From NCBI GenBank assembly GCA_966210615.1, contig CBIHLT010000003.1, positions 9 through 64,008 of the forward strand: a DNA stretch of 64,000 nucleotides, written 5' to 3'. Positions 1 through 64,000 of this stretch are shown here, piece by piece. The notes under the pieces are model-generated. The model made no database searches, was not told the DNA's origin, and saw nothing but the letters and a program-made list of their open reading frames with translations. Made by a program: the position numbers and the translations under genes. Source of the stretch: an uncultured Massilia sp. GTDB taxonomy: Bacteria; Pseudomonadota; Gammaproteobacteria; Burkholderiales; Burkholderiaceae_D. Each line of letters begins with the position of its first letter. The first letter of the stretch is position 1.

Positions 1-463
1 ATCCCCGACAGCACGCCGATCCCGCCACCCACCGCGAACATGCCGGGCGCCTTGGGCAGCTCGCGCGTCCCCGCCGGCTTTTTCCCGATCAGCATCTGGG
101 TCGCCGAGAAGGCCACGAACACACCGAAGAAAGCCGCCAGCACCGACGCATTCATCTGCTTGCCGAACCACGGCCCGATCCACGAGCCAACGACGATGCC
201 CGGCGCCAGCAGCTTCACCACCGGCCACAGGATCGCGCCGTGCGAATGATGCGCGCGCATCGAGGACAGCGAGGTAAACAGGATCGTGGCCAGCGAGGTC
301 GCAATCGCCATGTGCACCACCAGCTCGGGAGCGATGCCGCGCGCCGTGAAGATCATGGTAATGAAGGGCACCAGGATCATGCCGCCGCCGATGCCGAGCA
401 AACCGGCCGCGAAGCCGCCGAAGGTGCCCATCGCCAGCAGGGCGAGAATCAGCCAGGCGTCCA

Positions 464-464
<1 letters not shown>
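1..464 (-). CDS. Sulfite exporter TauE/SafE family membrane protein (N-terminal part; runs off the window)
   Basis: Manual translation from ATG at 464 gives MDAWLILALLAMGTFGGFAAGLLGIGGGMILVP...AIATSLATILFTSLSS, the TauE/SafE G-x-GGG start. The ATG overlaps the EVE gene stop (TGATG). Confidence 0.85.
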
Positions 465-934
<470 letters not shown>

Positions 935-987
935 CGCGCCTCCACATAAAACAAACCGCAAAAACAAACGCGCCGGTGGCGGCGCGC

Positions 988-1023
988 AAAAAAAAAGCGG
1001 TTGCGTACCGAGTGCGCAACCGC
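988..1023 (-). terminator. Rho-independent terminator after 6S RNA
   Basis: Stem GCGGTTGCG/CGCAACCGC (997-1023) followed on the minus strand by T9 (A9 at 988-996). Confidence 0.8.
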
Positions 1024-1029
1024 CTGTAT

Positions 1030-1209
1030 CTGTGCCCCGCCTGTGCCGTTTCTGCCGGCATCCCGAACCAGAACGGTTCAAGGTGGTCGCGGTCAGATCA
1101 ATTTCGGGTTCGTCGGACTAGCGACGCTCACGCCCATCGAACGTGTTCCACAACCTATGCGTAAGAATGGTTCAAGGAATATATGGCAAATCTCGAACAC
1201 CGCAGGGTA
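1030..1209 (-). ncRNA. ssrS: 6S RNA (ends approximate)
   Basis: Canonical position just downstream of zapA. About 180 nt with complementary ends (CCCTGCGGTGTTC...GGCACAGGCGGGG) and 6S-like ATTCCTTGAACC and ACCTTGAACC segments. Has its own promoter and terminator. Confidence 0.85.
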
Positions 1210-1215
1210 GTGCGC

Positions 1216-1243
1216 AGTTTACTCCCTTGGCCCGGCATGTCAA
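1216..1243 (-). promoter_or_regulatory. Sigma70-type promoter for ssrS
   Basis: Minus strand TTGACA (1243-1238), 16-nt spacer, TAAACT (1221-1216), about 7 nt before the predicted 6S 5' end. Confidence 0.65.
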
Positions 1244-1256
1244 ACGGTTTTGACCG

Positions 1257-1568
1257 TCAGGACAGATTTTCCTGTGGAGTGAGCGCTTTATCCAGGACCG
1301 TGTGCATCGCTTCCAGCTTCTGCTTGACTTCGAGGATCGACATGTCCGACAGCGGTCCCTGCGGCGACTTCACCGACAGGAATTCGGCCGCGACCGACAG
1401 CGCGGCCATGACCGCGATCCGGTCCGTCCCCTTGACCTTGCCCGAATCGCGCAACGCGCACATCTTGCCGTCGAGGTAGTGGACGGCTTCGCGCAAGGTG
1501 CGCTCCTCGCCCTCGCGGCAGGCCAGGCGATAAGGCTGGCCCATGATGGTGACGTCGAGATGGATCAT
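1257..1568 (-). CDS. zapA: Cell division protein ZapA
   Basis: MIHLDVTIMGQPYRLAC...AVHYLDGKM...DRIAVMAAL is ZapA-like. Start ATG 1568 overlaps the upstream stop. Confidence 0.92.
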   Translation of the reverse strand: MIHLDVTIMGQPYRLACREGEERTLREAVHYLDGKMCALRDSGKVKGTDRIAVMAALSVAAEFLSVKSPQGPLSDMSILEVKQKLEAMHTVLDKALTPQENLS

Positions 1569-1804
1569 TGAGTGGCCTCGCTTTCGTCCGCGCCGCCCTC
1601 GTCCGCATCCGGAGCCGGCGGCAGCTGCTCGAGCAGCGCTTCCACGCGGCGCTGCGCTTCCTGCAGCCGCTCCTTGAAGGCGACGTTCTCGACGCTCAGC
1701 AAGTGGTTGGCCTGGCGCAGCAGGTAATTCTCCGCACGCAGCGACTGGGTCAGCTGGGCGAGCCGGTCGATTTTGTCTGAGAGATCTTGGAATTCGGAAA
1801 TCAT
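1565..1804 (-). CDS. ZapB-like coiled-coil protein (DUF904-type)
   Basis: 79 aa heptad-rich (LSDKIDRLAQLTQSLRAEN...RVEALL), directly upstream of and overlapping zapA. Confidence 0.8.
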   Translation of the reverse strand: MISEFQDLSDKIDRLAQLTQSLRAENYLLRQANHLLSVENVAFKERLQEAQRRVEALLEQLPPAPDADEGGADESEATQ

Positions 1805-1809
1805 TCGAC

Positions 1810-1839
1810 ACTATAGGACTGAGATGGTTTTTCCGTCAA
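1810..1839 (-). promoter_or_regulatory. Sigma70-type promoter of the zapB-zapA unit
   Basis: Minus strand TTGACG (1839-1834), 18 nt, TATAGT (1815-1810), 5 nt before the ATG. Confidence 0.6.
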
Positions 1840-2014
1840 CCGAATCGCTGCAGAAAAGTCAATAGCTACCCGTGCGGCACAGTCGTGCGGCACGAACGCT
1901 CCCGGGAGTGTACCCTGCCGGGCTTGGCAGGCAGGCAAGGGGCGGCGAAGCCGGCCGATCCCTCCATTAGATTGTGCCATCGCAAAAAGATCAGTTAAAC
2001 AAGTCACACTGTGG

Positions 2015-2043
2015 CTTGAAATGGGTAATTATCGTCCCTATAA
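2015..2043 (+). promoter_or_regulatory. Sigma32 (RpoH) promoter of groESL
   Basis: CTTGAA (2015-2020), 14 nt, TCCCTATAA. Matches the CTTGAA/CCCCAT heat-shock consensus. Confidence 0.7.
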
Positions 2044-2070
2044 TTAGCACTCGTTAGTAGAGAGTGCTAA
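2044..2070. promoter_or_regulatory. CIRCE element (HrcA operator)
   Basis: Exact TTAGCACTC-N9-GAGTGCTAA. Confidence 0.97.
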
Positions 2071-2160
2071 CAACTCTTTGCAGCCGACGCAGCCGGCACC
2101 AAAAACCGGTGCGGCGGCAATTGATAGATAGTCAAACCATTGAAAGATAAGGAGTTTTGC

Positions 2161-2451
2161 ATGAACCTTCGTCCTCTGCACGATCGCGTAATCGTGAAGC
2201 GTCTCGACCAGGAAACCAAGACTGCATCCGGCCTGATCATCCCTGATGCCGCCGCCGAGAAGCCGGACCAGGGTGAGGTGCTCGCCGTCGGTAACGGCAA
2301 GGTGCAGGATAACGGCCAGGTTCGCCCGCTGGAAGTGAAGGTCGGCGACCGCGTGCTGTTCGGCAAGTACTCCGGCCAGGCCGTCAAGGTCAACGGCGAA
2401 GAACTGCTGGTGATGCGCGAAGAAGACATCATGGCCGTCGTGGCCCAGTAA
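2161..2451 (+). CDS. groES: Co-chaperonin GroES
   Basis: [14 protein letters not shown]...TASGLIIPD...[21 protein letters not shown] before ATG 2161. Confidence 0.99.
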
Positions 2452-2465
2452 TCCTCCCCCTCTAG

Positions 2466-4145
<1,680 letters not shown>

Positions 4146-4191
4146 TTGCCCCCGAGAGCCCGGCGCGGGCAACCGCGCCTGCCTCCACAAG

Positions 4192-4226
4192 AAAGCCCGC
4201 AGGGTTCGCGCCCTGCGGGCTTTTTG
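4192..4226 (+). terminator. Rho-independent terminator after groEL (probably bidirectional with the DoxX gene)
   Basis: AAAGCCCGCAGGG-loop-CCCTGCGGGCTTTTT. Confidence 0.85.
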
Positions 4227-4237
4227 CATTTTGCAGG

Positions 4238-4633
4238 CTAGGCGCGTGCAGGCGCGGCATGACGGCGCGCGGCGGGTCCCGCCTGCATGGCGCCGGCGCC
4301 ATCGCCGGCCAGGAGATGGATGAGCGAGAGGGCCGCCAGGAACAGCGCATAGCCGTTGCCGGCCGGGCCGGGCAAGGCATCGGCCAGCAAGGCCAGCATG
4401 GCGAAGGATGCCGCGCGGCCGTGCACGCCGAACACGAGCAGCAGACCGCCTGCCAGCTCCAGCAGCCCCGCCATCCAGGTCAGGGACGTAGGCATGCCCT
4501 GCTCCGCCAGGAAGACGGCGATGCCGGGCACGGAGAAGGCCGCCAGGGTCAGGCCGGCATGGGACAGCCACGCGGCGCCGAGGAAGAGGCGCAGCAGCAG
4601 TGCGGCGGTCGATAGGCGGGGATGGTCGGTCAT
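4238..4633 (-). CDS. DoxX family membrane protein
   Basis: LLLRLFLGAAWLSHA...AGLLELAGGLLLVFG...R.A motif, four hydrophobic segments; divergent from LysR. Confidence 0.8.
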   Translation of the reverse strand: MTDHPRLSTAALLLRLFLGAAWLSHAGLTLAAFSVPGIAVFLAEQGMPTSLTWMAGLLELAGGLLLVFGVHGRAASFAMLALLADALPGPAGNGYALFLAALSLIHLLAGDGAGAMQAGPAARRHAAPARA

Positions 4634-4706
4634 GATGGCTCCTTGCGTTCGGTGGTTGGGATGGGATGAGCATAGCTATGCATGAACGCAAGTAAAATAG
4701 GCATCC

Positions 4707-5603
4707 ATGAAACCACCGTATGCAAAGACGCAATCGAAGCTCGGCCTGCCCGACCTGGAGATCATCCTGGCCTTGCACCGGGGCCGCACCCTGGCCGGGG
4801 CGGCCGAGCGGCTGAGGGTCGACACCTCCACGGTGTTCCGTTCGATCAAGCGCATCGAAAAGGACATCGGCGAGCTGCTGTTCGAGCGCGGCCGCCAGGG
4901 CTATGTGGCGACGGAACTCGGGCGTACCCTGGCCAGCCACGCGGAGCGGATCGAAGCCCAGCTCGAGGAAGCGCGCGAAGCCGCCTTCGACCAGGCCGCC
5001 GAGCCGTCCGGCGCGCTGCGCCTCACCATGACCGACACACTGCTGCACAGCGTCCTGCTGCCGGTGCTGCCGCGTTTCAGCGCCGCTTACCCGCGCATTG
5101 GCCTGGAACTCGTCACCACCAACGTGCTGGCCAACCTGAGCCAGCGCGACGCCGACATCGCCATCCGCGTGACGTCCGCGCCGCCCGAGCACCTGGTCGG
5201 CATCCGGCTCGGCACCATGCGCTCGGCGGTCTATGCCGGCAAGGACTACCTGGCCGGGCAGCCGGAAGGCCGCCATTACAGCGAGATGGACTGGATCGCG
5301 CTCGACGACAGCCTGCCCGACCATCCCTCCCAGCACTGGCGCCGCCAGCACTATCCGAAGCTGGCGCCGCGCCACCGGCTCGGCAACCTGCTGGCGGTCG
5401 GCGGTGCGGTCGTGAACGGGATGGGCGTGGGGATCGTGCCGCTCGCGGTCCTGCGCGACCATCCGCAGGCCGTCATCGTCGAAGGACCCCTGCCCGAACT
5501 GGACATCGGCTTGTGGGCGCTGGCCCATCCGGATACCCGCTACCTCGGGCGCATGAAGGCGATGTTCGACTTCCTGCGCAGCGAGATCGCACTGCCGGCC
5601 TGA
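4707..5603 (+). CDS. LysR family transcriptional regulator
   Basis: N-terminal HTH (TLAGAAERLRVDTSTVFRSIKRIE...LFER) plus substrate-binding domain (ADIAIR); 298 aa. Confidence 0.95.
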   Translation: MKPPYAKTQSKLGLPDLEIILALHRGRTLAGAAERLRVDTSTVFRSIKRIEKDIGELLFERGRQGYVATELGRTLASHAERIEAQLEEAREAAFDQAAEPSGALRLTMTDTLLHSVLLPVLPRFSAAYPRIGLELVTTNVLANLSQRDADIAIRVTSAPPEHLVGIRLGTMRSAVYAGKDYLAGQPEGRHYSEMDWIALDDSLPDHPSQHWRRQHYPKLAPRHRLGNLLAVGGAVVNGMGVGIVPLAVLRDHPQAVIVEGPLPELDIGLWALAHPDTRYLGRMKAMFDFLRSEIALPA

Positions 5604-5706
5604 GCCCGTCGACACATTTGCTTACATCTGTTTCGCCGTGTTGACGGAAAGGTGTGCATCCGCCGGCTACAGTGGCGAAAAGACATCCAACGAACGGGGA
5701 CGACCC

Positions 5707-6045
5707 ATGAAACGATTTTCGATGTTCCTCCTGCCTGCCCTGCTGTTCGCCGTCCAGGCCCCGGCCAGCGCCGACTCATGGAAGCACGAGCGCCGCCACG
5801 GCTACCAGCGCGAGTACAAGGAATCCTATTGGGACGGCCACTGCAAGGTCGAGCGCAAGTTCAAGCGCAACGGCGACTACAAGGAAAAGCGCAAGTGCCG
5901 CGCCCCGCGCCATGTCTACCACGACCGCTACCGCTACGAGGAACCGGTGGTCTATTACGTGGAGCCGCGTCCGGTGTACGTGCGGCCGCGTCCGGTCTAT
6001 GTCGAGCCGGGCGTCTCGATCCACGGCAGCTTTTACTTCCGCTAG
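5707..6045 (+). CDS. Small exported hypothetical protein (Tyr/Arg-rich, PxYV-type repeats)
   Basis: Signal peptide MKRFSMFLLPALLFAVQAPASA, a Cys pair and PRPVYV repeats. TTGACG-18-TACAGT promoter at 5641-5670. Confidence 0.7.
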   Translation: MKRFSMFLLPALLFAVQAPASADSWKHERRHGYQREYKESYWDGHCKVERKFKRNGDYKEKRKCRAPRHVYHDRYRYEEPVVYYVEPRPVYVRPRPVYVEPGVSIHGSFYFR

Positions 6046-6118
6046 GCCAAGCCAGCTCATCTGTTGCCGCGCGGACAGGCATCGTTTAGTATGACCGCCT
6101 CACCCTACGAGGCTTCCC

Positions 6119-6586
6119 ATGTCCGATCGCGCCGCTTTCCCTTCTTCCCTGCGCCTGCTCGCCGTATCGCTGGCGCTCGCCTGTGCCTTTGCCGGCTGCA
6201 AGCGCGCCGAGCGCGAAGCGCCGCCGCAACCGGCCGCCGAAAAGCCGGCCGCACCGGTGGAGCGGACCAAGGAGCAGGCCATGAGCTCGCTGCTCGAACT
6301 GCCGGAACTGAAGGCCTGGTCGGATCAAATCGAAAAGCGCTCGGGCGGCAAGGCGCATGGGGCGGTGATCGAGGACGATCCGGTTCCGCGCGAGATCAAT
6401 GGCAAGAAGTACTACCAGCTGACCTTCGTCGAGAACCGCGCGGAGGATGTGCGCCGGCGGGAGAACTTCCTGGTGTCGCAGACCGGGGATGAGATCCTGG
6501 TTGAAGAGGTCGAGACGGACAAGCTGCTGAGCCTGCAGGAGTGGCGGCGCAAGATCAAGCGGGTGGAGCTCAAGAGCGCGGATTGA
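6119..6586 (+). CDS. Hypothetical lipoprotein
   Basis: Lipobox FAGC after a hydrophobic stretch; codon usage typical of the genome. Confidence 0.75.
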   Translation: MSDRAAFPSSLRLLAVSLALACAFAGCKRAEREAPPQPAAEKPAAPVERTKEQAMSSLLELPELKAWSDQIEKRSGGKAHGAVIEDDPVPREINGKKYYQLTFVENRAEDVRRRENFLVSQTGDEILVEEVETDKLLSLQEWRRKIKRVELKSAD

Positions 6587-6624
6587 ACGCGGCGGGCCGC
6601 AACCTGATATCCCTGAGTTACTCT

Positions 6625-6660
6625 AAAAACCGTCTCCCCGGCCTTCGCCGGGAGACGGTT
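6625..6660 (-). terminator. Terminator/REP-like hairpin after the alpha-glucosidase-glk operon
   Basis: AACCGTCTCCCCGGCCTTCGCCGGGAGACGGTT with an A-run on its left (a T-run on minus). Shares the GCCTTCGC core with the REP-like elements. Confidence 0.7.
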
Positions 6661-6680
6661 CGTGCGCTAACTGTCGTGTT

Positions 6681-8543
6681 TCAGCTATCGAGGTGCGAGA
6701 TAAGAAGGCGGTGTGGCTCTTCACCCTGCGCCTGCCCATGCTGCCCATCCACCGAAATCCCCACCGCCATGATGTCGATGAACAGCAGCTGCAGAATGCG
6801 CGAGATCATCGACAGGAAGCTGGTGCTGTCCTCCGCATGATCCACCGCCAGGCAAACACTGGCCTTGCGCGCCAGTGGCGACTGGCTGTTGCTGATGGCG
6901 ATCACGTCCGCGCCTACCGCGCGCGCCGCATCCACCGCATCCAGCAGCTCTTGAAGATTCCCCGAATTCGACACCGCGATCACCACATCCCCCGGCCCCA
7001 GCAGCTCGGCGGCCAGCTTGAACAGGTGCGCGTCGCCATACAGCGCCGTCGGAATCCGGAAGCGGAAGAATTTGTGCTGCCCATCCAGCGCCACCGCGCG
7101 TGCATTGCCCATCGCGTAGAACTCCACGCGCTTGGCCTTGCTCACCAGCTCGATGGCGCGGTCCAGCGAGCGCACGTCCAGCTGGTCGCGGAAGCGCAGG
7201 ATCGCCGACACCGTGTTGTCGATCACCTTGGCCGACAAGTCATGGGTGCTGTCGCTGACGCGCACCTGGCTGTGGCGCACCGGGATCGAGCCCGTCAGGC
7301 TGGACGCGAACTTGAGCTTGAACTCGGCCAGCCCCTGGAAACCCAGCGAACGGCAGAAGCGGATCACGGTCGGCTGGCTCACGTCGGCCAGGCGCGCGAT
7401 CTCGGCGATCGGCTCATTGAGCACCATGCGCGGCTGCTCGATGACCAGGGTGGCGACGCGCTGCTCGGCCGGCGAGAGTTCGTGGCGCAGTTGCTGGATG
7501 CGGTCCATCAGCGTGTTGGCGCCGCTCCTGCCGCGCAGGTGCTCGGCCAGGATGGTCGCCACGCCGTGGAAGGCAGGGTTCGGCGTCGTGATGACGTAGG
7601 TCGGGATGTCCTGCAGGTAGGTCGAGAACCGCCCCTTGGCCTCGAAGCGCGCGCGGAAGGGCGAACGCGAGAACCACTCTCCCATGCGCGGCACGATGCC
7701 GCCGCCGATGAAGATGCCCCCAAACGCGCCCAAGGTCACCGCCAGGTTGGCCGCCGCCCCGCCCAGCATGCCGCAGAAGCACTCCAGCACTTCCAGGCAC
7801 AGCGGATCGTCCGCTTCCAGCGCGCCGGCTACGATGGCGGCTGCGCTACGCGGCGGCGCGTCGACGCCATTACGCTGCGCGAGCGCGCGGTAGATGATTT
7901 CCATGCCCGGCCCGGAGATCAGGCGCTCGTTCGACACGTGCTGCCACTCGCGCCAGGCAAATTGAAGGATCGCGAACTCGCGCTCGTCGGCCGGCGCGAA
8001 GTTCACGTGACCGCCCTCGGAGCCGAGGGTGACGAAGCCGTCCGCCGTTGGGATCACGCCGGACACGCCCAGGCCCGTGCCCGGTCCCAGCACGCCGATC
8101 ACGGCGTTCGAGGCCGGCTTGCCCTGCCCCACCTGCATCAGGTCTTCCTGGGCGAAGCCCGGAATCGCCATGGCGAGCGCGGTGAAGTCGTTGACGATCA
8201 GGAGGGTCGACAGGCCCAGCTCGCGCCGCACCGCGTCGGTGGAAAACTCCCAGGCGCGGTTGGTCATGCGCACGTAGTCGCCGCTGATCGGGTTCGCTAC
8301 CGCGAAGGCGGCGTGGTGCAGGGACACGTCCGCGTGGTCCTGCAGGTAGTGGCGCAGCAGCGGGACGATGCCCGGGAAGTCGTCGCAGCGCAGCACGCTC
8401 ACCGAGCGGAACTGGCCCGGCGCGGTCTGCAGCGCGAAGCGCGCGTGGGTGGCGCCGATATCGGCCAGCAAGCGCGGACCGTCCGCGAAGGCAGCCCGCG
8501 CGAACTTATCCGGGTCTCGGTCCATGCGTTGCTGATTCGCCAT
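6681..8543 (-). CDS. glk: Bifunctional glucokinase / HexR (RpiR-family HTH-SIS) fusion, copy 1
   Basis: Glk motifs (ADIGATHARF, VNDFTALA, GPGTGLG, SEGGH) fused to the RpiR HTH (LSPAEQRVA...VSQPTVIRFCRSLG) and a SIS domain. Confidence 0.93.
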   Translation of the reverse strand: MANQQRMDRDPDKFARAAFADGPRLLADIGATHARFALQTAPGQFRSVSVLRCDDFPGIVPLLRHYLQDHADVSLHHAAFAVANPISGDYVRMTNRAWEFSTDAVRRELGLSTLLIVNDFTALAMAIPGFAQEDLMQVGQGKPASNAVIGVLGPGTGLGVSGVIPTADGFVTLGSEGGHVNFAPADEREFAILQFAWREWQHVSNERLISGPGMEIIYRALAQRNGVDAPPRSAAAIVAGALEADDPLCLEVLECFCGMLGGAAANLAVTLGAFGGIFIGGGIVPRMGEWFSRSPFRARFEAKGRFSTYLQDIPTYVITTPNPAFHGVATILAEHLRGRSGANTLMDRIQQLRHELSPAEQRVATLVIEQPRMVLNEPIAEIARLADVSQPTVIRFCRSLGFQGLAEFKLKFASSLTGSIPVRHSQVRVSDSTHDLSAKVIDNTVSAILRFRDQLDVRSLDRAIELVSKAKRVEFYAMGNARAVALDGQHKFFRFRIPTALYGDAHLFKLAAELLGPGDVVIAVSNSGNLQELLDAVDAARAVGADVIAISNSQSPLARKASVCLAVDHAEDSTSFLSMISRILQLLFIDIMAVGISVDGQHGQAQGEEPHRLLISHLDS

Positions 8544-10168
8544 CAGCGGCTCGCCACGCTGCCGAACCAGGCGCCGTAAGGCGGCAGGGTCACCTTGCCG
8601 GCTTTCGCATCACCCGGCAGGCCGTGCGTGTCCAGGACCGACGCGCCGGCGGTTTCCGGCCAGTCGAAGCTCACTTCGCGGTCCGAGAGATTGAAGGCGG
8701 CCAGCACGCTGTCCATGCCTTCCACGTGGCGGCGCAGGGCCAGCACCGGTTCCGGCGCGCCGAAGAAGTCGATCTCGCCGCGGGTCAGCTGCGGCATGCT
8801 GCGGCGCCAGCCGATGAAGCGGCGCTGGAAATTCAGCATCGATTCCGGATCCTTGTCCTGCTGCGCGACGTTGGCGGCGATATGCGGCTCAGCCACGGGC
8901 AGCCAGGGCTTGCCGGTGGTGAAGCCGGCGTGCGGCGCTTCGCCGGTCCAGGGCATCGGGGTGCGGCAGCCGTCGCGGCCCTTGAACTCCGGCCAGAAGG
9001 TGATGCCGTAGGGGTCCTGCAGCAGTTCGTAAGGCACGTCCGCCTCGACCAAGGCCAGTTCGTCGCCCTGGTACAGGCAAGGCGTGCCCTTGAGCGAGAG
9101 CTGCATCGCCAGCACCAGCTTGCCCAGCGCAGGCGTGGGGTTGGCACCGCCCCAGCGGGTCATGACGCGGATGGCGTCGTGGTTGCCGACCGACCAGGAG
9201 GCCCAGCCGTCCTTCACGCGCTCGTTGAAGTCCTCGACCTGCTTGCGGATGTGCGCGGCCGTGAATACCGGCGTGAGCAGGTTGAAGCTGTAGGCCATGT
9301 GCAGCTTGTCGCCGCCTTCGGTGTACTCGGCCATCTGCTCCAGCGCGTCGTCCGAGCTGACTTCGCCGATCGAGACCGCGCCGAACTCGTTCAGCTGGGC
9401 GCGCACCTTCTGCAGGAAGGCGATGTTCTCCGGCTGGGTCTTGTCGTAGAGGTGCGCCTGCATGCCGTAGGGGTTCACGTCGGTGACGGTCGAGGTGTCG
9501 CGCACCAGGGCCGGCGGGTTGCTGCGCAGCTGGCGATCGTGGAAGTGGAACACGCAGGCGTCCATGCGCACGCCGTCCACGCCGCGTTCGAGCCAGAAGC
9601 GCTGGGCGTCCAGGTGGGCCTGCTGCACCTCCGGGTTGTGGAAGTTCAGCTGCGGCTGGCTCACCAGGAAGTTGTGCATGTAGTACTGCTTGCGGCGGGT
9701 ATCCCACTGCCATGCCGAGCCGCCGAACACGGACAGCCAGTTGTTCGGGGGATTGCCGTCCGGCAGCGGATCGGCCCAGACATACCAGTCCGACTTCGGG
9801 TTGTCCCGGCTGGAACGGCTCTCGACGAACCACGGATGGGTGTCGGCGGTGTGCGACATCACCTGGTCGATCATGATCTTGAGGCCCAGGCTGTGCGCCT
9901 TGGCGATCAGGCGGTCGAAGTCCGCCAGGTTGCCGAACAGCGGGTCGACGTCGCAGTAGTCGGCGATGTCGTAGCCGAAGTCCTTCATCGGCGACTTGAA
10001 GAAAGGAGACAGCCAGACGATGTCCACGCCCAGGCTGGCGATGTAATCGAGTTTTTCGGTAATGCCGGCCAGGTCGCCCACGCCGTCGCCGTTGGTATCG
10101 AGGTAGCTGCGCGGATAAACCTGGTAGATGATGGCTTCGCGCCACCAGTTCGGATTAGTCTGGGTCAT
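8543..10168 (-). CDS. GH13 alpha-glucosidase (cytoplasmic)
   Basis: WWREAIIYQVYPRSY.D.NGDG.GDL, DFGYD, RMDA (nucleophile), GEVS, NHD; no signal peptide. Start trimmed to ATG 10168. Confidence 0.95.
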   Translation of the reverse strand: MTQTNPNWWREAIIYQVYPRSYLDTNGDGVGDLAGITEKLDYIASLGVDIVWLSPFFKSPMKDFGYDIADYCDVDPLFGNLADFDRLIAKAHSLGLKIMIDQVMSHTADTHPWFVESRSSRDNPKSDWYVWADPLPDGNPPNNWLSVFGGSAWQWDTRRKQYYMHNFLVSQPQLNFHNPEVQQAHLDAQRFWLERGVDGVRMDACVFHFHDRQLRSNPPALVRDTSTVTDVNPYGMQAHLYDKTQPENIAFLQKVRAQLNEFGAVSIGEVSSDDALEQMAEYTEGGDKLHMAYSFNLLTPVFTAAHIRKQVEDFNERVKDGWASWSVGNHDAIRVMTRWGGANPTPALGKLVLAMQLSLKGTPCLYQGDELALVEADVPYELLQDPYGITFWPEFKGRDGCRTPMPWTGEAPHAGFTTGKPWLPVAEPHIAANVAQQDKDPESMLNFQRRFIGWRRSMPQLTRGEIDFFGAPEPVLALRRHVEGMDSVLAAFNLSDREVSFDWPETAGASVLDTHGLPGDAKAGKVTLPPYGAWFGSVASR

Positions 10169-10310
10169 GGCTGAGGTCCGGGTTGAATTTCTAGCCAATA
10201 TACAGGAGGAAAGAAAACTTTACAATTCAAGCAGCTGAGCGCTTAATCACATTAATTTCTTTAAATTCAACTACTTGTAAATTTTATTTGCGTCGACGCA
10301 ACATATGTCA

Positions 10311-10325
10311 CGTAACTAAACTACG
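10311..10325. promoter_or_regulatory. Degenerate copy of the TGTAGT-N3-ACTACA palindrome
   Basis: CGTAAC-TAA-ACTACG in the AT-rich divergent region between the alpha-glucosidase and POT transporter genes. Confidence 0.45.
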
Positions 10326-10430
10326 TAACATCTCCACCTGCCAACATGTCGGTGAGATATTTTTATTGCAAAGTAGCTCAGCCTCGGCATAGGATCGCGT
10401 CTGTTTCGCATAATCGGGAAAACGAAGCCC

Positions 10431-12029
10431 ATGACTTCACCAGCCACCACCACTACCGTCTCCACCGGCAGCGCAGGACGCATGCCGCGGCAGATCCCCT
10501 ACATCATCGCCAACGAGGGCTGCGAGCGCTTCAGCTTCTACGGGATGCGCAACATCCTGACGCCCTTCCTGATCTCGACCCTGCTGCTGTTCGTGGCCGA
10601 GTCCGAACGCACCGGCGAAGCCAAGCACGTCTTCCACACCTTCATGATGGGCGTGTACTTCTTCCCGCTGCTGGGCGGCTGGCTGGCCGACCGCTACTAC
10701 GGCAAGTACAACACCATTTTCTGGTTCAGCCTGATCTACTGCGCCGGCCACGCCTGCCTGGCCCTGTTCGAGGACAGCGTCAACGGCTTCTACTTCGGCC
10801 TGTTCCTGATCGCCTTCGGCTCGGGCGGCATCAAGCCGCTGGTGGCTTCCTTTGTCGGCGACCAGTTCGACAAGACCAACAAGGACAAGGCCAAGGTGGT
10901 GTTCGACGCCTTCTACTGGATCATCAACTTCGGCTCCTTCTTCGCCTCGCTGCTGATGCCGATCTTCCTGCGCGACTACGGCCCCTCGGTGGCCTTCGGC
11001 ATTCCGGGCATCCTGATGTTCATCGCCACCATGGTCCTGTGGAGCGGCAAGCGCAAGTACGTGCACGTGCCGCCGGCGCCGAGCAACCCGCATTCCTTCC
11101 TGCGCGTGGTGCGCACTGCCCTGCTGGCGCAGGCGCCCGGCCAAGGCCGTCCCGGTCTGATCGTGGCCGGCATCGGCGCCATCGCCGCCGTGGTCTCGCT
11201 CGCGATGACGCCCAAGTGGGGCTTCGTGATCGCCGCCTGCACGGCGCTGGTGTTCCTGCTTGCTTTTGTCGGCATCGGCGCTTCGATGCAGCTGGACCGC
11301 GCCCGCGCCCAGCATCCGGATGAAGCGGTGGACGGCGTGCGCGCCGTGCTGCGCATCCTGATCGTGTTCGGCCTGGTCACCCCGTTCTGGTCGCTGTTCG
11401 ACCAGAAGGCCTCGACCTGGATCGTGCAGGCCAACGCCATGAGCAACGAGGTGAGCCTGTTCGGTTCGACCTTCACCATCATCCCGGCCCAGATGCAGGC
11501 CCTGAACCCGCTGCTGGTGATGATCCTTATCCCCTTCAACAACTTCGCCCTGTTCCCGCTGCTGCGCGCCATTGGCCTGGAACCGACTCCGCTGCGCCGC
11601 ATGACAACCGGCATCGCCCTGTCGGCGGCGGCCTGGGTGGTGGTCGGCAACCTGCAGGTGCAGCTCGATGCCGGCGACCCGGTCTCGATCGCCTGGCAGA
11701 TCCTGCCTTACGCGCTGCTGACCCTGGGCGAGGTGCTGGTCTCGGCCACCGGCCTGGAGTTCGCGTACAGCCAGGCCCCGGCTGCGATGAAAGGCGTGAT
11801 CATGGCGCTGTGGTACCTGGCCGTCACCGTCGGCAACCTGTGGGTCCTGATCGTGAACGCGGGCGTCAAGAACGAGGCCGTGATCGCCCACATCGAGAAC
11901 TCGGGCGTGGGCGTGATCGCCTTCCAGATGTACTTCTTCGCCGGCTTCGCGCTGCTGGCGGCGGCGGTGTTCGGCTGGTATGCGACGCGCTACAAGATGG
12001 TCGACCACTACCGCGCGACCGCGGCGTAA
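10431..12029 (+). CDS. POT/PTR family proton-dependent oligopeptide transporter
   Basis: NEGCERFSFYGMR (ExxERFxYYG), GSGGIKP, FYWIINFG and GLEFAYSQAP motifs. Confidence 0.93.
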   Translation: MTSPATTTTVSTGSAGRMPRQIPYIIANEGCERFSFYGMRNILTPFLISTLLLFVAESERTGEAKHVFHTFMMGVYFFPLLGGWLADRYYGKYNTIFWFSLIYCAGHACLALFEDSVNGFYFGLFLIAFGSGGIKPLVASFVGDQFDKTNKDKAKVVFDAFYWIINFGSFFASLLMPIFLRDYGPSVAFGIPGILMFIATMVLWSGKRKYVHVPPAPSNPHSFLRVVRTALLAQAPGQGRPGLIVAGIGAIAAVVSLAMTPKWGFVIAACTALVFLLAFVGIGASMQLDRARAQHPDEAVDGVRAVLRILIVFGLVTPFWSLFDQKASTWIVQANAMSNEVSLFGSTFTIIPAQMQALNPLLVMILIPFNNFALFPLLRAIGLEPTPLRRMTTGIALSAAAWVVVGNLQVQLDAGDPVSIAWQILPYALLTLGEVLVSATGLEFAYSQAPAAMKGVIMALWYLAVTVGNLWVLIVNAGVKNEAVIAHIENSGVGVIAFQMYFFAGFALLAAAVFGWYATRYKMVDHYRATAA

Positions 12030-12144
12030 TCCGTTCGGTGGACGGCCCGGCCGTCCACGCCTTCGGGCAGCCTCCCTATCATTTTTTTGACGGCAGCATC
12101 CCCGGCCGCTTGCAGGCGTGGACTGGGCGCCCCGTCCACCCACC

Positions 12145-14868
<2,724 letters not shown>

Positions 14869-14967
14869 GCGGGAAGATGCGAACGGGAAGCTGCGCGCGC
14901 GATACGGGGGATCAAGCCAGCCCCAATCGTGCGCGCCGCTCCTGTTGTGCGGAATACAATCTTCCGG

Positions 14968-15369
14968 ATGTGCGATACGATTCTATTGATCGAGGATAGC
15001 CAGCTCGATGCCGACCTCACGATCCTGGCTCTCGGTCAATGCGGGATCACGAACCCCGTCGTCCACGTCCCGGATGCGGAACAGGCCATCGCGCTGCTGG
15101 GCGCCACGGCAAGCGAGCCGGGTGCGCGCGACTTCGGCCTGATCCTGCTCGATGTGCGCATGCCCAAGATCGACGGCTTCGAAGTGTTGAAATTCATCCG
15201 CTCGGTCCCGCACCTGCAGGATGTCCCGGCCGTGGTGATGACCGAGGTGCCGGTCGAGGCCGACCGCATGCGCGCCTCCCTGCTGGGGGCGGCCAACTAC
15301 ATGGCCAAGGCGATGGGGGTGAGCGAATATTCCCAGCTGCTGCGCATCACCCTCACGCCCTTCATCTGA
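14968..15369 (+). CDS. Single-domain response regulator (orphan)
   Basis: ILLIEDS...LILLDVRMPKIDG...VVMT...YMAK: acidic pocket, phospho-Asp, Thr and Lys all present. Confidence 0.88.
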   Translation: MCDTILLIEDSQLDADLTILALGQCGITNPVVHVPDAEQAIALLGATASEPGARDFGLILLDVRMPKIDGFEVLKFIRSVPHLQDVPAVVMTEVPVEADRMRASLLGAANYMAKAMGVSEYSQLLRITLTPFI

Positions 15370-15370
15370 G

Positions 15371-15682
15371 TTACTGCTGGCTCGTCAGCCGCGCGATCTC
15401 GACCGACCCCTTCTCGTCGAAGATCGGGCACTCCTCCGCCAGCCGCACGGCTTCGTTGAAATCCGCCGCCGCGATCACCGAATAGCCCGAGAGCGAAGCG
15501 CTGTTGAGCTTGGGACCGCGCAAGCGGCTCGGCACCTCGACGCTGCTGTGCGCCAGGCCGCCGCGCTCTACCAGGGCGGAGCCGAGCGCGCTGAACCACG
15601 CATCCCAGCGTGCGGGATCGTGTTGCAGGCCTTCCGCCTCGTCGACGGTCGACCCTCGGTAAACGATCAGGTATCGTTCCAT
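15371..15682 (-). CDS. YciI/DGPF-like small protein
   Basis: WDAWF..LG..LV..G...LSGYSVIAAAD..EAV..AE.CP...GSVEI pattern. Confidence 0.75.
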   Translation of the reverse strand: MERYLIVYRGSTVDEAEGLQHDPARWDAWFSALGSALVERGGLAHSSVEVPSRLRGPKLNSASLSGYSVIAAADFNEAVRLAEECPIFDEKGSVEIARLTSQQ

Positions 15683-15854
15683 GCCGGCTCCTTCGCAATC
15701 GATGTCTGGATGCCAAAACCATAACAGAAGCCCCGGGCCGGTGACGCACAGCTGCTGCGCCGCGCTGCCGCCGGGCACCGTATGTATCCGTTTGTAATGG
15801 ACAGTCCGGCCATCCGGCGCTAGGCTGGGTCATCTTCCTTGCCCGGGACTTGCC

Positions 15855-16826
15855 ATGCCTTTGCTGTTGCGCCGCCTTGCAGCGGGTCTGTCGTTCGTCT
15901 TCGCCCTGCCCCTGGCCGCCGCCGCCCAGCCGGCCGCCGACCATCACCAGCACCTGTTCAGCCCGGGCATCATCGAGCTGCTCAAGCCCGGTCCCACCGG
16001 GCCGCAGCCACTCCCGGCCGAGGACCTGGTCGGCTACCTGGACAAGGCCGGCATCCGGCGCGCGGCGATCATGTCGGTGGCCTACATGTATGGGCGCCCG
16101 TCGCGCGTGATCGAGGACGAATACGGCAAGGTGAAGGCGGAGAACGACTGGACCGGCGCCCAGGCGGCCAGGTATCCGGAGCGCCTGCGCGCTTTCTGCG
16201 GCTTCAATCCGCTCAAGGACTACGCGCTGGCCGAGCTGGAGCGCTGTGCCGCGCACAAGCAGCTGCGGCACGGGATCAAGATGCACTTCGGGAATTCGGA
16301 TGTGCAGCTGGACAAGCCGGAGCACATCGCCAGGCTGAAGGAAGTCTTCCGCGCCGCCAACCGCCACCGCATGGCGATCGCGATCCACCTGCGCGCCTCG
16401 ATCTCGCTCAAGCGCCCGTATGGCGAAGCCCAGGCGCGCGCCTTCCTCGAGCAGCTGATGCCGCTGGCGGCCGACATTCCGGTGCAGGTGGCGCACTTCG
16501 CCGGCGCCGGTCCGGGCTACGACGACCCGCCGGCCAACGAGGTCATGCGCGTCTTCGCCGAGGCGGCGGCGCGGCGCGATCCGAACACGCGCCAGTTGTA
16601 CTTCGACGTGGCCTCGATCGCCACGCCGGACATCACGCCGGAGCATGCGCGCGAGATGGTGCAGCGGATACGGATGGTGGGCGTCGACAAGGTGCTGTTC
16701 GGGTCGGATGCGGTCACGCCGACGAACATGCATCCGCGCGAGGCCTGGGCTGCGTTCACGGCCTTGCCGCTGACGAGGGAAGAGATCGAGCGCGTTGCCG
16801 CCAACGTCGCGCCCTATTTACGCTGA
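15855..16826 (+). CDS. Exported amidohydrolase-family protein
   Basis: Signal peptide, ADHHQH metal motif, GIKMH, AHFAG, VLFGSD. Confidence 0.88.
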   Translation: MPLLLRRLAAGLSFVFALPLAAAAQPAADHHQHLFSPGIIELLKPGPTGPQPLPAEDLVGYLDKAGIRRAAIMSVAYMYGRPSRVIEDEYGKVKAENDWTGAQAARYPERLRAFCGFNPLKDYALAELERCAAHKQLRHGIKMHFGNSDVQLDKPEHIARLKEVFRAANRHRMAIAIHLRASISLKRPYGEAQARAFLEQLMPLAADIPVQVAHFAGAGPGYDDPPANEVMRVFAEAAARRDPNTRQLYFDVASIATPDITPEHAREMVQRIRMVGVDKVLFGSDAVTPTNMHPREAWAAFTALPLTREEIERVAANVAPYLR

Positions 16827-16934
16827 AGTTCCTGCTCGACGCACCCGGCGGGCAGCGTAGTCCTGGCGCAGCCCGCCACGCCCTTGTCCCTGCCGCCGGC
16901 GCACATGCGGAGCGGCAGGTGGCGGATCGTCCCC

Positions 16935-18791
16935 TCAGATATCCAGGTGCGAGATCAGGAGCCTGCGCTCTTCGATGTCGGCCTGGCTGCCCTCCCCCTG
17001 CGCGCCGAGCGAGATCCCGACCGACATGATGTCGACCAGGAGCAGCTGCAGGATGCGCGAGATCATCGACAGGAAGGTCGTGCTGTCCTCGGTGTGGTCG
17101 ACCGCCAGGCAAACGTTGGCTTTCTTGGCCAGCGCCGACTTGCTGCTGGTGATGGCAATGACCTCGGCGCCGGCGGCGCGCGCGGTGTCGACCGCTTCCA
17201 GCAGCTCGGGCAGCTGGCCGGCGGTGGAGATCGCGATCGCCACGTCGCCCGGTCCCAGCAGGCCGGCTGCCAGGTTCAGCAGGTGCGAGTCGCCGTACAG
17301 CGCGGCCGGGATGCGGAAGCGGAAGAACTTGTGCTGGGCGTCCAGCGCCACCGCGCGCGAATTGCCCATCGCGTAGAACTCCACCCGGCGCGCGCGGCGC
17401 AGGATCTCGATGGCGCGGTCGATCGCGTGCACGTCGAGCTGGTCGCGGAATTTCAGGATCGCCGACACGGTGTTGTCGATCACCTTGGCCGACAGGTCGT
17501 GGGTGCTGTCGCTCATGCGCACCTGGCTGTGGCGCACCGGGATGGTGCCGGTCAGGCTGCCTGCGAACTTGAGCTTGAACTCGGCCAGGCCCTGGAAGCC
17601 GAGCGAGCGGCAGAAGCGGATCACGGTCGGCTGGCTCACGTCCGCCAGGCGCGCGATCTCGGCGATCGGCTCGGACAAGACCTTGCGCGGATGCTCGATG
17701 ACGAGCGCCGCGACGCGCTGCTCGGCCGGCGAGAGCTCGTGGCGCAACTGCTGCACGCGGTCCATCAGGGTGTTGGCGCCGCTACGGCCGCGCAGGTGTT
17801 CGGACAGGATCGCCGACACGCCGTACAGGGCCGGATTCGGCGTCATGATCACGTAGGTCGGGATCTGCGCCAGGTAGTCGGTGAAGCGGCCCTTGGCCTC
17901 GAAACGCGCGCGGAAGGGCGAGGCGGCGAACCACTCGGCGATGCGCGGCACGATGCCGCCGCCGATGAAGATGCCGCCGAATGCGCCCAGGGTCACGGCC
18001 AGGTTGGCGGCCGCGCCGCCGAGCATGCCGCAGAAGCACTCCAGCACTTCCAGGCACAGCGGATCCTCCGCTTCCAGCGCGCCGGCCACGATGGCGGCCG
18101 CGTCGCGCGGCGGCGCGTTGACGCCGTTGCGCTGGGCCAGCGCGCGGTAGATGATTTCCATGCCGGGGCCGGAGATCAGGCGCTCGTTCGAGACGTGCTG
18201 CCACTCGCGCCAGGCGTACTGCAGGATGGCGAACTCGCGCTCGTCGGCCGGGGCGAAGTTGACGTGGCCGCCCTCCGAGCCGAGGGTGACGAAGCCGTCC
18301 ATGGTCGGGATCACGCCCGACACGCCCAGGCCGGTGCCGGGGCCGAGCAGGCCGGCCACCGCATGGCTCTGCGGCGCGCCGCCGCCGATCTGCAGCAGGT
18401 CCTTGGGCTGGAAGCCCGGCAGTGCCATCGCCAGCGCGGTGAAGTCGTTCACGATCAGCAGCGTCGACAGGCCGAAGTTGCGGCGCACCTCGTCGGTCGA
18501 GAACTGCCAGTCGCGGTTGGTCATGCGGATGGTGTCGCCGCTGATCGGGTTGGCCAGCGCGAAGGCGGCGTGCAGGATGCGCGTGCCCTGGATCTGCGCC
18601 AGGTAGGCCTCCAGCAGCGGCACGATGCCGGAATAGTCGTCGCAGCGCAGCACGGCGACCTTGCTCAGCACGCCGGGCGCGGTTTCGAGGCCAAAGCGCG
18701 CGTGAGTCGCGCCGATGTCGGCCAGCAGGCGCGGGCCGTCGGCGAATGCCGCGCGGGTGGGTTTCAGTTCGGTGGAAGGATCGACGGTCAT
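16935..18791 (-). CDS. glk: Bifunctional glucokinase / HexR fusion, copy 2
   Basis: Same architecture as 6681-8543 with long identical peptide blocks. Start trimmed to ATG 18791 (MTVDPSTELK). Confidence 0.93.
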   Translation of the reverse strand: MTVDPSTELKPTRAAFADGPRLLADIGATHARFGLETAPGVLSKVAVLRCDDYSGIVPLLEAYLAQIQGTRILHAAFALANPISGDTIRMTNRDWQFSTDEVRRNFGLSTLLIVNDFTALAMALPGFQPKDLLQIGGGAPQSHAVAGLLGPGTGLGVSGVIPTMDGFVTLGSEGGHVNFAPADEREFAILQYAWREWQHVSNERLISGPGMEIIYRALAQRNGVNAPPRDAAAIVAGALEAEDPLCLEVLECFCGMLGGAAANLAVTLGAFGGIFIGGGIVPRIAEWFAASPFRARFEAKGRFTDYLAQIPTYVIMTPNPALYGVSAILSEHLRGRSGANTLMDRVQQLRHELSPAEQRVAALVIEHPRKVLSEPIAEIARLADVSQPTVIRFCRSLGFQGLAEFKLKFAGSLTGTIPVRHSQVRMSDSTHDLSAKVIDNTVSAILKFRDQLDVHAIDRAIEILRRARRVEFYAMGNSRAVALDAQHKFFRFRIPAALYGDSHLLNLAAGLLGPGDVAIAISTAGQLPELLEAVDTARAAGAEVIAITSSKSALAKKANVCLAVDHTEDSTTFLSMISRILQLLLVDIMSVGISLGAQGEGSQADIEERRLLISHLDI

Positions 18792-18869
18792 CGCGGTAGG
18801 ATACCATTGATCTCCAGGGAGAAAAACCGGTGGGGTTGCTAGGTTATGGCGTGGCTGCTCAAAGAAACA

Positions 18870-18973
18870 TGGGTCCCCGCCTTCGCGGGGATGACGGATG
18901 AGTGAGCTGGCCACAATCCTGATCGTAGTCCGCTACCCTTCCTCCGTCATCCCCGCGAAGGCCGGGAACCAGG
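18870..18973. repeat. Inverted pair of REP-like palindromes (REPIN-like doublet)
   Basis: TGGGTCCCCGCCTTCGCGGGGATGACGG (18870-18897) and CCGTCATCCCCGCGAAGGCCGGGAACCAGG (18944-18973) are near reverse complements, 46 nt apart. Confidence 0.75.
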
Positions 18974-18988
18974 TTTGCGTGCACACCA

Positions 18989-20806
18989 CTAGCCCAGCAA
19001 CTTCCTCACCTCGGGAACCGACAACTCCCTTCCCCGCGCCGCCTGGAACCGCTGCAGCACCCCTTCGATTTCCCGCGCCGGCCTAGCCCGGCTGAACAGC
19101 CACCCTTGCACGCAATGCGCCCCTCGCCCGACCAGCCATTCCAGGTCCGCCTCGTCCTCCAGCCCCTCGCACACCAGCTCCGCATGAAACACCCCGGCAA
19201 TGCCCTGGATGAGCGCAAACAGCCCCGCCTTCTTGCGGTCCCCCGCAACCCCGTGCACGAACTGCCGGTCCACCTTGAGCCGGTCGAAGTGAAAATTCCC
19301 GAGCGCGTCGAGATTGGACGAGCCGGTGCCGAAGTCGTCGACGGCGATGCGCACGCCCAGCCCGCGCAGCGCGGCGATGCGCGCATGCAGCGGCTGCAGG
19401 GAGTCGAGCAGCACGCTCTCGGTCACCTCCAGCTCGAGCAGGCTGCCGGGCGTGCCGGTCCGCTCCAGTATCGCGCCGATACGCGCGAATACGTCGGCAT
19501 GCATCAGCGACACCCGCGAGAAGTTGAGCGACACCGGCGCCAGCTTCACGCCCCTGGCGCGCCAGCCGCCCAGGTCGCGGCACACCAGTTCCAGCACGTG
19601 CAGGTCGAGCTCGATGATGCGGCCCGAGGTCTCCGCCTGCGGCACGAACATCCCCGGCCCCACCAGCCCGAACTCGGGATGGCGCCAGCGCACCAGCGCT
19701 TCCAGGCCGATCAGGCGGCCGGCGGCGACGTCGATCTGGGGCTGGTAGTGGACTTCGAGCCGCCCGTGGCGGCCGTCGCCGCGGATCGCTTCGCCCAGCT
19801 CGTAGCGCAGGCGCGTGCGCTCCACCAGGGCGCTGTCGTACTCGCGCGCCACGCTGGCGTCGATGTGGCGCGCAATCGTGGCCGCGGCCGTGTCGGCGGC
19901 ATCGAGCACATCGGCCGGGTCGCCACGGTAGGGCGCCGTCTGGCGCTGGATGCCGATGCGGGCATGCAAGGTCTGGGCATAACCGTCGCCCAGGTCGAAA
20001 GGCCGGTCGATGAGCGCGCACAGCCTCACGATCCTTTCGTCATGCCGCTCCGGCTCCGCACTCAGGGCGAAGGCGAAGCGGTCGCCGCCGAGGTGGCCGA
20101 GTAGCGTGCCCTCGCCGTCCCACTCCTCCAGCCGCTGGCCGACCATGCGCAGGATGCGGTCACCGGCCGCGCGGCCGAACATGCCGTTCACCTGGCGGAA
20201 ACCCACCAGGTCGATGAAGCCGACCGTCACCGAGCCCGATTCCCGCGCCAGCAGGCGGCCCAGGTGGTGCAGGAAGACGGAACGGTTGAACATCCCGGTG
20301 GCCGGGTCGCAATAACGCAGCTCGAGGATGTCGGTGACGATGCGCGCCATCAGCGTGAGCCTGGCGGCCTGGCCGGTGTCGAGCCGGCGCGGCTTCCTGC
20401 TCATCACCCACAGGGTGCCGCGCAGGCTGTGGCCGGGACTCCTCAATGGAGCGGCTGCGTAGTGGCGGTAATGGGGCGGCGCCGTGACCAGGGGATTGCC
20501 GGTAAAGCGCGGGTCGCCCCAGGCGTCCTCCACCTCGAACCATGGCGCGCCCTCGTCCAGCGCGCGGTTGCAGAACGAGCCCGCGCGCGGCAATACCTGG
20601 TTCTCGATGCCGAAGCGCGACGGCAGCCAGATCTGCGACTGGAACATGAGGCTGATGCCGCCGATATCGGCACCGGCTGTGACGACGGCCAGCCGCGTGA
20701 GGTAGTCGAGCCTGGGATCCGGCGGGTCCAGCAGCAGCGCGTCGTTGGCGACGACCAAGGGATAGGCCTGGTCCCGCCGTGCGGACACGGCGATGCCATA
20801 CGACAT
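18989..20806 (-). CDS. GAF - degenerate GGDEF - EAL protein (probable c-di-GMP phosphodiesterase)
   Basis: GAF (DPRF..NPLV...YAAAPL...GTLWV), GGDRF in place of GGDEF, and EAL motifs EALVRW, LEVTES, DDFGTG, KVD, EG.E. Start uncertain (20806 or 20869). Confidence 0.9.
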   Translation of the reverse strand: MSYGIAVSARRDQAYPLVVANDALLLDPPDPRLDYLTRLAVVTAGADIGGISLMFQSQIWLPSRFGIENQVLPRAGSFCNRALDEGAPWFEVEDAWGDPRFTGNPLVTAPPHYRHYAAAPLRSPGHSLRGTLWVMSRKPRRLDTGQAARLTLMARIVTDILELRYCDPATGMFNRSVFLHHLGRLLARESGSVTVGFIDLVGFRQVNGMFGRAAGDRILRMVGQRLEEWDGEGTLLGHLGGDRFAFALSAEPERHDERIVRLCALIDRPFDLGDGYAQTLHARIGIQRQTAPYRGDPADVLDAADTAAATIARHIDASVAREYDSALVERTRLRYELGEAIRGDGRHGRLEVHYQPQIDVAAGRLIGLEALVRWRHPEFGLVGPGMFVPQAETSGRIIELDLHVLELVCRDLGGWRARGVKLAPVSLNFSRVSLMHADVFARIGAILERTGTPGSLLELEVTESVLLDSLQPLHARIAALRGLGVRIAVDDFGTGSSNLDALGNFHFDRLKVDRQFVHGVAGDRKKAGLFALIQGIAGVFHAELVCEGLEDEADLEWLVGRGAHCVQGWLFSRARPAREIEGVLQRFQAARGRELSVPEVRKLLG

Positions 20807-20997
20807 CACGGCGCCGGCCGCGCCGTCCAGGCGACTATAGGTCCATCCTCCTGCCCTGTCTTCGCGCATCCGCTCACCCGCCTCGCATAAACCTGCGGCC
20901 AATGCTTATTCCAAAACGCTGATCCGGCTTAGATTAGCAGCATTCCGCAGGAGGGCGCGCACCGCCCAGGCAGGGCATGGAGCGGTGCGGGCATGGC

Positions 20998-22683
20998 TCA
21001 GTGCTGGGCGATCAGCGCCACCGGGCTGCGGCTGTCGAACTGCACCTTGCCGTCCTTGACCACGGCGGTCTTGCCCGAGTACCAGTCGCGCACGGTCTGG
21101 CCGTCGTTGAACACGCCGCCCACCGGAATCGCCACCGCCTTGTCGGCGGGCAGGTCGAGCGCGACCACCACGCGGTCGCTCAGGCCGCCCTGGCTCCAGG
21201 TGCGCTTGAAGGTATAGGGGCTGTGGTGGATCATCTGGTGGACGCCGGCGCCCACCGCCGGGTGCGCCGCGCGGAAGCGGCCCAGGCGCGCCCAGTGCTC
21301 GTGCACTTCGCCCACGCGCGTGGTTCCGCGCTGGGCGTTGGCGGCCAGCTCGTCCCAGTTCATGAACGAGCGCAGCGTGGCGTCGCCGACCGCGCCGTCG
21401 ATCTTGAGCAGGCGCGCGGTCTCGTCGCCGTAGTAGATCTGAGCCGCGCCCGGGGCCAGCAGCAGCTTGTTGGCGGACTCGAAGGGACGCTCGCGCAGGG
21501 CGTCGAACGGCCCGCCGTCGTCGTGCGAGCTGATGTAGTTCAGCACCGAATAGCCCTTCATGTCGCCGTGGAGGGTCTTCGAGTAGCTGGAGAACAGCTT
21601 CTCGTAGCCCTGGGCCGCGTCCGACTTCATGGCGAAGTTGATCATGCTGTCGAAGCCGTTGGCCAGGTAGTCGACGAAGTCGCCGCCGCCCAGATCGTAC
21701 TTGTGGCCGTGGCCGATGGCGTAGCCGTAGACTTCGGACACCATCCAGAACGGCGTATCGCCGGGCTTTTTCGCAGGATTGGCCTTCTTCCAGTCTTCAT
21801 AGGCCAGGCTGGCCTCCTTCTTCAGCTCCTTCCACACGCTGGCCTCGGTGTGCTTGACGGTGTCGGCGCGGAAGCCGTCGAAGCCGTACTTGCGCACCCA
21901 GTCGGCGTGCCACTTGACCAGGTAGTAGCGCGGCGCGCGCGGGTAGCCGGTGCGCTTGAAGAAGGCGTCGAGTTCCTTCACTTCGCGCTCGTAGCGCCCT
22001 TCCTTCTTCCATTTCGCCGCCAGCATCGGCGGCAGCTCGACGGCCGCGTTGCTGTGGGTGAGGAAGTCCGGCAGGTTGTCGACCAGGGTGCAGTCCTGGG
22101 TGGTGCGCGCGTCCTTGAAGGTGCACTTGGGGCCGGTGCGCACCCAGGACTTCGGCCAGGCCGGGTCCTGCTCCGTGACCGGGCCGGTGTGGTTCATCAC
22201 CACGTCCAGGATCACGCGGATGCCGTTGGCGTGGGCGGTGTCGACCAGGGTGCGCACGTCCTCCTCGGTGCCGAGCGCCGCATCGACCGCCGTGAAGTCC
22301 TTGGCCCAGTAGCCGTGGAAGCCGTAGCTCTTGCCCGTGCCTTCGTCGGTGCCGGCGTGGATCTGCTCCACCGGCGGCGTGATCCAGATCGCGTCCACGC
22401 CCAGGTTCTTGAAGTAACCCTCGCGGATCTTGGCCGTGACGCCGGCCAGGTCGCCGCCCATGAAACCGCGCAGCTTGGCCGCGTCCTGCTTGCGGCCGTA
22501 GGCGCCGTCGTTTGCCGGGTTGCCGTTGTTGAAGCGGTCCGTCAGCAGGAAGTAGACGGTCGCGTTCTCCCAGACGAAGGGCTTGGCCTGCACAGATGCG
22601 GGCGCGGTCTGGGCAGCGGCCAGCGGCGCGTGGGCGGCGCCGAAGGCCAGCAGCAGGGAGGCGGCAAGGACGGGAAGTTTCAT
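20998..22683 (-). CDS. Exported GH13 alpha-amylase
   Basis: Signal peptide, YFLLTDRF.NG, GGDLAG, FHGYW, DVVMNH, GFRADTVKH, SEVYG, SHDD. Confidence 0.95.
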   Translation of the reverse strand: MKLPVLAASLLLAFGAAHAPLAAAQTAPASVQAKPFVWENATVYFLLTDRFNNGNPANDGAYGRKQDAAKLRGFMGGDLAGVTAKIREGYFKNLGVDAIWITPPVEQIHAGTDEGTGKSYGFHGYWAKDFTAVDAALGTEEDVRTLVDTAHANGIRVILDVVMNHTGPVTEQDPAWPKSWVRTGPKCTFKDARTTQDCTLVDNLPDFLTHSNAAVELPPMLAAKWKKEGRYEREVKELDAFFKRTGYPRAPRYYLVKWHADWVRKYGFDGFRADTVKHTEASVWKELKKEASLAYEDWKKANPAKKPGDTPFWMVSEVYGYAIGHGHKYDLGGGDFVDYLANGFDSMINFAMKSDAAQGYEKLFSSYSKTLHGDMKGYSVLNYISSHDDGGPFDALRERPFESANKLLLAPGAAQIYYGDETARLLKIDGAVGDATLRSFMNWDELAANAQRGTTRVGEVHEHWARLGRFRAAHPAVGAGVHQMIHHSPYTFKRTWSQGGLSDRVVVALDLPADKAVAIPVGGVFNDGQTVRDWYSGKTAVVKDGKVQFDSRSPVALIAQH

Positions 22684-22711
22684 GCGGGTTTCCTGTGTGG
22701 TGGGTGGTGGG

Positions 22712-24394
<1,683 letters not shown>

Positions 24395-24431
24395 TTACGA
24401 TACGACAGGAGCAGGATTGATGGCGCAGGTT

Positions 24432-25769
24432 TTAGGTATTCCCTTTGACCGGTGCGGCCTTGTCGGTGACGAACAGGGTCAGCACGGCCGCGACCAGCAT
24501 GCAGGCGCCGCCCAGCATCAGGGTCTTGACGGTGTGGCCGGCGAAGAAATGCTTGGTGACGAAGCCCAGCAGCAGGCCGCTGACGATCTGGGGAATCACG
24601 ACGAAGAAGTTGAACAGGCCCATGAAATAACCCATGCGCTTGGCCGGCAGCGAGCCCGCCAGGATCGCGTAGGGCATGGTCAGGATCGAGGCCCAGGCCA
24701 GGCCGACGCCGATCATCGGGATCATCAGCGCCTGCTTGTCGTGGATCAGGAACACGCTGGCCAGGCTCAGGCCGCCGATCGCCAGGCACACGGCGTGCAC
24801 GGTCTTGCGGCTGGTGGCGCGGGCGAACACCGGCAGGATGAAGGCGGCCAGGGCCGACACGCCGCTGTAGACGGCGAACATGATGCCGACCCAGCTGCCG
24901 GCGTCCTGGTAGGCGGTCGACTGGGCGTCGGTGGTGCCGTAGACGTTGTCGGCGATGGCGCTGCCGGTGTAGATCCACATCGCGAACAGCGCGATCCAGG
25001 TGAAGAACTGCACGAAGGCCAGTTGCACCATGGTGCGCGGCATCTTGCCGAAGCCGCCGATGATCTCGGTGAAGGCGTGGCCGACGCCGCGCGACTGCTG
25101 GCGCTCCTTGCGGAAGCTGTCCAGGTCGGCCGGCGGCAGTTCGTCGGCGGTCAGCACGGTCCAGGTCACGGCCAGGAAGAATACGGCGCCGCCCGCGTAG
25201 AACGAATAGCGCACGGTGTCCGGGATCATGCCGTTCACGGCGGCGTTCGAGACGCCCATCGATTCGAAGATGGTCGGCAGCAGCGAAGCGATCACCGCGC
25301 CGCAGCCGATGAAGAAGGTCTGCATCGCATAGCCCGCGGTTTGCTGCGAGGCGTCGAGCTTGTCGCCCACGAAGGCGCGGAAGGGTTCCATCGACACGTT
25401 GATGGCGGCGTCCATCAGCCACAGCACCGCCACGGCCATCCACAGGGTGGCGGAATTCGGCATCAGGAACAGCGCGATCGCGGCCAGCACGGCGCCGATG
25501 AAGAAGAAGGGACGGCGGCGGCCCCATTTCGGGTGCCAGGTGTTGTCGCTCAGGTAGCCGATGATGGGCTGCACCAGCAGGCCGGTGACCGGCGCGGCCA
25601 GCCAGAACAGGGCCAGGTCGTCGGGGTTGGCGCCGAGCGTCGCGAAGATGCGGCTGGTATTGGCATTCTGCAGCGCGAAGCCGAACTGGATGCCGAAGAA
25701 GCCGAAGCTCATGTTCCACAGCTGCCAGAACGACAGGCGCGGCTTGAGCACGCTGGTTTGCATGTCCAT
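24432..25769 (-). CDS. MFS maltose/sugar transporter (GPH/SUC-like)
   Basis: KPRLSFWQLWNMSFGFFGIQFGFALQ, VQPIIGYLSD, GRRRPF, GWASILxxPY-like, MGLFNFF.IPQ. Start trimmed to ATG 25769. Confidence 0.93.
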   Translation of the reverse strand: MDMQTSVLKPRLSFWQLWNMSFGFFGIQFGFALQNANTSRIFATLGANPDDLALFWLAAPVTGLLVQPIIGYLSDNTWHPKWGRRRPFFFIGAVLAAIALFLMPNSATLWMAVAVLWLMDAAINVSMEPFRAFVGDKLDASQQTAGYAMQTFFIGCGAVIASLLPTIFESMGVSNAAVNGMIPDTVRYSFYAGGAVFFLAVTWTVLTADELPPADLDSFRKERQQSRGVGHAFTEIIGGFGKMPRTMVQLAFVQFFTWIALFAMWIYTGSAIADNVYGTTDAQSTAYQDAGSWVGIMFAVYSGVSALAAFILPVFARATSRKTVHAVCLAIGGLSLASVFLIHDKQALMIPMIGVGLAWASILTMPYAILAGSLPAKRMGYFMGLFNFFVVIPQIVSGLLLGFVTKHFFAGHTVKTLMLGGACMLVAAVLTLFVTDKAAPVKGNT

Positions 25770-25866
25770 GTGTGTCCCCAATCTGGCCCGCAACGGGTGC
25801 AGGCTCTCCTCTAGGTGGTGCGGTAGGTGGTGGGCCGGCTTCAAACTACAGTCCGGCTAGCGTATC

Positions 25867-25971
25867 TGTAGCAAAATAACATGGTGATTTCTGAGTGTCA
25901 ATCGAAGAGTCTCCATAGTAGAATTGGCGCTACACCGATGCCTTTATGCACATCTGTGTAGTTAAACAACA
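25867..25971. promoter_or_regulatory. Two degenerate TGTAGT-N3-ACTACA palindromes in the MFS/esterase divergent region
   Basis: TGTAGC-AAA-ATAACA (25867-25881) and TGTAGT-TAA-ACAACA (25957-25971). Confidence 0.55.
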
Positions 25972-25999
25972 CAAGAACATCTACCTTTGGAGACAACGC

Positions 26000-26899
26000 A
26001 TGCGATCCATCCGCACCATTGCCGTCCCGCTGGGCCTGGCCATCCTGGCCGCCTCCTCCACCGCCCTCGCCGCCGACAAGCCTGAACCCGCCAAGGTCTC
26101 GACCGCCCTGCCCGGCGTGAGCCTGCTGGCCGACCAGCTCGAGATGCCGGGCCTGAACCGCAAGCGCCAGATCCGCATGTACCTGCCGCCGGGCTACGCG
26201 GGCTCCGGCAAGCGCTACCCCGTACTCTACATGCACGACGGGCAGAACCTGTTCGACACCGCGACCGCCTACGCGGGCGAGTGGAAAGTGGACGAGACCC
26301 TGGACGCGCTGGCGAAGGAAGGCAAGCTGGAACTGATCGTGGTCGGCATCGACAACGGCCAGGACAAGCGCATGACCGAGCTGAATGCCTGGACCAACCC
26401 GCGCTTCGGCGCGGCGGAAGGCAAGGAGTACACGGACTTCGTGGTCAAGACGCTCAAGCCGCTGATCGACAAGACCTACCGCACCCTGCCGGACCGCGCC
26501 AACACCGCGATCATGGGCAGCTCGATGGGCGGGCTGGCCTCGCACTACGCGCTGGTGCAGTATCCGCAAGTGTTCAGCAAGGCGGGCGTGTTCTCGCCGG
26601 CCTACTGGACGGCCCAGCCTTCGTTCGACTTCGTGGCCAGGAAGCCGGTGCCGAAGGATGCGCGCGTGTTCCTGCTGATGGGCGAGAAGGAAGGTCCGGA
26701 GATGGTGGATGACGTCAAGCGCATGGCGGACGTGGTGCGCAAGAGCGGGCATCCGGCGGCGAACACGGTGCTCAAGATCGTGCCGGGGGCGGAACACAAC
26801 GAGAAGTTCTGGGCGGGCGAGTTGCGCGAGGCGCTGTTGTGGATGTTTACCACGGGCGACACCAAGGTCGCGAGTGGCAAGGTCGCGAAAAGCAAATAA
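26000..26899 (+). CDS. Exported alpha/beta-hydrolase esterase (CE1-like)
   Basis: Signal peptide, YPVLYMHDGQNLF, GSSMGG nucleophile elbow, AEHNE. GGAGA RBS before ATG 26000. Confidence 0.9.
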   Translation: MRSIRTIAVPLGLAILAASSTALAADKPEPAKVSTALPGVSLLADQLEMPGLNRKRQIRMYLPPGYAGSGKRYPVLYMHDGQNLFDTATAYAGEWKVDETLDALAKEGKLELIVVGIDNGQDKRMTELNAWTNPRFGAAEGKEYTDFVVKTLKPLIDKTYRTLPDRANTAIMGSSMGGLASHYALVQYPQVFSKAGVFSPAYWTAQPSFDFVARKPVPKDARVFLLMGEKEGPEMVDDVKRMADVVRKSGHPAANTVLKIVPGAEHNEKFWAGELREALLWMFTTGDTKVASGKVAKSK

Positions 26900-26923
26900 C
26901 GCTATTTCAATCCGCACCCCGTA

Positions 26924-26953
26924 ACGTCGTTCCAGCGAAGGCCGGAACGACGT
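26924..26953. repeat. REP-like palindrome between the convergent esterase and deaD genes
   Basis: ACGTCGTTCCAGCGAAGGCCGGAACGACGT, with the same GCGAAGGC core as 18870-18973. Confidence 0.6.
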
Positions 26954-26967
26954 GCAGAGGTCGCGGA

Positions 26968-28758
26968 TTACTGCTGGCTGTTGCCCTTACGGTGAGGTTT
27001 CTTCCCCGCCGGCTTCTCGGCCAGGCGGCGCTCCACACCCTTCTTCGAAAAACTCTTCTTCGGCGCAGCCGCCGGCGCCTCTTCACCATCGCGCGTGATC
27101 TCGAGCTGGCGCCCCGCCACCCACACGCCCTTGAGGTGCTGCACCAGTTCCGGCGTCATGTCGTCCGGCAGGTCCAGGGTCGAGTAATCGTCATAGATCT
27201 CGATGCGTCCGATCAGCTTGGACGGAATGCCCGCCTCGTTGGCGATCGCGCCCACGATGTTGCCCGGCTTGGCGCCATGCGCGTAGCCGACTTCGATGCG
27301 ATAGGTCGCCATGCCCGGCTCCGCCTCGCGCGCGACGCGCTCCTTCTTGAAGCCCGGCTCGCGCGCAGGACGCGCGGGGCGCTCTTCCCATTCGCGCCCG
27401 GCGCGCTCGGCCTGTTGCGGACGCGCTTCGCGGTCCGGCTTTTCCAGCAACAGCGGCTCGTCGCCGCGCACCAGCTTGGCCAGCGCCGCGGCGATGTCCG
27501 CCGCCGGCACGTTGTCCTCGCGCTCGATGTCCTCGATCAGCGAACGGAACACGTCCAGGCCGCCCTCGGCCAGGGTGGTGCGGATCTGGTCCTTGAACCT
27601 GGCGATGCGCACCTCGTTCACCTGCTTCACGGTCGGCAGCGCGAGCGGCGCCACCGGCTGGCGGGTGGCGCGCTCGATGGCCTTGAGCAGGCCGCGCTCG
27701 CGCGGGGTGATGAACAGGATCGCGTCGCCGCTGCGTCCCGCGCGGCCGGTGCGGCCGATGCGGTGGGTGTAGCTCTCGGGGTCGGACGGCACGTCGTAGT
27801 TGATCACGTGGCTGATGCGTTCCACGTCCAGGCCGCGCGCGGCCACGTCGGTGGCCACCAGGATGTCGATCTTGCCGTTCTTGAGCTGCTCGATGGTGCG
27901 CTCGCGCTGCTGCTGCGCCATGTCGCCGTTGATGGCGGTGGCGGCGAAGCCGCGCGCCTGCAGCTTGGACGCCAGCTCCTCGGTGCCCAGCTTGGTGCGC
28001 GCGAAGATGATCATGCCGTCGAAAGGCTCGGCTTCCAGGATGCGGGTCAGCGCGTCGAGCTTGTGCATGCCGGCCACCAGCCAGTAGCGCTGGGTGATGT
28101 TCTCGGCGGTGCCGGTCTTGGCGGCCACGGTCACTTCGGCCGGGTCGCGCAGGTAGGTCTTGGCGATACGCTTGATCGCCGGCGGCATGGTGGCCGAGAA
28201 CAGCGTGGTCTGGCGCTCGGCCGGGGTCTGCTGCAGGATGTGCTCGACGTCGTCGATGAAGCCCATGCGCAGCATCTCGTCGGCCTCGTCCAGCACCAGG
28301 GTCTTGAGCTGGCTGAGGTCGAGCGAGCCTTTTTCGATGTGGTCGATCACGCGGCCCGGGGTGGCCACGACCACATGCACGCCGCGGCGCAATGCCGACA
28401 GCTGCGGGCCGTAGCTCTGGCCGCCGTAGATCGGCAGCACGTGGAAGCCCTTGATGTGGGCGGCATAGCTCTGGAAGGCTTCCGCGACCTGGATCGCCAG
28501 CTCGCGCGTGGGCGCCAGCACCAGCGCCTGCGGCGTGGCCTGCTTGATGTCGATGCGCGACAGGATAGGCAGCGCGAAGGCCGCGGTCTTGCCGGTGCCG
28601 GTCTGGGCCTGCCCGAGCACGTCGCGGTTGGCCAGCAGCAGCGGGATGGTGGCGGCCTGGATCGGCGACGGCGTCTCGTAGCCGACCTCCTTCAGCGCCT
28701 TCAGGACGGGCGCGGAGATGTTGAGATCGGAAAACGTCGGGAGGGGGGTGTCGGACAT
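26968..28758 (-). CDS. deaD: DEAD-box RNA helicase DeaD/CsdA
   Basis: AQTGTGKT, PTRELA, DEAD, SAT, HRIGRTGR and a C-terminal DbpA-type RNA-binding domain (GNIVGAIANE). Confidence 0.96.
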   Translation of the reverse strand: MSDTPLPTFSDLNISAPVLKALKEVGYETPSPIQAATIPLLLANRDVLGQAQTGTGKTAAFALPILSRIDIKQATPQALVLAPTRELAIQVAEAFQSYAAHIKGFHVLPIYGGQSYGPQLSALRRGVHVVVATPGRVIDHIEKGSLDLSQLKTLVLDEADEMLRMGFIDDVEHILQQTPAERQTTLFSATMPPAIKRIAKTYLRDPAEVTVAAKTGTAENITQRYWLVAGMHKLDALTRILEAEPFDGMIIFARTKLGTEELASKLQARGFAATAINGDMAQQQRERTIEQLKNGKIDILVATDVAARGLDVERISHVINYDVPSDPESYTHRIGRTGRAGRSGDAILFITPRERGLLKAIERATRQPVAPLALPTVKQVNEVRIARFKDQIRTTLAEGGLDVFRSLIEDIEREDNVPAADIAAALAKLVRGDEPLLLEKPDREARPQQAERAGREWEERPARPAREPGFKKERVAREAEPGMATYRIEVGYAHGAKPGNIVGAIANEAGIPSKLIGRIEIYDDYSTLDLPDDMTPELVQHLKGVWVAGRQLEITRDGEEAPAAAPKKSFSKKGVERRLAEKPAGKKPHRKGNSQQ

Positions 28759-28902
28759 GGGGGTCTTTCTTGAACTTTTTGCTAAAGCGGTAGTTTACTC
28801 GCTCCCGGGGATGGACGCCGGGACAATTTGGAATGGGGTGTTGGGTGTGCTCTGCGGCAACACAATCGAAAACTGTGGGGTGTGCCGGAAAACCACGAAC
28901 AC

Positions 28903-28933
28903 AAAAAGAACGGCCGCCCCAAGGCGGCCGTTC
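28903..28933 (-). terminator. Terminator after the halogenase gene
   Basis: GAACGGCCGCC-CCAA-GGCGGCCGTTC with a T5 tail on the minus strand. Confidence 0.8.
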
Positions 28934-28954
28934 CAACTCAGCACTCGAAAGCGC

Positions 28955-30466
28955 TTACATCTTCTTCGCCGCACACATCTTCCTGATGTACTCGTCATGC
29001 GTCGGCATCACTCCCACGCACTTGGCGATCACATCGCGCACGCTCTCGAGGTACTCGGCGATATCCTCCTCCGCCTGCGTATCGACCAGCGGATGGTAGC
29101 TGTCGAGCGGCATGTTCTGGCCTTCGAACACCTGCACCCAGCCCACTTCCGAGAACAGCTCGTTGTCGACCCGCACCACGCGCCCATGTGCGCGGTACAT
29201 GTCCATCTTGTGGCGCAAGCTGTCCGGGATGGCCATGTTGGCGCACTCGACCCAGTACGGCGCGTCGGTGCGCTGGTTCAGGTGGTAGTGCAGGATGATG
29301 AAGTCGCGGATGCGCTCGTAGTCGAAGCGCGACTGGCGGTTGTACTCGTCGCGGTCGACGGCGCTCCAGCCGCGGTCCGGGAAGAAGTCGATCAGGCGCT
29401 GGATGCCCGACTGGATCAGGTGGATGCTGGTCGACTCGAGCGGCTCCAGGAAGCCGCTGGCCAGGCCGAGCGCCACCACGTTGCGGTTCCAGGCGAGCTT
29501 GCGCATGCCGGTCTGGAACTTGATCAGGCGCGGGTCGGCCAGGGCCTTGCCGTCCAGGTTGGCCAGCAGGGTCGCGGCGGCTTCGTCGTCGCTGATGAAG
29601 CGGCTGCAGTACACGTGGCCGTTGCCGGTGCGGTGCTGCAGCGGGATGCGCCATTGCCAGCCCGCCGTGTGCGCGGTCGAGCGCGTGTACGGAGTGATCG
29701 CGGGCGCCGATTCGCAAGGCACGGCCAGCGCGCGGTCGGCCGGCAGCCAGCGAGTCCAGTCCTCGTAGCCGGTCTCCAGGGTCTGCTCGATCAGCAGGCC
29801 GCGGAAGCCCGAGCAGTCGATGAACAGCTCCCCTTCCACCCGCGTGCCGTTCTCCAGCTCCACCGCGTCGATGTGGCCGTCCGGCTCGCGCATGGTGGCG
29901 CGCTTGATCTTGCCCTCGATGCGGACCACGCCGCGCGACTCGGACAGCTTGCGCAGGTATTTCGCGTACAGGCTGGCGTCGAAGTGGTAGGCGTAGGTGA
30001 TGTCGCGCAGCGGCGAGTTCGGCACGTCGAAGCGCGCCGGCATGAAGCGGTTGGCGTTGGCGGCCATGCGCGTGATCGAGTATTCCCCGAGCGGCGCGGC
30101 CTTGCCGAGGCGGCGCATCTTGTGCCAGTACTGGTCGAAGGGCACCGTCGCCAGGTCCTGGCCCAGGCGCCCGAAGCCGTGCATGTAGCGGTCGCCCAGC
30201 TTGCCCCAGTTGACGAACTCGATGCCCAGCTTGAAGCTGCCCATCGTCTCGCGCATGAATTCGTTCTCGTCGATCCCGACCACGCGGTTGAAGCGCTGGA
30301 TCATCGGGATAGTGGCCTCGCCGACGCCGACGATGCCGATTTCGTCCGACTCGACCAGGCGGATGTTGTAGCGGCCATTCAGGACCGTGGATAAGGCCGC
30401 CGCGGTCATCCAGCCGGCGGTGCCGCCGCCGACGATGACGATGTCCTTGATTGGTTCGTTCTGCAT
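28955..30466 (-). CDS. Tryptophan-halogenase-family flavin-dependent halogenase
   Basis: GGGTAGW (FAD), GVGEATIP, FKLGI (catalytic Lys), WQWRIP, FLEPLEST. Confidence 0.93.
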   Translation of the reverse strand: MQNEPIKDIVIVGGGTAGWMTAAALSTVLNGRYNIRLVESDEIGIVGVGEATIPMIQRFNRVVGIDENEFMRETMGSFKLGIEFVNWGKLGDRYMHGFGRLGQDLATVPFDQYWHKMRRLGKAAPLGEYSITRMAANANRFMPARFDVPNSPLRDITYAYHFDASLYAKYLRKLSESRGVVRIEGKIKRATMREPDGHIDAVELENGTRVEGELFIDCSGFRGLLIEQTLETGYEDWTRWLPADRALAVPCESAPAITPYTRSTAHTAGWQWRIPLQHRTGNGHVYCSRFISDDEAAATLLANLDGKALADPRLIKFQTGMRKLAWNRNVVALGLASGFLEPLESTSIHLIQSGIQRLIDFFPDRGWSAVDRDEYNRQSRFDYERIRDFIILHYHLNQRTDAPYWVECANMAIPDSLRHKMDMYRAHGRVVRVDNELFSEVGWVQVFEGQNMPLDSYHPLVDTQAEEDIAEYLESVRDVIAKCVGVMPTHDEYIRKMCAAKKM

Positions 30467-30486
30467 TTTCCTGCCCCAGGATTCAA

Positions 30487-30528
30487 GAAAAACAACCCCT
30501 GGCAGGCGCGAGCCCGGCAGGGGTTGTT
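30487..30528 (-). terminator. Terminator-like hairpin between the TBDR and halogenase genes
   Basis: AACAACCCCTG...CAGGGGTTGTT followed on the minus strand by TTTTT. Confidence 0.6.
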
Positions 30529-30545
30529 ACTGTACCGCGTTTAGC

Positions 30546-33434
30546 TTAGAACTTGTAGTTCACGCCGAAGTGGTAGGTACGGCCGTAATCCACACGGTTG
30601 GTCGGCTTGTCCGGATTGTCGGTGTACTCCAGGAACGGTGCGTTGTTCCAGTTCTGGGCCTGGACATACAGGCTTGCGCCCTTCAGCCAGCCGGTCTGGA
30701 ACTCGTACGATGCCTGCAGGTCGACGATGGTCTCGCCCTTGATGAAGGTCAGCTGCGCGTTGTCCTGGTAGTCCGACACCTGGCCCAGGAAGTTCGAACG
30801 CTTGCGCGCCGCGGCGGCGATCTGGAAGCCGTTCTTCTCGTAGTACAGGCGCAGGTTGGTCACCTTGCGCGACAGACCCGGCAGCGGGATGCTGACCATG
30901 TCGCCGTTCACGTTCTCGAAGCCGATTTCCGGCAGGTCGATGCCGCTGCGGGTATCCGAGTGGTTGACCATGATGCCGAAGCCGTCCAGGTACTTGGTCA
31001 GCATCTCGAACGGCACGTTCACAGCCAGCTCGTAACCGTAGATGTTGCCGCCGTCGCCGTTCATCGGCTGGGTCATCAGGCCCATGGTCGAGCCATTGAA
31101 CGGGCCGCCCACCGGCAGCGGGGTGGTCGGGGTCACGAACGGACCGAAGTCATACGCACGCGGAGCGCGGTAGATGTAGGTGTCGAGCTTCTTGTAGAAA
31201 CCTGCGGCGCTGATGTAGCCCTTCTTGCCGAAGTACTTCTCGTACGACAGGTCGAGCTGCTTGGCGCGGAACGGCTTCAGGAACGGGTTGCCGCCGCTGC
31301 CGTTCAGGATCTGGAACGGGCCCGCGGTGTTCAGCGCGAAGTTCTGGCCGGCGCGCAGGTCGTCCAGGTTCGGACGCGAAACCACCTTGGCCAGGCCGAG
31401 GCGCAGCACCTGGTCGTTCTTCAGGTCGAACGACAGGTTCATGCTCGGCAGCACATCCCAGTACTTGTCGGTTTCTTCGACGCGCTGGGCCGGGCAGGTG
31501 GCCGCGGTGTTGCCGGTGCAGCGTGCGCGGTCGATGGCATAGCCGCCGCCGGTCTGCTCGGTATGGATCGCCTGGATGCCGACGTTGCCGCGGTATGCCA
31601 GACCAAACAGCTCGCCTTCGACATCGCCCTTGAAGTAAGCGGTGTTGATGCGTTCCTTCACATCCCAGAACTTGTTGTAGATGTCGGCGTCGACCTTGTT
31701 GGCCAGCTCATAGATGGTGCCGAGCGAGCCGCGCGGGTCCCACGACGCGACCATGATGCCCGAGCTGCCGGCCATGGTGGTGCCTTCGCCCGGCATGGTG
31801 GCTGCGCCGAACGGATCGCCGCCCTTGATCACCAGGCGGCCTTCGTCGCCCGAACGCGACTTGTCGCGTGCGCTGTGGTTGAAGCCGTAGGTGGTGCGCA
31901 CCATCGGGCCCCACTCGACGTCGCGCGCAGCCGACAGGCGCACGGCCTTGACTTCATCTTCCACGTACGGCATGGCCAGGTAGCCGGCCTGCGGCGACGA
32001 GACGCCACCCGACCAGCCCATCACGTCGGTCAGGCGCGCGACGTTGCGGTCGGCGTAGTTCATGCCCGGGGTGTACTTCACGTCGGTGAAGTTGGCGCCG
32101 TCGAAGCCGCTGTAGCTGATGGTGTCCTTGGCGGCGTTGCCCGGGATACCGGCGTAGGTTTCGTAGCGCGAAGCCTGCTTGGTGGCCTTCGACCAGTTCA
32201 GGTCGGCCGCGGTGGTCCAGTCGCCGATCTTCAGCTCGTTGTTCCAGCCGATGCTCTTCAGGTCGTCTTCCGCGCCTTCGGAGTGGTTACGCACCACGCC
32301 GACCCAGTTGGTGATGGTGGCGCTGGTAGCGACGCCGTTGTTGATGACGTAGTTGGTCATCACGCCATTCGGGTCGTAGGCACCGGCGCTGTTGCCGCCG
32401 ACGGCCGCTTCGATACCGGTCTTCTTCTGGGCGGTTTCGCCGGCCGAGTAGAACATGTCGACGGTCGACTTGAAGTTGCGGTTCGGACGGAACTGCAGCG
32501 AGGCAAAGGCGCCGTCGCGCTCATGGCTGTTGACTTCCGTGTCGAAGCCGAAGCCGCCCGGCGTCTTGACCGTGGCGGCCGGGTTGGCCGGATCGCGCGG
32601 ATCCTGGAAGTCGGCGGCCCAGCCGCCCCACGAGTTGAACTTCGACTGGGCGCCGCCGGTTTCCTCGTAGGAGGTCACGCCGAAGGCCACGCCGATGGTG
32701 CGGTTCGCGAACTGGTCGATGTACGAGAAGGACAGACGCTTGCCGTCGCCTTCCGGCAGGCCGTCGCGCTGTTTCACGCCGAGGCGGCTCTTCTTGTAGT
32801 TGGCGGCGATGACGCGCTTGCCGAAGTCGAGCGGCTGGACGGTGCGCAGGTCGATGGTCGATGCCAGGCCCTGGCCGACGACAGCGGCGTCCGGGGTCTT
32901 GTAGATGACGATGGAACCCATCAGCTCGGCCGGGAACAGGTCGAACTCAGGCGAACGGGCGTTGCCGGTCGAGGCCATTTCGCGGCCGTTCAGCAGGGTG
33001 CCGTTGAAGCTCGGCGACAGGCCGCGCACCGAGATGTCGGCGGCCTTGCCCGAGTTGCGGCCGCGCTGGACCGACACGCCCGGCAGGCGCGAGATCGACT
33101 CGGCGACGCTCTGGTCAGGCAGTTTGCCGATGTCTTCGGCCGAAATGGCTTCGACGATCGAGCTGGAATTCTTCTTGATGGAGATGGCCGCTTCGATACC
33201 CTGGCGGATACCGGTCACGGTCACGGTCGATACACCTTTTGCAACCGGCTCGGCCGGAGCTGCCTGGTCGACAACCGGAGCGGCTGCGGGGGCGGTGTTG
33301 GTGGTGCCGGTGGTCTCTTGTGCGTAAACACTGCCCGCGAGCGCGGACAAGAATACGGCGCAGCCGGCGGCTACCGGGCTGAGCTGGAATGCGGAGCGGG
33401 CCTGTGCGGCACGCTTGGTTGCGAAAATCTTCAT
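30546..33434 (-). CDS. TonB-dependent receptor (probable maltodextrin importer)
   Basis: Signal peptide, TonB box (STVTVTGIR), plug (SAEDIGKLPD.SVAESISRLPGV), C-terminal YKF. Substrate inferred from context. Confidence 0.95.
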   Translation of the reverse strand: MKIFATKRAAQARSAFQLSPVAAGCAVFLSALAGSVYAQETTGTTNTAPAAAPVVDQAAPAEPVAKGVSTVTVTGIRQGIEAAISIKKNSSSIVEAISAEDIGKLPDQSVAESISRLPGVSVQRGRNSGKAADISVRGLSPSFNGTLLNGREMASTGNARSPEFDLFPAELMGSIVIYKTPDAAVVGQGLASTIDLRTVQPLDFGKRVIAANYKKSRLGVKQRDGLPEGDGKRLSFSYIDQFANRTIGVAFGVTSYEETGGAQSKFNSWGGWAADFQDPRDPANPAATVKTPGGFGFDTEVNSHERDGAFASLQFRPNRNFKSTVDMFYSAGETAQKKTGIEAAVGGNSAGAYDPNGVMTNYVINNGVATSATITNWVGVVRNHSEGAEDDLKSIGWNNELKIGDWTTAADLNWSKATKQASRYETYAGIPGNAAKDTISYSGFDGANFTDVKYTPGMNYADRNVARLTDVMGWSGGVSSPQAGYLAMPYVEDEVKAVRLSAARDVEWGPMVRTTYGFNHSARDKSRSGDEGRLVIKGGDPFGAATMPGEGTTMAGSSGIMVASWDPRGSLGTIYELANKVDADIYNKFWDVKERINTAYFKGDVEGELFGLAYRGNVGIQAIHTEQTGGGYAIDRARCTGNTAATCPAQRVEETDKYWDVLPSMNLSFDLKNDQVLRLGLAKVVSRPNLDDLRAGQNFALNTAGPFQILNGSGGNPFLKPFRAKQLDLSYEKYFGKKGYISAAGFYKKLDTYIYRAPRAYDFGPFVTPTTPLPVGGPFNGSTMGLMTQPMNGDGGNIYGYELAVNVPFEMLTKYLDGFGIMVNHSDTRSGIDLPEIGFENVNGDMVSIPLPGLSRKVTNLRLYYEKNGFQIAAAARKRSNFLGQVSDYQDNAQLTFIKGETIVDLQASYEFQTGWLKGASLYVQAQNWNNAPFLEYTDNPDKPTNRVDYGRTYHFGVNYKF

Positions 33435-33542
33435 TGTCCCCTCACTGATCAGAACCAATAATTTTTTTCCCGAAACTACAGCGCGACAGTTACCAGCACG
33501 GCAGCCTCAAGCAAACGGCTTTGGTCGTTCTGATAATGATTG

Positions 33543-33930
33543 TGTATTAAAACTAGATGCACTGTCAACGGGAGTTGCTTGTTACTACGATATTGGCATG
33601 TTTTTCAAAAATACGCCCGAAAATAGGGGGCTGGTCGTTGTATTTGGGCTACAACGGCGCATACAGACACCTGTAGTACGACTACAAACGCCCAATTTAA
33701 TTTCATTTTGTTATTTTTTTGCACTGCCTTGGTGCATCTGTTTCGTTTCAAGTCGTAAACAAGCGTGCTCCGGCGCGGCTTTTTCGATAGCGTGATGTAC
33801 TTTGACTAGATTTTCTTGCAAGCGGCCGTTTTGAGCCTGCCCCGGTTCTATAGTATTCTCATGGCAACACAACAACGCGCGGCTCTCTGTACCCTTTCTT
33901 CGCCTGGCCTGCGGTTGTAGTCTGACTACC
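33543..33930. promoter_or_regulatory. Cluster of TGTAGT-N3-ACTACA palindromic operators in the TBDR/cyclomaltodextrinase divergent promoter
   Basis: Perfect TGTAGTACGACTACA (33672-33686), TGTAGTCTGACTACC (33916-33930), TGTATTTGGGCTACA (33639-33653), TGTATTAAAACTAGA (33543-33557). Confidence 0.75.
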
Positions 33931-33968
33931 GAAAACGGGCGGCGTAGCGGGATGGAAGCCCATCCATC

Positions 33969-35819
33969 ATGAGACAGCTCTTCGCTACCCTCCTTCTCGG
34001 CGCTTCCTTTGCCGCCCACGCCCAGTCCCCCGCCATCGACCGCATGGAACCGCCTTTCTGGTGGGCCGGCATGCAAGGCAAGCAGCTGCAGCTGATGGTC
34101 CACGGCGAGCGCATCGCCGAGCTCGAGCCCGCCCTCTCCTACCCGGGCGTGCGCATCGCTTCAGTGACCCGGGTGCCGAACCGGAACTACCTGTTCATCG
34201 ACCTGGTGGTGGACGAGAGCGCCCGTCCCGGCAGCTTCGACATCCGCTTCAGCGGCGCCGGCCGCACGGCCAGCCATGCCTACCGCCTGCTGGCGCGCGA
34301 GCCGGGCTCGCGCACCCGCCAGGGCTTCAGCAGCAAGGATGCGATCTACCAGGTGATGCCGGACCGCTTCGCCAACGGCGACCCGTCCAACGACAGCGTG
34401 GCCGGCATGGCCGACAAGCTGGACCGCAAGAACGGCGGCGGACGCCACGGCGGCGACATCGCGGGCATGATTGGCAAACTGGATTACATCGCCGGCCTCG
34501 GCTTCACCCAGCTGTGGCCGACGCCCCTGGTCGAGAACGACATGCCGGCCTACTCCTACCACGGCTATGCGGCCACCGACCACTACCGCATCGACCCGCG
34601 CTACGGCAGCAACGAGGACTTCGTGCGCCTGTCGCGCGAGGCGAAGCGGCGCGGCATCGGCCTGATCCAGGACGTGGTGCTGTCCCACATCGGCAGCCAC
34701 CACTGGTGGATGAAGGACCTGCCGACGCCGGACTGGGTCAACTACGGCGGCAAGTTCGTGCCCACCGCCCACCACCGCACAGCGGTGCAGGACCCTTACG
34801 CCTCGAAGGAGGATGCGGACAACTTCACGCGCGGCTGGTTCGTCGAGAGCATGCCGGACCTGAACCAGTCGAATCCCCTGGTGGCCAACTACCTCATCCA
34901 GAACAACATCTGGTGGATCGAGTACGCCGGCTTGTCCGGCCTGCGCATCGACACCTTCGGCTATTCCGACAGCGCCTTCCTGAGCGAGTACACCAAGCGC
35001 CTGATGGCCGAATACCCGAACCTGAACCTGGTGGGCGAGGAATGGAGTACCAAGGTGCCGGTGGTGGCGCGCTGGCAGCGCGGCAAGGCCAACTTCGACG
35101 GCTATACCGCCTCCACCCCCAGCCTGATGGACTTCCCGGTGGCCGAAGCCATGCGCGGCGCGCTGGCCAGCAAGGACGGCTACAACGTCTTCAACGAGGT
35201 CTACGAGACCGTCTCGCTCGACTACCTGTATCCGGAACCGGGCAACCTGGTCCTGTTCGCCGGCAACCACGACCTGGCGCGCCTGTACAGCGTGGTCGGC
35301 GAAGACCTGGACAAGGTCAGGATGGACCTGGTGTTCACCATGACCATGCCGCGCATCCCGCAGTTCTACAGCGGCGACGAGATCCTGAAGACCAGCGCCA
35401 CCAAGGAGCGCAACGACGCCAGCTACCGCACCGACTTCCCGGGCGGCTGGAAAGGCGACAAGGTCGACGCCTTCGCCGGCCAGGGCCTGACGCCGCGCCA
35501 GCGCGAGGCGCAGGACTTCGTGCGCAAGCTGGTCAACTGGCGCAAGGGCCAGCCAGTGATCCATCACGGGAAGATGATGCACTACGGCCCGCGCGACAAC
35601 ACCTGGGTCTACTTCCGCTACGACGGCAGCAAGAAGGTGCTGGTCGCCTTCAACAACAACCCGAAGGAGATGGCGCTCGGCGTGGACCGCTTCCGCGAGA
35701 TGCTGGGCGGCGTGGCCTCGGGCACGGACGTCCTGACGGGCAAGACCTACGACCTGCGCAACGAACTGCGCCTGCCGGCCCGCGCGGCCGTGATCCTCGA
35801 ACTGAAAGGTGCGCCATGA
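33969..35819 (+). CDS. Exported GH13 cyclomaltodextrinase/neopullulanase (SusA-like)
   Basis: Signal peptide, IDRMEPPFWW N-domain, YQVMPDRFANGD, YHGYA, GLRIDT, VGEEW, NHD. Confidence 0.93.
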   Translation: MRQLFATLLLGASFAAHAQSPAIDRMEPPFWWAGMQGKQLQLMVHGERIAELEPALSYPGVRIASVTRVPNRNYLFIDLVVDESARPGSFDIRFSGAGRTASHAYRLLAREPGSRTRQGFSSKDAIYQVMPDRFANGDPSNDSVAGMADKLDRKNGGGRHGGDIAGMIGKLDYIAGLGFTQLWPTPLVENDMPAYSYHGYAATDHYRIDPRYGSNEDFVRLSREAKRRGIGLIQDVVLSHIGSHHWWMKDLPTPDWVNYGGKFVPTAHHRTAVQDPYASKEDADNFTRGWFVESMPDLNQSNPLVANYLIQNNIWWIEYAGLSGLRIDTFGYSDSAFLSEYTKRLMAEYPNLNLVGEEWSTKVPVVARWQRGKANFDGYTASTPSLMDFPVAEAMRGALASKDGYNVFNEVYETVSLDYLYPEPGNLVLFAGNHDLARLYSVVGEDLDKVRMDLVFTMTMPRIPQFYSGDEILKTSATKERNDASYRTDFPGGWKGDKVDAFAGQGLTPRQREAQDFVRKLVNWRKGQPVIHHGKMMHYGPRDNTWVYFRYDGSKKVLVAFNNNPKEMALGVDRFREMLGGVASGTDVLTGKTYDLRNELRLPARAAVILELKGAP

Positions 35820-38707
35820 AACGCCGCGTCTTGTCGCTTGCCGCCCTGCTTGCCTGCGGCGCCGCCTTCGCCCAGGCCGACGCGCCGCGCGAACTGTACG
35901 TGCGCGGCGCCTTCAACGGCTGGGGCACGGACAACGCCCTGGTCCACAAGGGCCAGGGGATCTACCAGGCCGACATCCTGGTCAGCCCCGGCAACCACGC
36001 CTTCAAGGTCGGCAGCGGCGACTGGAGCGCCGAATGGGTGGCCGACGCCAACAAGAGCGTGACCGTCGCTCCCGGTACCGCCTACGTGCTGGAGACCCAG
36101 CCGGGCCCAGAGGACTACCTGTTCGTGCGCCGGACCGGCACCTACCGCTTCACCGTCGACGCCTCCGACGCGAAAGCGCCGAAACTGCGCGTCGAGCGCC
36201 TCGAGACCGCACAGGCGGGCCCGCTGGCCGATCCGCACGCGGGCCGCGAAGCCGTGGCGGCGCTCACCTGGCCGACCTGGGACGGCAAGCAGGAAAGCGC
36301 CCGCTTCTCCACGCCGGATGCCAGCGCGCCGCTGCGCCGCTACGCCCACTCGACCACCATGAGCCTGCGCGACCCGGGTCCACAATTTACCGAATACAGC
36401 GAACAGCCCGGCCTGCCGCGCGTGCGCACCGGGAACCTGGCCTTCGACGCCCTGTTCGCGCTGGCCGGCGCCGAGATGCGCCTGGATTCGGTCAGCCAGA
36501 TCAAGGACGGCAACTACAACGGCGGCGCCCCTGTCCCCTGCGAATGCTTCGAGACCGGCGAGAAATGGCATTACGTGTGGACGCGCGACCTCTCGTATGC
36601 GGCCGACCTGGGCCTGGCCCTGCTCGATCCGCAGCGGGTGCGCAACTCGCTCGACTTCAAGCTCTCGGGCTGGCGCGCCGGCGTACCGAAGGCGCCGCAG
36701 GTGGCCGGCAGCCCGGATGGGCTGCAGATCGTGCAGGACACCGGCAGCGGCGGCAGCTGGCCGGTCAGCACCGACCGCGTCACCTGGGCCTTCGCGGCCG
36801 AGGAAGTGCTGCGCACCTTGCCCGCCGCCGAGCGCCCGGCCTTCGCCGCGAAGGCCCTCAAGGCCCTGGTCAACACCCTGGAGAACGACCGCCTGGCCGC
36901 ATTCGACGCGTCCACCGGCCTGTACACGGGCGAACAGTCCTTCCTCGACTGGCGCGACCAAAGCTATGCCTCGTGGATCCCGGGCGACCTCGCCTCCATG
37001 GCCAGCAGTAAGGCCTTGTCGACCAATGTCGGCCACTACCAGGCGCTGCGCCTGGCCGCGCGCCTGGCGCGCGAGCACCAGGACGCGCCGCGCGGCCAGC
37101 GCTACGACGGCTGGGCCGACGCGCTTCATCGCGCCATCAACGAGCGCCTGTGGCTGGAAGACGCAGGCATGTACAGCAGCCTCACTGCCGCCCACTTCGA
37201 CGGCGCGCCGATGCACAAGTTCGACTGGCTCGGCCAGGCGCTGGCCATCGTCAGCGGCGTGGCGGACGGCGCCCGCGCGCAATCGATCCTGGCGCGCTAT
37301 CCGCACGGCCCGATGGGCGCGCCCGTGATCTGGCCCCAGCAGCAGGGCATGCCGGTCTACCACAACCGCGCGCTGTGGCCCTTCGTGACGGCCTACGGCC
37401 TGCGTGCGGCGGTCCGGGGCGGCAATGCGCCGGTGGCCGACGCCGCCTACGATTCCCTGATGCGCGGCGCGGCCCTGAACATGTCGAACATGGAGAACCT
37501 GGAATGGCTCTCCGGCCAGCCGCTGCTGCTGGACGAGAAGAATCCCTCCCTGATCGGGCCGGTCATCAACTCGCGGCGCCAGCTGTGGTCCGTGGGCGCC
37601 TACCTGGGCATGGTGGTGCAGAACGTGTTCGGCGTGGCGGCCACGGACGAAGGCATCGAACTGAAGCCCTTCGTCACCGCCAAGCTGCGCCGCGAGATGT
37701 TCGGCGCCTCCCACGAGATCGCCCTGCACGAGCTGCGCCTGCACGGCCGCCGCATCGACGTGCGCCTGCAGCTGCCGCCCGCGAGCCGCGAGGACGGCCA
37801 CTACGCGGTCGAGCGCATCCTGGTGAACGGCAGGCCGGCTTCCGGCGCGCTGCGCCTGGCGGAGCTGAAGGACAGCAACCAGATCGAGATCGTACTGGGC
37901 AAGCTGCTGCCGGGCCAGGGCGGCATCCGCCGCGTGAATGCCGATCCGTATGCGGAAACCAGCGCCACCTTCGCGCCCAAGGATCCGGTCATCACTTCGC
38001 TGCACAGCAAGAACGGCCGCGTGAGCTTGCGCTTCGAGGGCAGCGGCGAGGCCCGCTACAACATCTACCGCGACGGCAAGCTGGCCGCGAGCGGCCTGCC
38101 GGCCGGCAGCTGGACGGACCCGCACGCCGGCGCCACGTCCTGCTATGCGGTCGAAGCGCGCTTTGCCGACTCGGGCAATGCCAGCCACCACAGCGTGCCG
38201 CGCTGCGCCGATCCCGGCATCGAGATCAGCGTACCGGATGCGCGCATCCAGTCCAACCTGAAAGCCAGTGCGCCGAACGCGCGCTTCGCCGCCCCGCACC
38301 TGGCGAACTGGGGCCAGCCGGGCGACCGCTTCGCCGTCGACCGCATCGAGGTGAGCCGGCCGGGCCTGTACCAGGTCCAGCTGCGCTACCACAACGCGGC
38401 CAACCAGGTGAACCTGGGCATCAGCGGCGGGGTGAAGTGGCTGGCGGTCAAGGATGCGCGCGGCAAGCTCGTCGCCCAGGGCGTGGTCCAGCTGCCGCAT
38501 GCACCGCTGGCCAAGGCGGATACGCCGACGGTGTATTCGACGCCGCTGGCGGCACGACTGCGCAAGGGCAGCTACCGCGCCGAGCTCAGCGACTTCTACA
38601 ACATGAGCTATTTGGAGAGCAACAGCAGCTTCAGCGCGGCGGGCGGCGCGCAAGGGCCGTCCAACCGCTTCGACATCTACGGGCTGCGCCTGGTCCGGGT
38701 CAAATAG
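35816..38707 (+). CDS. Exported six-hairpin (alpha/alpha)6 glycosidase-like protein with an N-terminal starch-binding-like module and a C-terminal beta-sandwich
   Basis: Start ATG 35816 overlaps the upstream stop (ATGA). Signal peptide, LYVRGAFNGW...FKV...DW module, WTRDLSY, WPVSTDR, YHNRALWPF, QLWS. Confidence 0.8.
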   Translation: MKRRVLSLAALLACGAAFAQADAPRELYVRGAFNGWGTDNALVHKGQGIYQADILVSPGNHAFKVGSGDWSAEWVADANKSVTVAPGTAYVLETQPGPEDYLFVRRTGTYRFTVDASDAKAPKLRVERLETAQAGPLADPHAGREAVAALTWPTWDGKQESARFSTPDASAPLRRYAHSTTMSLRDPGPQFTEYSEQPGLPRVRTGNLAFDALFALAGAEMRLDSVSQIKDGNYNGGAPVPCECFETGEKWHYVWTRDLSYAADLGLALLDPQRVRNSLDFKLSGWRAGVPKAPQVAGSPDGLQIVQDTGSGGSWPVSTDRVTWAFAAEEVLRTLPAAERPAFAAKALKALVNTLENDRLAAFDASTGLYTGEQSFLDWRDQSYASWIPGDLASMASSKALSTNVGHYQALRLAARLAREHQDAPRGQRYDGWADALHRAINERLWLEDAGMYSSLTAAHFDGAPMHKFDWLGQALAIVSGVADGARAQSILARYPHGPMGAPVIWPQQQGMPVYHNRALWPFVTAYGLRAAVRGGNAPVADAAYDSLMRGAALNMSNMENLEWLSGQPLLLDEKNPSLIGPVINSRRQLWSVGAYLGMVVQNVFGVAATDEGIELKPFVTAKLRREMFGASHEIALHELRLHGRRIDVRLQLPPASREDGHYAVERILVNGRPASGALRLAELKDSNQIEIVLGKLLPGQGGIRRVNADPYAETSATFAPKDPVITSLHSKNGRVSLRFEGSGEARYNIYRDGKLAASGLPAGSWTDPHAGATSCYAVEARFADSGNASHHSVPRCADPGIEISVPDARIQSNLKASAPNARFAAPHLANWGQPGDRFAVDRIEVSRPGLYQVQLRYHNAANQVNLGISGGVKWLAVKDARGKLVAQGVVQLPHAPLAKADTPTVYSTPLAARLRKGSYRAELSDFYNMSYLESNSSFSAAGGAQGPSNRFDIYGLRLVRVK

Positions 38708-39683
38708 TTGCTGCTTCACCCGCCACGGGACGCGTCGCCGCGCGCGACCGTCCCGGCACCAGCAGGGCCAGCTTGCCTTCGACGGCCCGGAACTCAAGCG
38801 GCATCGGCATTTTCGTCACCTCGCCGTCGGTCGCCACCTTCATGCGCTTGCGCCCGTACAGGCGCGGCGTACGCACGCTCATGCGCTTGAAGGCAAAGGC
38901 CACCACGTCGCCGCTGCCCAGCTTGCCGAATACGCCGCGGATCAGGAGCGCCAGCAGCCCCAGCTTGCCCATCGGCTTGGGCGCCAGCGCCACCAATTGC
39001 CCCTCCTCCACCGCTTCGGTCAATCCTTCCATGCCCACCTGTTCCAGCTGCAGGCGGTTATTGCCCACGAACAGGGTCGTGGTGCGCAGGCGCCTGACCT
39101 GCCCGTCCAGCTCCAGTTCGATGCGCAGGTGGCGGTGCGGGCGCAGCGCGGTCTTGATGGCCGAAAAGAAGGCGACGACCCGGCTGCGGCCGAACTGGCG
39201 CTTGTCGTGCTCGCGTTCTTCCAGCAGCTTGGGGTACAGCCCGACGCTGGCGTTGACGAGGAAGATCTTGTTGTTGACCACGCCGATCTGCACCGGTTCC
39301 ACTTTCGCCCGCAGCAGCGCATAGACGGCTTCGGCCAGGTCTTCCGGAATGCCATGGGTGCGGCCGAAATAGTTGAAGGTACCCTGCGGCAGCACGCCGA
39401 AAGGACAGCCCGCCAGCACCGCTTCGTGGGCCACCGTGTTGATGGTGCCGTCGCCGCCGGCCGCCACCAGGATGCCGCCCGCAGACTGGGCCCGCGCCGC
39501 CATGCCGCGCGCGATGTCCTGCAGGCGCTCGGGCTCGTCGACCACTTCCAGGTGGCAGAGGCGCCTGGCGCCGCGGATCACGTCCTCGATCGTCGAACGG
39601 CGCAGCTCGGTTTCGGAATGGCCCGAACCGGCATTGAGGACGATAAAGAAAGGCGCGTTGGGAGCGGGCTCGGCGATCGGCAT
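38700..39683 (-). CDS. Diacylglycerol/lipid kinase family protein
   Basis: VLNAGSG, AAGGDGTIN, LPQGTFNYF, NNASVG, ATDGE. Confidence 0.88.
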   Translation of the reverse strand: MPIAEPAPNAPFFIVLNAGSGHSETELRRSTIEDVIRGARRLCHLEVVDEPERLQDIARGMAARAQSAGGILVAAGGDGTINTVAHEAVLAGCPFGVLPQGTFNYFGRTHGIPEDLAEAVYALLRAKVEPVQIGVVNNKIFLVNASVGLYPKLLEEREHDKRQFGRSRVVAFFSAIKTALRPHRHLRIELELDGQVRRLRTTTLFVGNNRLQLEQVGMEGLTEAVEEGQLVALAPKPMGKLGLLALLIRGVFGKLGSGDVVAFAFKRMSVRTPRLYGRKRMKVATDGEVTKMPMPLEFRAVEGKLALLVPGRSRAATRPVAGEAATI

Positions 39684-39756
39684 CGGTTCCTGGGTGTGCG
39701 ATGGTGGGCGACAGCGCCATCCTAACATCGCCACCCCCGGTGCCGTCGCAGCCCTC

Positions 39757-40281
39757 TTATCCGTCCAGCGGCGCCAGGTGGGCCAGGTAGACGTTGACGG
39801 CGGGCTCCTCCGGGACCAGGCTGGCCTGGCGCTCGAAGCGCAGGCCGAGCTTGAGCAGCAGCCCGATCGAGGCGATGTTGCCCGGCGAGGTAATCGCCAC
39901 CAGGCGCCGGAGGCCGAGCGCGCGCGCATGCCGCACCACGCCATGGCCAGCCTCCAGGGCATAGCCCTGGCCGCGCCAGCGCGGCAGGAAGGCATAGCCG
40001 ATGTCGACGTCGTCCAGGCTGTCGCGCTTGATCAGGCCGCTCAGCCCGACCGGCGTCCCGTCTTCGAGGCGCTCCACCACATAGAGCGAATGGCCGCGCA
40101 GCGCGTGCATGGCCAGCGGCCCGTCGCGCAAGGCGCGCCGGGCATCCTCCACGGTGCGCAGGCCGCGGTCGCCGATGTGCTCGATGAAATCGGGATCGTT
40201 GACCAGTTCCAGGTAAAAATTCGCGTCTTCTTCCTGCACGGTGCGCAGGCGCAGGCGTTCGGTGCGCAGGATCTCCATCAT
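39757..40281 (-). CDS. GNAT N-acetyltransferase (RimJ/RimL type)
   Basis: LRTERLRLR...DIGYAFLP.WRGQGYA.EA...N.ASI.LL.KLG; translationally coupled to the upstream GNAT gene. Confidence 0.9.
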   Translation of the reverse strand: MMEILRTERLRLRTVQEEDANFYLELVNDPDFIEHIGDRGLRTVEDARRALRDGPLAMHALRGHSLYVVERLEDGTPVGLSGLIKRDSLDDVDIGYAFLPRWRGQGYALEAGHGVVRHARALGLRRLVAITSPGNIASIGLLLKLGLRFERQASLVPEEPAVNVYLAHLAPLDG

Positions 40282-40805
40282 TCGTCCGCCGTCGGCCAGT
40301 GCTCCGGGTCTTGCAGCAGCTGGTACATCACGTAGGCATCGACATAGCCCAGCCGTTTGTGGCGGAAGGCCTTGGGCAGGGTGCCGACGATCGAGAACCC
40401 CAGGCGCTTCCACAGCCGGATGGCGGCGGTATTCGTGCTCACCACATGGTTGAACTGCATCGCCAGGTAGCCCTGGCGGCGCGCCTCGTCCAGGCTGTGC
40501 TGGCCCAGCATGCGCCCCACGCCGACGCCTTGCGCCGACGGGCTCACCATGTAGGAGGCATTGGCCACGTGATGGCCGCGCCCCACCTGGTTCGGCACCA
40601 GCCGGTACATGCCCAGCAGCCGGGTATTGTTGAGGGACGCCACATAGCTCTGCACGCCCGGCCCCAGCCAGTAGCTGTGGCCGGCTTCGCGCGAGGTCGC
40701 GGTTGTAAATGTATAGGTCTCACCTTGGGCGACGTGGGCGCAGAAGATGCTCCACATCGCCTCGAAGTCGGCTTCTTGGGCAGGACGGATCTGGATGTCT
40801 TTCAC
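40278..40805 (-). CDS. GNAT N-acetyltransferase
   Basis: GTG start; ANASYMV...QGVGVGR.L...MQFN.VVSTN..AI.LW..LGF...GTLP.AF.H. Confidence 0.88.
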   Translation of the reverse strand: MKDIQIRPAQEADFEAMWSIFCAHVAQGETYTFTTATSREAGHSYWLGPGVQSYVASLNNTRLLGMYRLVPNQVGRGHHVANASYMVSPSAQGVGVGRMLGQHSLDEARRQGYLAMQFNHVVSTNTAAIRLWKRLGFSIVGTLPKAFRHKRLGYVDAYVMYQLLQDPEHWPTADE

Positions 40806-40867
40806 GGCAGTCAGGAGAGGTGTGCGAACAATAAAGCCGCCTATTCTGCCCCAAACTGCCGGGAATT

Positions 40868-42160
40868 TCACGTATCGTGCGCAGATTGGGATTCCTGGCG
40901 GAAATCGACAAGCGCTGGCCTTTCCGGCAAGATCAGGCGCGAGTGCGCGCGCGGCCCTTCCGCCACCACCCGGCCGCGCCGCAGCACCAGGCGCCGCGCG
41001 GCCCGCAGCCGGATCGCTTCCACTGTCGACCCCGCATCGAGCACGACCAGGTCCGCATGGCAGCCCGGCGCCAGCCCATAATCCTCCAGGCCCAGAATGC
41101 GGGCGGGGGTCTCGGTCACGGCCAGGAAGCACTGGTGCATGGCCTCCAGCCCCGTCATCTGGGCCACGTGCAGGCCCATGTGGGCCACTTCCAGCATGTC
41201 CCCGGAACCCATGCCGTACCAGGGGTCCAGCACGCAATCATGACCAAAGGCAACATCGACCCCGGCCGCCAGCAGTTCCGGTACCCGCGTCATCCCCCTT
41301 CTTTTGGGATAGGTGTCGTGCCGGCCCTGCAAGGTGATGTTGATGAGCGGATTCGCGATCGCGGCCACGCCGCTTTCCGCGATCAGGGGCAGCAGCTTGC
41401 TCACGTAGTAGTTGTCCATCGAGTGCATCGAGGTCAGGTGCGAGCCGGCCACCCTGCCCTGCAGGCCCAGGCGCTGGGTCTCATGGGCCAGGGTCTCGAT
41501 GTGGCGCGACAGCGGGTCGTCGCTCTCGTCGCAATGCATGTCCACGCGCAGGCCCTGCCCGGCCGCGAATTCGCACAGCAGGCGCACCGATTCGGCGCCC
41601 TGCGCCATGGTGCGCTCGAAGTGCGGGATGCCGCCCACCACGTCCACGCCCATGGCGACGGCGCGGCGCAGGTTGGCGAAGGCGCTGGGGCTGCGCAGCA
41701 CGCCGTCCTGGGGAAAGGCCACCAGTTGCAGGTCGAGGTAGGGCGCCACCCGGCGGCGTACTTCCAGCAGGGCTTCCACCGCCAGCAGGCGGTCGTCGCA
41801 GATGTCGACATGGGTGCGGATCGCCAGCAGGCCGCGCGCCACCGCCCAGTCGCAATAGCGCAGCGCGCGCTCGACCAGCGCGTCCTGGGTCAGCTGGGGC
41901 TTGAGTTCGCCCCACAGCTGGATCCCTTCGAGCAGGGTGCCGCTGCGGTTCACGCGCGGCAGGCCGTAGCTGAGCACGGCGTCCATGTGGAAGTGGGCGT
42001 CCACGAAGGGCGGGCTGACCAGATCGCCTTCGGCATCGATCTCGCTGGCGCCTTTGGCGGGAAGCCGTGCTTCCAGGACGGCGATGCGGCCCTGGTCGAT
42101 GCCGATGTCGATACCGGTCCTACCGTCCGGCAAGGTAGCGTTGCGAATCACGAGATCCAT
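40868..42160 (-). CDS. Cytosine-deaminase-like amidohydrolase
   Basis: PPFVDAHFHMD, FPQDG, GGIPHFE, DMHCDE, GSHL, FGHD. AAGGAG RBS before ATG 42160. Confidence 0.9.
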   Translation of the reverse strand: MDLVIRNATLPDGRTGIDIGIDQGRIAVLEARLPAKGASEIDAEGDLVSPPFVDAHFHMDAVLSYGLPRVNRSGTLLEGIQLWGELKPQLTQDALVERALRYCDWAVARGLLAIRTHVDICDDRLLAVEALLEVRRRVAPYLDLQLVAFPQDGVLRSPSAFANLRRAVAMGVDVVGGIPHFERTMAQGAESVRLLCEFAAGQGLRVDMHCDESDDPLSRHIETLAHETQRLGLQGRVAGSHLTSMHSMDNYYVSKLLPLIAESGVAAIANPLINITLQGRHDTYPKRRGMTRVPELLAAGVDVAFGHDCVLDPWYGMGSGDMLEVAHMGLHVAQMTGLEAMHQCFLAVTETPARILGLEDYGLAPGCHADLVVLDAGSTVEAIRLRAARRLVLRRGRVVAEGPRAHSRLILPERPALVDFRQESQSAHDT

Positions 42161-42253
42161 GGCCACTCCTTCTCTTGGGATAGCCGATTGTAGCGATTTT
42201 GCAGCAGGGCTGACGCCAAATAATGCAATTAGAAAACAATGCCGCGGTGTTAA

Positions 42254-42305
42254 TGCTGCTACGCAATATTACCCAAAACAAATGGCTTGCGATTGTGCGT
42301 TGCAA
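42254..42305. promoter_or_regulatory. PhaR/PhbF-type boxes upstream of the phasin gene
   Basis: TGCTGCTACGCAA (42254-42266) and TTGTGCGTTGCAA (42293-42305) match the TG-N-TGC-N3-GCAA motif recalled for Herbaspirillum PhbF. Confidence 0.6.
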
Positions 42306-42372
42306 CACCGTCAAATCGTGGATACACTAGTTATATTGCAGTGCGCCATAATTTGACCGACAAGGAAATCAC

Positions 42373-43080
42373 ATGACTTCACTTCCCGAGCAACTGACCG
42401 CAGCACGCACCGCCCAGCTGGAGGCGCAATTCGCCCTGTTCCGTTCCGTGACCAGGCAGGCCCTCGACAATGCCAGCCGGGTCCTTGCCCTGAACCTCTC
42501 CACCTCGCGCGATTCGGTCGAGCGCTCCTCGCAAGCCGTGCGCGAGCTGTTCGCCGCCACCAGCCCGCAGGATTTGCCGACACTGCAACTGGCCCTGCGC
42601 AGCCACGCCGAGGAACAGTTCCGCAGCCTGTTCACCTACGGCCGCGAACTGTTCAGCATCGCCAGCGGCGTCCAGGCCCAGGCCCTGCGCGGCGCAGCGG
42701 CTCCCGCCGCGCTGCCTGCGCCTGCGCCGGCAGCCGCTGCCGAGGCGGTCCAGCCGGCAGTCCAGGCCACGCAGGAGGCGGTGCAGGCCGTCGCCGAGAC
42801 CGTCGCCGAACCCGTGAAAGCGGAAACCGGGCAGCTGGCCGCCTACCTCCAGGAACACGTCGAATCGCAGGAACCGGCCGTGGTGGCGGAGACCATCGCC
42901 GTGGTCGAGGAGCCGGCGCCGGTGGCCGAACCCAAGCCGATCGCCAAGGCGGCCGGCAAGGGCGCACCGAAGGCCGCCGTGGTGCCGCATCCGCTGTCCG
43001 CGCCGGTCTCCGCGAGCGACGCCGTCGAGCTGCCGAAGATCGAGCCGGCGCCTGCCCAGGGCGGCAAGCGCCGCAAGTAA
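42373..43080 (+). CDS. Phasin family protein with an Ala/Pro/Lys-rich tail
   Basis: LPEQL.AA..AQLEA.F........A....LNL...R......YGRELFSIAS phasin pattern; PhaR-like boxes upstream. Confidence 0.85.
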   Translation: MTSLPEQLTAARTAQLEAQFALFRSVTRQALDNASRVLALNLSTSRDSVERSSQAVRELFAATSPQDLPTLQLALRSHAEEQFRSLFTYGRELFSIASGVQAQALRGAAAPAALPAPAPAAAAEAVQPAVQATQEAVQAVAETVAEPVKAETGQLAAYLQEHVESQEPAVVAETIAVVEEPAPVAEPKPIAKAAGKGAPKAAVVPHPLSAPVSASDAVELPKIEPAPAQGGKRRK

Positions 43081-43127
43081 AAGCGAACGCGACCGGCGCT
43101 GCAGCGCGCTGGCAAACCGACTACACT

Positions 43128-43155
43128 AGCGGGCTTCGGCCCGCTTTTATTTTTC
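43128..43155 (+). terminator. Terminator after the phasin gene
   Basis: AGCGGGC-TTCG-GCCCGCT then TTTATTTTT. Confidence 0.85.
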
Positions 43156-43176
43156 GGGCAGCAATCAGGAACTACA

Positions 43177-44928
43177 ATGAGTCTGGCAAGGCTGATCGGC
43201 GACTTCGTGCGCCGGCACTGGCAATCCTATGCCTCGTCGGCGGTGATGCTGGCGGGCGTCGCCCTGTGCACGATCCTCATCCCGCGCAAGGTGGGCGCCT
43301 TGATCGACGGCCTGGCGGCGCACAGCCTGGACCAGCGCGCGCTGCTGGTGGGCCTGGCCCAGCTGCTCGGCCTGGGGCTGGCGATCTACGTGTTGCGCGT
43401 GAGCTGGCGCATCCGCCTCTATTCGGCCGCCTACAAGCTGGGCGTGGAGCTGCGCACCCGGCTGTATGCGCGCCTGTCCAGCCAGGGCCCCGCCTTCTAC
43501 CAGCGCCAGCGCACCGGCGACCTGATGGCCCTGGCGACCAACGACATCGACGCGATCGAGATGGCGGCCGGCGAAGCGATGCTGGCCGGCTTCGACGGCA
43601 CCCTGACCCTGCTCATGGTGCTGGGGATCATGACGCTCGGCGTCGACTGGCGCCTGGCCGCCATCGCCCTGCTGCCTTTCCCGCTGATGGCCTACGCCTT
43701 CTGGCGCATCTCGAGCCACATCCATACCGCCGAAGCCGACGCGCTCAAGCGCTTCTCGGCGCTCAACGACCACGTGCAGGAATCGCTGTCCGGCGTGCGC
43801 ACCCTGCGCGCCCTCGGCCTGGAACAGCGCAGCGCCCAACAGTTCGCGGAGCTGGCGGGACACGCCTCCGGCGCCAGCCTGGAAGCCAAGCGATGGGAAG
43901 CCGCCTACGAGCCGGCGGTCGGCCTGACCCTCACCGCCGCCACCGGCCTGACCCTGGGCCTGGGCGGCTACCTGGTGTGGCAGAACCAGTTGACGGTGGG
44001 CGCGCTCACCAGTTTCACGATGTACCTGGGCCAGCTGATCTGGCCGATGTTCGCGGCCGGCTGGGTGCTGTCGCTGATCGAGCGCGGACGCGCCGGCCTG
44101 GCGCGCCTGCAGCCCCTGCTCGACGCCCCGCTCACGGTCGAAGACAAGGGCACGCTGGAGGAAGTCGGCAAGGGCGCCCTCAAGCTGGAGGGCGTCACGT
44201 TCGCCTACCACGAGCAAGGGAAGCCGGCGCTGGACAAGGTGTCGGTCACGCTGCAACCCGGCCAGACCCTGGGCCTGGTCGGCCCGACCGGCGCCGGCAA
44301 ATCGACCCTGCTGCGGGTGCTGCTGCGCCAGGCCACGCCGCAGGCGGGCCGCGTCACCTGGGCCGGCCAGCCCCTGGAGGCGTATCGCCTGAGTGCATTG
44401 CGCGCGGCCACCAGCTGGGTGCCGCAGGAGTCCTTCCTGTTCTCGGCCACCATCGCCGAGAACATCGCGCTGGCCCGCCCCGGCGCCTCGCGCGCGGAGA
44501 TCGAGCAGGCCGCGAGGATGGCCGCGATCCACGACGATATCCTGCGCTTCCCGCACGGCTACGACACCCCGGTCGGCGAAAAGGGCATCACGCTCTCCGG
44601 CGGGCAGCGCCAGCGCGTGGCGATCGCGCGCTCGCTGCTGGCCGACAGCGCCCTGCTGCTGCTCGACGACGCCCTGTCGGCGGTGGACACCGGCACCGAG
44701 ACCCGCATCCTCGAACACCTGGCCGAGCTGCGCCAGGCCAGGCCGGAACGGGCGGCGATCATCGCCAGCCACCGCCTGTCGGCCGTGGTGGGCGCCGACC
44801 GCATCATCGTCCTGCGCGACGGCCGCATCGCCGAAGCAGGCACCCACGACGAACTGCTCGCATTGGATGGCTGGTACGCCAGCCAGTGGCGCTACCAGCA
44901 ACTGGAGGCCAGCCTTGAAGCCAGCTGA
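43177..44928 (+). CDS. ABC transporter fused permease/ATPase (MdlA-like)
   Basis: TMD plus GPTGAGKS, LSGGQRQR, LLLDDALSAVD. Confidence 0.93.
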   Translation: MSLARLIGDFVRRHWQSYASSAVMLAGVALCTILIPRKVGALIDGLAAHSLDQRALLVGLAQLLGLGLAIYVLRVSWRIRLYSAAYKLGVELRTRLYARLSSQGPAFYQRQRTGDLMALATNDIDAIEMAAGEAMLAGFDGTLTLLMVLGIMTLGVDWRLAAIALLPFPLMAYAFWRISSHIHTAEADALKRFSALNDHVQESLSGVRTLRALGLEQRSAQQFAELAGHASGASLEAKRWEAAYEPAVGLTLTAATGLTLGLGGYLVWQNQLTVGALTSFTMYLGQLIWPMFAAGWVLSLIERGRAGLARLQPLLDAPLTVEDKGTLEEVGKGALKLEGVTFAYHEQGKPALDKVSVTLQPGQTLGLVGPTGAGKSTLLRVLLRQATPQAGRVTWAGQPLEAYRLSALRAATSWVPQESFLFSATIAENIALARPGASRAEIEQAARMAAIHDDILRFPHGYDTPVGEKGITLSGGQRQRVAIARSLLADSALLLLDDALSAVDTGTETRILEHLAELRQARPERAAIIASHRLSAVVGADRIIVLRDGRIAEAGTHDELLALDGWYASQWRYQQLEASLEAS

Positions 44929-46717
44929 GAACAAGGCGGCGAGCAACAGCGCCGACATGCGCGTCCAGGCCCGGCGCGCCTTCGGGCTGCTGCGCCGCGC
45001 GGCCGATCCCGAGCGCCGCCACCTGGTCTGGGCCGTGCTGTGGCTGACCCTGGCCGCCCTGCTCGAAGTGATCGGCCCGATCCTGGGCAAGGCGCTGATC
45101 GACGACCACCTGCTGCCGCGCGCGCTGGACTGGCCGCGCATGGCGCTGCTGCTGGGCGGGCTGGTGGTCACCGGCTGGCTGTCGTCCTGGATCCGCTACC
45201 TGCAGCTGATCCGGCTGTCGGGCGTGGCCATGCGCTCGGTGCAGCGCCTGCGCGAATGGGTCTACGGCCACGTGCTGCGCCTGCCGATGGCCTTCTTCGA
45301 CCGCGCCATCACCGGCCAGCTGGTCAGCCGCGTGACCAACGACACCGAAGCGGTCAAGACCCTGTACATCCAGGTGCTGTTCGTGATCCTCGACAGCAGC
45401 ATCGTCCTGGTCGGCACCCTGATCGCCATGGCCTGGCTCGACTGGCGCCTGATGCTGATCGTGCTGACCCTGGTGCCGGCGGTGCTGGGCATCGTCTGGC
45501 TCTACCAGCGCCTGTCGGCGCCGGCGGTGACCAGGGCGCGCGCGCTGCGCAGCGACATCAACGGCCAGATGGCGGAATCGATCGGCGGCATGAGCGTGCT
45601 CCAGGCCAGCAACGCGGAAAGCCGCTTCGGCGAGCGCTTCCTGGGCACCAACCGCGCCCACTACACCGCGCGCCTGGCCGAGCTGCGCGCCAACGCCCTG
45701 CTGCTGCGTCCCGCCCTCGACCTGCTCAACGTGGTGCTGCTGGCGGTGGTGATCTACGGCTTCGGCCAGCGCCAGATGAACGCGGTGGAAGTCGGCGTGC
45801 TGTACGCCTTCATCAGCTATATCGCGCGCGTGGTGGAACCGCTGATCCAGATCACCATGCAGTTCAGCGGCCTGCAGCAGGCGGTGGTCGCCACCTCGCG
45901 CGTGGCCGCCCTGCTCGACGAGGAGGGCGCGCCGGAGCATGCACCGGGGCGCAGCGGCACGCAGGCGTCCGCCGATCCGCATGCGCCGGCGGTGCGGGTG
46001 CGCCACCTGGGCTTCGCCTACGTGCCGGGCCAGCCGGTGCTGCACGACCTGTCGCTCGACATTCCGCAAGGCGCCTTCTTCGGCATCGTCGGCCATACCG
46101 GCAGCGGCAAGTCGACCCTGTTGTCGCTGCTGCTGCGCTACTACACCGCGGACCAGGGCAGCATCGAGATCGGCGGCCTGCCGCTGGCCGGCATCGGCAA
46201 CGAGCGCTTCCGCAACGAGGTCGGACTGGTGCCCCAGGACCCCTTCATCCTGGCCGCCAGCGCGCGCGAGAACATCGACATGGGCCGCGGCCTGCCGATG
46301 GAGCGCATCGAGGCGGCCGCGCGCGCCGCCCACGCCCACGGCTTCATCGCGGCGCTGGAACAGGGCTACGATACCCAGCTGGGCGAAGGCGGCTCGCGCC
46401 TGTCCTCGGGCCAGAAGCAGCTGGTGGCGGTCGCGCGGGCGCTGGCCGGCGAGCCGCGCATCCTGCTGCTGGACGAGGCCACCTCGCGCATCGACAGCGC
46501 CACCGAGCAGATCGTCCAGCAGGCGCTGGAGGAATTGCGCGGCAAGGTGACCATCATCGCGATCGCGCACCGGCTGTCGACCATCCGCGAGGCGGACCGC
46601 ATCATCGTGCTGAATCACGGCAGGATCTCGGAAGCGGGAGCGCACGAGGAGCTGATGCGCATCGAGGGCGGCCTGTACCAGCGTCTCTACCTGCTCCAGC
46701 AGATCGCGGCCCAGTAG
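44915..46717 (+). CDS. ABC transporter fused permease/ATPase (MdlB-like)
   Basis: Probable TTG start at 44915 after GGAGG; GHTGSGKS, LSSGQKQ, LLLDEATS. Heterodimeric partner of the upstream gene. Confidence 0.92.
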   Translation: MKPAENKAASNSADMRVQARRAFGLLRRAADPERRHLVWAVLWLTLAALLEVIGPILGKALIDDHLLPRALDWPRMALLLGGLVVTGWLSSWIRYLQLIRLSGVAMRSVQRLREWVYGHVLRLPMAFFDRAITGQLVSRVTNDTEAVKTLYIQVLFVILDSSIVLVGTLIAMAWLDWRLMLIVLTLVPAVLGIVWLYQRLSAPAVTRARALRSDINGQMAESIGGMSVLQASNAESRFGERFLGTNRAHYTARLAELRANALLLRPALDLLNVVLLAVVIYGFGQRQMNAVEVGVLYAFISYIARVVEPLIQITMQFSGLQQAVVATSRVAALLDEEGAPEHAPGRSGTQASADPHAPAVRVRHLGFAYVPGQPVLHDLSLDIPQGAFFGIVGHTGSGKSTLLSLLLRYYTADQGSIEIGGLPLAGIGNERFRNEVGLVPQDPFILAASARENIDMGRGLPMERIEAAARAAHAHGFIAALEQGYDTQLGEGGSRLSSGQKQLVAVARALAGEPRILLLDEATSRIDSATEQIVQQALEELRGKVTIIAIAHRLSTIREADRIIVLNHGRISEAGAHEELMRIEGGLYQRLYLLQQIAAQ

Positions 46718-46814
46718 CCGCGGCCAAGCCGGTTGTGACAAACTGAGGATTTCCCGCGGCCTGGTTTCGCTATGCTGTCACCATGAACACTGCATACAAC
46801 ATGGGACAAGCCTG

Positions 46815-47378
46815 ATGGGCATCGCCTTGTCCTGGGTCGCCGTGAAGGGGCTGGAGCCGGACGAAGTCCTGTCGCGGCTCGAGCTTGCGCACACCGACGA
46901 AGAGAGCAGCTATCCCTTCGACGGCGTCGTCGCCCATCCCTTGCCGGACGGCGCCTTCCTCGTCGCGGCGCGCGGCAGCGGGCACCGCATCGTCGGCGCC
47001 GACTGCATGGCCAGGCTGTCCGCCGCCTGCCAGGCCCTGTCCTGCGACATCGAGGAACACGTCGGCTTCGTCGCCAGCGCGCTGTGGCAGGACGGCCGCC
47101 AGGTGTGGGAAGTCCGCTACGAAAGCGACGACGATCCCGAGAACGTGTTCTGCAAGGGGCAAGTCCCCGGGCGCCTGCACGAGCTGCTGGCCCAGGTGGA
47201 GCCGATGGACAGCGAACACTTCGAGGGGCATTATCATATGGACATCCCTCTCATCCTCGCCAAGGAGTTCTCCGGCTACCGACACGACGAGGACGACGCC
47301 CGCTTCGAGGCCACGCCTTTCGAAACCCTGAAGGACTTGCGCGGCAAGACCAGCTGGTGGCGCTCGTTGTGGCAATGA
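46815..47378 (+). CDS. Hypothetical acidic protein with a C-terminal WW tail
   Basis: Plausible start after GGGAC and typical codon usage; ends KTSWWRSLWQ. Confidence 0.7.
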   Translation: MGIALSWVAVKGLEPDEVLSRLELAHTDEESSYPFDGVVAHPLPDGAFLVAARGSGHRIVGADCMARLSAACQALSCDIEEHVGFVASALWQDGRQVWEVRYESDDDPENVFCKGQVPGRLHELLAQVEPMDSEHFEGHYHMDIPLILAKEFSGYRHDEDDARFEATPFETLKDLRGKTSWWRSLWQ

Positions 47379-47562
47379 CAAGCCGGTGACGCTTTTCCAT
47401 CGCTTTTGCGACGTGTTGTGGGGTTTTCGTGACGCTGCGGCCAAGCGTGCAAGCGGTCCCGGCCTCCGCTCCACTATACTGTCGGCCGGCCACCCGAAGA
47501 TGCGCACGCACCGGCGATGTCCGCCCCATGAACCCCCATCAAGCACGACGGAAGTCCACGCA

Positions 47563-48186
47563 ATGCACGCTGAACCGCTTTCCCTGAAGCTCCGCTCCCT
47601 GGTCCGCTCCCTGCCGCCCACCGGCATCACCCTGAGCGAGCTGATCCACCGCGTCGGCAGCGAGGGCCTGCTGATCCTGACCGCGCTGCTGACCCTGGTG
47701 TTCCTGATCCCGATTTCCATCCCCGGCGTGAGCACGGTGTTCGGCGCCGCCATCCTCCTGATCGGCGTGAGCCGCCTGTTCGGGCGCGACCTGTGGATTC
47801 CGTCCAGCCTGAAACACCGCCACATCGGCACCAAGAAGCTGCGCCCGGTGCTGCGCAAGGCGCTGCCCCTGCTGTACAAGCTCGAAAAGGTGAGCCGTCC
47901 CGATCGCATCCATTGGCTGGTCGCGGACGGTCCCATCCAGCACCTGAACAACCTGGCGCTGATCCTGGGCGCCGTCTTGCTGATGATGCCTTTCGGCCTG
48001 ATCCCGTTCAGCAATACCTTCCCGGCTGTGGCGCTGCTGTTCTTCGCCATCGGCCTGCTGCAGCGTGACGGCGTGTGCGTGCTGCTGGGTCACATCAGCA
48101 ATGTCCTTACCATCCTGTATTTCGCCTTGCTGATCGGCGGCGGCGGCCTGGCCGCGCGCGAAGTCTTCGGCCGCCTGGCCGGCTGA
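47563..48186 (+). CDS. ExoD family exopolysaccharide synthesis protein
   Basis: PISIPGVSTVFG, PFGLIPFSNTFPA, GLLQRDG motifs. Confidence 0.88.
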   Translation: MHAEPLSLKLRSLVRSLPPTGITLSELIHRVGSEGLLILTALLTLVFLIPISIPGVSTVFGAAILLIGVSRLFGRDLWIPSSLKHRHIGTKKLRPVLRKALPLLYKLEKVSRPDRIHWLVADGPIQHLNNLALILGAVLLMMPFGLIPFSNTFPAVALLFFAIGLLQRDGVCVLLGHISNVLTILYFALLIGGGGLAAREVFGRLAG

Positions 48187-48795
48187 GTGGGCGCGCCGTC
48201 CGCGCTGTATTTCCTGCCGGGCGCGCTCGGCCGTACGGAATTCTGGCGCCCCGCGTCCGCCTTGCTGGCCCATCCTGCCCCGCAGGTGCATGTGAGCTGG
48301 CCCGGCTTCGGCGGTATTCCACCCGACCCGGCTGTTCGCGGCCTCGACGACCTGGCTTCCAGGCTGCTTGAGCACATCGACCGTCCCGGCGCACTGATCG
48401 CACAATCGATGGGCGGCGTCGTCGCCCTGCTGGCAAGCCTGCGCAAGCCCGAGCTCATCACCCATCTGGTGCTGAGCGCGACCTCGGGCGGGCTGCCGAT
48501 GTCCGCGCTCGGCGCCCAGGACTGGCGCCCGGCCGTCCGCGCCGCCCATCCCGGCTTGCCGGACTGGTTCGCCAGCTACCAGCAAGATCTCTCGTCCAGC
48601 TTGCCCCGGCTCCGCATTCCGACCTTGCTGCTGTGGGGCGACGCCGACCCGATCAGCCCCCTCGCGGCTGGCGAGCGCCTGGCTTCCCTGCTTCCGCAGG
48701 CGGAACTGCACGTCTTCCCCCACGGCGACCACGATGTCGGCTGCGCCTTCGCCGGACGGGTGGCGTCCCTCATCGACCGCCACCTGGCTGACTAG
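48187..48795 (+). CDS. Alpha/beta fold hydrolase
   Basis: GTG start; AQSMGG, PTLLLWGDAD, GDH catalytic pattern. Confidence 0.85.
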   Translation: MGAPSALYFLPGALGRTEFWRPASALLAHPAPQVHVSWPGFGGIPPDPAVRGLDDLASRLLEHIDRPGALIAQSMGGVVALLASLRKPELITHLVLSATSGGLPMSALGAQDWRPAVRAAHPGLPDWFASYQQDLSSSLPRLRIPTLLLWGDADPISPLAAGERLASLLPQAELHVFPHGDHDVGCAFAGRVASLIDRHLAD

Positions 48796-48864
48796 CAGGC
48801 GGCTTCTTGCCCAGCGGCGGCGAGCCCGATATCATCTTCGTTCCCCGCCACGCATAGGAGCACG

Positions 48865-49557
48865 ATGAGCCGCACAGGACGCCTTTTCCAACTGATGGAC
48901 GCCTTGCGCGGCAACCGCCGTCCCGTGACGGCCGGCGCCCTGGCCGAGCAGCTCGGCGTGTCCGAACGCACCATCTACCGCGACATCAAGTCCCTGGCCC
49001 AGCTCGGCGCCCCGGTCGAAGGCTCGGCCGGCGTCGGGTATATGCTGCGCACCGGCTTCTTCCTGCCGCCGCTGATGTTCGACAGCGACGAACTCGAGGC
49101 CCTGGTGCTGGGCGCGCGCTGGGTACGCCACCAGGGCGACGCCGCGCTGAGCACCGCCGCCGAGCGCGCGCTGGCCAAGATCGCCACCGCCACGCCGCGC
49201 GACCTGCGCGACCACATGGCCGACACCAGCCTGTGGGTGCCCGCCGGCCCCGAGCAGACCGGGCCGGATCCGTTCATCCAGCCCGCGCGCGAGGCGATCC
49301 GCCACCAGTGCAAGCTGCGCATCGACTACCGCGACGAGCAGGCCGCGGCGTCGCAGCGCATCGTCTGGCCCTTCGCGCTGGCCTTCTTCCAGGGCCGCCG
49401 GGTGCTGGCCGCATGGTGCGAGCTGCGCGGCGCGATCCGCCACTTCCGCATCGACCGCATCGTGCAGGCCGAGCCGAGCGCCGAACGCTACCCCACGCCG
49501 CGCCACCAGCTGCTGCGCCAGTGGCGCCAGGAATGCGGCATCCAGGAACTCTCCTGA
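48865..49557 (+). CDS. YafY-family HTH-WYL transcriptional regulator
   Basis: MSRTGRLFQL...VSERTIYRDI..L...GY.L..GFFLPPLMF...AAWCELR...RHFRIDRI. Confidence 0.95.
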   Translation: MSRTGRLFQLMDALRGNRRPVTAGALAEQLGVSERTIYRDIKSLAQLGAPVEGSAGVGYMLRTGFFLPPLMFDSDELEALVLGARWVRHQGDAALSTAAERALAKIATATPRDLRDHMADTSLWVPAGPEQTGPDPFIQPAREAIRHQCKLRIDYRDEQAAASQRIVWPFALAFFQGRRVLAAWCELRGAIRHFRIDRIVQAEPSAERYPTPRHQLLRQWRQECGIQELS

Positions 49558-49570
49558 CAGGATCTGTCAG
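49554..49570. promoter_or_regulatory. Perfect inverted repeat, candidate operator of the WYL regulator
   Basis: CTGACAG-GAT-CTGTCAG overlapping the regulator stop codon, 44 nt before the GST start. Confidence 0.65.
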
Positions 49571-49614
49571 CGCCTTTGCCTAGCATTGCCGTATCCAACC
49601 TGAAGGAGACAGCA

Positions 49615-50232
49615 ATGCAGCTCTACCACCATCCCTTGTCGTCCAACTCGCGCCGGGTAACGATGGCGGCCGATCACCTCGGCGTCGCCCTCGACCTGGT
49701 CGAGATCAACCTGGGCAGCGCAGGCGATCGCCGCCGCCTGGAAGAAATGAACCCCAACAGCAAGGTCCCGGTCCTGGTCGACAAGGACTTCGTGCTGTGG
49801 GAATCGTGCGCGATCATGCAGTACCTGGCGGACCGGACGCCGGGGCAAACCGTTTACCCGCAAGCCCCGGTGGCGCGCGCGGACGTGCACCGCTGGATGT
49901 TCTGGGCAGGCCAGCATTTCTCGCCGGCGGTCGGCGTGCTCACGTGGGAAAACATCTGGAAGCGGATCGTCACGGGCGCCGGCCCGGATCCGGTGGAGCT
50001 GGCGCGCGGCGCCGCCGACCTGCACCGCGCGGCGGCGGTGGCCGATGCCCATCTGGCGCAGCGCCGCTGGCTGGTGGGCGACGCGCTCACCCTGGCCGAC
50101 TACGCGGTGGCGGCCCCGCTGATGTACCTGGAACAGGCGCGCCTGCCGCTGGAAGGATATCCGCACCTGATCGCGTGGTTCGCACGGGTGCAGGAACTGC
50201 CGGCCTGGCGCCATACGACGCCGGTCTGGTAA
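49615..50232 (+). CDS. Glutathione S-transferase
   Basis: MQLYHHPLSSNSRRV, NPNSKVPVL, LWESCAI, TLAD. AAGGAG RBS. Confidence 0.95.
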   Translation: MQLYHHPLSSNSRRVTMAADHLGVALDLVEINLGSAGDRRRLEEMNPNSKVPVLVDKDFVLWESCAIMQYLADRTPGQTVYPQAPVARADVHRWMFWAGQHFSPAVGVLTWENIWKRIVTGAGPDPVELARGAADLHRAAAVADAHLAQRRWLVGDALTLADYAVAAPLMYLEQARLPLEGYPHLIAWFARVQELPAWRHTTPVW

Positions 50233-50249
50233 GTGTCCGCCGCAGCAAG

Positions 50250-51083
50250 CTAGGCACCCGCAAGCAAGGCCAGCCCCCATCCGACCAGCGCGATCCCGGC
50301 CAGGCGTGCAGCCAGCATGCCGGCCGGCCCCGTCTTCTCCAGCAACACCAGCAGCGCGAGCGCCGCGACCCATGCCAGGTTCATCGCGCCCACCACGAAC
50401 AGCACGAGCATGAGCGCCCAGCAGCAGCCCAGGCAATAGGCGCCATGGCGGACGCCCATCCGTATGGCTCCCAGCCTGCCGTCCCGCCAATGGGCCAGGA
50501 AGAAGCCGAGTGGACTGCGGCAATGGGCCAGGCAGGCCTGCTTGAACGGGCTCAGCTGATAGATCCCCGCCATGCAAAGGATGGCTGCGCTCAGCGGCGT
50601 ACTGGACGCCGCCATCGCCGGCGACAGCAAGGCGGCATTGTGCAGCGCCGCCTGCGCCAGGGCCGCCACGGCGCTGAAGCCGATCCATACCAGCGCATAG
50701 CCTGAACCGAACAGGAAACTGTGCGTCAACAGGGCCGCCTTGCCACGGCGCGCCTGGGCGCCGGCAAAGAGCAGGATGGCCGGCATGGCCGATCCGGCCA
50801 TCATGCCGACCATCATCACCGACCACATCAGGAAGCCCAGTCCCACGTCGGCCGGCGCGCAATGGGCGGCCATCGCTTCTTCCGGCGTGCCGGGCAGGAT
50901 CCGGCCATCGAGATAGAACAGATAGGCCCATGCCAGCGCCATGACGGCGACGATGCAGCCCTGGATCAGGACCTTGTCGCGTGCGGCCACCGGTGCGGCC
51001 GGTACCGGCGGCCAGGCGCCCGCGCCGTGGCGGACGTTTCCCAGCCTAAGCACCTTGCCAAGCAAAAGGCGCATATTGGCCAT
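50250..51083 (-). CDS. DUF2182 family metal-binding integral membrane protein
   Basis: W.VMMVGMM..P, YQLSPFKQACL.HCRSP, YCLGCCWALM..LF..G.MN...LEK. Start uncertain. Confidence 0.88.
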   Translation of the reverse strand: MANMRLLLGKVLRLGNVRHGAGAWPPVPAAPVAARDKVLIQGCIVAVMALAWAYLFYLDGRILPGTPEEAMAAHCAPADVGLGFLMWSVMMVGMMAGSAMPAILLFAGAQARRGKAALLTHSFLFGSGYALVWIGFSAVAALAQAALHNAALLSPAMAASSTPLSAAILCMAGIYQLSPFKQACLAHCRSPLGFFLAHWRDGRLGAIRMGVRHGAYCLGCCWALMLVLFVVGAMNLAWVAALALLVLLEKTGPAGMLAARLAGIALVGWGLALLAGA

Positions 51084-51672
51084 TGTTCTGTCCGCTGATA
51101 TCGTCCCATTTCAGTCCGAGCGCATCGACATGGCTGCGCGTGGCGCGCGCCAGCGCGAAGCGGTCGGCGGCCGGATGGCCCGTGTTGTCCAGGCAGATCG
51201 GTTCCGTGGCCCGGGGGTCCAGGCCCATCGCGCCCGCCGCCGCCATGTCGAGCCGGTCCGGGATCGTCACCGACCAGTTGTGTCCGTCGCGCTGGAAGCG
51301 AATGGAGGCGGTTTCGGTTCCCGCAAACCTTCCCACCAGTCCCGACAGCGCAGCAATGGGGCCGCCCGCACTGCCGCTGGCGATCGCCTCGATCGCCTCG
51401 CGCTGTTCCCGGCTGGCGTGTTCATCGACGATCAGTCCGATCGTCCAATTTCCTTTTGCCATTTCTTCCGGGGTCATCCCGAGCAGCGCAAATCCCAGCC
51501 CATCCAGCGGCAGCTCGCCGAAGCGGCCGCGCTCGACCTGGAAAGCCATGGCGAAGGTGCACGAGCCCTTGGTAGGCCTGGCCTGGAGCTGTCCCGGCAC
51601 ACAGGGACAAATGAAATCGCAACTGCAGGTCTCATAGTATTGACCGCTGATGTTCCATTCGGTATTGGCCAT
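51046..51672 (-). CDS. DUF1326 family protein
   Basis: W.ISGQYYETCSCDFICPC...PT.G.C, G.FG...LDGL, I.D..AS.EQR.A; paired with DUF2182. Confidence 0.88.
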   Translation of the reverse strand: MANTEWNISGQYYETCSCDFICPCVPGQLQARPTKGSCTFAMAFQVERGRFGELPLDGLGFALLGMTPEEMAKGNWTIGLIVDEHASREQREAIEAIASGSAGGPIAALSGLVGRFAGTETASIRFQRDGHNWSVTIPDRLDMAAAGAMGLDPRATEPICLDNTGHPAADRFALARATRSHVDALGLKWDDISGQNNGQYAPFAWQGA

Positions 51673-51760
51673 GATCGCCTCCCTTCCGCATCGCCACCGA
51701 TTCAGCATAGGCCACGCATCGCCCTTGCGCCAGCCCGCCTCGCGCTGCGGCGCCCGGGAC

Positions 51761-52516
51761 TCAGCTCCGGCTGAAATTGAAGCATCCGGCCGGCGCCATC
51801 GTGCCGCTCACCAGCAGCGCGCCATGCCGGTACAACTCCCGGCGCCGCTCTTGCGGCACCGCCACCACGACCACGCCCATCGTCCGGTCGCTCCAGAGCA
51901 GGCGTCCATCGACCGCATCGAGCGCGGCGAAGACATCGTTCGGGGTGGCGCCGGGACGGAAGACGACGGTGGCGCCCGCGTCCTGCCCTTCGGGCGGCTG
52001 CAGGGCCCAGGCCCCGGCGCCCGCGGTGGCCGCACAGAGCAGCAGCATGGCGGCGGGGGAGCCGCGCAGCTCCGGTCCGCCACGGCGCATCAGCCTCCAG
52101 CCTGCCAGCAGGGGCAACAGGCCGAAGACAAGCAGCCAGGCCAGGTCCCATGCGAGCGGATTGCCGCTGTCGACACGGATGCGGTGGATGCCGAGCAGCC
52201 AGTGCGACAGCACGGCGTCGACCACGTGCCAGGCGCCGAAGCCGATCAGCAGCGCACCCATCAGTGGCCAGCCCCAGCCAACACCCGTTCCCTGGCGCGC
52301 GCGCCACAGGCCCCACAGGCCGGCCAGCGCGACGGCATACATCAAGAGGTGGAAGTAGCCGTCCCACAGCACCTGGCTGCGCAAGTCCCCGATCCCGCGC
52401 ACCAGGCTGAGCAGGTGATGCCACTGCAGGATCTGGTGCAGCAGGATGCCGTCGAAGAAGCCGCCGAGCGCGAAGCCCAGCACGGCTGCCCATCTTGCCC
52501 AGCTCGATGTCCACAT
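51761..52516 (-). CDS. DUF2243 family membrane protein
   Basis: GFALGGFFDGILLHQILQWHHLLS, DGYFH, LLGIHRIR motifs. Confidence 0.85.
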   Translation of the reverse strand: MWTSSWARWAAVLGFALGGFFDGILLHQILQWHHLLSLVRGIGDLRSQVLWDGYFHLLMYAVALAGLWGLWRARQGTGVGWGWPLMGALLIGFGAWHVVDAVLSHWLLGIHRIRVDSGNPLAWDLAWLLVFGLLPLLAGWRLMRRGGPELRGSPAAMLLLCAATAGAGAWALQPPEGQDAGATVVFRPGATPNDVFAALDAVDGRLLWSDRTMGVVVVAVPQERRRELYRHGALLVSGTMAPAGCFNFSRS

Positions 52517-52775
52517 TGCATTGCTCCCTCTGCCATGCGTGAGGGACCAGTATAGAGAAAGCCTTCCGGCGGTGACGCGGGCTTTCGTGACGAACGGTAG
52601 AAACGCGGGTCAGGCTGCACCGGGCGGCCACGGCGAAGGCCGCCGCCCCGCTGTGTCATTTTGGTGACAATTGATGAGAAAGTGGAATTTCCCGTTTGCA
52701 ACAGGCCTATAATTAATCCTAATAAATTCAGAACGAAATCTGTTGGAACCCTCCCGGCGCCACGAGACCCGATCC

Positions 52776-54851
52776 ATGTTCGCTGCCCTGCACCGCGCTG
52801 CCGCGCAACCCCGAAGCCTCGCGCTGGCCGCGTCGCTCTGCGCCGCGCTGCATGCGGCGCCGGCGTATTCCGGCGATGGCGCGACGCTCACCCAACGCCT
52901 GGCCGATATCCGCGAAGTCAACCGCTTCGTCCCCGAGCGCGCCCTGCCGATGCTGCGGGCGATCGAGGCCGAAGGCCGCGCCGCGCCCCTGGCCGAACGC
53001 GCCGAATTCCTGAACCAGCTCGCCAGCGCCCAGTACGTGCTGGGCCACAACGAGGCGGCGCTGGCCACCACCGAAGAACTGATCGCGCTGGGCCGCGCGC
53101 ACAATGACAAGGTCGCGCTCGCAAAGGGCCTGCTGCGCAAGGGCTATATCGCATCGGGCGAGCACCGCCTGCCGGAGTCGCACCGCCTGATCCGGGAAGC
53201 GGAACAGCTGGCCAAGACCACCCAGGACTTCGACCTGCGCCTGCGCGCGCACATCTCCACCGGCGAGACCTATGCCGAGGAAGGCAACCTGCCGGCGGCG
53301 CTCGACCGCCTGCAGACGGCGGCGGCGCTGGCGCGCCAGGCCGGCGACCCGGTGCAGATCGTGATGACCCTGAATTCCCTGGCCCGCCTGTACGGCCTGC
53401 TGCGCGACCCGGAAGCGGGCCTGAAGGTGCTGGAGGAAGCCACCACGGCGGCGCTGAAGACGGATTCACCCGGCCGCATGGCCACGCTCAAGGACGCCGA
53501 GTACGGTCTGGCGATGGCCGCCCGGCAGTACCAGCGCGGCCTCATGGCGCTGCAGGACGCCCTGGCCCTGGAGCGCAAGATCGGCGCCCATTCGATGGTC
53601 GCCTATACCCTGGTGAACCTGTCGGACTGCTACCTGAAGCTGCACGACTACCGCAACGCCGCCAACTACGCCGAGCAGACCATCCAGGCGGCGCGCAAGC
53701 TCAACGACCGCGGCCTGGAAATCACGGCGCGCCTGAACCTGGGCCAGGCCTACATGGCGCTCGGGCGCCTGGTGGAAGGCAAGCGCCACATCGAGGCCGG
53801 CCTGGCGGGCTATGAAGACCTGGGCGACAAGCCCGAGCTGCAGGCCGTGCTGGAGGAATACGGCGCGGCGCTGGAGCGCGCCGGCGACCTGTCCGGCGCC
53901 CTGCACGCCTACCACCGCGAGCGCAAGATCTCCAACGAGCTGTTCGAGCAGCGCCGCCAGCAGGCCGTGCTCGACCTGCAGACCAAGTACGAGGCCGACA
54001 AGAAGCAGCGCCAGATCGAACTGCTGCGCAGCGAGAACCAGATCAAGTCGGCCGAGCTCGACAACCGCCGCCTGCAGCAGCGCGTCTGGTGGCTGCTGGC
54101 CGTGGTGTTCGCGCTGGCTTCCGCCGTGGTCGGCCTGCTGTACCGCAAGGTGCGCCACGCCAACGCCGCGCTGCACGAGAAGAACCGCGAGCTCAAGCAG
54201 CAGAGCGTGCGCGATCCGCTCACCGCCCTGTACAACCGCCGCCACTTCCTGGAGTTCATGCGCGGTGCTGCAGGACAGGGCGCGGGCGCGCACGGCCCGC
54301 GGGACGAGCAGGCCGGCGCCCTGTTCCTGCTCGACGTCGACCATTTCAAGCACATCAACGACACCTACGGCCACGCGGCCGGCGACACGGTGCTGACCGC
54401 GATCGCGGCCGGCCTGCGCGAGATCCTGCGCGAGACCGACATGATCGTGCGCTGGGGCGGCGAGGAATTCCTGGCCTACCTGCCCACGATCCCGGTCGGC
54501 GGGCTGGACGAAGTGGCCCAGCGCATCCTGAACGGCATCGCCTCCATCCGCGTGCCGTATGGCGAGGGCGAACTGACGGTGAACGTGTCGATCGGCTACG
54601 CCCCCTTCCCGATCGCGGTCGGGGGACAGGTGCTGCCGTGGGAACGCGCGGTCAACCTGGTCGACATGGCGCTCTACCTGGCCAAGTCGCACGGCCGCAA
54701 CCGCGCCTATGGCGTGCGCGGCTTCGCCGATCCGGAAAAGGCCTGCATCGACGAGATCGAGCAGAACCTGGAGCGCGCATGGCGCGCGGGACAGGTGGAC
54801 CTGTCCGTTGTGCTGGGCGAGTGGAAGGAATTGCGGATCGCCAGCGCATAA
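52776..54851 (+). CDS. Periplasmic TPR - TM - GGDEF diguanylate cyclase
   Basis: Signal peptide, TPR-like helices, TM VWWLLAVVF..., RDPLTALYNRR, DVDHFK.IND..GH..GD, RETD (I-site) five residues before GGEEF. Confidence 0.92.
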   Translation: MFAALHRAAAQPRSLALAASLCAALHAAPAYSGDGATLTQRLADIREVNRFVPERALPMLRAIEAEGRAAPLAERAEFLNQLASAQYVLGHNEAALATTEELIALGRAHNDKVALAKGLLRKGYIASGEHRLPESHRLIREAEQLAKTTQDFDLRLRAHISTGETYAEEGNLPAALDRLQTAAALARQAGDPVQIVMTLNSLARLYGLLRDPEAGLKVLEEATTAALKTDSPGRMATLKDAEYGLAMAARQYQRGLMALQDALALERKIGAHSMVAYTLVNLSDCYLKLHDYRNAANYAEQTIQAARKLNDRGLEITARLNLGQAYMALGRLVEGKRHIEAGLAGYEDLGDKPELQAVLEEYGAALERAGDLSGALHAYHRERKISNELFEQRRQQAVLDLQTKYEADKKQRQIELLRSENQIKSAELDNRRLQQRVWWLLAVVFALASAVVGLLYRKVRHANAALHEKNRELKQQSVRDPLTALYNRRHFLEFMRGAAGQGAGAHGPRDEQAGALFLLDVDHFKHINDTYGHAAGDTVLTAIAAGLREILRETDMIVRWGGEEFLAYLPTIPVGGLDEVAQRILNGIASIRVPYGEGELTVNVSIGYAPFPIAVGGQVLPWERAVNLVDMALYLAKSHGRNRAYGVRGFADPEKACIDEIEQNLERAWRAGQVDLSVVLGEWKELRIASA

Positions 54852-54895
54852 GCCGGCGCACCGTCTTTCGAGGGGCGGCGGGCTTCGCCGCCCGC

Positions 54896-55189
54896 CTATT
54901 TCTTGTCCTGCAGCTTCTCCCCCGCTTCCTCGACCTTCTCCCCGATCTTGTCCGTCGCCCTGTCCAGCCCGCGGCTGGCGTCGCGCGTCGCATCCTCGAC
55001 CTTCTCGCGCGCCTCTTCCGCGGCGCGGTCGGCCTTGGCCAGCTCGTCCTTCACCGTGTCCGACACCCGGGCGCCGGCCTCGTCCAGCACCTTGCCGGCC
55101 TTCTGCGCCGGGCCCATGTCTTCCTCGTTGCGGCCGCAGCCGGCCAGCACGACCAGCGCCAGCAGCGCGCCCACCATGCTCGTCTTCAT
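54896..55189 (-). CDS. Small lipoprotein (YtxH/late-embryogenesis-like helical)
   Basis: Lipobox LAGC; GPAQKAGK.LD...K.GEKVEEAGEK. Confidence 0.75.
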   Translation of the reverse strand: MKTSMVGALLALVVLAGCGRNEEDMGPAQKAGKVLDEAGARVSDTVKDELAKADRAAEEAREKVEDATRDASRGLDRATDKIGEKVEEAGEKLQDKK

Positions 55190-55261
55190 CCCGGTCTCCT
55201 TGCTGTCATCCTGGCGCCAGCATACACCCGCGCCCGTTCCGGCGGCTGACGCTACAGCCGC

Positions 55262-56059
55262 TCATTGCCCGCCGCGCGAGGGGTCGGCCAGCGGATGCTC
55301 GCGCCTGCCCTCGTCGATGCGCTGTTTCAGCGCCCGCGTCTCCGCGTCCTCGCCCCAGCGCCGCGTGAACGCCGCCAGGCGCAGGCGCGCCTTGTCGTAG
55401 TCATCGGCCTTGATCAGCTTCTGCACCGCCCCGCGCGTCTCGAACCAGGCCTCGCGGCGCTGCTCGGCGCGGGTGCAAGCCTTGGCCGCGTCGTTCAGGC
55501 GCCGCTGCACCTGGGTCAGCTGCTCGGCCGTCGCCCGCGTCTCGCGCAGCGCGATCAGCTCGTCCTGGGCCTCGCCCGCCTTGCATTCCTTGGCCAGGCT
55601 CACGGCCTTGTCCATACGGCGCTCGATCAGGGCCTTGGAGGGATTGGCCACCAGCCAGGCCAGCCACAGCAGGCCGAGGGCGAGCGCCCACCAGCGCAGG
55701 CGCACGGGCCGGCGCCCGGGCGGCTTGGCGCCGGGCGCTGCGCCGCCCGCGGCCCTGGCGCCCAGGCTGCTCTTCGCGGACGGTGCAGGAGCCGCCTGCG
55801 GCGCCGGTGCGGAAGGCGCAGCGGCGGGAGGTAGCGATGCGGGCGATGGCGGCCGTGGAGGTGGTGGCGGAGGCTGAGGAGGCGGCGCGGCTGCCGTGGC
55901 CGCAGCCATGCCCTCCCATGCCGCCCTGCCCGGCTGCGGCACAGGTGCAGGCGCCGCGCGCTGGGCCGTTCCGCACCACGGGCAAAAATTCACGGCGCGT
56001 GGAAAGCTCCGGCCGCAAGCGGCGTTGATGCATCGGTAGATCGCTTCGTTCTGAGCCAT
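55262..56059 (-). CDS. Zn-ribbon / Pro-rich / single-TM hypothetical protein (tubulin-like operon gene 5)
   Basis: CINAAC...CPWCG, PPPQPPPPPPRPP linker, TM LRWWALALGLLWLAWLVA, helical C-terminus; 9 nt after the tubulin-like gene. Confidence 0.8.
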   Translation of the reverse strand: MAQNEAIYRCINAACGRSFPRAVNFCPWCGTAQRAAPAPVPQPGRAAWEGMAAATAAAPPPQPPPPPPRPPSPASLPPAAAPSAPAPQAAPAPSAKSSLGARAAGGAAPGAKPPGRRPVRLRWWALALGLLWLAWLVANPSKALIERRMDKAVSLAKECKAGEAQDELIALRETRATAEQLTQVQRRLNDAAKACTRAEQRREAWFETRGAVQKLIKADDYDKARLRLAAFTRRWGEDAETRALKQRIDEGRREHPLADPSRGGQ

Positions 56060-56068
56060 GCGGTCCTT

Positions 56069-59000
56069 TTACTCCGGATCGGGAACGCCGTCGTCCGGAT
56101 CGGGGATCGCGGCGCCCAGCAGCGGCGCCAGCTCCGGCAGCGCGCCGACCGTGCTCCACTTGTCCAGTTTCGGGTTCCAGCGCATGTCCCACACCCGCGT
56201 GCCGGCCTCGATCTCGCCGCGCGCCGCCATCTGGGCCAGCTCGTCCTGCGTATAGGGGCCGCGCTGCGCACCCTGCAGGAACAGCTTGTAGCGGTTGAGG
56301 CCTGCCGGGGCGGGCATCGACGGCGCCCGGGCCTTGCGCTGCAGGACCTCGGCGGCCCGGTCGTCGCTGGCCAGGTAATCAGGCAGGATCACGCGCTTGT
56401 CCACCGGCCGCTCGACTTCCCAGCTGTAGGCATCGCCGGCCGAACCGGGCACGGTCTCGGTCCACTGCGCGATGCCGGACAGCGCGGTTTCGATCTGGCT
56501 GGGGGACAGGCCGGGGTCGGCGTTGGCCGCGCGCCGGATCCACTGGTCGTACAGCCGGCGCGCGGTGATGTTCGGCAGCGAGGGCGACGGCAGCTGGGCG
56601 CCGGTCTCGTCGACTTCGAGGCGCGGCTCGTACACGCGCAGCTGGTAGTGGCGCATCAGGGCCGCCAGCAGGGCCAGCTGGTGCGGCCCCATGCCGGCCA
56701 GGCGCGCCTGCACGGCGGCGATCACCTGTTCGCGGTAGTAGGACGGCAGGCCGTTGGAACGGATCGCGTACTCGTTGCCGATCTGGAGCCATTCGCCCGA
56801 TCCCGGCTCGACCTCGAACAGGTATTGCCCGCGCGGCTGGAAGCTCGCCTCGCGGTCCCCGAGGTCGGCCTTGCGCCGGATGACGCCCAGCGCGATCGCC
56901 TGCAGGTACCACTCGTAGTCGTCCGCCAGGCGGTTGAGCTCATCCATCGAGGGCGAGATCGGATGGCGGAAGCGGGTGGCGTCGAAATGCAGGTGGGTCG
57001 GGATCTTCGGGTTCTCGATCTGGTAGGAGGCGCGCCAGGTCGGCAGGCCGCGCAGCACCGTCATCGGGTAGCCCGACAGCTCGATGTAGCACACCGCGCG
57101 CCCAGTGAACCCGGTGTTGACGATGGAGACCAGGTCGCCGTGGAAGTACCCGGTCGGCACCGCCGCGCGCAGCTCCGCTTCCATCTTGCGCCAGGCGCCC
57201 ACGTCGCCCACCCCGATGAAGCACTTGAACTGGTCGGCCGCGGGCGTGAACTCGGCCGAGAAGCGCGCGTTCACCCAGGGCATCGCGCTGCGGATCCATT
57301 CGCCGAAGATGCGCTGGCGTTCCTGCGGGGTGAGCGCCCCCAGGCGTTCCAGCAGCGGGTCGACCGGTTCGGGCTGCTCCAGCTCCTGGCTGGACAGCTG
57401 CAGCTGGGCGCGGCGGAACAGCTTGAGCAGCAGCTCGGAGCGCAGGCGCTCGTCGCCCAGCTGCGGGAACAGGCGCGCCGAGCCGCCGAACTCCAGCAGC
57501 ACTTCCTCGCTCCAGGCGCTCACGTCTCCCGTCAGGCGCACCGGCGGCGGCGTGGTGTCGGCCGCCAGCTTGATATAGGTGGCGTGCTCCTGGCGCGCGT
57601 CGGCGCGCAGCTGGCTGATGCGCTGGTCGGCGGCCGCCAGCATGGCCTGCACCTGGCGCCGGCCTTCCTGGAATTCGCCGGCGATGCCGCTCCATTGCGC
57701 CTGCCCGTGCTGGTCGGTGCTCTGCGGGTCGCCCAGCCAGGCCGACATGCCGCGCATGACCTCGATCGACTGCCCGGCGGACACCGCCAGCAGGTGGAAG
57801 CGCAGGTAGTCGGCGATATCGCGCTTGAGGTGGTTCATCACTTCCCGCGCCTGGGCCTCCTTGCCGAACATGCGCCCGGACGCCTGCGACAGGTTGTTCA
57901 GCGATTCCTCCACCTGGCGGGTGCGCAGCGCGTCGCGGATGTCGCGGTAGCGGCGGCCGTTGCGCTCGGCGTTGGCCAGGTCGCGCTGCAGCAGGCGCGC
58001 CTTGACCTGCTCCAGCAGGGAAAGCACGAATTCCAGCCCGCCCTGCTTGCGGTCGTCGAGCAAGGCGTACAGGCGGTCGCGCACCCGGGTCTTCAGGCGG
58101 CCCAGCAATTCGCCGGTATGCCGCTTGATGCGGTCCTCGCTGGTCTCGGCGGTGGCGCCGGCCTCGCGGATCGCGTCGCGCTCCAGGTTGGGCAGCAGCT
58201 CGGCCACCTTCTCGCGCCACAACGGGATCTCGTAGGAGGCCATGATGCGGTCCATCTCGAGCTGGACCTTGCTCTCGACGCGCTCGAGCAGCGAGCGGCC
58301 GTCGCGGTCCAGCAGCAGGGTATTGGTGAGCGCGTATTCGGGGAAGGCGGTGACGTCCACGGTCCCCTTGCGGAAGTCCGGGAATTCGTCGAAGGGCCGC
58401 TCGGCCATGTCCATCTGCTCGCGCATGAAGCTGTCGCGTTCCTGGTCGCCGGCGCGCCGCGCAGCCGTCCCGTCGGTACTGACCAGCCCGAAGAAGGCCT
58501 TCACCATCAAGCCGGCCAGTTCGTAGGCGCGGATGTCCTCGGCCAGGCTTTGCTGGGTGTCGAGCACCGACTGCCCGAAGGCCGAGTACACCCTGGAATA
58601 CGAGAGGCGCATGTCGCCGAAGCGCGCCTCGGGCACCTTGGGGTTGTAGGGGCCGAGCTTGTGCTGCTGCTGGTTGACCGCCACCGAGCGCTTGCGGTTG
58701 GCGAAATCGGCCGAGGCGAAGTCCTCGAACAGGGTGTCGGCCACCATCTGGTACACGTCCTTGACGTCCAGGGTGGCCTTGTTGGCCAGGTTGGCGGTGT
58801 CGACGAAGTAGACGTCGTCGAAGGGCGTGCCGGTGCCCGCGATGCTGTCCGGCTCCATCCAGTGCACGCGCGCGTTCATGTCGCGCATGGCCGTCTCCAG
58901 CTCCATCAGGGTGGCGTAGGCATTGGCTTCGGTGCGCTCCTTGTTGGCCTTGGCGTAGCCCGAGGGCATGAACAGCACCAGGTCGACCTGGCTGTCCGAG

Positions 59001-59689
59001 ACTTCCTGGCGCGCGATGGCCTTGGACAGCCAGCCCAGGTCGATCGCGCTGCCGGCGCCGGTGCCGCCGGCGGCGGAAGCGATGACGACGATGCGGAACT
59101 TGGAGGTGTCGACCTGCAGGCCGAGGCGCTGGTAGTTCTCCTTGCGCTCGATGCCCGCGTTACTGCTCAGGAAATTGAGCGCGCCCTTGATGCGGCCGCG
59201 CAGCTTCGGGTACTTGTCGAACAAGTACAGCCGCGCCAGCGCGCGGATCTGCCCCGCGCCCTTGGACGGATCGATGCCCAGCGAACGCAGCTTCTTGGGA
59301 CGCAGCGGCATCCAGTTCTCGATCAGCGGGAAGCGCGCCAGGCTGTCGTCGGACTCGTGGTACTGCGGCAGGTCGAGCGGTTCGACCAGGCGCTCCTCGT
59401 CGCTCAGGCGCACCAGCTCGTACCAGGGGTCGGTGCGCTGCGACTTGCCTTCGTCGATCACGGCATTGCTGTCGAGGTCGAAGTGCAGGAAGCGCGCCAC
59501 CGGGAAGTCGCCGATGGATTCCACCCGGGTCGGATGGTGGCGGTTCCACACGGCCGACAGGATGCGGCGGCGGATGCGCATCATCACTTCCATGCCGGTG
59601 CCGCCGGCGCCGATGAACAGCGTGGGCCGCAGGTCGACCTTGAGCTCGGTCTTGGCGCCCAGGCTGCCGGGTTTGGGGAAATCTGCCAT
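56069..59689 (-). CDS. Tubulin/FtsZ-like GTPase (Tubulin_2/FtsZl1-type) with a long helical region and a C-terminal GYF_2-like domain
   Basis: IGAGGTG (T1), KGAGQIR (T3), SAAGGTGAGS (T4 signature), ANAYA, DDVYFVD. C-terminal GAQRGPYTQDEL...GEI...TRVW.......W. Confidence 0.88.
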   Translation of the reverse strand: MADFPKPGSLGAKTELKVDLRPTLFIGAGGTGMEVMMRIRRRILSAVWNRHHPTRVESIGDFPVARFLHFDLDSNAVIDEGKSQRTDPWYELVRLSDEERLVEPLDLPQYHESDDSLARFPLIENWMPLRPKKLRSLGIDPSKGAGQIRALARLYLFDKYPKLRGRIKGALNFLSSNAGIERKENYQRLGLQVDTSKFRIVVIASAAGGTGAGSAIDLGWLSKAIARQEVSDSQVDLVLFMPSGYAKANKERTEANAYATLMELETAMRDMNARVHWMEPDSIAGTGTPFDDVYFVDTANLANKATLDVKDVYQMVADTLFEDFASADFANRKRSVAVNQQQHKLGPYNPKVPEARFGDMRLSYSRVYSAFGQSVLDTQQSLAEDIRAYELAGLMVKAFFGLVSTDGTAARRAGDQERDSFMREQMDMAERPFDEFPDFRKGTVDVTAFPEYALTNTLLLDRDGRSLLERVESKVQLEMDRIMASYEIPLWREKVAELLPNLERDAIREAGATAETSEDRIKRHTGELLGRLKTRVRDRLYALLDDRKQGGLEFVLSLLEQVKARLLQRDLANAERNGRRYRDIRDALRTRQVEESLNNLSQASGRMFGKEAQAREVMNHLKRDIADYLRFHLLAVSAGQSIEVMRGMSAWLGDPQSTDQHGQAQWSGIAGEFQEGRRQVQAMLAAADQRISQLRADARQEHATYIKLAADTTPPPVRLTGDVSAWSEEVLLEFGGSARLFPQLGDERLRSELLLKLFRRAQLQLSSQELEQPEPVDPLLERLGALTPQERQRIFGEWIRSAMPWVNARFSAEFTPAADQFKCFIGVGDVGAWRKMEAELRAAVPTGYFHGDLVSIVNTGFTGRAVCYIELSGYPMTVLRGLPTWRASYQIENPKIPTHLHFDATRFRHPISPSMDELNRLADDYEWYLQAIALGVIRRKADLGDREASFQPRGQYLFEVEPGSGEWLQIGNEYAIRSNGLPSYYREQVIAAVQARLAGMGPHQLALLAALMRHYQLRVYEPRLEVDETGAQLPSPSLPNITARRLYDQWIRRAANADPGLSPSQIETALSGIAQWTETVPGSAGDAYSWEVERPVDKRVILPDYLASDDRAAEVLQRKARAPSMPAPAGLNRYKLFLQGAQRGPYTQDELAQMAARGEIEAGTRVWDMRWNPKLDKWSTVGALPELAPLLGAAIPDPDDGVPDPE

Positions 59690-59725
59690 ATCGATTCTCT
59701 TTCCGTGTACTTGATTCGGCCTGCC

Positions 59726-60184
59726 TTAGCGGCGGCCGGTGAACAGCGCCGCGACCAGGGCCACCACCCCGACGATGACCAGCGGCCCCATGACCCCGAA
59801 GCTCAGGTAGCGGCTGGCGTTGATGATGGCCAGCACCGCCGCCGCGGACAGGAAGCCCAGCCCGATGAACAGCAGCCAGCCCGCCGTGCCGGCCGACGAG
59901 GGCGCCACGCGCCGCACCACCAGGTGGTGCACGAAGGCGTTCCGCACGAAGAAGTAGACCACCAGCAGGATCACGAACACCACGGCGCCGATCGCCAGGT
60001 CGCGCGTCGAGGTGTCGGTGGCCGGCGGCATGTCTTGCGTGCCCGGCACCACCTCCACCGGCCGGCCCGCCGTGTCCGGCGCGGTCCGCGGCAGCGTGTC
60101 TTGCGGCGAGGCCGATTCCTCGGGCAGCTTGAAGCCGGGATCGGCGGGCGACGGCGCGGCGGGTGGCTGGGTTCCTTGCATCAT
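59726..60184 (-). CDS. Pro-rich N-terminus, three-TM membrane protein (operon gene 3)
   Basis: Disordered Pro/Thr-rich first 60 aa, then three hydrophobic segments; gaps of 12 and 36 nt to its neighbours. Confidence 0.8.
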   Translation of the reverse strand: MMQGTQPPAAPSPADPGFKLPEESASPQDTLPRTAPDTAGRPVEVVPGTQDMPPATDTSTRDLAIGAVVFVILLVVYFFVRNAFVHHLVVRRVAPSSAGTAGWLLFIGLGFLSAAAVLAIINASRYLSFGVMGPLVIVGVVALVAALFTGRR

Positions 60185-60196
60185 GGTCCTCTCGTC

Positions 60197-61717
60197 TTAG
60201 CGGCCGAGCCTGACCTGCGCGCCTTCGCGCAGGTCCAGCAGCTGGTGGCCGAACAGGGTGGTCTTGAGCTGGGCGACCTGCTGCCCGGCCTTGTCGTAGA
60301 TCGGCTGCGTGGTGCCCGGCCGCGCGCGCATGGTGCGCAGCTCGTCCTCCACGGTGAGGTGGGCGAGGCGCGGACGGGCGTAGGCGTAGGCCGCGGCGCC
60401 CGCCGCCGCCAGCAGCGCCAGCCCCGCGCCGCCCAGGGCGAGCAGCGGCCCCATGCCATAGTGCACGCGCACCTCGACCGGCAGCACGGCGGTCGAGGCC
60501 TGCACGCGCGCGGGCGGAATGAAGATGTCCGGCAGCGGGTCGCCCGGGAACAGGTCCGCCATGCGCTGGCGGAAGGCTTGCGACAGCTCCAGCTTCTGGT
60601 TCGCCAGGTGCAGCTGGATGGTCCCGGGCAGCACATAGGCCGAGCCGGCCGACTTCATGGCCTCGAGCGACCATTTGTCGGGGATCTGCGCCACCGGCAG
60701 GGTCATGGTCGAGCCCAGCGGGGCCGGCCTGCCCGGCGCCAGCGCGCTCACGCGGCTGCCGGCGAGCGTGATCGGGCGGTCCTCGCCGCCCAGCACGGAA
60801 CGCGCGCTCAAGGTGGCCGAGGAAATCGTGTACGGATACATCGTGTTCTCGAGATTCCATTCGATGCGCGCCGTGGGCTGGCGCGCGTCCGGCGCCACGT
60901 CGGCGCGCAGCACGCCGTTGGGCGCGGTGGCGAAGCGCACGCCCGCCGCGTTCTCCACCTTGCGCGGGGCCAGGCGCACCGTGTCGCGGTCGAGCGGCTT
61001 GAGGCGCGCGGGCGGTTCGGTGATCACGCGCTCGACGCGCCCGGCGGCCAGCAGCGCGTCGAGCGCCCTGCTCCCTTCGGCGCCGGCGGCGAAGGCGTAC
61101 ACCATCAGGCCGTTGGCGCTGTAATGCTCGCCCTTGACCGGCATGCGCAGCGGGAAGGCGAGCGCCTTGGCGATCGCCGCGCCGCCGTGGATCAGCTGGT
61201 AGAACTCGCGGTTGCGCGCCGCCGTGGCCTGGTCGTTGTTGGGGCTGTTGCGGTTGTTGGTGAACAGCCAGACGATGCCCGGCTTGCCGCCCAGCGCCTG
61301 GCTGAGGGCGGCCTGCACCGCTTCGCCCAGGTCGGTGTCGGCCAGCGCGCGGCTGCCCGGCTTGCGCGCGGTCTCGAGGCCGCGCAAGGCCTGCGTGATT
61401 CTTTGCGCGGAGTCCTGGCCCGCCTTGAACGACAGCAGCGCCCGCGGCGAAGGCGCGCCCGGCAGCGACTGGTTGAAGGCGGCCAGCACCACCGCCTCGC
61501 CCGGCTGCACCACGCTGCCCGCCAGCGCGCCCACCAAGGGCTTGAACTGCGATTGCGGGTCGCTGTAGAAAGGTTCCATCCAGCCGGAATTCTGGACCAG
61601 GAAGACGTGCGGGATGGCGAAGGCCCAGGCGGGAAAGCCGGCCAGGAAGATCGCCAGGGCGGCCGCGGGCAGCATGCGCGCGAGCTTCGGCAACCGCGTG
61701 GGGAATGGCGTCCTCAT
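60197..61717 (-). CDS. Exported, C-terminally anchored vWA-like protein (operon gene 2)
   Basis: ATG 61717 overlaps the upstream stop. Signal peptide to AWAFA, VFLVQNSGWM (MIDAS-like strand 1), DTDLGEA, WLFTNN, TM LLALGGAGLALLAAAG. Confidence 0.75.
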   Translation of the reverse strand: MRTPFPTRLPKLARMLPAAALAIFLAGFPAWAFAIPHVFLVQNSGWMEPFYSDPQSQFKPLVGALAGSVVQPGEAVVLAAFNQSLPGAPSPRALLSFKAGQDSAQRITQALRGLETARKPGSRALADTDLGEAVQAALSQALGGKPGIVWLFTNNRNSPNNDQATAARNREFYQLIHGGAAIAKALAFPLRMPVKGEHYSANGLMVYAFAAGAEGSRALDALLAAGRVERVITEPPARLKPLDRDTVRLAPRKVENAAGVRFATAPNGVLRADVAPDARQPTARIEWNLENTMYPYTISSATLSARSVLGGEDRPITLAGSRVSALAPGRPAPLGSTMTLPVAQIPDKWSLEAMKSAGSAYVLPGTIQLHLANQKLELSQAFRQRMADLFPGDPLPDIFIPPARVQASTAVLPVEVRVHYGMGPLLALGGAGLALLAAAGAAAYAYARPRLAHLTVEDELRTMRARPGTTQPIYDKAGQQVAQLKTTLFGHQLLDLREGAQVRLGR

Positions 61718-63207
61718 CACGCGAGCTCGTCCAGCCGCCAGCCGCGCATCTGGTTCCAGTCGGGATGGTGCAGCCACAGGCAGTTGTCGTAGACCAGCGG
61801 CACGCAGGCTAGCGGCCGCGCCAGGCGCGCGATCTCGTCCAGGATCACGTTGCGGCGGCCGATCCATTCGACCGTCACGCGCTGGATCACACGGTCCTCC
61901 AGGGCGTCTTCGGCGCGGCCGGTGTACTTGTGCAGGCGCAGCACCAGTCCGCTCGGCTGGCTGCGGTTGTTGTTGAAGCTGCGCAGCAGCGGCACCACGA
62001 GCGTATCGTCCTGGCCCTGGTCTTCGACGTGCTCGGCCGACCATGGCTCGTCCACCACCGGATGGCCGCGGCGGAACAGGAAGTTGGCGAAGCCGAGGCG
62101 CGCGCCGTCGATGCCGACCCGCTCCGGCTGCTCCGCACCCAGTTCGAGGAAGGAATAGCCCTGGCCGTCATGGCCGATATGCCACAGGCGCCCGTCGCGG
62201 CTCTGGGTCGGCCCGCCGAAGGCCAGGCGCGGCTGCCATTCCGGCGGCCAGGGCAGGAATTGCGGCGCGTCGCCGGGGCGCCAGGCGAGCTGCCCCGCTT
62301 CGTGCAGCCAGCACAGGCGGCCGTCGTAGCCGAAGGGACGCGACCAGCCGGCCGCCGGCAGATCGGGGCAGGCATATTGCTGCGCCTCGCCCAGGTCGGT
62401 GCGGGCGCTCCACAGGTGCACATTGCCCGGCGCGCCGACCAGGCAGGCCAGGTGGCGGCGCATGATGCCGGGCGCGGCCAGCACCGGCGCGTCGAGTACC
62501 GGTTCAAGGCGGTAGGTTTCGCTCAGCGGGTTGATCCACAGGCGCTGCAGGCCGGCGGCGGTCGGGACCAGCCCCACTTCGCCGCGCCTGCCCCCGTCGC
62601 CGCCCTCGGCGGGCAGCCATGCATATGCCGATGCCGTGAAGGCCAGGCTGCCGGCGCCGTCCTCGGGCGCCAGCACGTGCCACAACTGGGCCAGCGGGTC
62701 CCAGTATTGCAGCACGCCGCGGGCAGGCGCCAGCGCCAGCAGGCGCTGCTCGGGAAAGCCATAAGCGGCGGCGGCAAACACGCACCATGCATTGGGCGGC
62801 GCCGGCATGCCGCGCTCGGCCCGGCCCACCTGCGGCGCGGCGGGCCGCTCTTCCAGGCTGTCGCCCAGCGCCAGGGAGGTGACCGGCAAGCCATGCGGCA
62901 CATGGCGCGGGAGCGACTGGTCCGCGCCCGGCCCCCACCAGCCGGGCTGGCGCGCAGGCTGGCCGTTCAGGCGCTGCAAAGGCCGGCCGCAATGCGGGCA
63001 ATGGGCGAAGCCTTCGGGATAGATGGGCGCACAGCCGCAGCCCGCCGGCAGCGAGGCGCCGAGCAGGCGCGCGACGTCCGGCAGGCGCGCGCCTGCATGG
63101 GACTGCCAGTCGATGCGTCCCAGGCCCTCGGTGGCCAGCAGTTCGAACTGCCCATTCTTCTCGTCTTCCTGCCAGATGCTGGCAGGCGTTTCCCATCGGT
63201 AAGCCAC
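61717..63207 (-). CDS. Zn-ribbon-containing, Trp/Gly-rich beta-strand hypothetical protein (operon gene 1)
   Basis: GTG start at 63207 after GGGAG; CGC...CPHCG; repeated short beta/WxP units. Confidence 0.75.
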   Translation of the reverse strand: MAYRWETPASIWQEDEKNGQFELLATEGLGRIDWQSHAGARLPDVARLLGASLPAGCGCAPIYPEGFAHCPHCGRPLQRLNGQPARQPGWWGPGADQSLPRHVPHGLPVTSLALGDSLEERPAAPQVGRAERGMPAPPNAWCVFAAAAYGFPEQRLLALAPARGVLQYWDPLAQLWHVLAPEDGAGSLAFTASAYAWLPAEGGDGGRRGEVGLVPTAAGLQRLWINPLSETYRLEPVLDAPVLAAPGIMRRHLACLVGAPGNVHLWSARTDLGEAQQYACPDLPAAGWSRPFGYDGRLCWLHEAGQLAWRPGDAPQFLPWPPEWQPRLAFGGPTQSRDGRLWHIGHDGQGYSFLELGAEQPERVGIDGARLGFANFLFRRGHPVVDEPWSAEHVEDQGQDDTLVVPLLRSFNNNRSQPSGLVLRLHKYTGRAEDALEDRVIQRVTVEWIGRRNVILDEIARLARPLACVPLVYDNCLWLHHPDWNQMRGWRLDELA

Positions 63208-63428
63208 TTCCACTCCCGTTCGCATGCCATGTGATTTGCCGAAACAAAGCCTGTCGAGGCCGTTGTTGTTGATCAAATCATAGCGCCGCCACCTGCCGCG
63301 CGGCGCGCCGTTCACGGGGTAGCATGCAGTGATACTGCCGGGATCAAATAGCGGGCCGTTCAGCGGAACTTCCGGGCCGAAACCGTATAATGACGGGCTG
63401 GATACTCCCTGGCTTGCCGACTCTCCCC

Positions 63429-64000
63429 ATGCTTTCCGACCTGCCCTCCTCCGGCGACCTGCCCCCGCACGCCGCCGACGCCGCCTGCGCGCACCTGGCC
63501 GACCTGCTCTCGATCGCCGTCGAACACGGCCCCGGCCACGCCGCCCTGGTCGTCTTCGACACCCGCACCGGCCTGTCGCGCGCCCTGCTCGAAGCCTACC
63601 GCCGCAACCTGCCGGACGCCCGCTTCATCGACTTCGACAGCGTGACGCCGGAGGCGGTGCTGGAAGCTTTCCGCAGCATGCAGGCGAAGGACCTGGTGGT
63701 GCTGGTGCAGTCGACCAACTTCCGCCTGGACGGCTTCCGCATCCGGGTCGAGCTGTTCAAGCTGGGCCTGAAGGTGATCGAGCACGTGCACCTGTCGCGC
63801 ATGCCGGGAGCGCAGGCCGGGCATTACATCGAGGCGCTGGCCTACGACCCGGCCTACTTCCGCGGCACCGGCCGCGCGCTGAAGGCGCGCATCGACAGCG
63901 TGCCGCACGCGCGCGTGGAAGGCGGCGGCGAGGTCCTGCACTTCGCCTCGCCCTTCGAGCCGGCCAAGCTGAACGTGGGCGACTACAGCGGGATGAACAA
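63429..64000 (+). CDS. Probable M29/aminopeptidase-T-like protein (partial; runs off the window, absent from the ORF track)
   Basis: Manual translation gives MLSDLP...LVVLVQSTNFRLDGFRIRVELFKLGLKVIEHVHL...KLNVGDYSGM with no stop to the window end. TATAAT lies upstream. The family call is recall-based. Confidence 0.6.
   Translation, partial: MLSDLPSSGDLPPHAADAACAHLADLLSIAVEHGPGHAALVVFDTRTGLSRALLEAYRRNLPDARFIDFDSVTPEAVLEAFRSMQAKDLVVLVQSTNFRLDGFRIRVELFKLGLKVIEHVHLSRMPGAQAGHYIEALAYDPAYFRGTGRALKARIDSVPHARVEGGGEVLHFASPFEPAKLNVGDYSGMN

Follow-up and report, generated by a model that had tools for sequence, protein, structure and literature searches.

TubZ and PhuZ are tubulin-like segregation proteins of plasmids and phages. 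Within the tubulin/FtsZ superfamily, the branch that has diverged furthest is FtsZl1, which was identified computationally in 2010 in operons predicted to contain vWA proteins, and membrane remodelling was proposed for those operons (Makarova and Koonin, 2010, Biol Direct 5:33, PMC2875224); experimental work was found in the literature for none of the proteins of this family. Tubulin homologues are also part of GAP1-N2 GTPase-centric conflict systems (Kaur, Burroughs, Iyer and Aravind, 2020, eLife 9:e52696, PMC7159879). Zn ribbon and GYF modules, often found together in bacteria, are components of GltJ (AgmX) of the Myxococcus xanthus Agl-Glt gliding machinery, the GYF domain of which binds a proline-rich sequence of AglZ with micromolar affinity (Attia et al., 2024, Sci Adv, PMC11135422; PDB 7z3c).

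In the window, the whole stretch of 64,000 nucleotides of Massilia DNA analysed here, lies a gene cassette (A to F, Table 1) which we read as a proteobacterial variant of the FtsZl1-vWA operons and which occurs in easily grown bacteria. As in those operons, a protein scoring far above the PF13809 threshold, with T1 and T4 loops and a long helical extension, is encoded next to membrane and exported proteins, one of them a vWA relative, in a genome that possesses a normal FtsZ as well. Unlike in those operons, P-loop GTPase, Ser/Thr kinase and OmpA genes are missing, the vWA relative B has neither MIDAS residues nor a Pfam match, the partners are the previously unnamed families A and C, the Zn-ribbon/proline-rich protein E and a lipoprotein, and D carries a GYF_2 tail. 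The Pfam search of the locus gave no MoxR or GAP1-type GTPase gene either, bearing out the first-pass annotation, which had noted that kinase and MoxR AAA genes are missing from the operon. The published FtsZl1 lists (PMC2875224) omit all six host genera that were compared with them, Methylobacterium, Rhodoferax, Acidovorax, Stenotrophomonas, Azoarcus and Pseudomonas, and no description of the cassette was found in the published literature or in defence-model libraries, so that the locus still stands as one not already characterised.

Organization of the locus

Inspection of reading frames and junctions confirmed five co-directional minus-strand genes, A to E, which span 55262-63207 with intergenic gaps of -1, 12, 36 and 9 nt. 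Third-position GC is 0.84-0.96 across their reading frames; a 5' extension of the B frame, with a value of 0.40, was rejected as spurious. The length of gene A equals that of the public gene call P0391. Operon signals are the TGATG at which the TGA of A and the ATG of B overlap by one base, and the gaps of 9-36 nt with ribosome-binding sites, while F starts 72 nt beyond E with a ribosome-binding site of its own. A hairpin scan found no terminator-like hairpin at any junction from A to F and one after F, which is likely a bidirectional terminator marking the end of the transcription unit. From the gaps, the ribosome-binding sites and the position of the hairpin, A to F are predicted to be co-transcribed as one unit. 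An HTH-WYL regulator is encoded 6 kb from the cassette.

Table 1. Features of the cassette and its 3' flank; residue ranges refer to protein D
Feature	Position	Strand	Description
A	61717-63207	-	496 aa from GTG; first cassette gene; ORF and codon bias
B	60197-61717	-	506 aa
C	59726-60184	-	152 aa; 12-nt gap after B, GAGAGGA ribosome-binding site
D	56069-59689	-	1206 aa; 36-nt gap after C
D, residues ~20-460	58310-59632	-	Tubulin/TubZ-like two-domain body, predicted (Foldseek, motifs)
D, residues ~467-700	57590-58291	-	Predicted long-helix stalk, including helices 552-604 and 611-652 (model secondary structure)
D, residues ~701-1120	56330-57589	-	Conserved alpha/beta region
D, residues ~1133-1192	56114-56293	-	C-terminal GYF_2 adaptor domain (Pfam)
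E	55262-56059	-	265 aa; 9-nt gap after D
F	54896-55189	-	97-aa helical lipoprotein, LAGC lipobox
GC-rich hairpin	54873-54896	none	Between F and the convergent TPR-GGDEF gene

The tubulin-like protein D

D had been annotated as a putative GTPase with a tubulin signature, and its assignment to FtsZl1 is correct, as residues 24-393 match Tubulin_2 (PF13809, FtsZl1) in the Pfam search with E 1.6e-48 and 166 bits. The tubulin fold was not refuted either: a confident AlphaFold2 model on an alignment of 72 sequences (pLDDT 85.2, pTM 0.72) gives a TubZ/tubulin body, with TubZ 2xka as the top Foldseek match (E 2e-4, prob 1.0, 375/399 columns) and alpha, beta and gamma tubulins and phage FtsZ/PhuZ as further top matches (prob 1.0, ~375-400 columns). 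Since the model covers nearly the whole TubZ/tubulin body, D probably contains a tubulin-like C-terminal domain, which the 2010 sequence analysis of FtsZl1 had missed. TubZ and PhuZ are the best structural matches for the N-terminal 400-odd residues, but share only ~10-14% sequence identity with D, which is three times longer, is encoded together with membrane proteins and has neither a TubR/tubC-type partner nor a plasmid or phage context at its locus.

The nucleotide loops of D are T1 (IGAGGTG, 26-32), a T3-like loop (KGAGQIR, 143-149) and the T4 signature (AAGGTGAGS, 206-214); the T1 and T4 glycines are invariant across 72 D homologues, and G208, G209, T210, G211 and G213 are unchanged in 72/72 sequences. 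The T7-type catalytic acidic residue appears conserved only moderately to poorly, as D359 is acidic (D or E) in 58 of the 72 close homologues and D in only 14/43 of a broader set, its equivalence to the FtsZ T7 residue being suggested by a profile alignment with only 1.5% probability. Hydropathy gives no TM segment in D, and a profile search found no sequence match between residues ~701-1120 and solved structures. Pfam places GYF_2 at residues 1139-1187 (E 1.2e-8, 35 bits). As modelled, D thus combines a body of the tubulin/TubZ type, its GTP-binding loops intact, with a helical stalk, the alpha/beta region and a GYF tail.

A role as an accessory division or shape cytoskeleton, cooperating with FtsZ or replacing it under some conditions, might be considered for a member of the tubulin/FtsZ superfamily, the more so as the layout of E, with a cytoplasmic N-terminal domain, a TM segment and a periplasmic domain, superficially recalls cytoskeleton anchors. 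This role is nevertheless very improbable: the genome encodes a canonical FtsZ elsewhere, as had been anticipated, the gene of D being its sole Tubulin_2 gene; D has no FtsZ C-terminal peptide and Pfam reports no FtsZ_C; division or elongation genes are not linked to the cassette neighbourhood; and the cassette is present in a minority of related genera (see below).

D could also be a non-polymerising GTP-dependent switch or scaffold of a transmembrane signalling or adaptor complex, comparable to a large regulatory GTPase, which relays periplasmic binding by B or E to A or to GYF-bound proteins without mechanical work on the membrane. In FtsZl1, Makarova and Koonin found neither the T6-H7 elements nor the C-terminal domain and allowed that it may form no filaments, and a reviewer of their paper suggested transport or signalling roles (PMC2875224); the poorly conserved T7-like residue, the molecular switch formed by the Zn ribbon and GYF modules of GltJ (PMC11135422) and the convergent TPR-GGDEF gene, which keeps its place beside the cassette in two genera, point the same way. 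We consider such a complex unlikely, as the model of D matches nearly the full TubZ/tubulin body, C-terminal domain included, every characterised member of the superfamily polymerises (PMC2875224), and D, with its long helical stalk and extensive conserved region towards the C-terminus, would seem closer to mechanochemical proteins than to switches.

Partner proteins

A is a cytoplasmic, Trp-rich orphan protein for which hydropathy gives no TM segment and 24 diverse family members gave no Pfam or PDB match; all 120 listed public entries of its homologues are named 'hypothetical' or are nameless. The annotated Zn ribbon (CGC...CPHCG) is present here, but is restricted to the lineage of the Massilia cassette and not conserved in the family at large.

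B was annotated as an exported vWA-like protein with a C-terminal TM segment. Its signal peptide (AFA-IPH site) and hydrophobic segment or TM (425-443), followed by a cytoplasmic tail of ~60 aa, stand; its vWA nature is reached by profile-profile comparison only. The periplasmic portion consists of a vWA-like domain with degenerate metal-site motifs (LVQNSGWM / ADTD / FTNN, thus Q-N-S-G-W, T and N) and a beta-rich domain, while distant homologues keep an intact DxSxS motif and one of them scores sub-threshold for VWA_2/VWA in Pfam. Compared with 25 genuine VWA_2 domains by hhalign, the family reaches 90% probability (E 1.5e-6) with the motifs in register; the B core family alone reaches 9%. 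Pfam, its VWA model included, matches none of 24 members, and PDB profile searches also fail to give a vWA match. B may at best be called an exported bitopic vWA relative whose metal site is dead and, as this metal-site chemistry is lost, is probably a protein-binding scaffold.

C has three hydrophobic or TM segments and an acidic proline-rich N-terminal tail by hydropathy, no Pfam match and 47% identity to the Janthinobacterium-type copy; its charge distribution suggests an outward N-terminus and an inward C-terminus.

E appears bitopic, with a cytoplasmic Zn ribbon (C-x4-C...CPWC), a linker with 19 prolines within one window of 40 residues, a W-rich single TM segment and a periplasmic helical domain. 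The C...CPxCG core of the ribbon is unchanged in 15/15 diverse homologues, and Pfam gives a weak match to DUF7575. Because the GYF tail of D resembles that of GltJ, a binder of proline-rich peptides (family profile versus 7z3c, E 1.5e-11), the linker of E is a plausible GYF dock and E a candidate membrane dock for D. A GYF to proline-rich docking between the two proteins is, as judged by analogy, weakly supported: several E homologues are proline-poor while their D retains the GYF domain, Methylobacterium loci possess the GYF domain and have no E-like gene downstream, and proline runs flank the GYF domain within D homologues themselves.

Cytoplasmic Zn ribbon, flexible linker, GYF_2-type proline-binding domain, TM helix and periplasmic domain are blocks shared with GltJ, where they connect a cytoplasmic GTPase-controlled platform with an envelope-spanning complex. 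This likeness is limited to the domain level, as the cassette splits Zn ribbon (E) and GYF domain (D) between proteins, its GTPase is of the tubulin type and not Ras-like as MglA, and homologues of Agl/Glt, MglA/MglB or AglZ are not linked to it.

Distribution of the cassette

The cassette is not confined to Oxalobacteraceae. In Beta-, Gamma-, Alpha- and Deltaproteobacteria and in Chlorobium, 59 loci keep the genes in the order A>B>C>D, and the same genes are found in one fragmented Nitrospirota locus; co-occurrence of the genes in other genomes, on which the first-pass annotation had made its proposal depend, is thus evident. E follows D in most loci and, in many, is followed by F2, a lipoprotein of ~240 aa that occupies the slot of F in most other lineages. 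The proposed five-gene unit is accordingly real in A to E, but its true extent is an A-D core with E and usually also a lipoprotein. A, B, C and D are co-inherited and co-vary, with pairwise distance matrices correlating at r = 0.89-0.96 and the B-D value reached by 0 of 999 permutations. In Massilia, 22/24 species carry the cassette at 70-91% identity (21 at 83-91%), and synteny with another genus extends to the flanking GGDEF gene, F (41% identity) and upstream genes. Of the genera sampled from the family of Massilia, 11/64 possess the cassette; none of ~290 genomes of other families of the order did in a search of limited sensitivity, which scored only two candidates per genome.

The D tree contains three separate Oxalobacteraceae lineages and therefore horizontal transfer occurs, as for accessory or conflict systems. 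With the GAP1-N2 systems, the cassette shares a tubulin homologue extended C-terminally by helices, a membrane-anchored protein with a vWA-type domain outside the cell and the GYF domains of some related systems, and vWA-linked tubulin homologues, some with GYF domains, have been described as conflict systems (PMC7159879). In an anti-phage or anti-invader system of this kind, the vWA-like domain in the periplasm would act as the sensor of an invader or of damage to the envelope, D would be a threshold or effector scaffold and the small membrane protein C perhaps a membrane-damaging effector. The patchy spread across classes, a trypsin-like protease gene beyond the lipoprotein in two alphaproteobacterial loci and the HTH-WYL regulator would fit. 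Yet the genes that define those systems, for a GAP1-type GTPase, an FNIII-repeat protein, Hsp70 and a second vWA (vWA/YtkA) protein, are missing, no toxic effector domain is recognisable, PADLOC models match none of the five cassette proteins, and the tubulin-containing systems were described from Firmicutes and Actinobacteria (PMC7159879), not Proteobacteria. The cassette moreover behaves as a core gene set in Massilia, single-copy and near-universal at a syntenic chromosomal site among ordinary genes, and a conflict function is doubtful.

A putative envelope assembly

By sequence features, among them the signal peptide, TM segments and the charges flanking them, A and D are assigned to the cytoplasm and B, C and E to the inner membrane, B and E with predicted periplasmic domains; F or F2 is a lipoprotein. 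Of the envelope module proposed at first, the FtsZl1 protein with inner-membrane and periplasmic partners stands, while we infer the polymer and the spanning complex. The products of A to F would join as a single envelope-spanning assembly in which D is a GTP-switched oligomer or polymer on the cytoplasmic face of the inner membrane, tethered by the Zn ribbon and proline-rich linker of E, the candidate GYF ligand, and also by the conserved 60-aa cytoplasmic tail of B. The state of D would be coupled to the periplasmic domain of B, the helical/TPR-like domain of E and the lipoprotein, with housekeeping envelope remodelling or upkeep, such as membrane shaping, vesicle formation or envelope repair, as the most likely output. 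We hold this reading as a whole, a six-protein GTP-switched envelope assembly with a housekeeping output and not division or phage defence, with about even confidence. Near-universal presence in the genus and syntenic flanks, together with cassette proteins that have no PADLOC and no meaningful PHROGs match, speak for a housekeeping pattern.

Gene organization

The A-B-C-D-E-lipoprotein cassette is a distinct variant of the FtsZl1 (Pfam Tubulin_2) loci, set apart by a GYF tail on the tubulin-like protein D, a putative vWA relative with a dead metal-ion-dependent adhesion site (MIDAS) and a Zn-ribbon/proline-rich partner. Both the FtsZl1 family and the broad theme of its operons go back to a prediction of 2010 (PMC2875224), and in the sixteen years since then no experimental work on FtsZl1 was found in the searchable literature. 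Three points are added here, namely a tubulin C-terminal domain predicted in D, an apparent loss of the metal site in the vWA-like protein B, and the position of protein E beside the GYF tail in a GltJ-like arrangement.

Genes of the cassette (window positions) and segments of protein D (residues)
Feature	Position	Strand	Size or character	Basis
Gene A	61717-63207	-	496 aa	
Gene B	60197-61717	-	506 aa	
Gene C	59726-60184	-	152 aa	
Gene D	56069-59689	-	1206 aa	
Gene E	55262-56059	-	265 aa	
Gene F	54896-55189	-	97-aa lipoprotein, LAGC lipobox, own ribosome-binding site	
D, alpha/beta body	residues ~20-460			AlphaFold2 model
D, stalk	residues 467-700		long helices, including 552-604 and 611-652	AlphaFold2 model
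D, further conserved alpha/beta region	residues ~700-1120			AlphaFold2 model
D, GYF_2 domain	residues 1139-1187		small, C-terminal	Pfam and model

In the window, which comes from a Massilia/Telluria species to judge by the names of the closest public proteins and has a G+C content of about 70%, the third-position GC of genes A to E is strongly biased (0.84-0.96). The tight junctions on which the operon had been proposed are confirmed: the TGA of A and the ATG of B overlap by one base, and the other gaps of 12, 36 and 9 nt each contain a purine-rich ribosome-binding site. The five genes are co-directional as described, but a sixth gene, F, sits 72 nt after E. A terminator-like hairpin was sought at the A-F gene junctions and found at none of them, the end of F being a GC-rich hairpin in common with a convergent gene, and the region preceding A showed no sigma-70 consensus. 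In the divergent intergenic region of 180 nt, some 40 nt upstream of the A start, a short hairpin followed by a T-rich stretch (63248-63261, minus strand) could be a leader element or a chance occurrence.

The convergent gene that has the terminal hairpin in common with F (52743-54851, plus strand) encodes a TPR and GGDEF diguanylate cyclase of 702 aa. Its synteny with the cassette extends to another genus (locus L026, 58% identity) and may be a hint of c-di-GMP-related regulation or a coincidence. The regions 48865-49557 (plus strand) and 50250-52516 (minus strand), 3-6 kb off the cassette, hold an HTH_11 and WYL regulator, a PpoB2-type copper chaperone and a DUF2243 membrane protein, ordinary neighbours which are devoid of defence-island character.

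Protein D as a divergent member of the tubulin superfamily

Protein D scores 166.2 bits with Tubulin_2 (PF13809; cut-off 27, E 1.6e-48), the match taking in residues 24-393 and model positions 1-352 of 356, and in the whole-genome search it is the sole Tubulin_2 gene of the genome (170 bits). When examined for the tubulin-type loops, T1 (GGTG) and the T4 signature [SAG]GGTG[SA]G, the protein displays T1 as IGAGGTG at residues 26-32 and T4 as AAGGTGAGS at residues 206-214. Throughout 72 homologues G208, G209, T210, G211 and G213 of T4 are invariant, and G29, G30 and G32 of T1 are at least 90% conserved.

A single-sequence search with D for a solved structure gave no detectable match. An AlphaFold2 model built on the 72 homologues, translated from fetched loci (alignment A6), is confident, with a mean pLDDT of 85.2 and a pTM of 0.72, and bears out the tubulin fold that the first-pass annotation had postulated from the GTPase signature, as the top Foldseek matches in the PDB all belong to the tubulin superfamily with a probability of 1.0. 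TubZ (2xka; E 2e-4, probability 1.0, 375 columns of a 399-residue chain) is followed by alpha, beta and gamma tubulins, and phage FtsZ, tubulin and PhuZ are matched among viral models, with E-values of the top matches ranging from 7e-5 to 2e-3. Since the alignments cover nearly the whole of the targets, D is predicted to possess both tubulin domains, while the modest TM-scores (0.31-0.44 on the target) and the high rmsd suggest a relative arrangement unlike that of known members. The 2010 sequence analysis could not establish both domains in FtsZl1 (PMC2875224); according to the model, the tubulin C-terminal domain is present in D after all.

Identity of D with the divisome FtsZ was rejected, as Pfam gives neither Tubulin (PF00091) nor FtsZ_C for D, and an hhalign comparison of its N-terminal half with 31 FtsZ sequences reached a probability of only 1.5%, with a plausible register of T1, T3, T4, T5, T6 and T7. 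The equivalence of D359 with the acidic residue of T7 comes from this statistically weak alignment and its T7 role is uncertain; the position is Asp or Glu in 58 of 72 close homologues and Asp in only 14 of 43 members of the wider set. The separation of D from the normal FtsZ, as initially proposed, holds in that a canonical FtsZ is encoded in the genome, with FtsZ_C genes on other contigs. These FtsZ_C matches are two of similar score (C33:20121-20405 and C214:6467-6754 of the 355-contig assembly), which could stem from a true gene duplication, from strain heterogeneity or from a low level of contamination, given as 1.14% for the assembly.

In five genomes of relatives (G021, C1:2931057-2934842; G013; G023; G194; G090) the D match falls into two pieces, residues 1-1130 and the GYF tail, which lie some 200 nt apart in one open frame and thereby point to a linker of about 60 aa inserted ahead of the GYF domain.

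Partner proteins

Hydropathy and flanking charges predict A and D to be soluble, and B to carry a cleavable signal peptide, a transmembrane segment (residues 425-443) and, on the cytoplasmic side, a tail of about 60 aa. By the same approach E has a cytoplasmic N-terminus with the Zn ribbon and a proline-rich linker, one Trp-rich transmembrane segment and a periplasmic helical C-terminus, and hydropathy gives three transmembrane segments for C. Collectively, A to E gave nothing useful against NCBIfam, and against PHROGs only two negligible weak membrane-protein matches, both for E.

Protein A represents an orphan Trp-rich family, with no Pfam domain in 24 members and no match in a profile search of PDB sequences, and the public records that name it say hypothetical. 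The Zn ribbon first ascribed to A is recognizable as a Cys ribbon in the window's lineage, but is not conserved beyond it.

For B, the export signal and the transmembrane segment of the first description stand, but its vWA-like character finds no Pfam match, VWA models included, in B or in 24 diverse homologues. Profiles of the whole family and of the N-domain also matched nothing among PDB sequences, and a single-sequence AlphaFold model is unusable (pLDDT 37). Motifs do occur in vWA order, with LVQNSGWM for DxSxSM, ADTD in the position of the threonine loop and FTNN in that of the TDG strand, so that in place of the MIDAS pattern DxSxS...T...D the residues Q-N-S-G-W, T (of ADTD) and N (of FTNN) are found. 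Of these residues, S, G, W and the two N of TNN do not vary among the 24 diverse members, and either Q or D occupies the first position.

Distant homologues of B, retrieved with the B profile (E 1e-44 to 1e-67) next to shorter FtsZl1 genes, keep the canonical DNSGS...T...D, and one of them reaches VWA_2 at E 1.3e-3 and VWA at E 1e-2, both below the cut-off. As the genome of the window itself yielded no VWA_2, genuine vWA domains were taken from related genomes. Against 25 such VWA_2 domains the N-domain family including the distant relatives aligned by hhalign with 90% probability (E 1.5e-6) and all three motifs in register, the core B family alone reaching 9%. Judged on these motifs and profiles, B is provisionally assigned as a vWA relative in which the metal-ion-dependent adhesion site is replaced by amide and aromatic residues, and the vWA-like partner domain appears to have systematically lost its metal site. 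The operonic association of FtsZl1 with vWA proteins is typical and not universal.

The distant homologues lie directly upstream of shorter FtsZl1 genes at L100:2673-4535, L105:370-2169, L108:7475-9310 and L110:7277-8896, the hosts being Desulfonema magnum, Thermoanaerobaculia, a deltaproteobacterial MAG and Chloracidobacterium. Three of the four, the Chloracidobacterium protein being the exception, end in long Gly/Pro-rich cytoplasmic tails, and their FtsZl1 partners are devoid of a GYF domain.

In E the C...CPxCG ribbon is invariant and followed by a usually very proline-rich linker, the transmembrane segment and a variable helical periplasmic part. A TPR-like end of this part, present in most lineages and missing from the window's E, was the only portion matched by the family profile among PDB sequences. 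F2, a lipoprotein family of about 240 aa which holds the position of F in most other lineages, gave weak glycine-zipper matches only.

GYF tail, possible docking and proposed mechanism

The tail of D matches GYF_2 (PF14237) with 35 bits against a cut-off of 25.8, and among solved structures the D-family profile of this tail finds the GYF domain of GltJ from Myxococcus (7z3c; E 1.5e-11). GltJ consists of a Zn ribbon, linker, GYF domain, transmembrane segment and periplasmic domain, and acts as a GTPase-controlled switch that joins a cytoplasmic platform to an envelope-spanning machine, its GYF domain binding a proline-rich sequence of AglZ with micromolar affinity (PMC11135422). Joint occurrence of Zn-ribbon and GYF modules is widespread among bacteria, with ligands unknown (PMC11135422). 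While these parts are united in one protein in GltJ, here they are split, D having the GYF domain and the adjacent E the Zn ribbon, linker, transmembrane segment and periplasmic domain, so that a Zn-ribbon/proline-rich membrane protein adjoins a GYF tail in an echo of the Myxococcus gliding switch. By analogy with GltJ-AglZ only, the GYF tail of D is predicted to bind a proline-rich ligand. Against docking of GYF to E as the sole link stand proline-poor E homologues, the presence of GYF without E in Methylobacterium, and the proline runs which D homologues themselves possess around the GYF domain. Co-occurrence of GYF and proline-rich E is not discriminating, as GYF is almost always present, the proline content of E varies and the E profile misses divergent copies.

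For the steps that go beyond domain identity and topology, we infer that the long-stalked, tubulin-fold GTPase D would be brought from the cytoplasm to the inner membrane by E and the conserved cytoplasmic tail of B, and would then assemble in a nucleotide-dependent manner, its assembly being coupled across the membrane to the pseudo-vWA domain of B, the helical domain of E and the lipoprotein. An alternative signalling role, in which D does not polymerise, is considered unlikely. Taken further, the coupled assembly raises the tentative and still doubtful possibility that the cassette encodes a trans-envelope mechanochemical machine not recognised before in Gram-negative bacteria. In such a machine D would be laid out like a dynamin, with a head, a long stalk of helices, a distal domain and a tail that serves as adaptor. 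It would assemble at the inner membrane, docked via the Zn-ribbon/proline-rich and GYF adaptors, and would pass force or state outward via a pseudo-vWA periplasmic scaffold and an outer-membrane lipoprotein, with vesicle shedding, repair of envelope damage or the moving of surface components as conceivable outputs. If true, this would be the first function given to FtsZl1 and, after FtsZ and MreB, a third way for a cytoskeletal NTPase to act on the envelope.

Within the tubulin/FtsZ superfamily no branch is more divergent than FtsZl1. The family is widespread, and the cassette constitutes a compact, well-defined version of it with four co-varying core genes and two frequent partners. As it is present in the culturable and genetically tractable genera Janthinobacterium, Pseudomonas, Stenotrophomonas, Massilia and Methylobacterium, the polymerisation of FtsZl1, its effect on the membrane and the ligand of the GYF tail are directly testable. 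The value of the cassette thus lies in making an old FtsZl1 question accessible to experiment in tractable bacteria.

Distribution, inheritance and the question of defence

Of 24 species of the genus, 22 have D, with identities of 70-91% (83-91% in 21 of them), and D occurs in 11 of 64 sampled genera of the family, where it falls into two sequence classes of about 80% and 44% identity. The Janthinobacterium-type locus retains the gene order, with identities of 25% for A, 41% for B and 47% for C, followed by an E-like Zn-ribbon/proline-rich/TM protein and a lipoprotein of 249 aa. A search of 1.84 billion representative proteins gave D relatives in 1605 clusters at 50% identity, of which dozens align over the full approximately 1200 residues with 29-46% identity. 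An order-wide protein search, a weak one with two candidates scored per genome, was negative; far more informative was a pattern-based scan of one genome per prokaryotic species, which with a 43-sequence alignment yielded 80 loci with organism names, and iterative profiles were built for A, B, C, E and the lipoprotein.

The expectation that the genes co-occur in other genomes held true, as the order A>B>C>D is present in essentially every locus with a full-length D and enough flank. Such cassettes occur in Betaproteobacteria (Janthinobacterium, Duganella, Massilia, Acidovorax, Rhodoferax, Variovorax, Azoarcus, Azohydromonas, Paraburkholderia, Sideroxydans), Gammaproteobacteria (Thiodictyon, Methylumidiphilus, Stenotrophomonas, Pseudomonas, Endozoicomonas), Alphaproteobacteria (Methylobacterium, Acetobacteraceae, Consotaella, Rhizobium, Caulobacteraceae), deltaproteobacterial MAGs and Chlorobium, and a fragmented Nitrospirota locus has the same genes. 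Six searched genera, Methylobacterium, Rhodoferax, Acidovorax, Stenotrophomonas, Azoarcus and Pseudomonas, are not among the FtsZl1 entries of 2010 (PMC2875224). E follows D in most loci, some divergent copies being missed by the profile and found by eye, and seems to be missing from Methylobacterium; F2 comes next in most lineages and is replaced by F in the window's clade. Loci of Ignavibacteria, Latescibacterota and Acidobacteria match only the tubulin domain of D and have other neighbours.

Over 59 loci, the matrices of pairwise distances for A, B, C and D are correlated with one another (r = 0.89-0.96), the observed B-D correlation being reached by 0 of 999 permutations. The D tree, which otherwise partly follows taxonomy, contains three separate Oxalobacteraceae lineages, a pattern which argues that the cassette moves as a unit by vertical and horizontal inheritance. 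For the window's lineage, another genus shows synteny of the flanking GGDEF gene, of F and of the gene upstream.

A patchy, horizontally mobile wider distribution and the addition of a trypsin-like protease in two alphaproteobacterial loci would be in line with a defence (conflict) system. Such a role is nevertheless improbable, as A to E match no family of the PADLOC-DB 2.0 defence models at E <= 0.1, and a housekeeping accessory fits better than a defence island because the cassette is near-universal in the genus, single copy, and placed between syntenic flanks and ordinary neighbours (GGDEF, DUF2243, copper chaperone, GST and hydrolase genes). Tubulin-containing GAP1 conflict systems have been described for Firmicutes and Actinobacteria (Kaur et al. 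2020, PMC7159879). Assignment to the GAP1-N2 type was rejected, since a GAP1-type TRAFAC GTPase and an FNIII-repeat protein are lacking: Pfam and NCBIfam gave no P-loop GTPase or FNIII domain in A to E, and Pfam gave none in F or the flanking genes. Unlike the Massilia cassette, systems of this kind also have Hsp70 and a second vWA protein.

The protease genes (TAAHV/TSAHV) follow the cassette lipoprotein at L076:~14200-15000 and L080:14084-14941, and in L076 an E-like Zn-ribbon/proline-rich gene is located further downstream (16051-16734). Some Massilia carry another cassette lineage instead (G238, L024/L087; also L058, Massilia niabensis), either of the Janthinobacterium/Duganella type with about 46% identity or of the Noviherbaspirillum type, which indicates replacement or independent acquisition within one genus. 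Pseudomonas sp. MF4836 encodes a second, shorter Tubulin_2 and GYF_2 protein of 793 aa just downstream of the lipoprotein gene (L061:15476-17854), and this pair of FtsZl1 paralogues recalls the tubulin gene pairs that have been reported for systems of Firmicutes.
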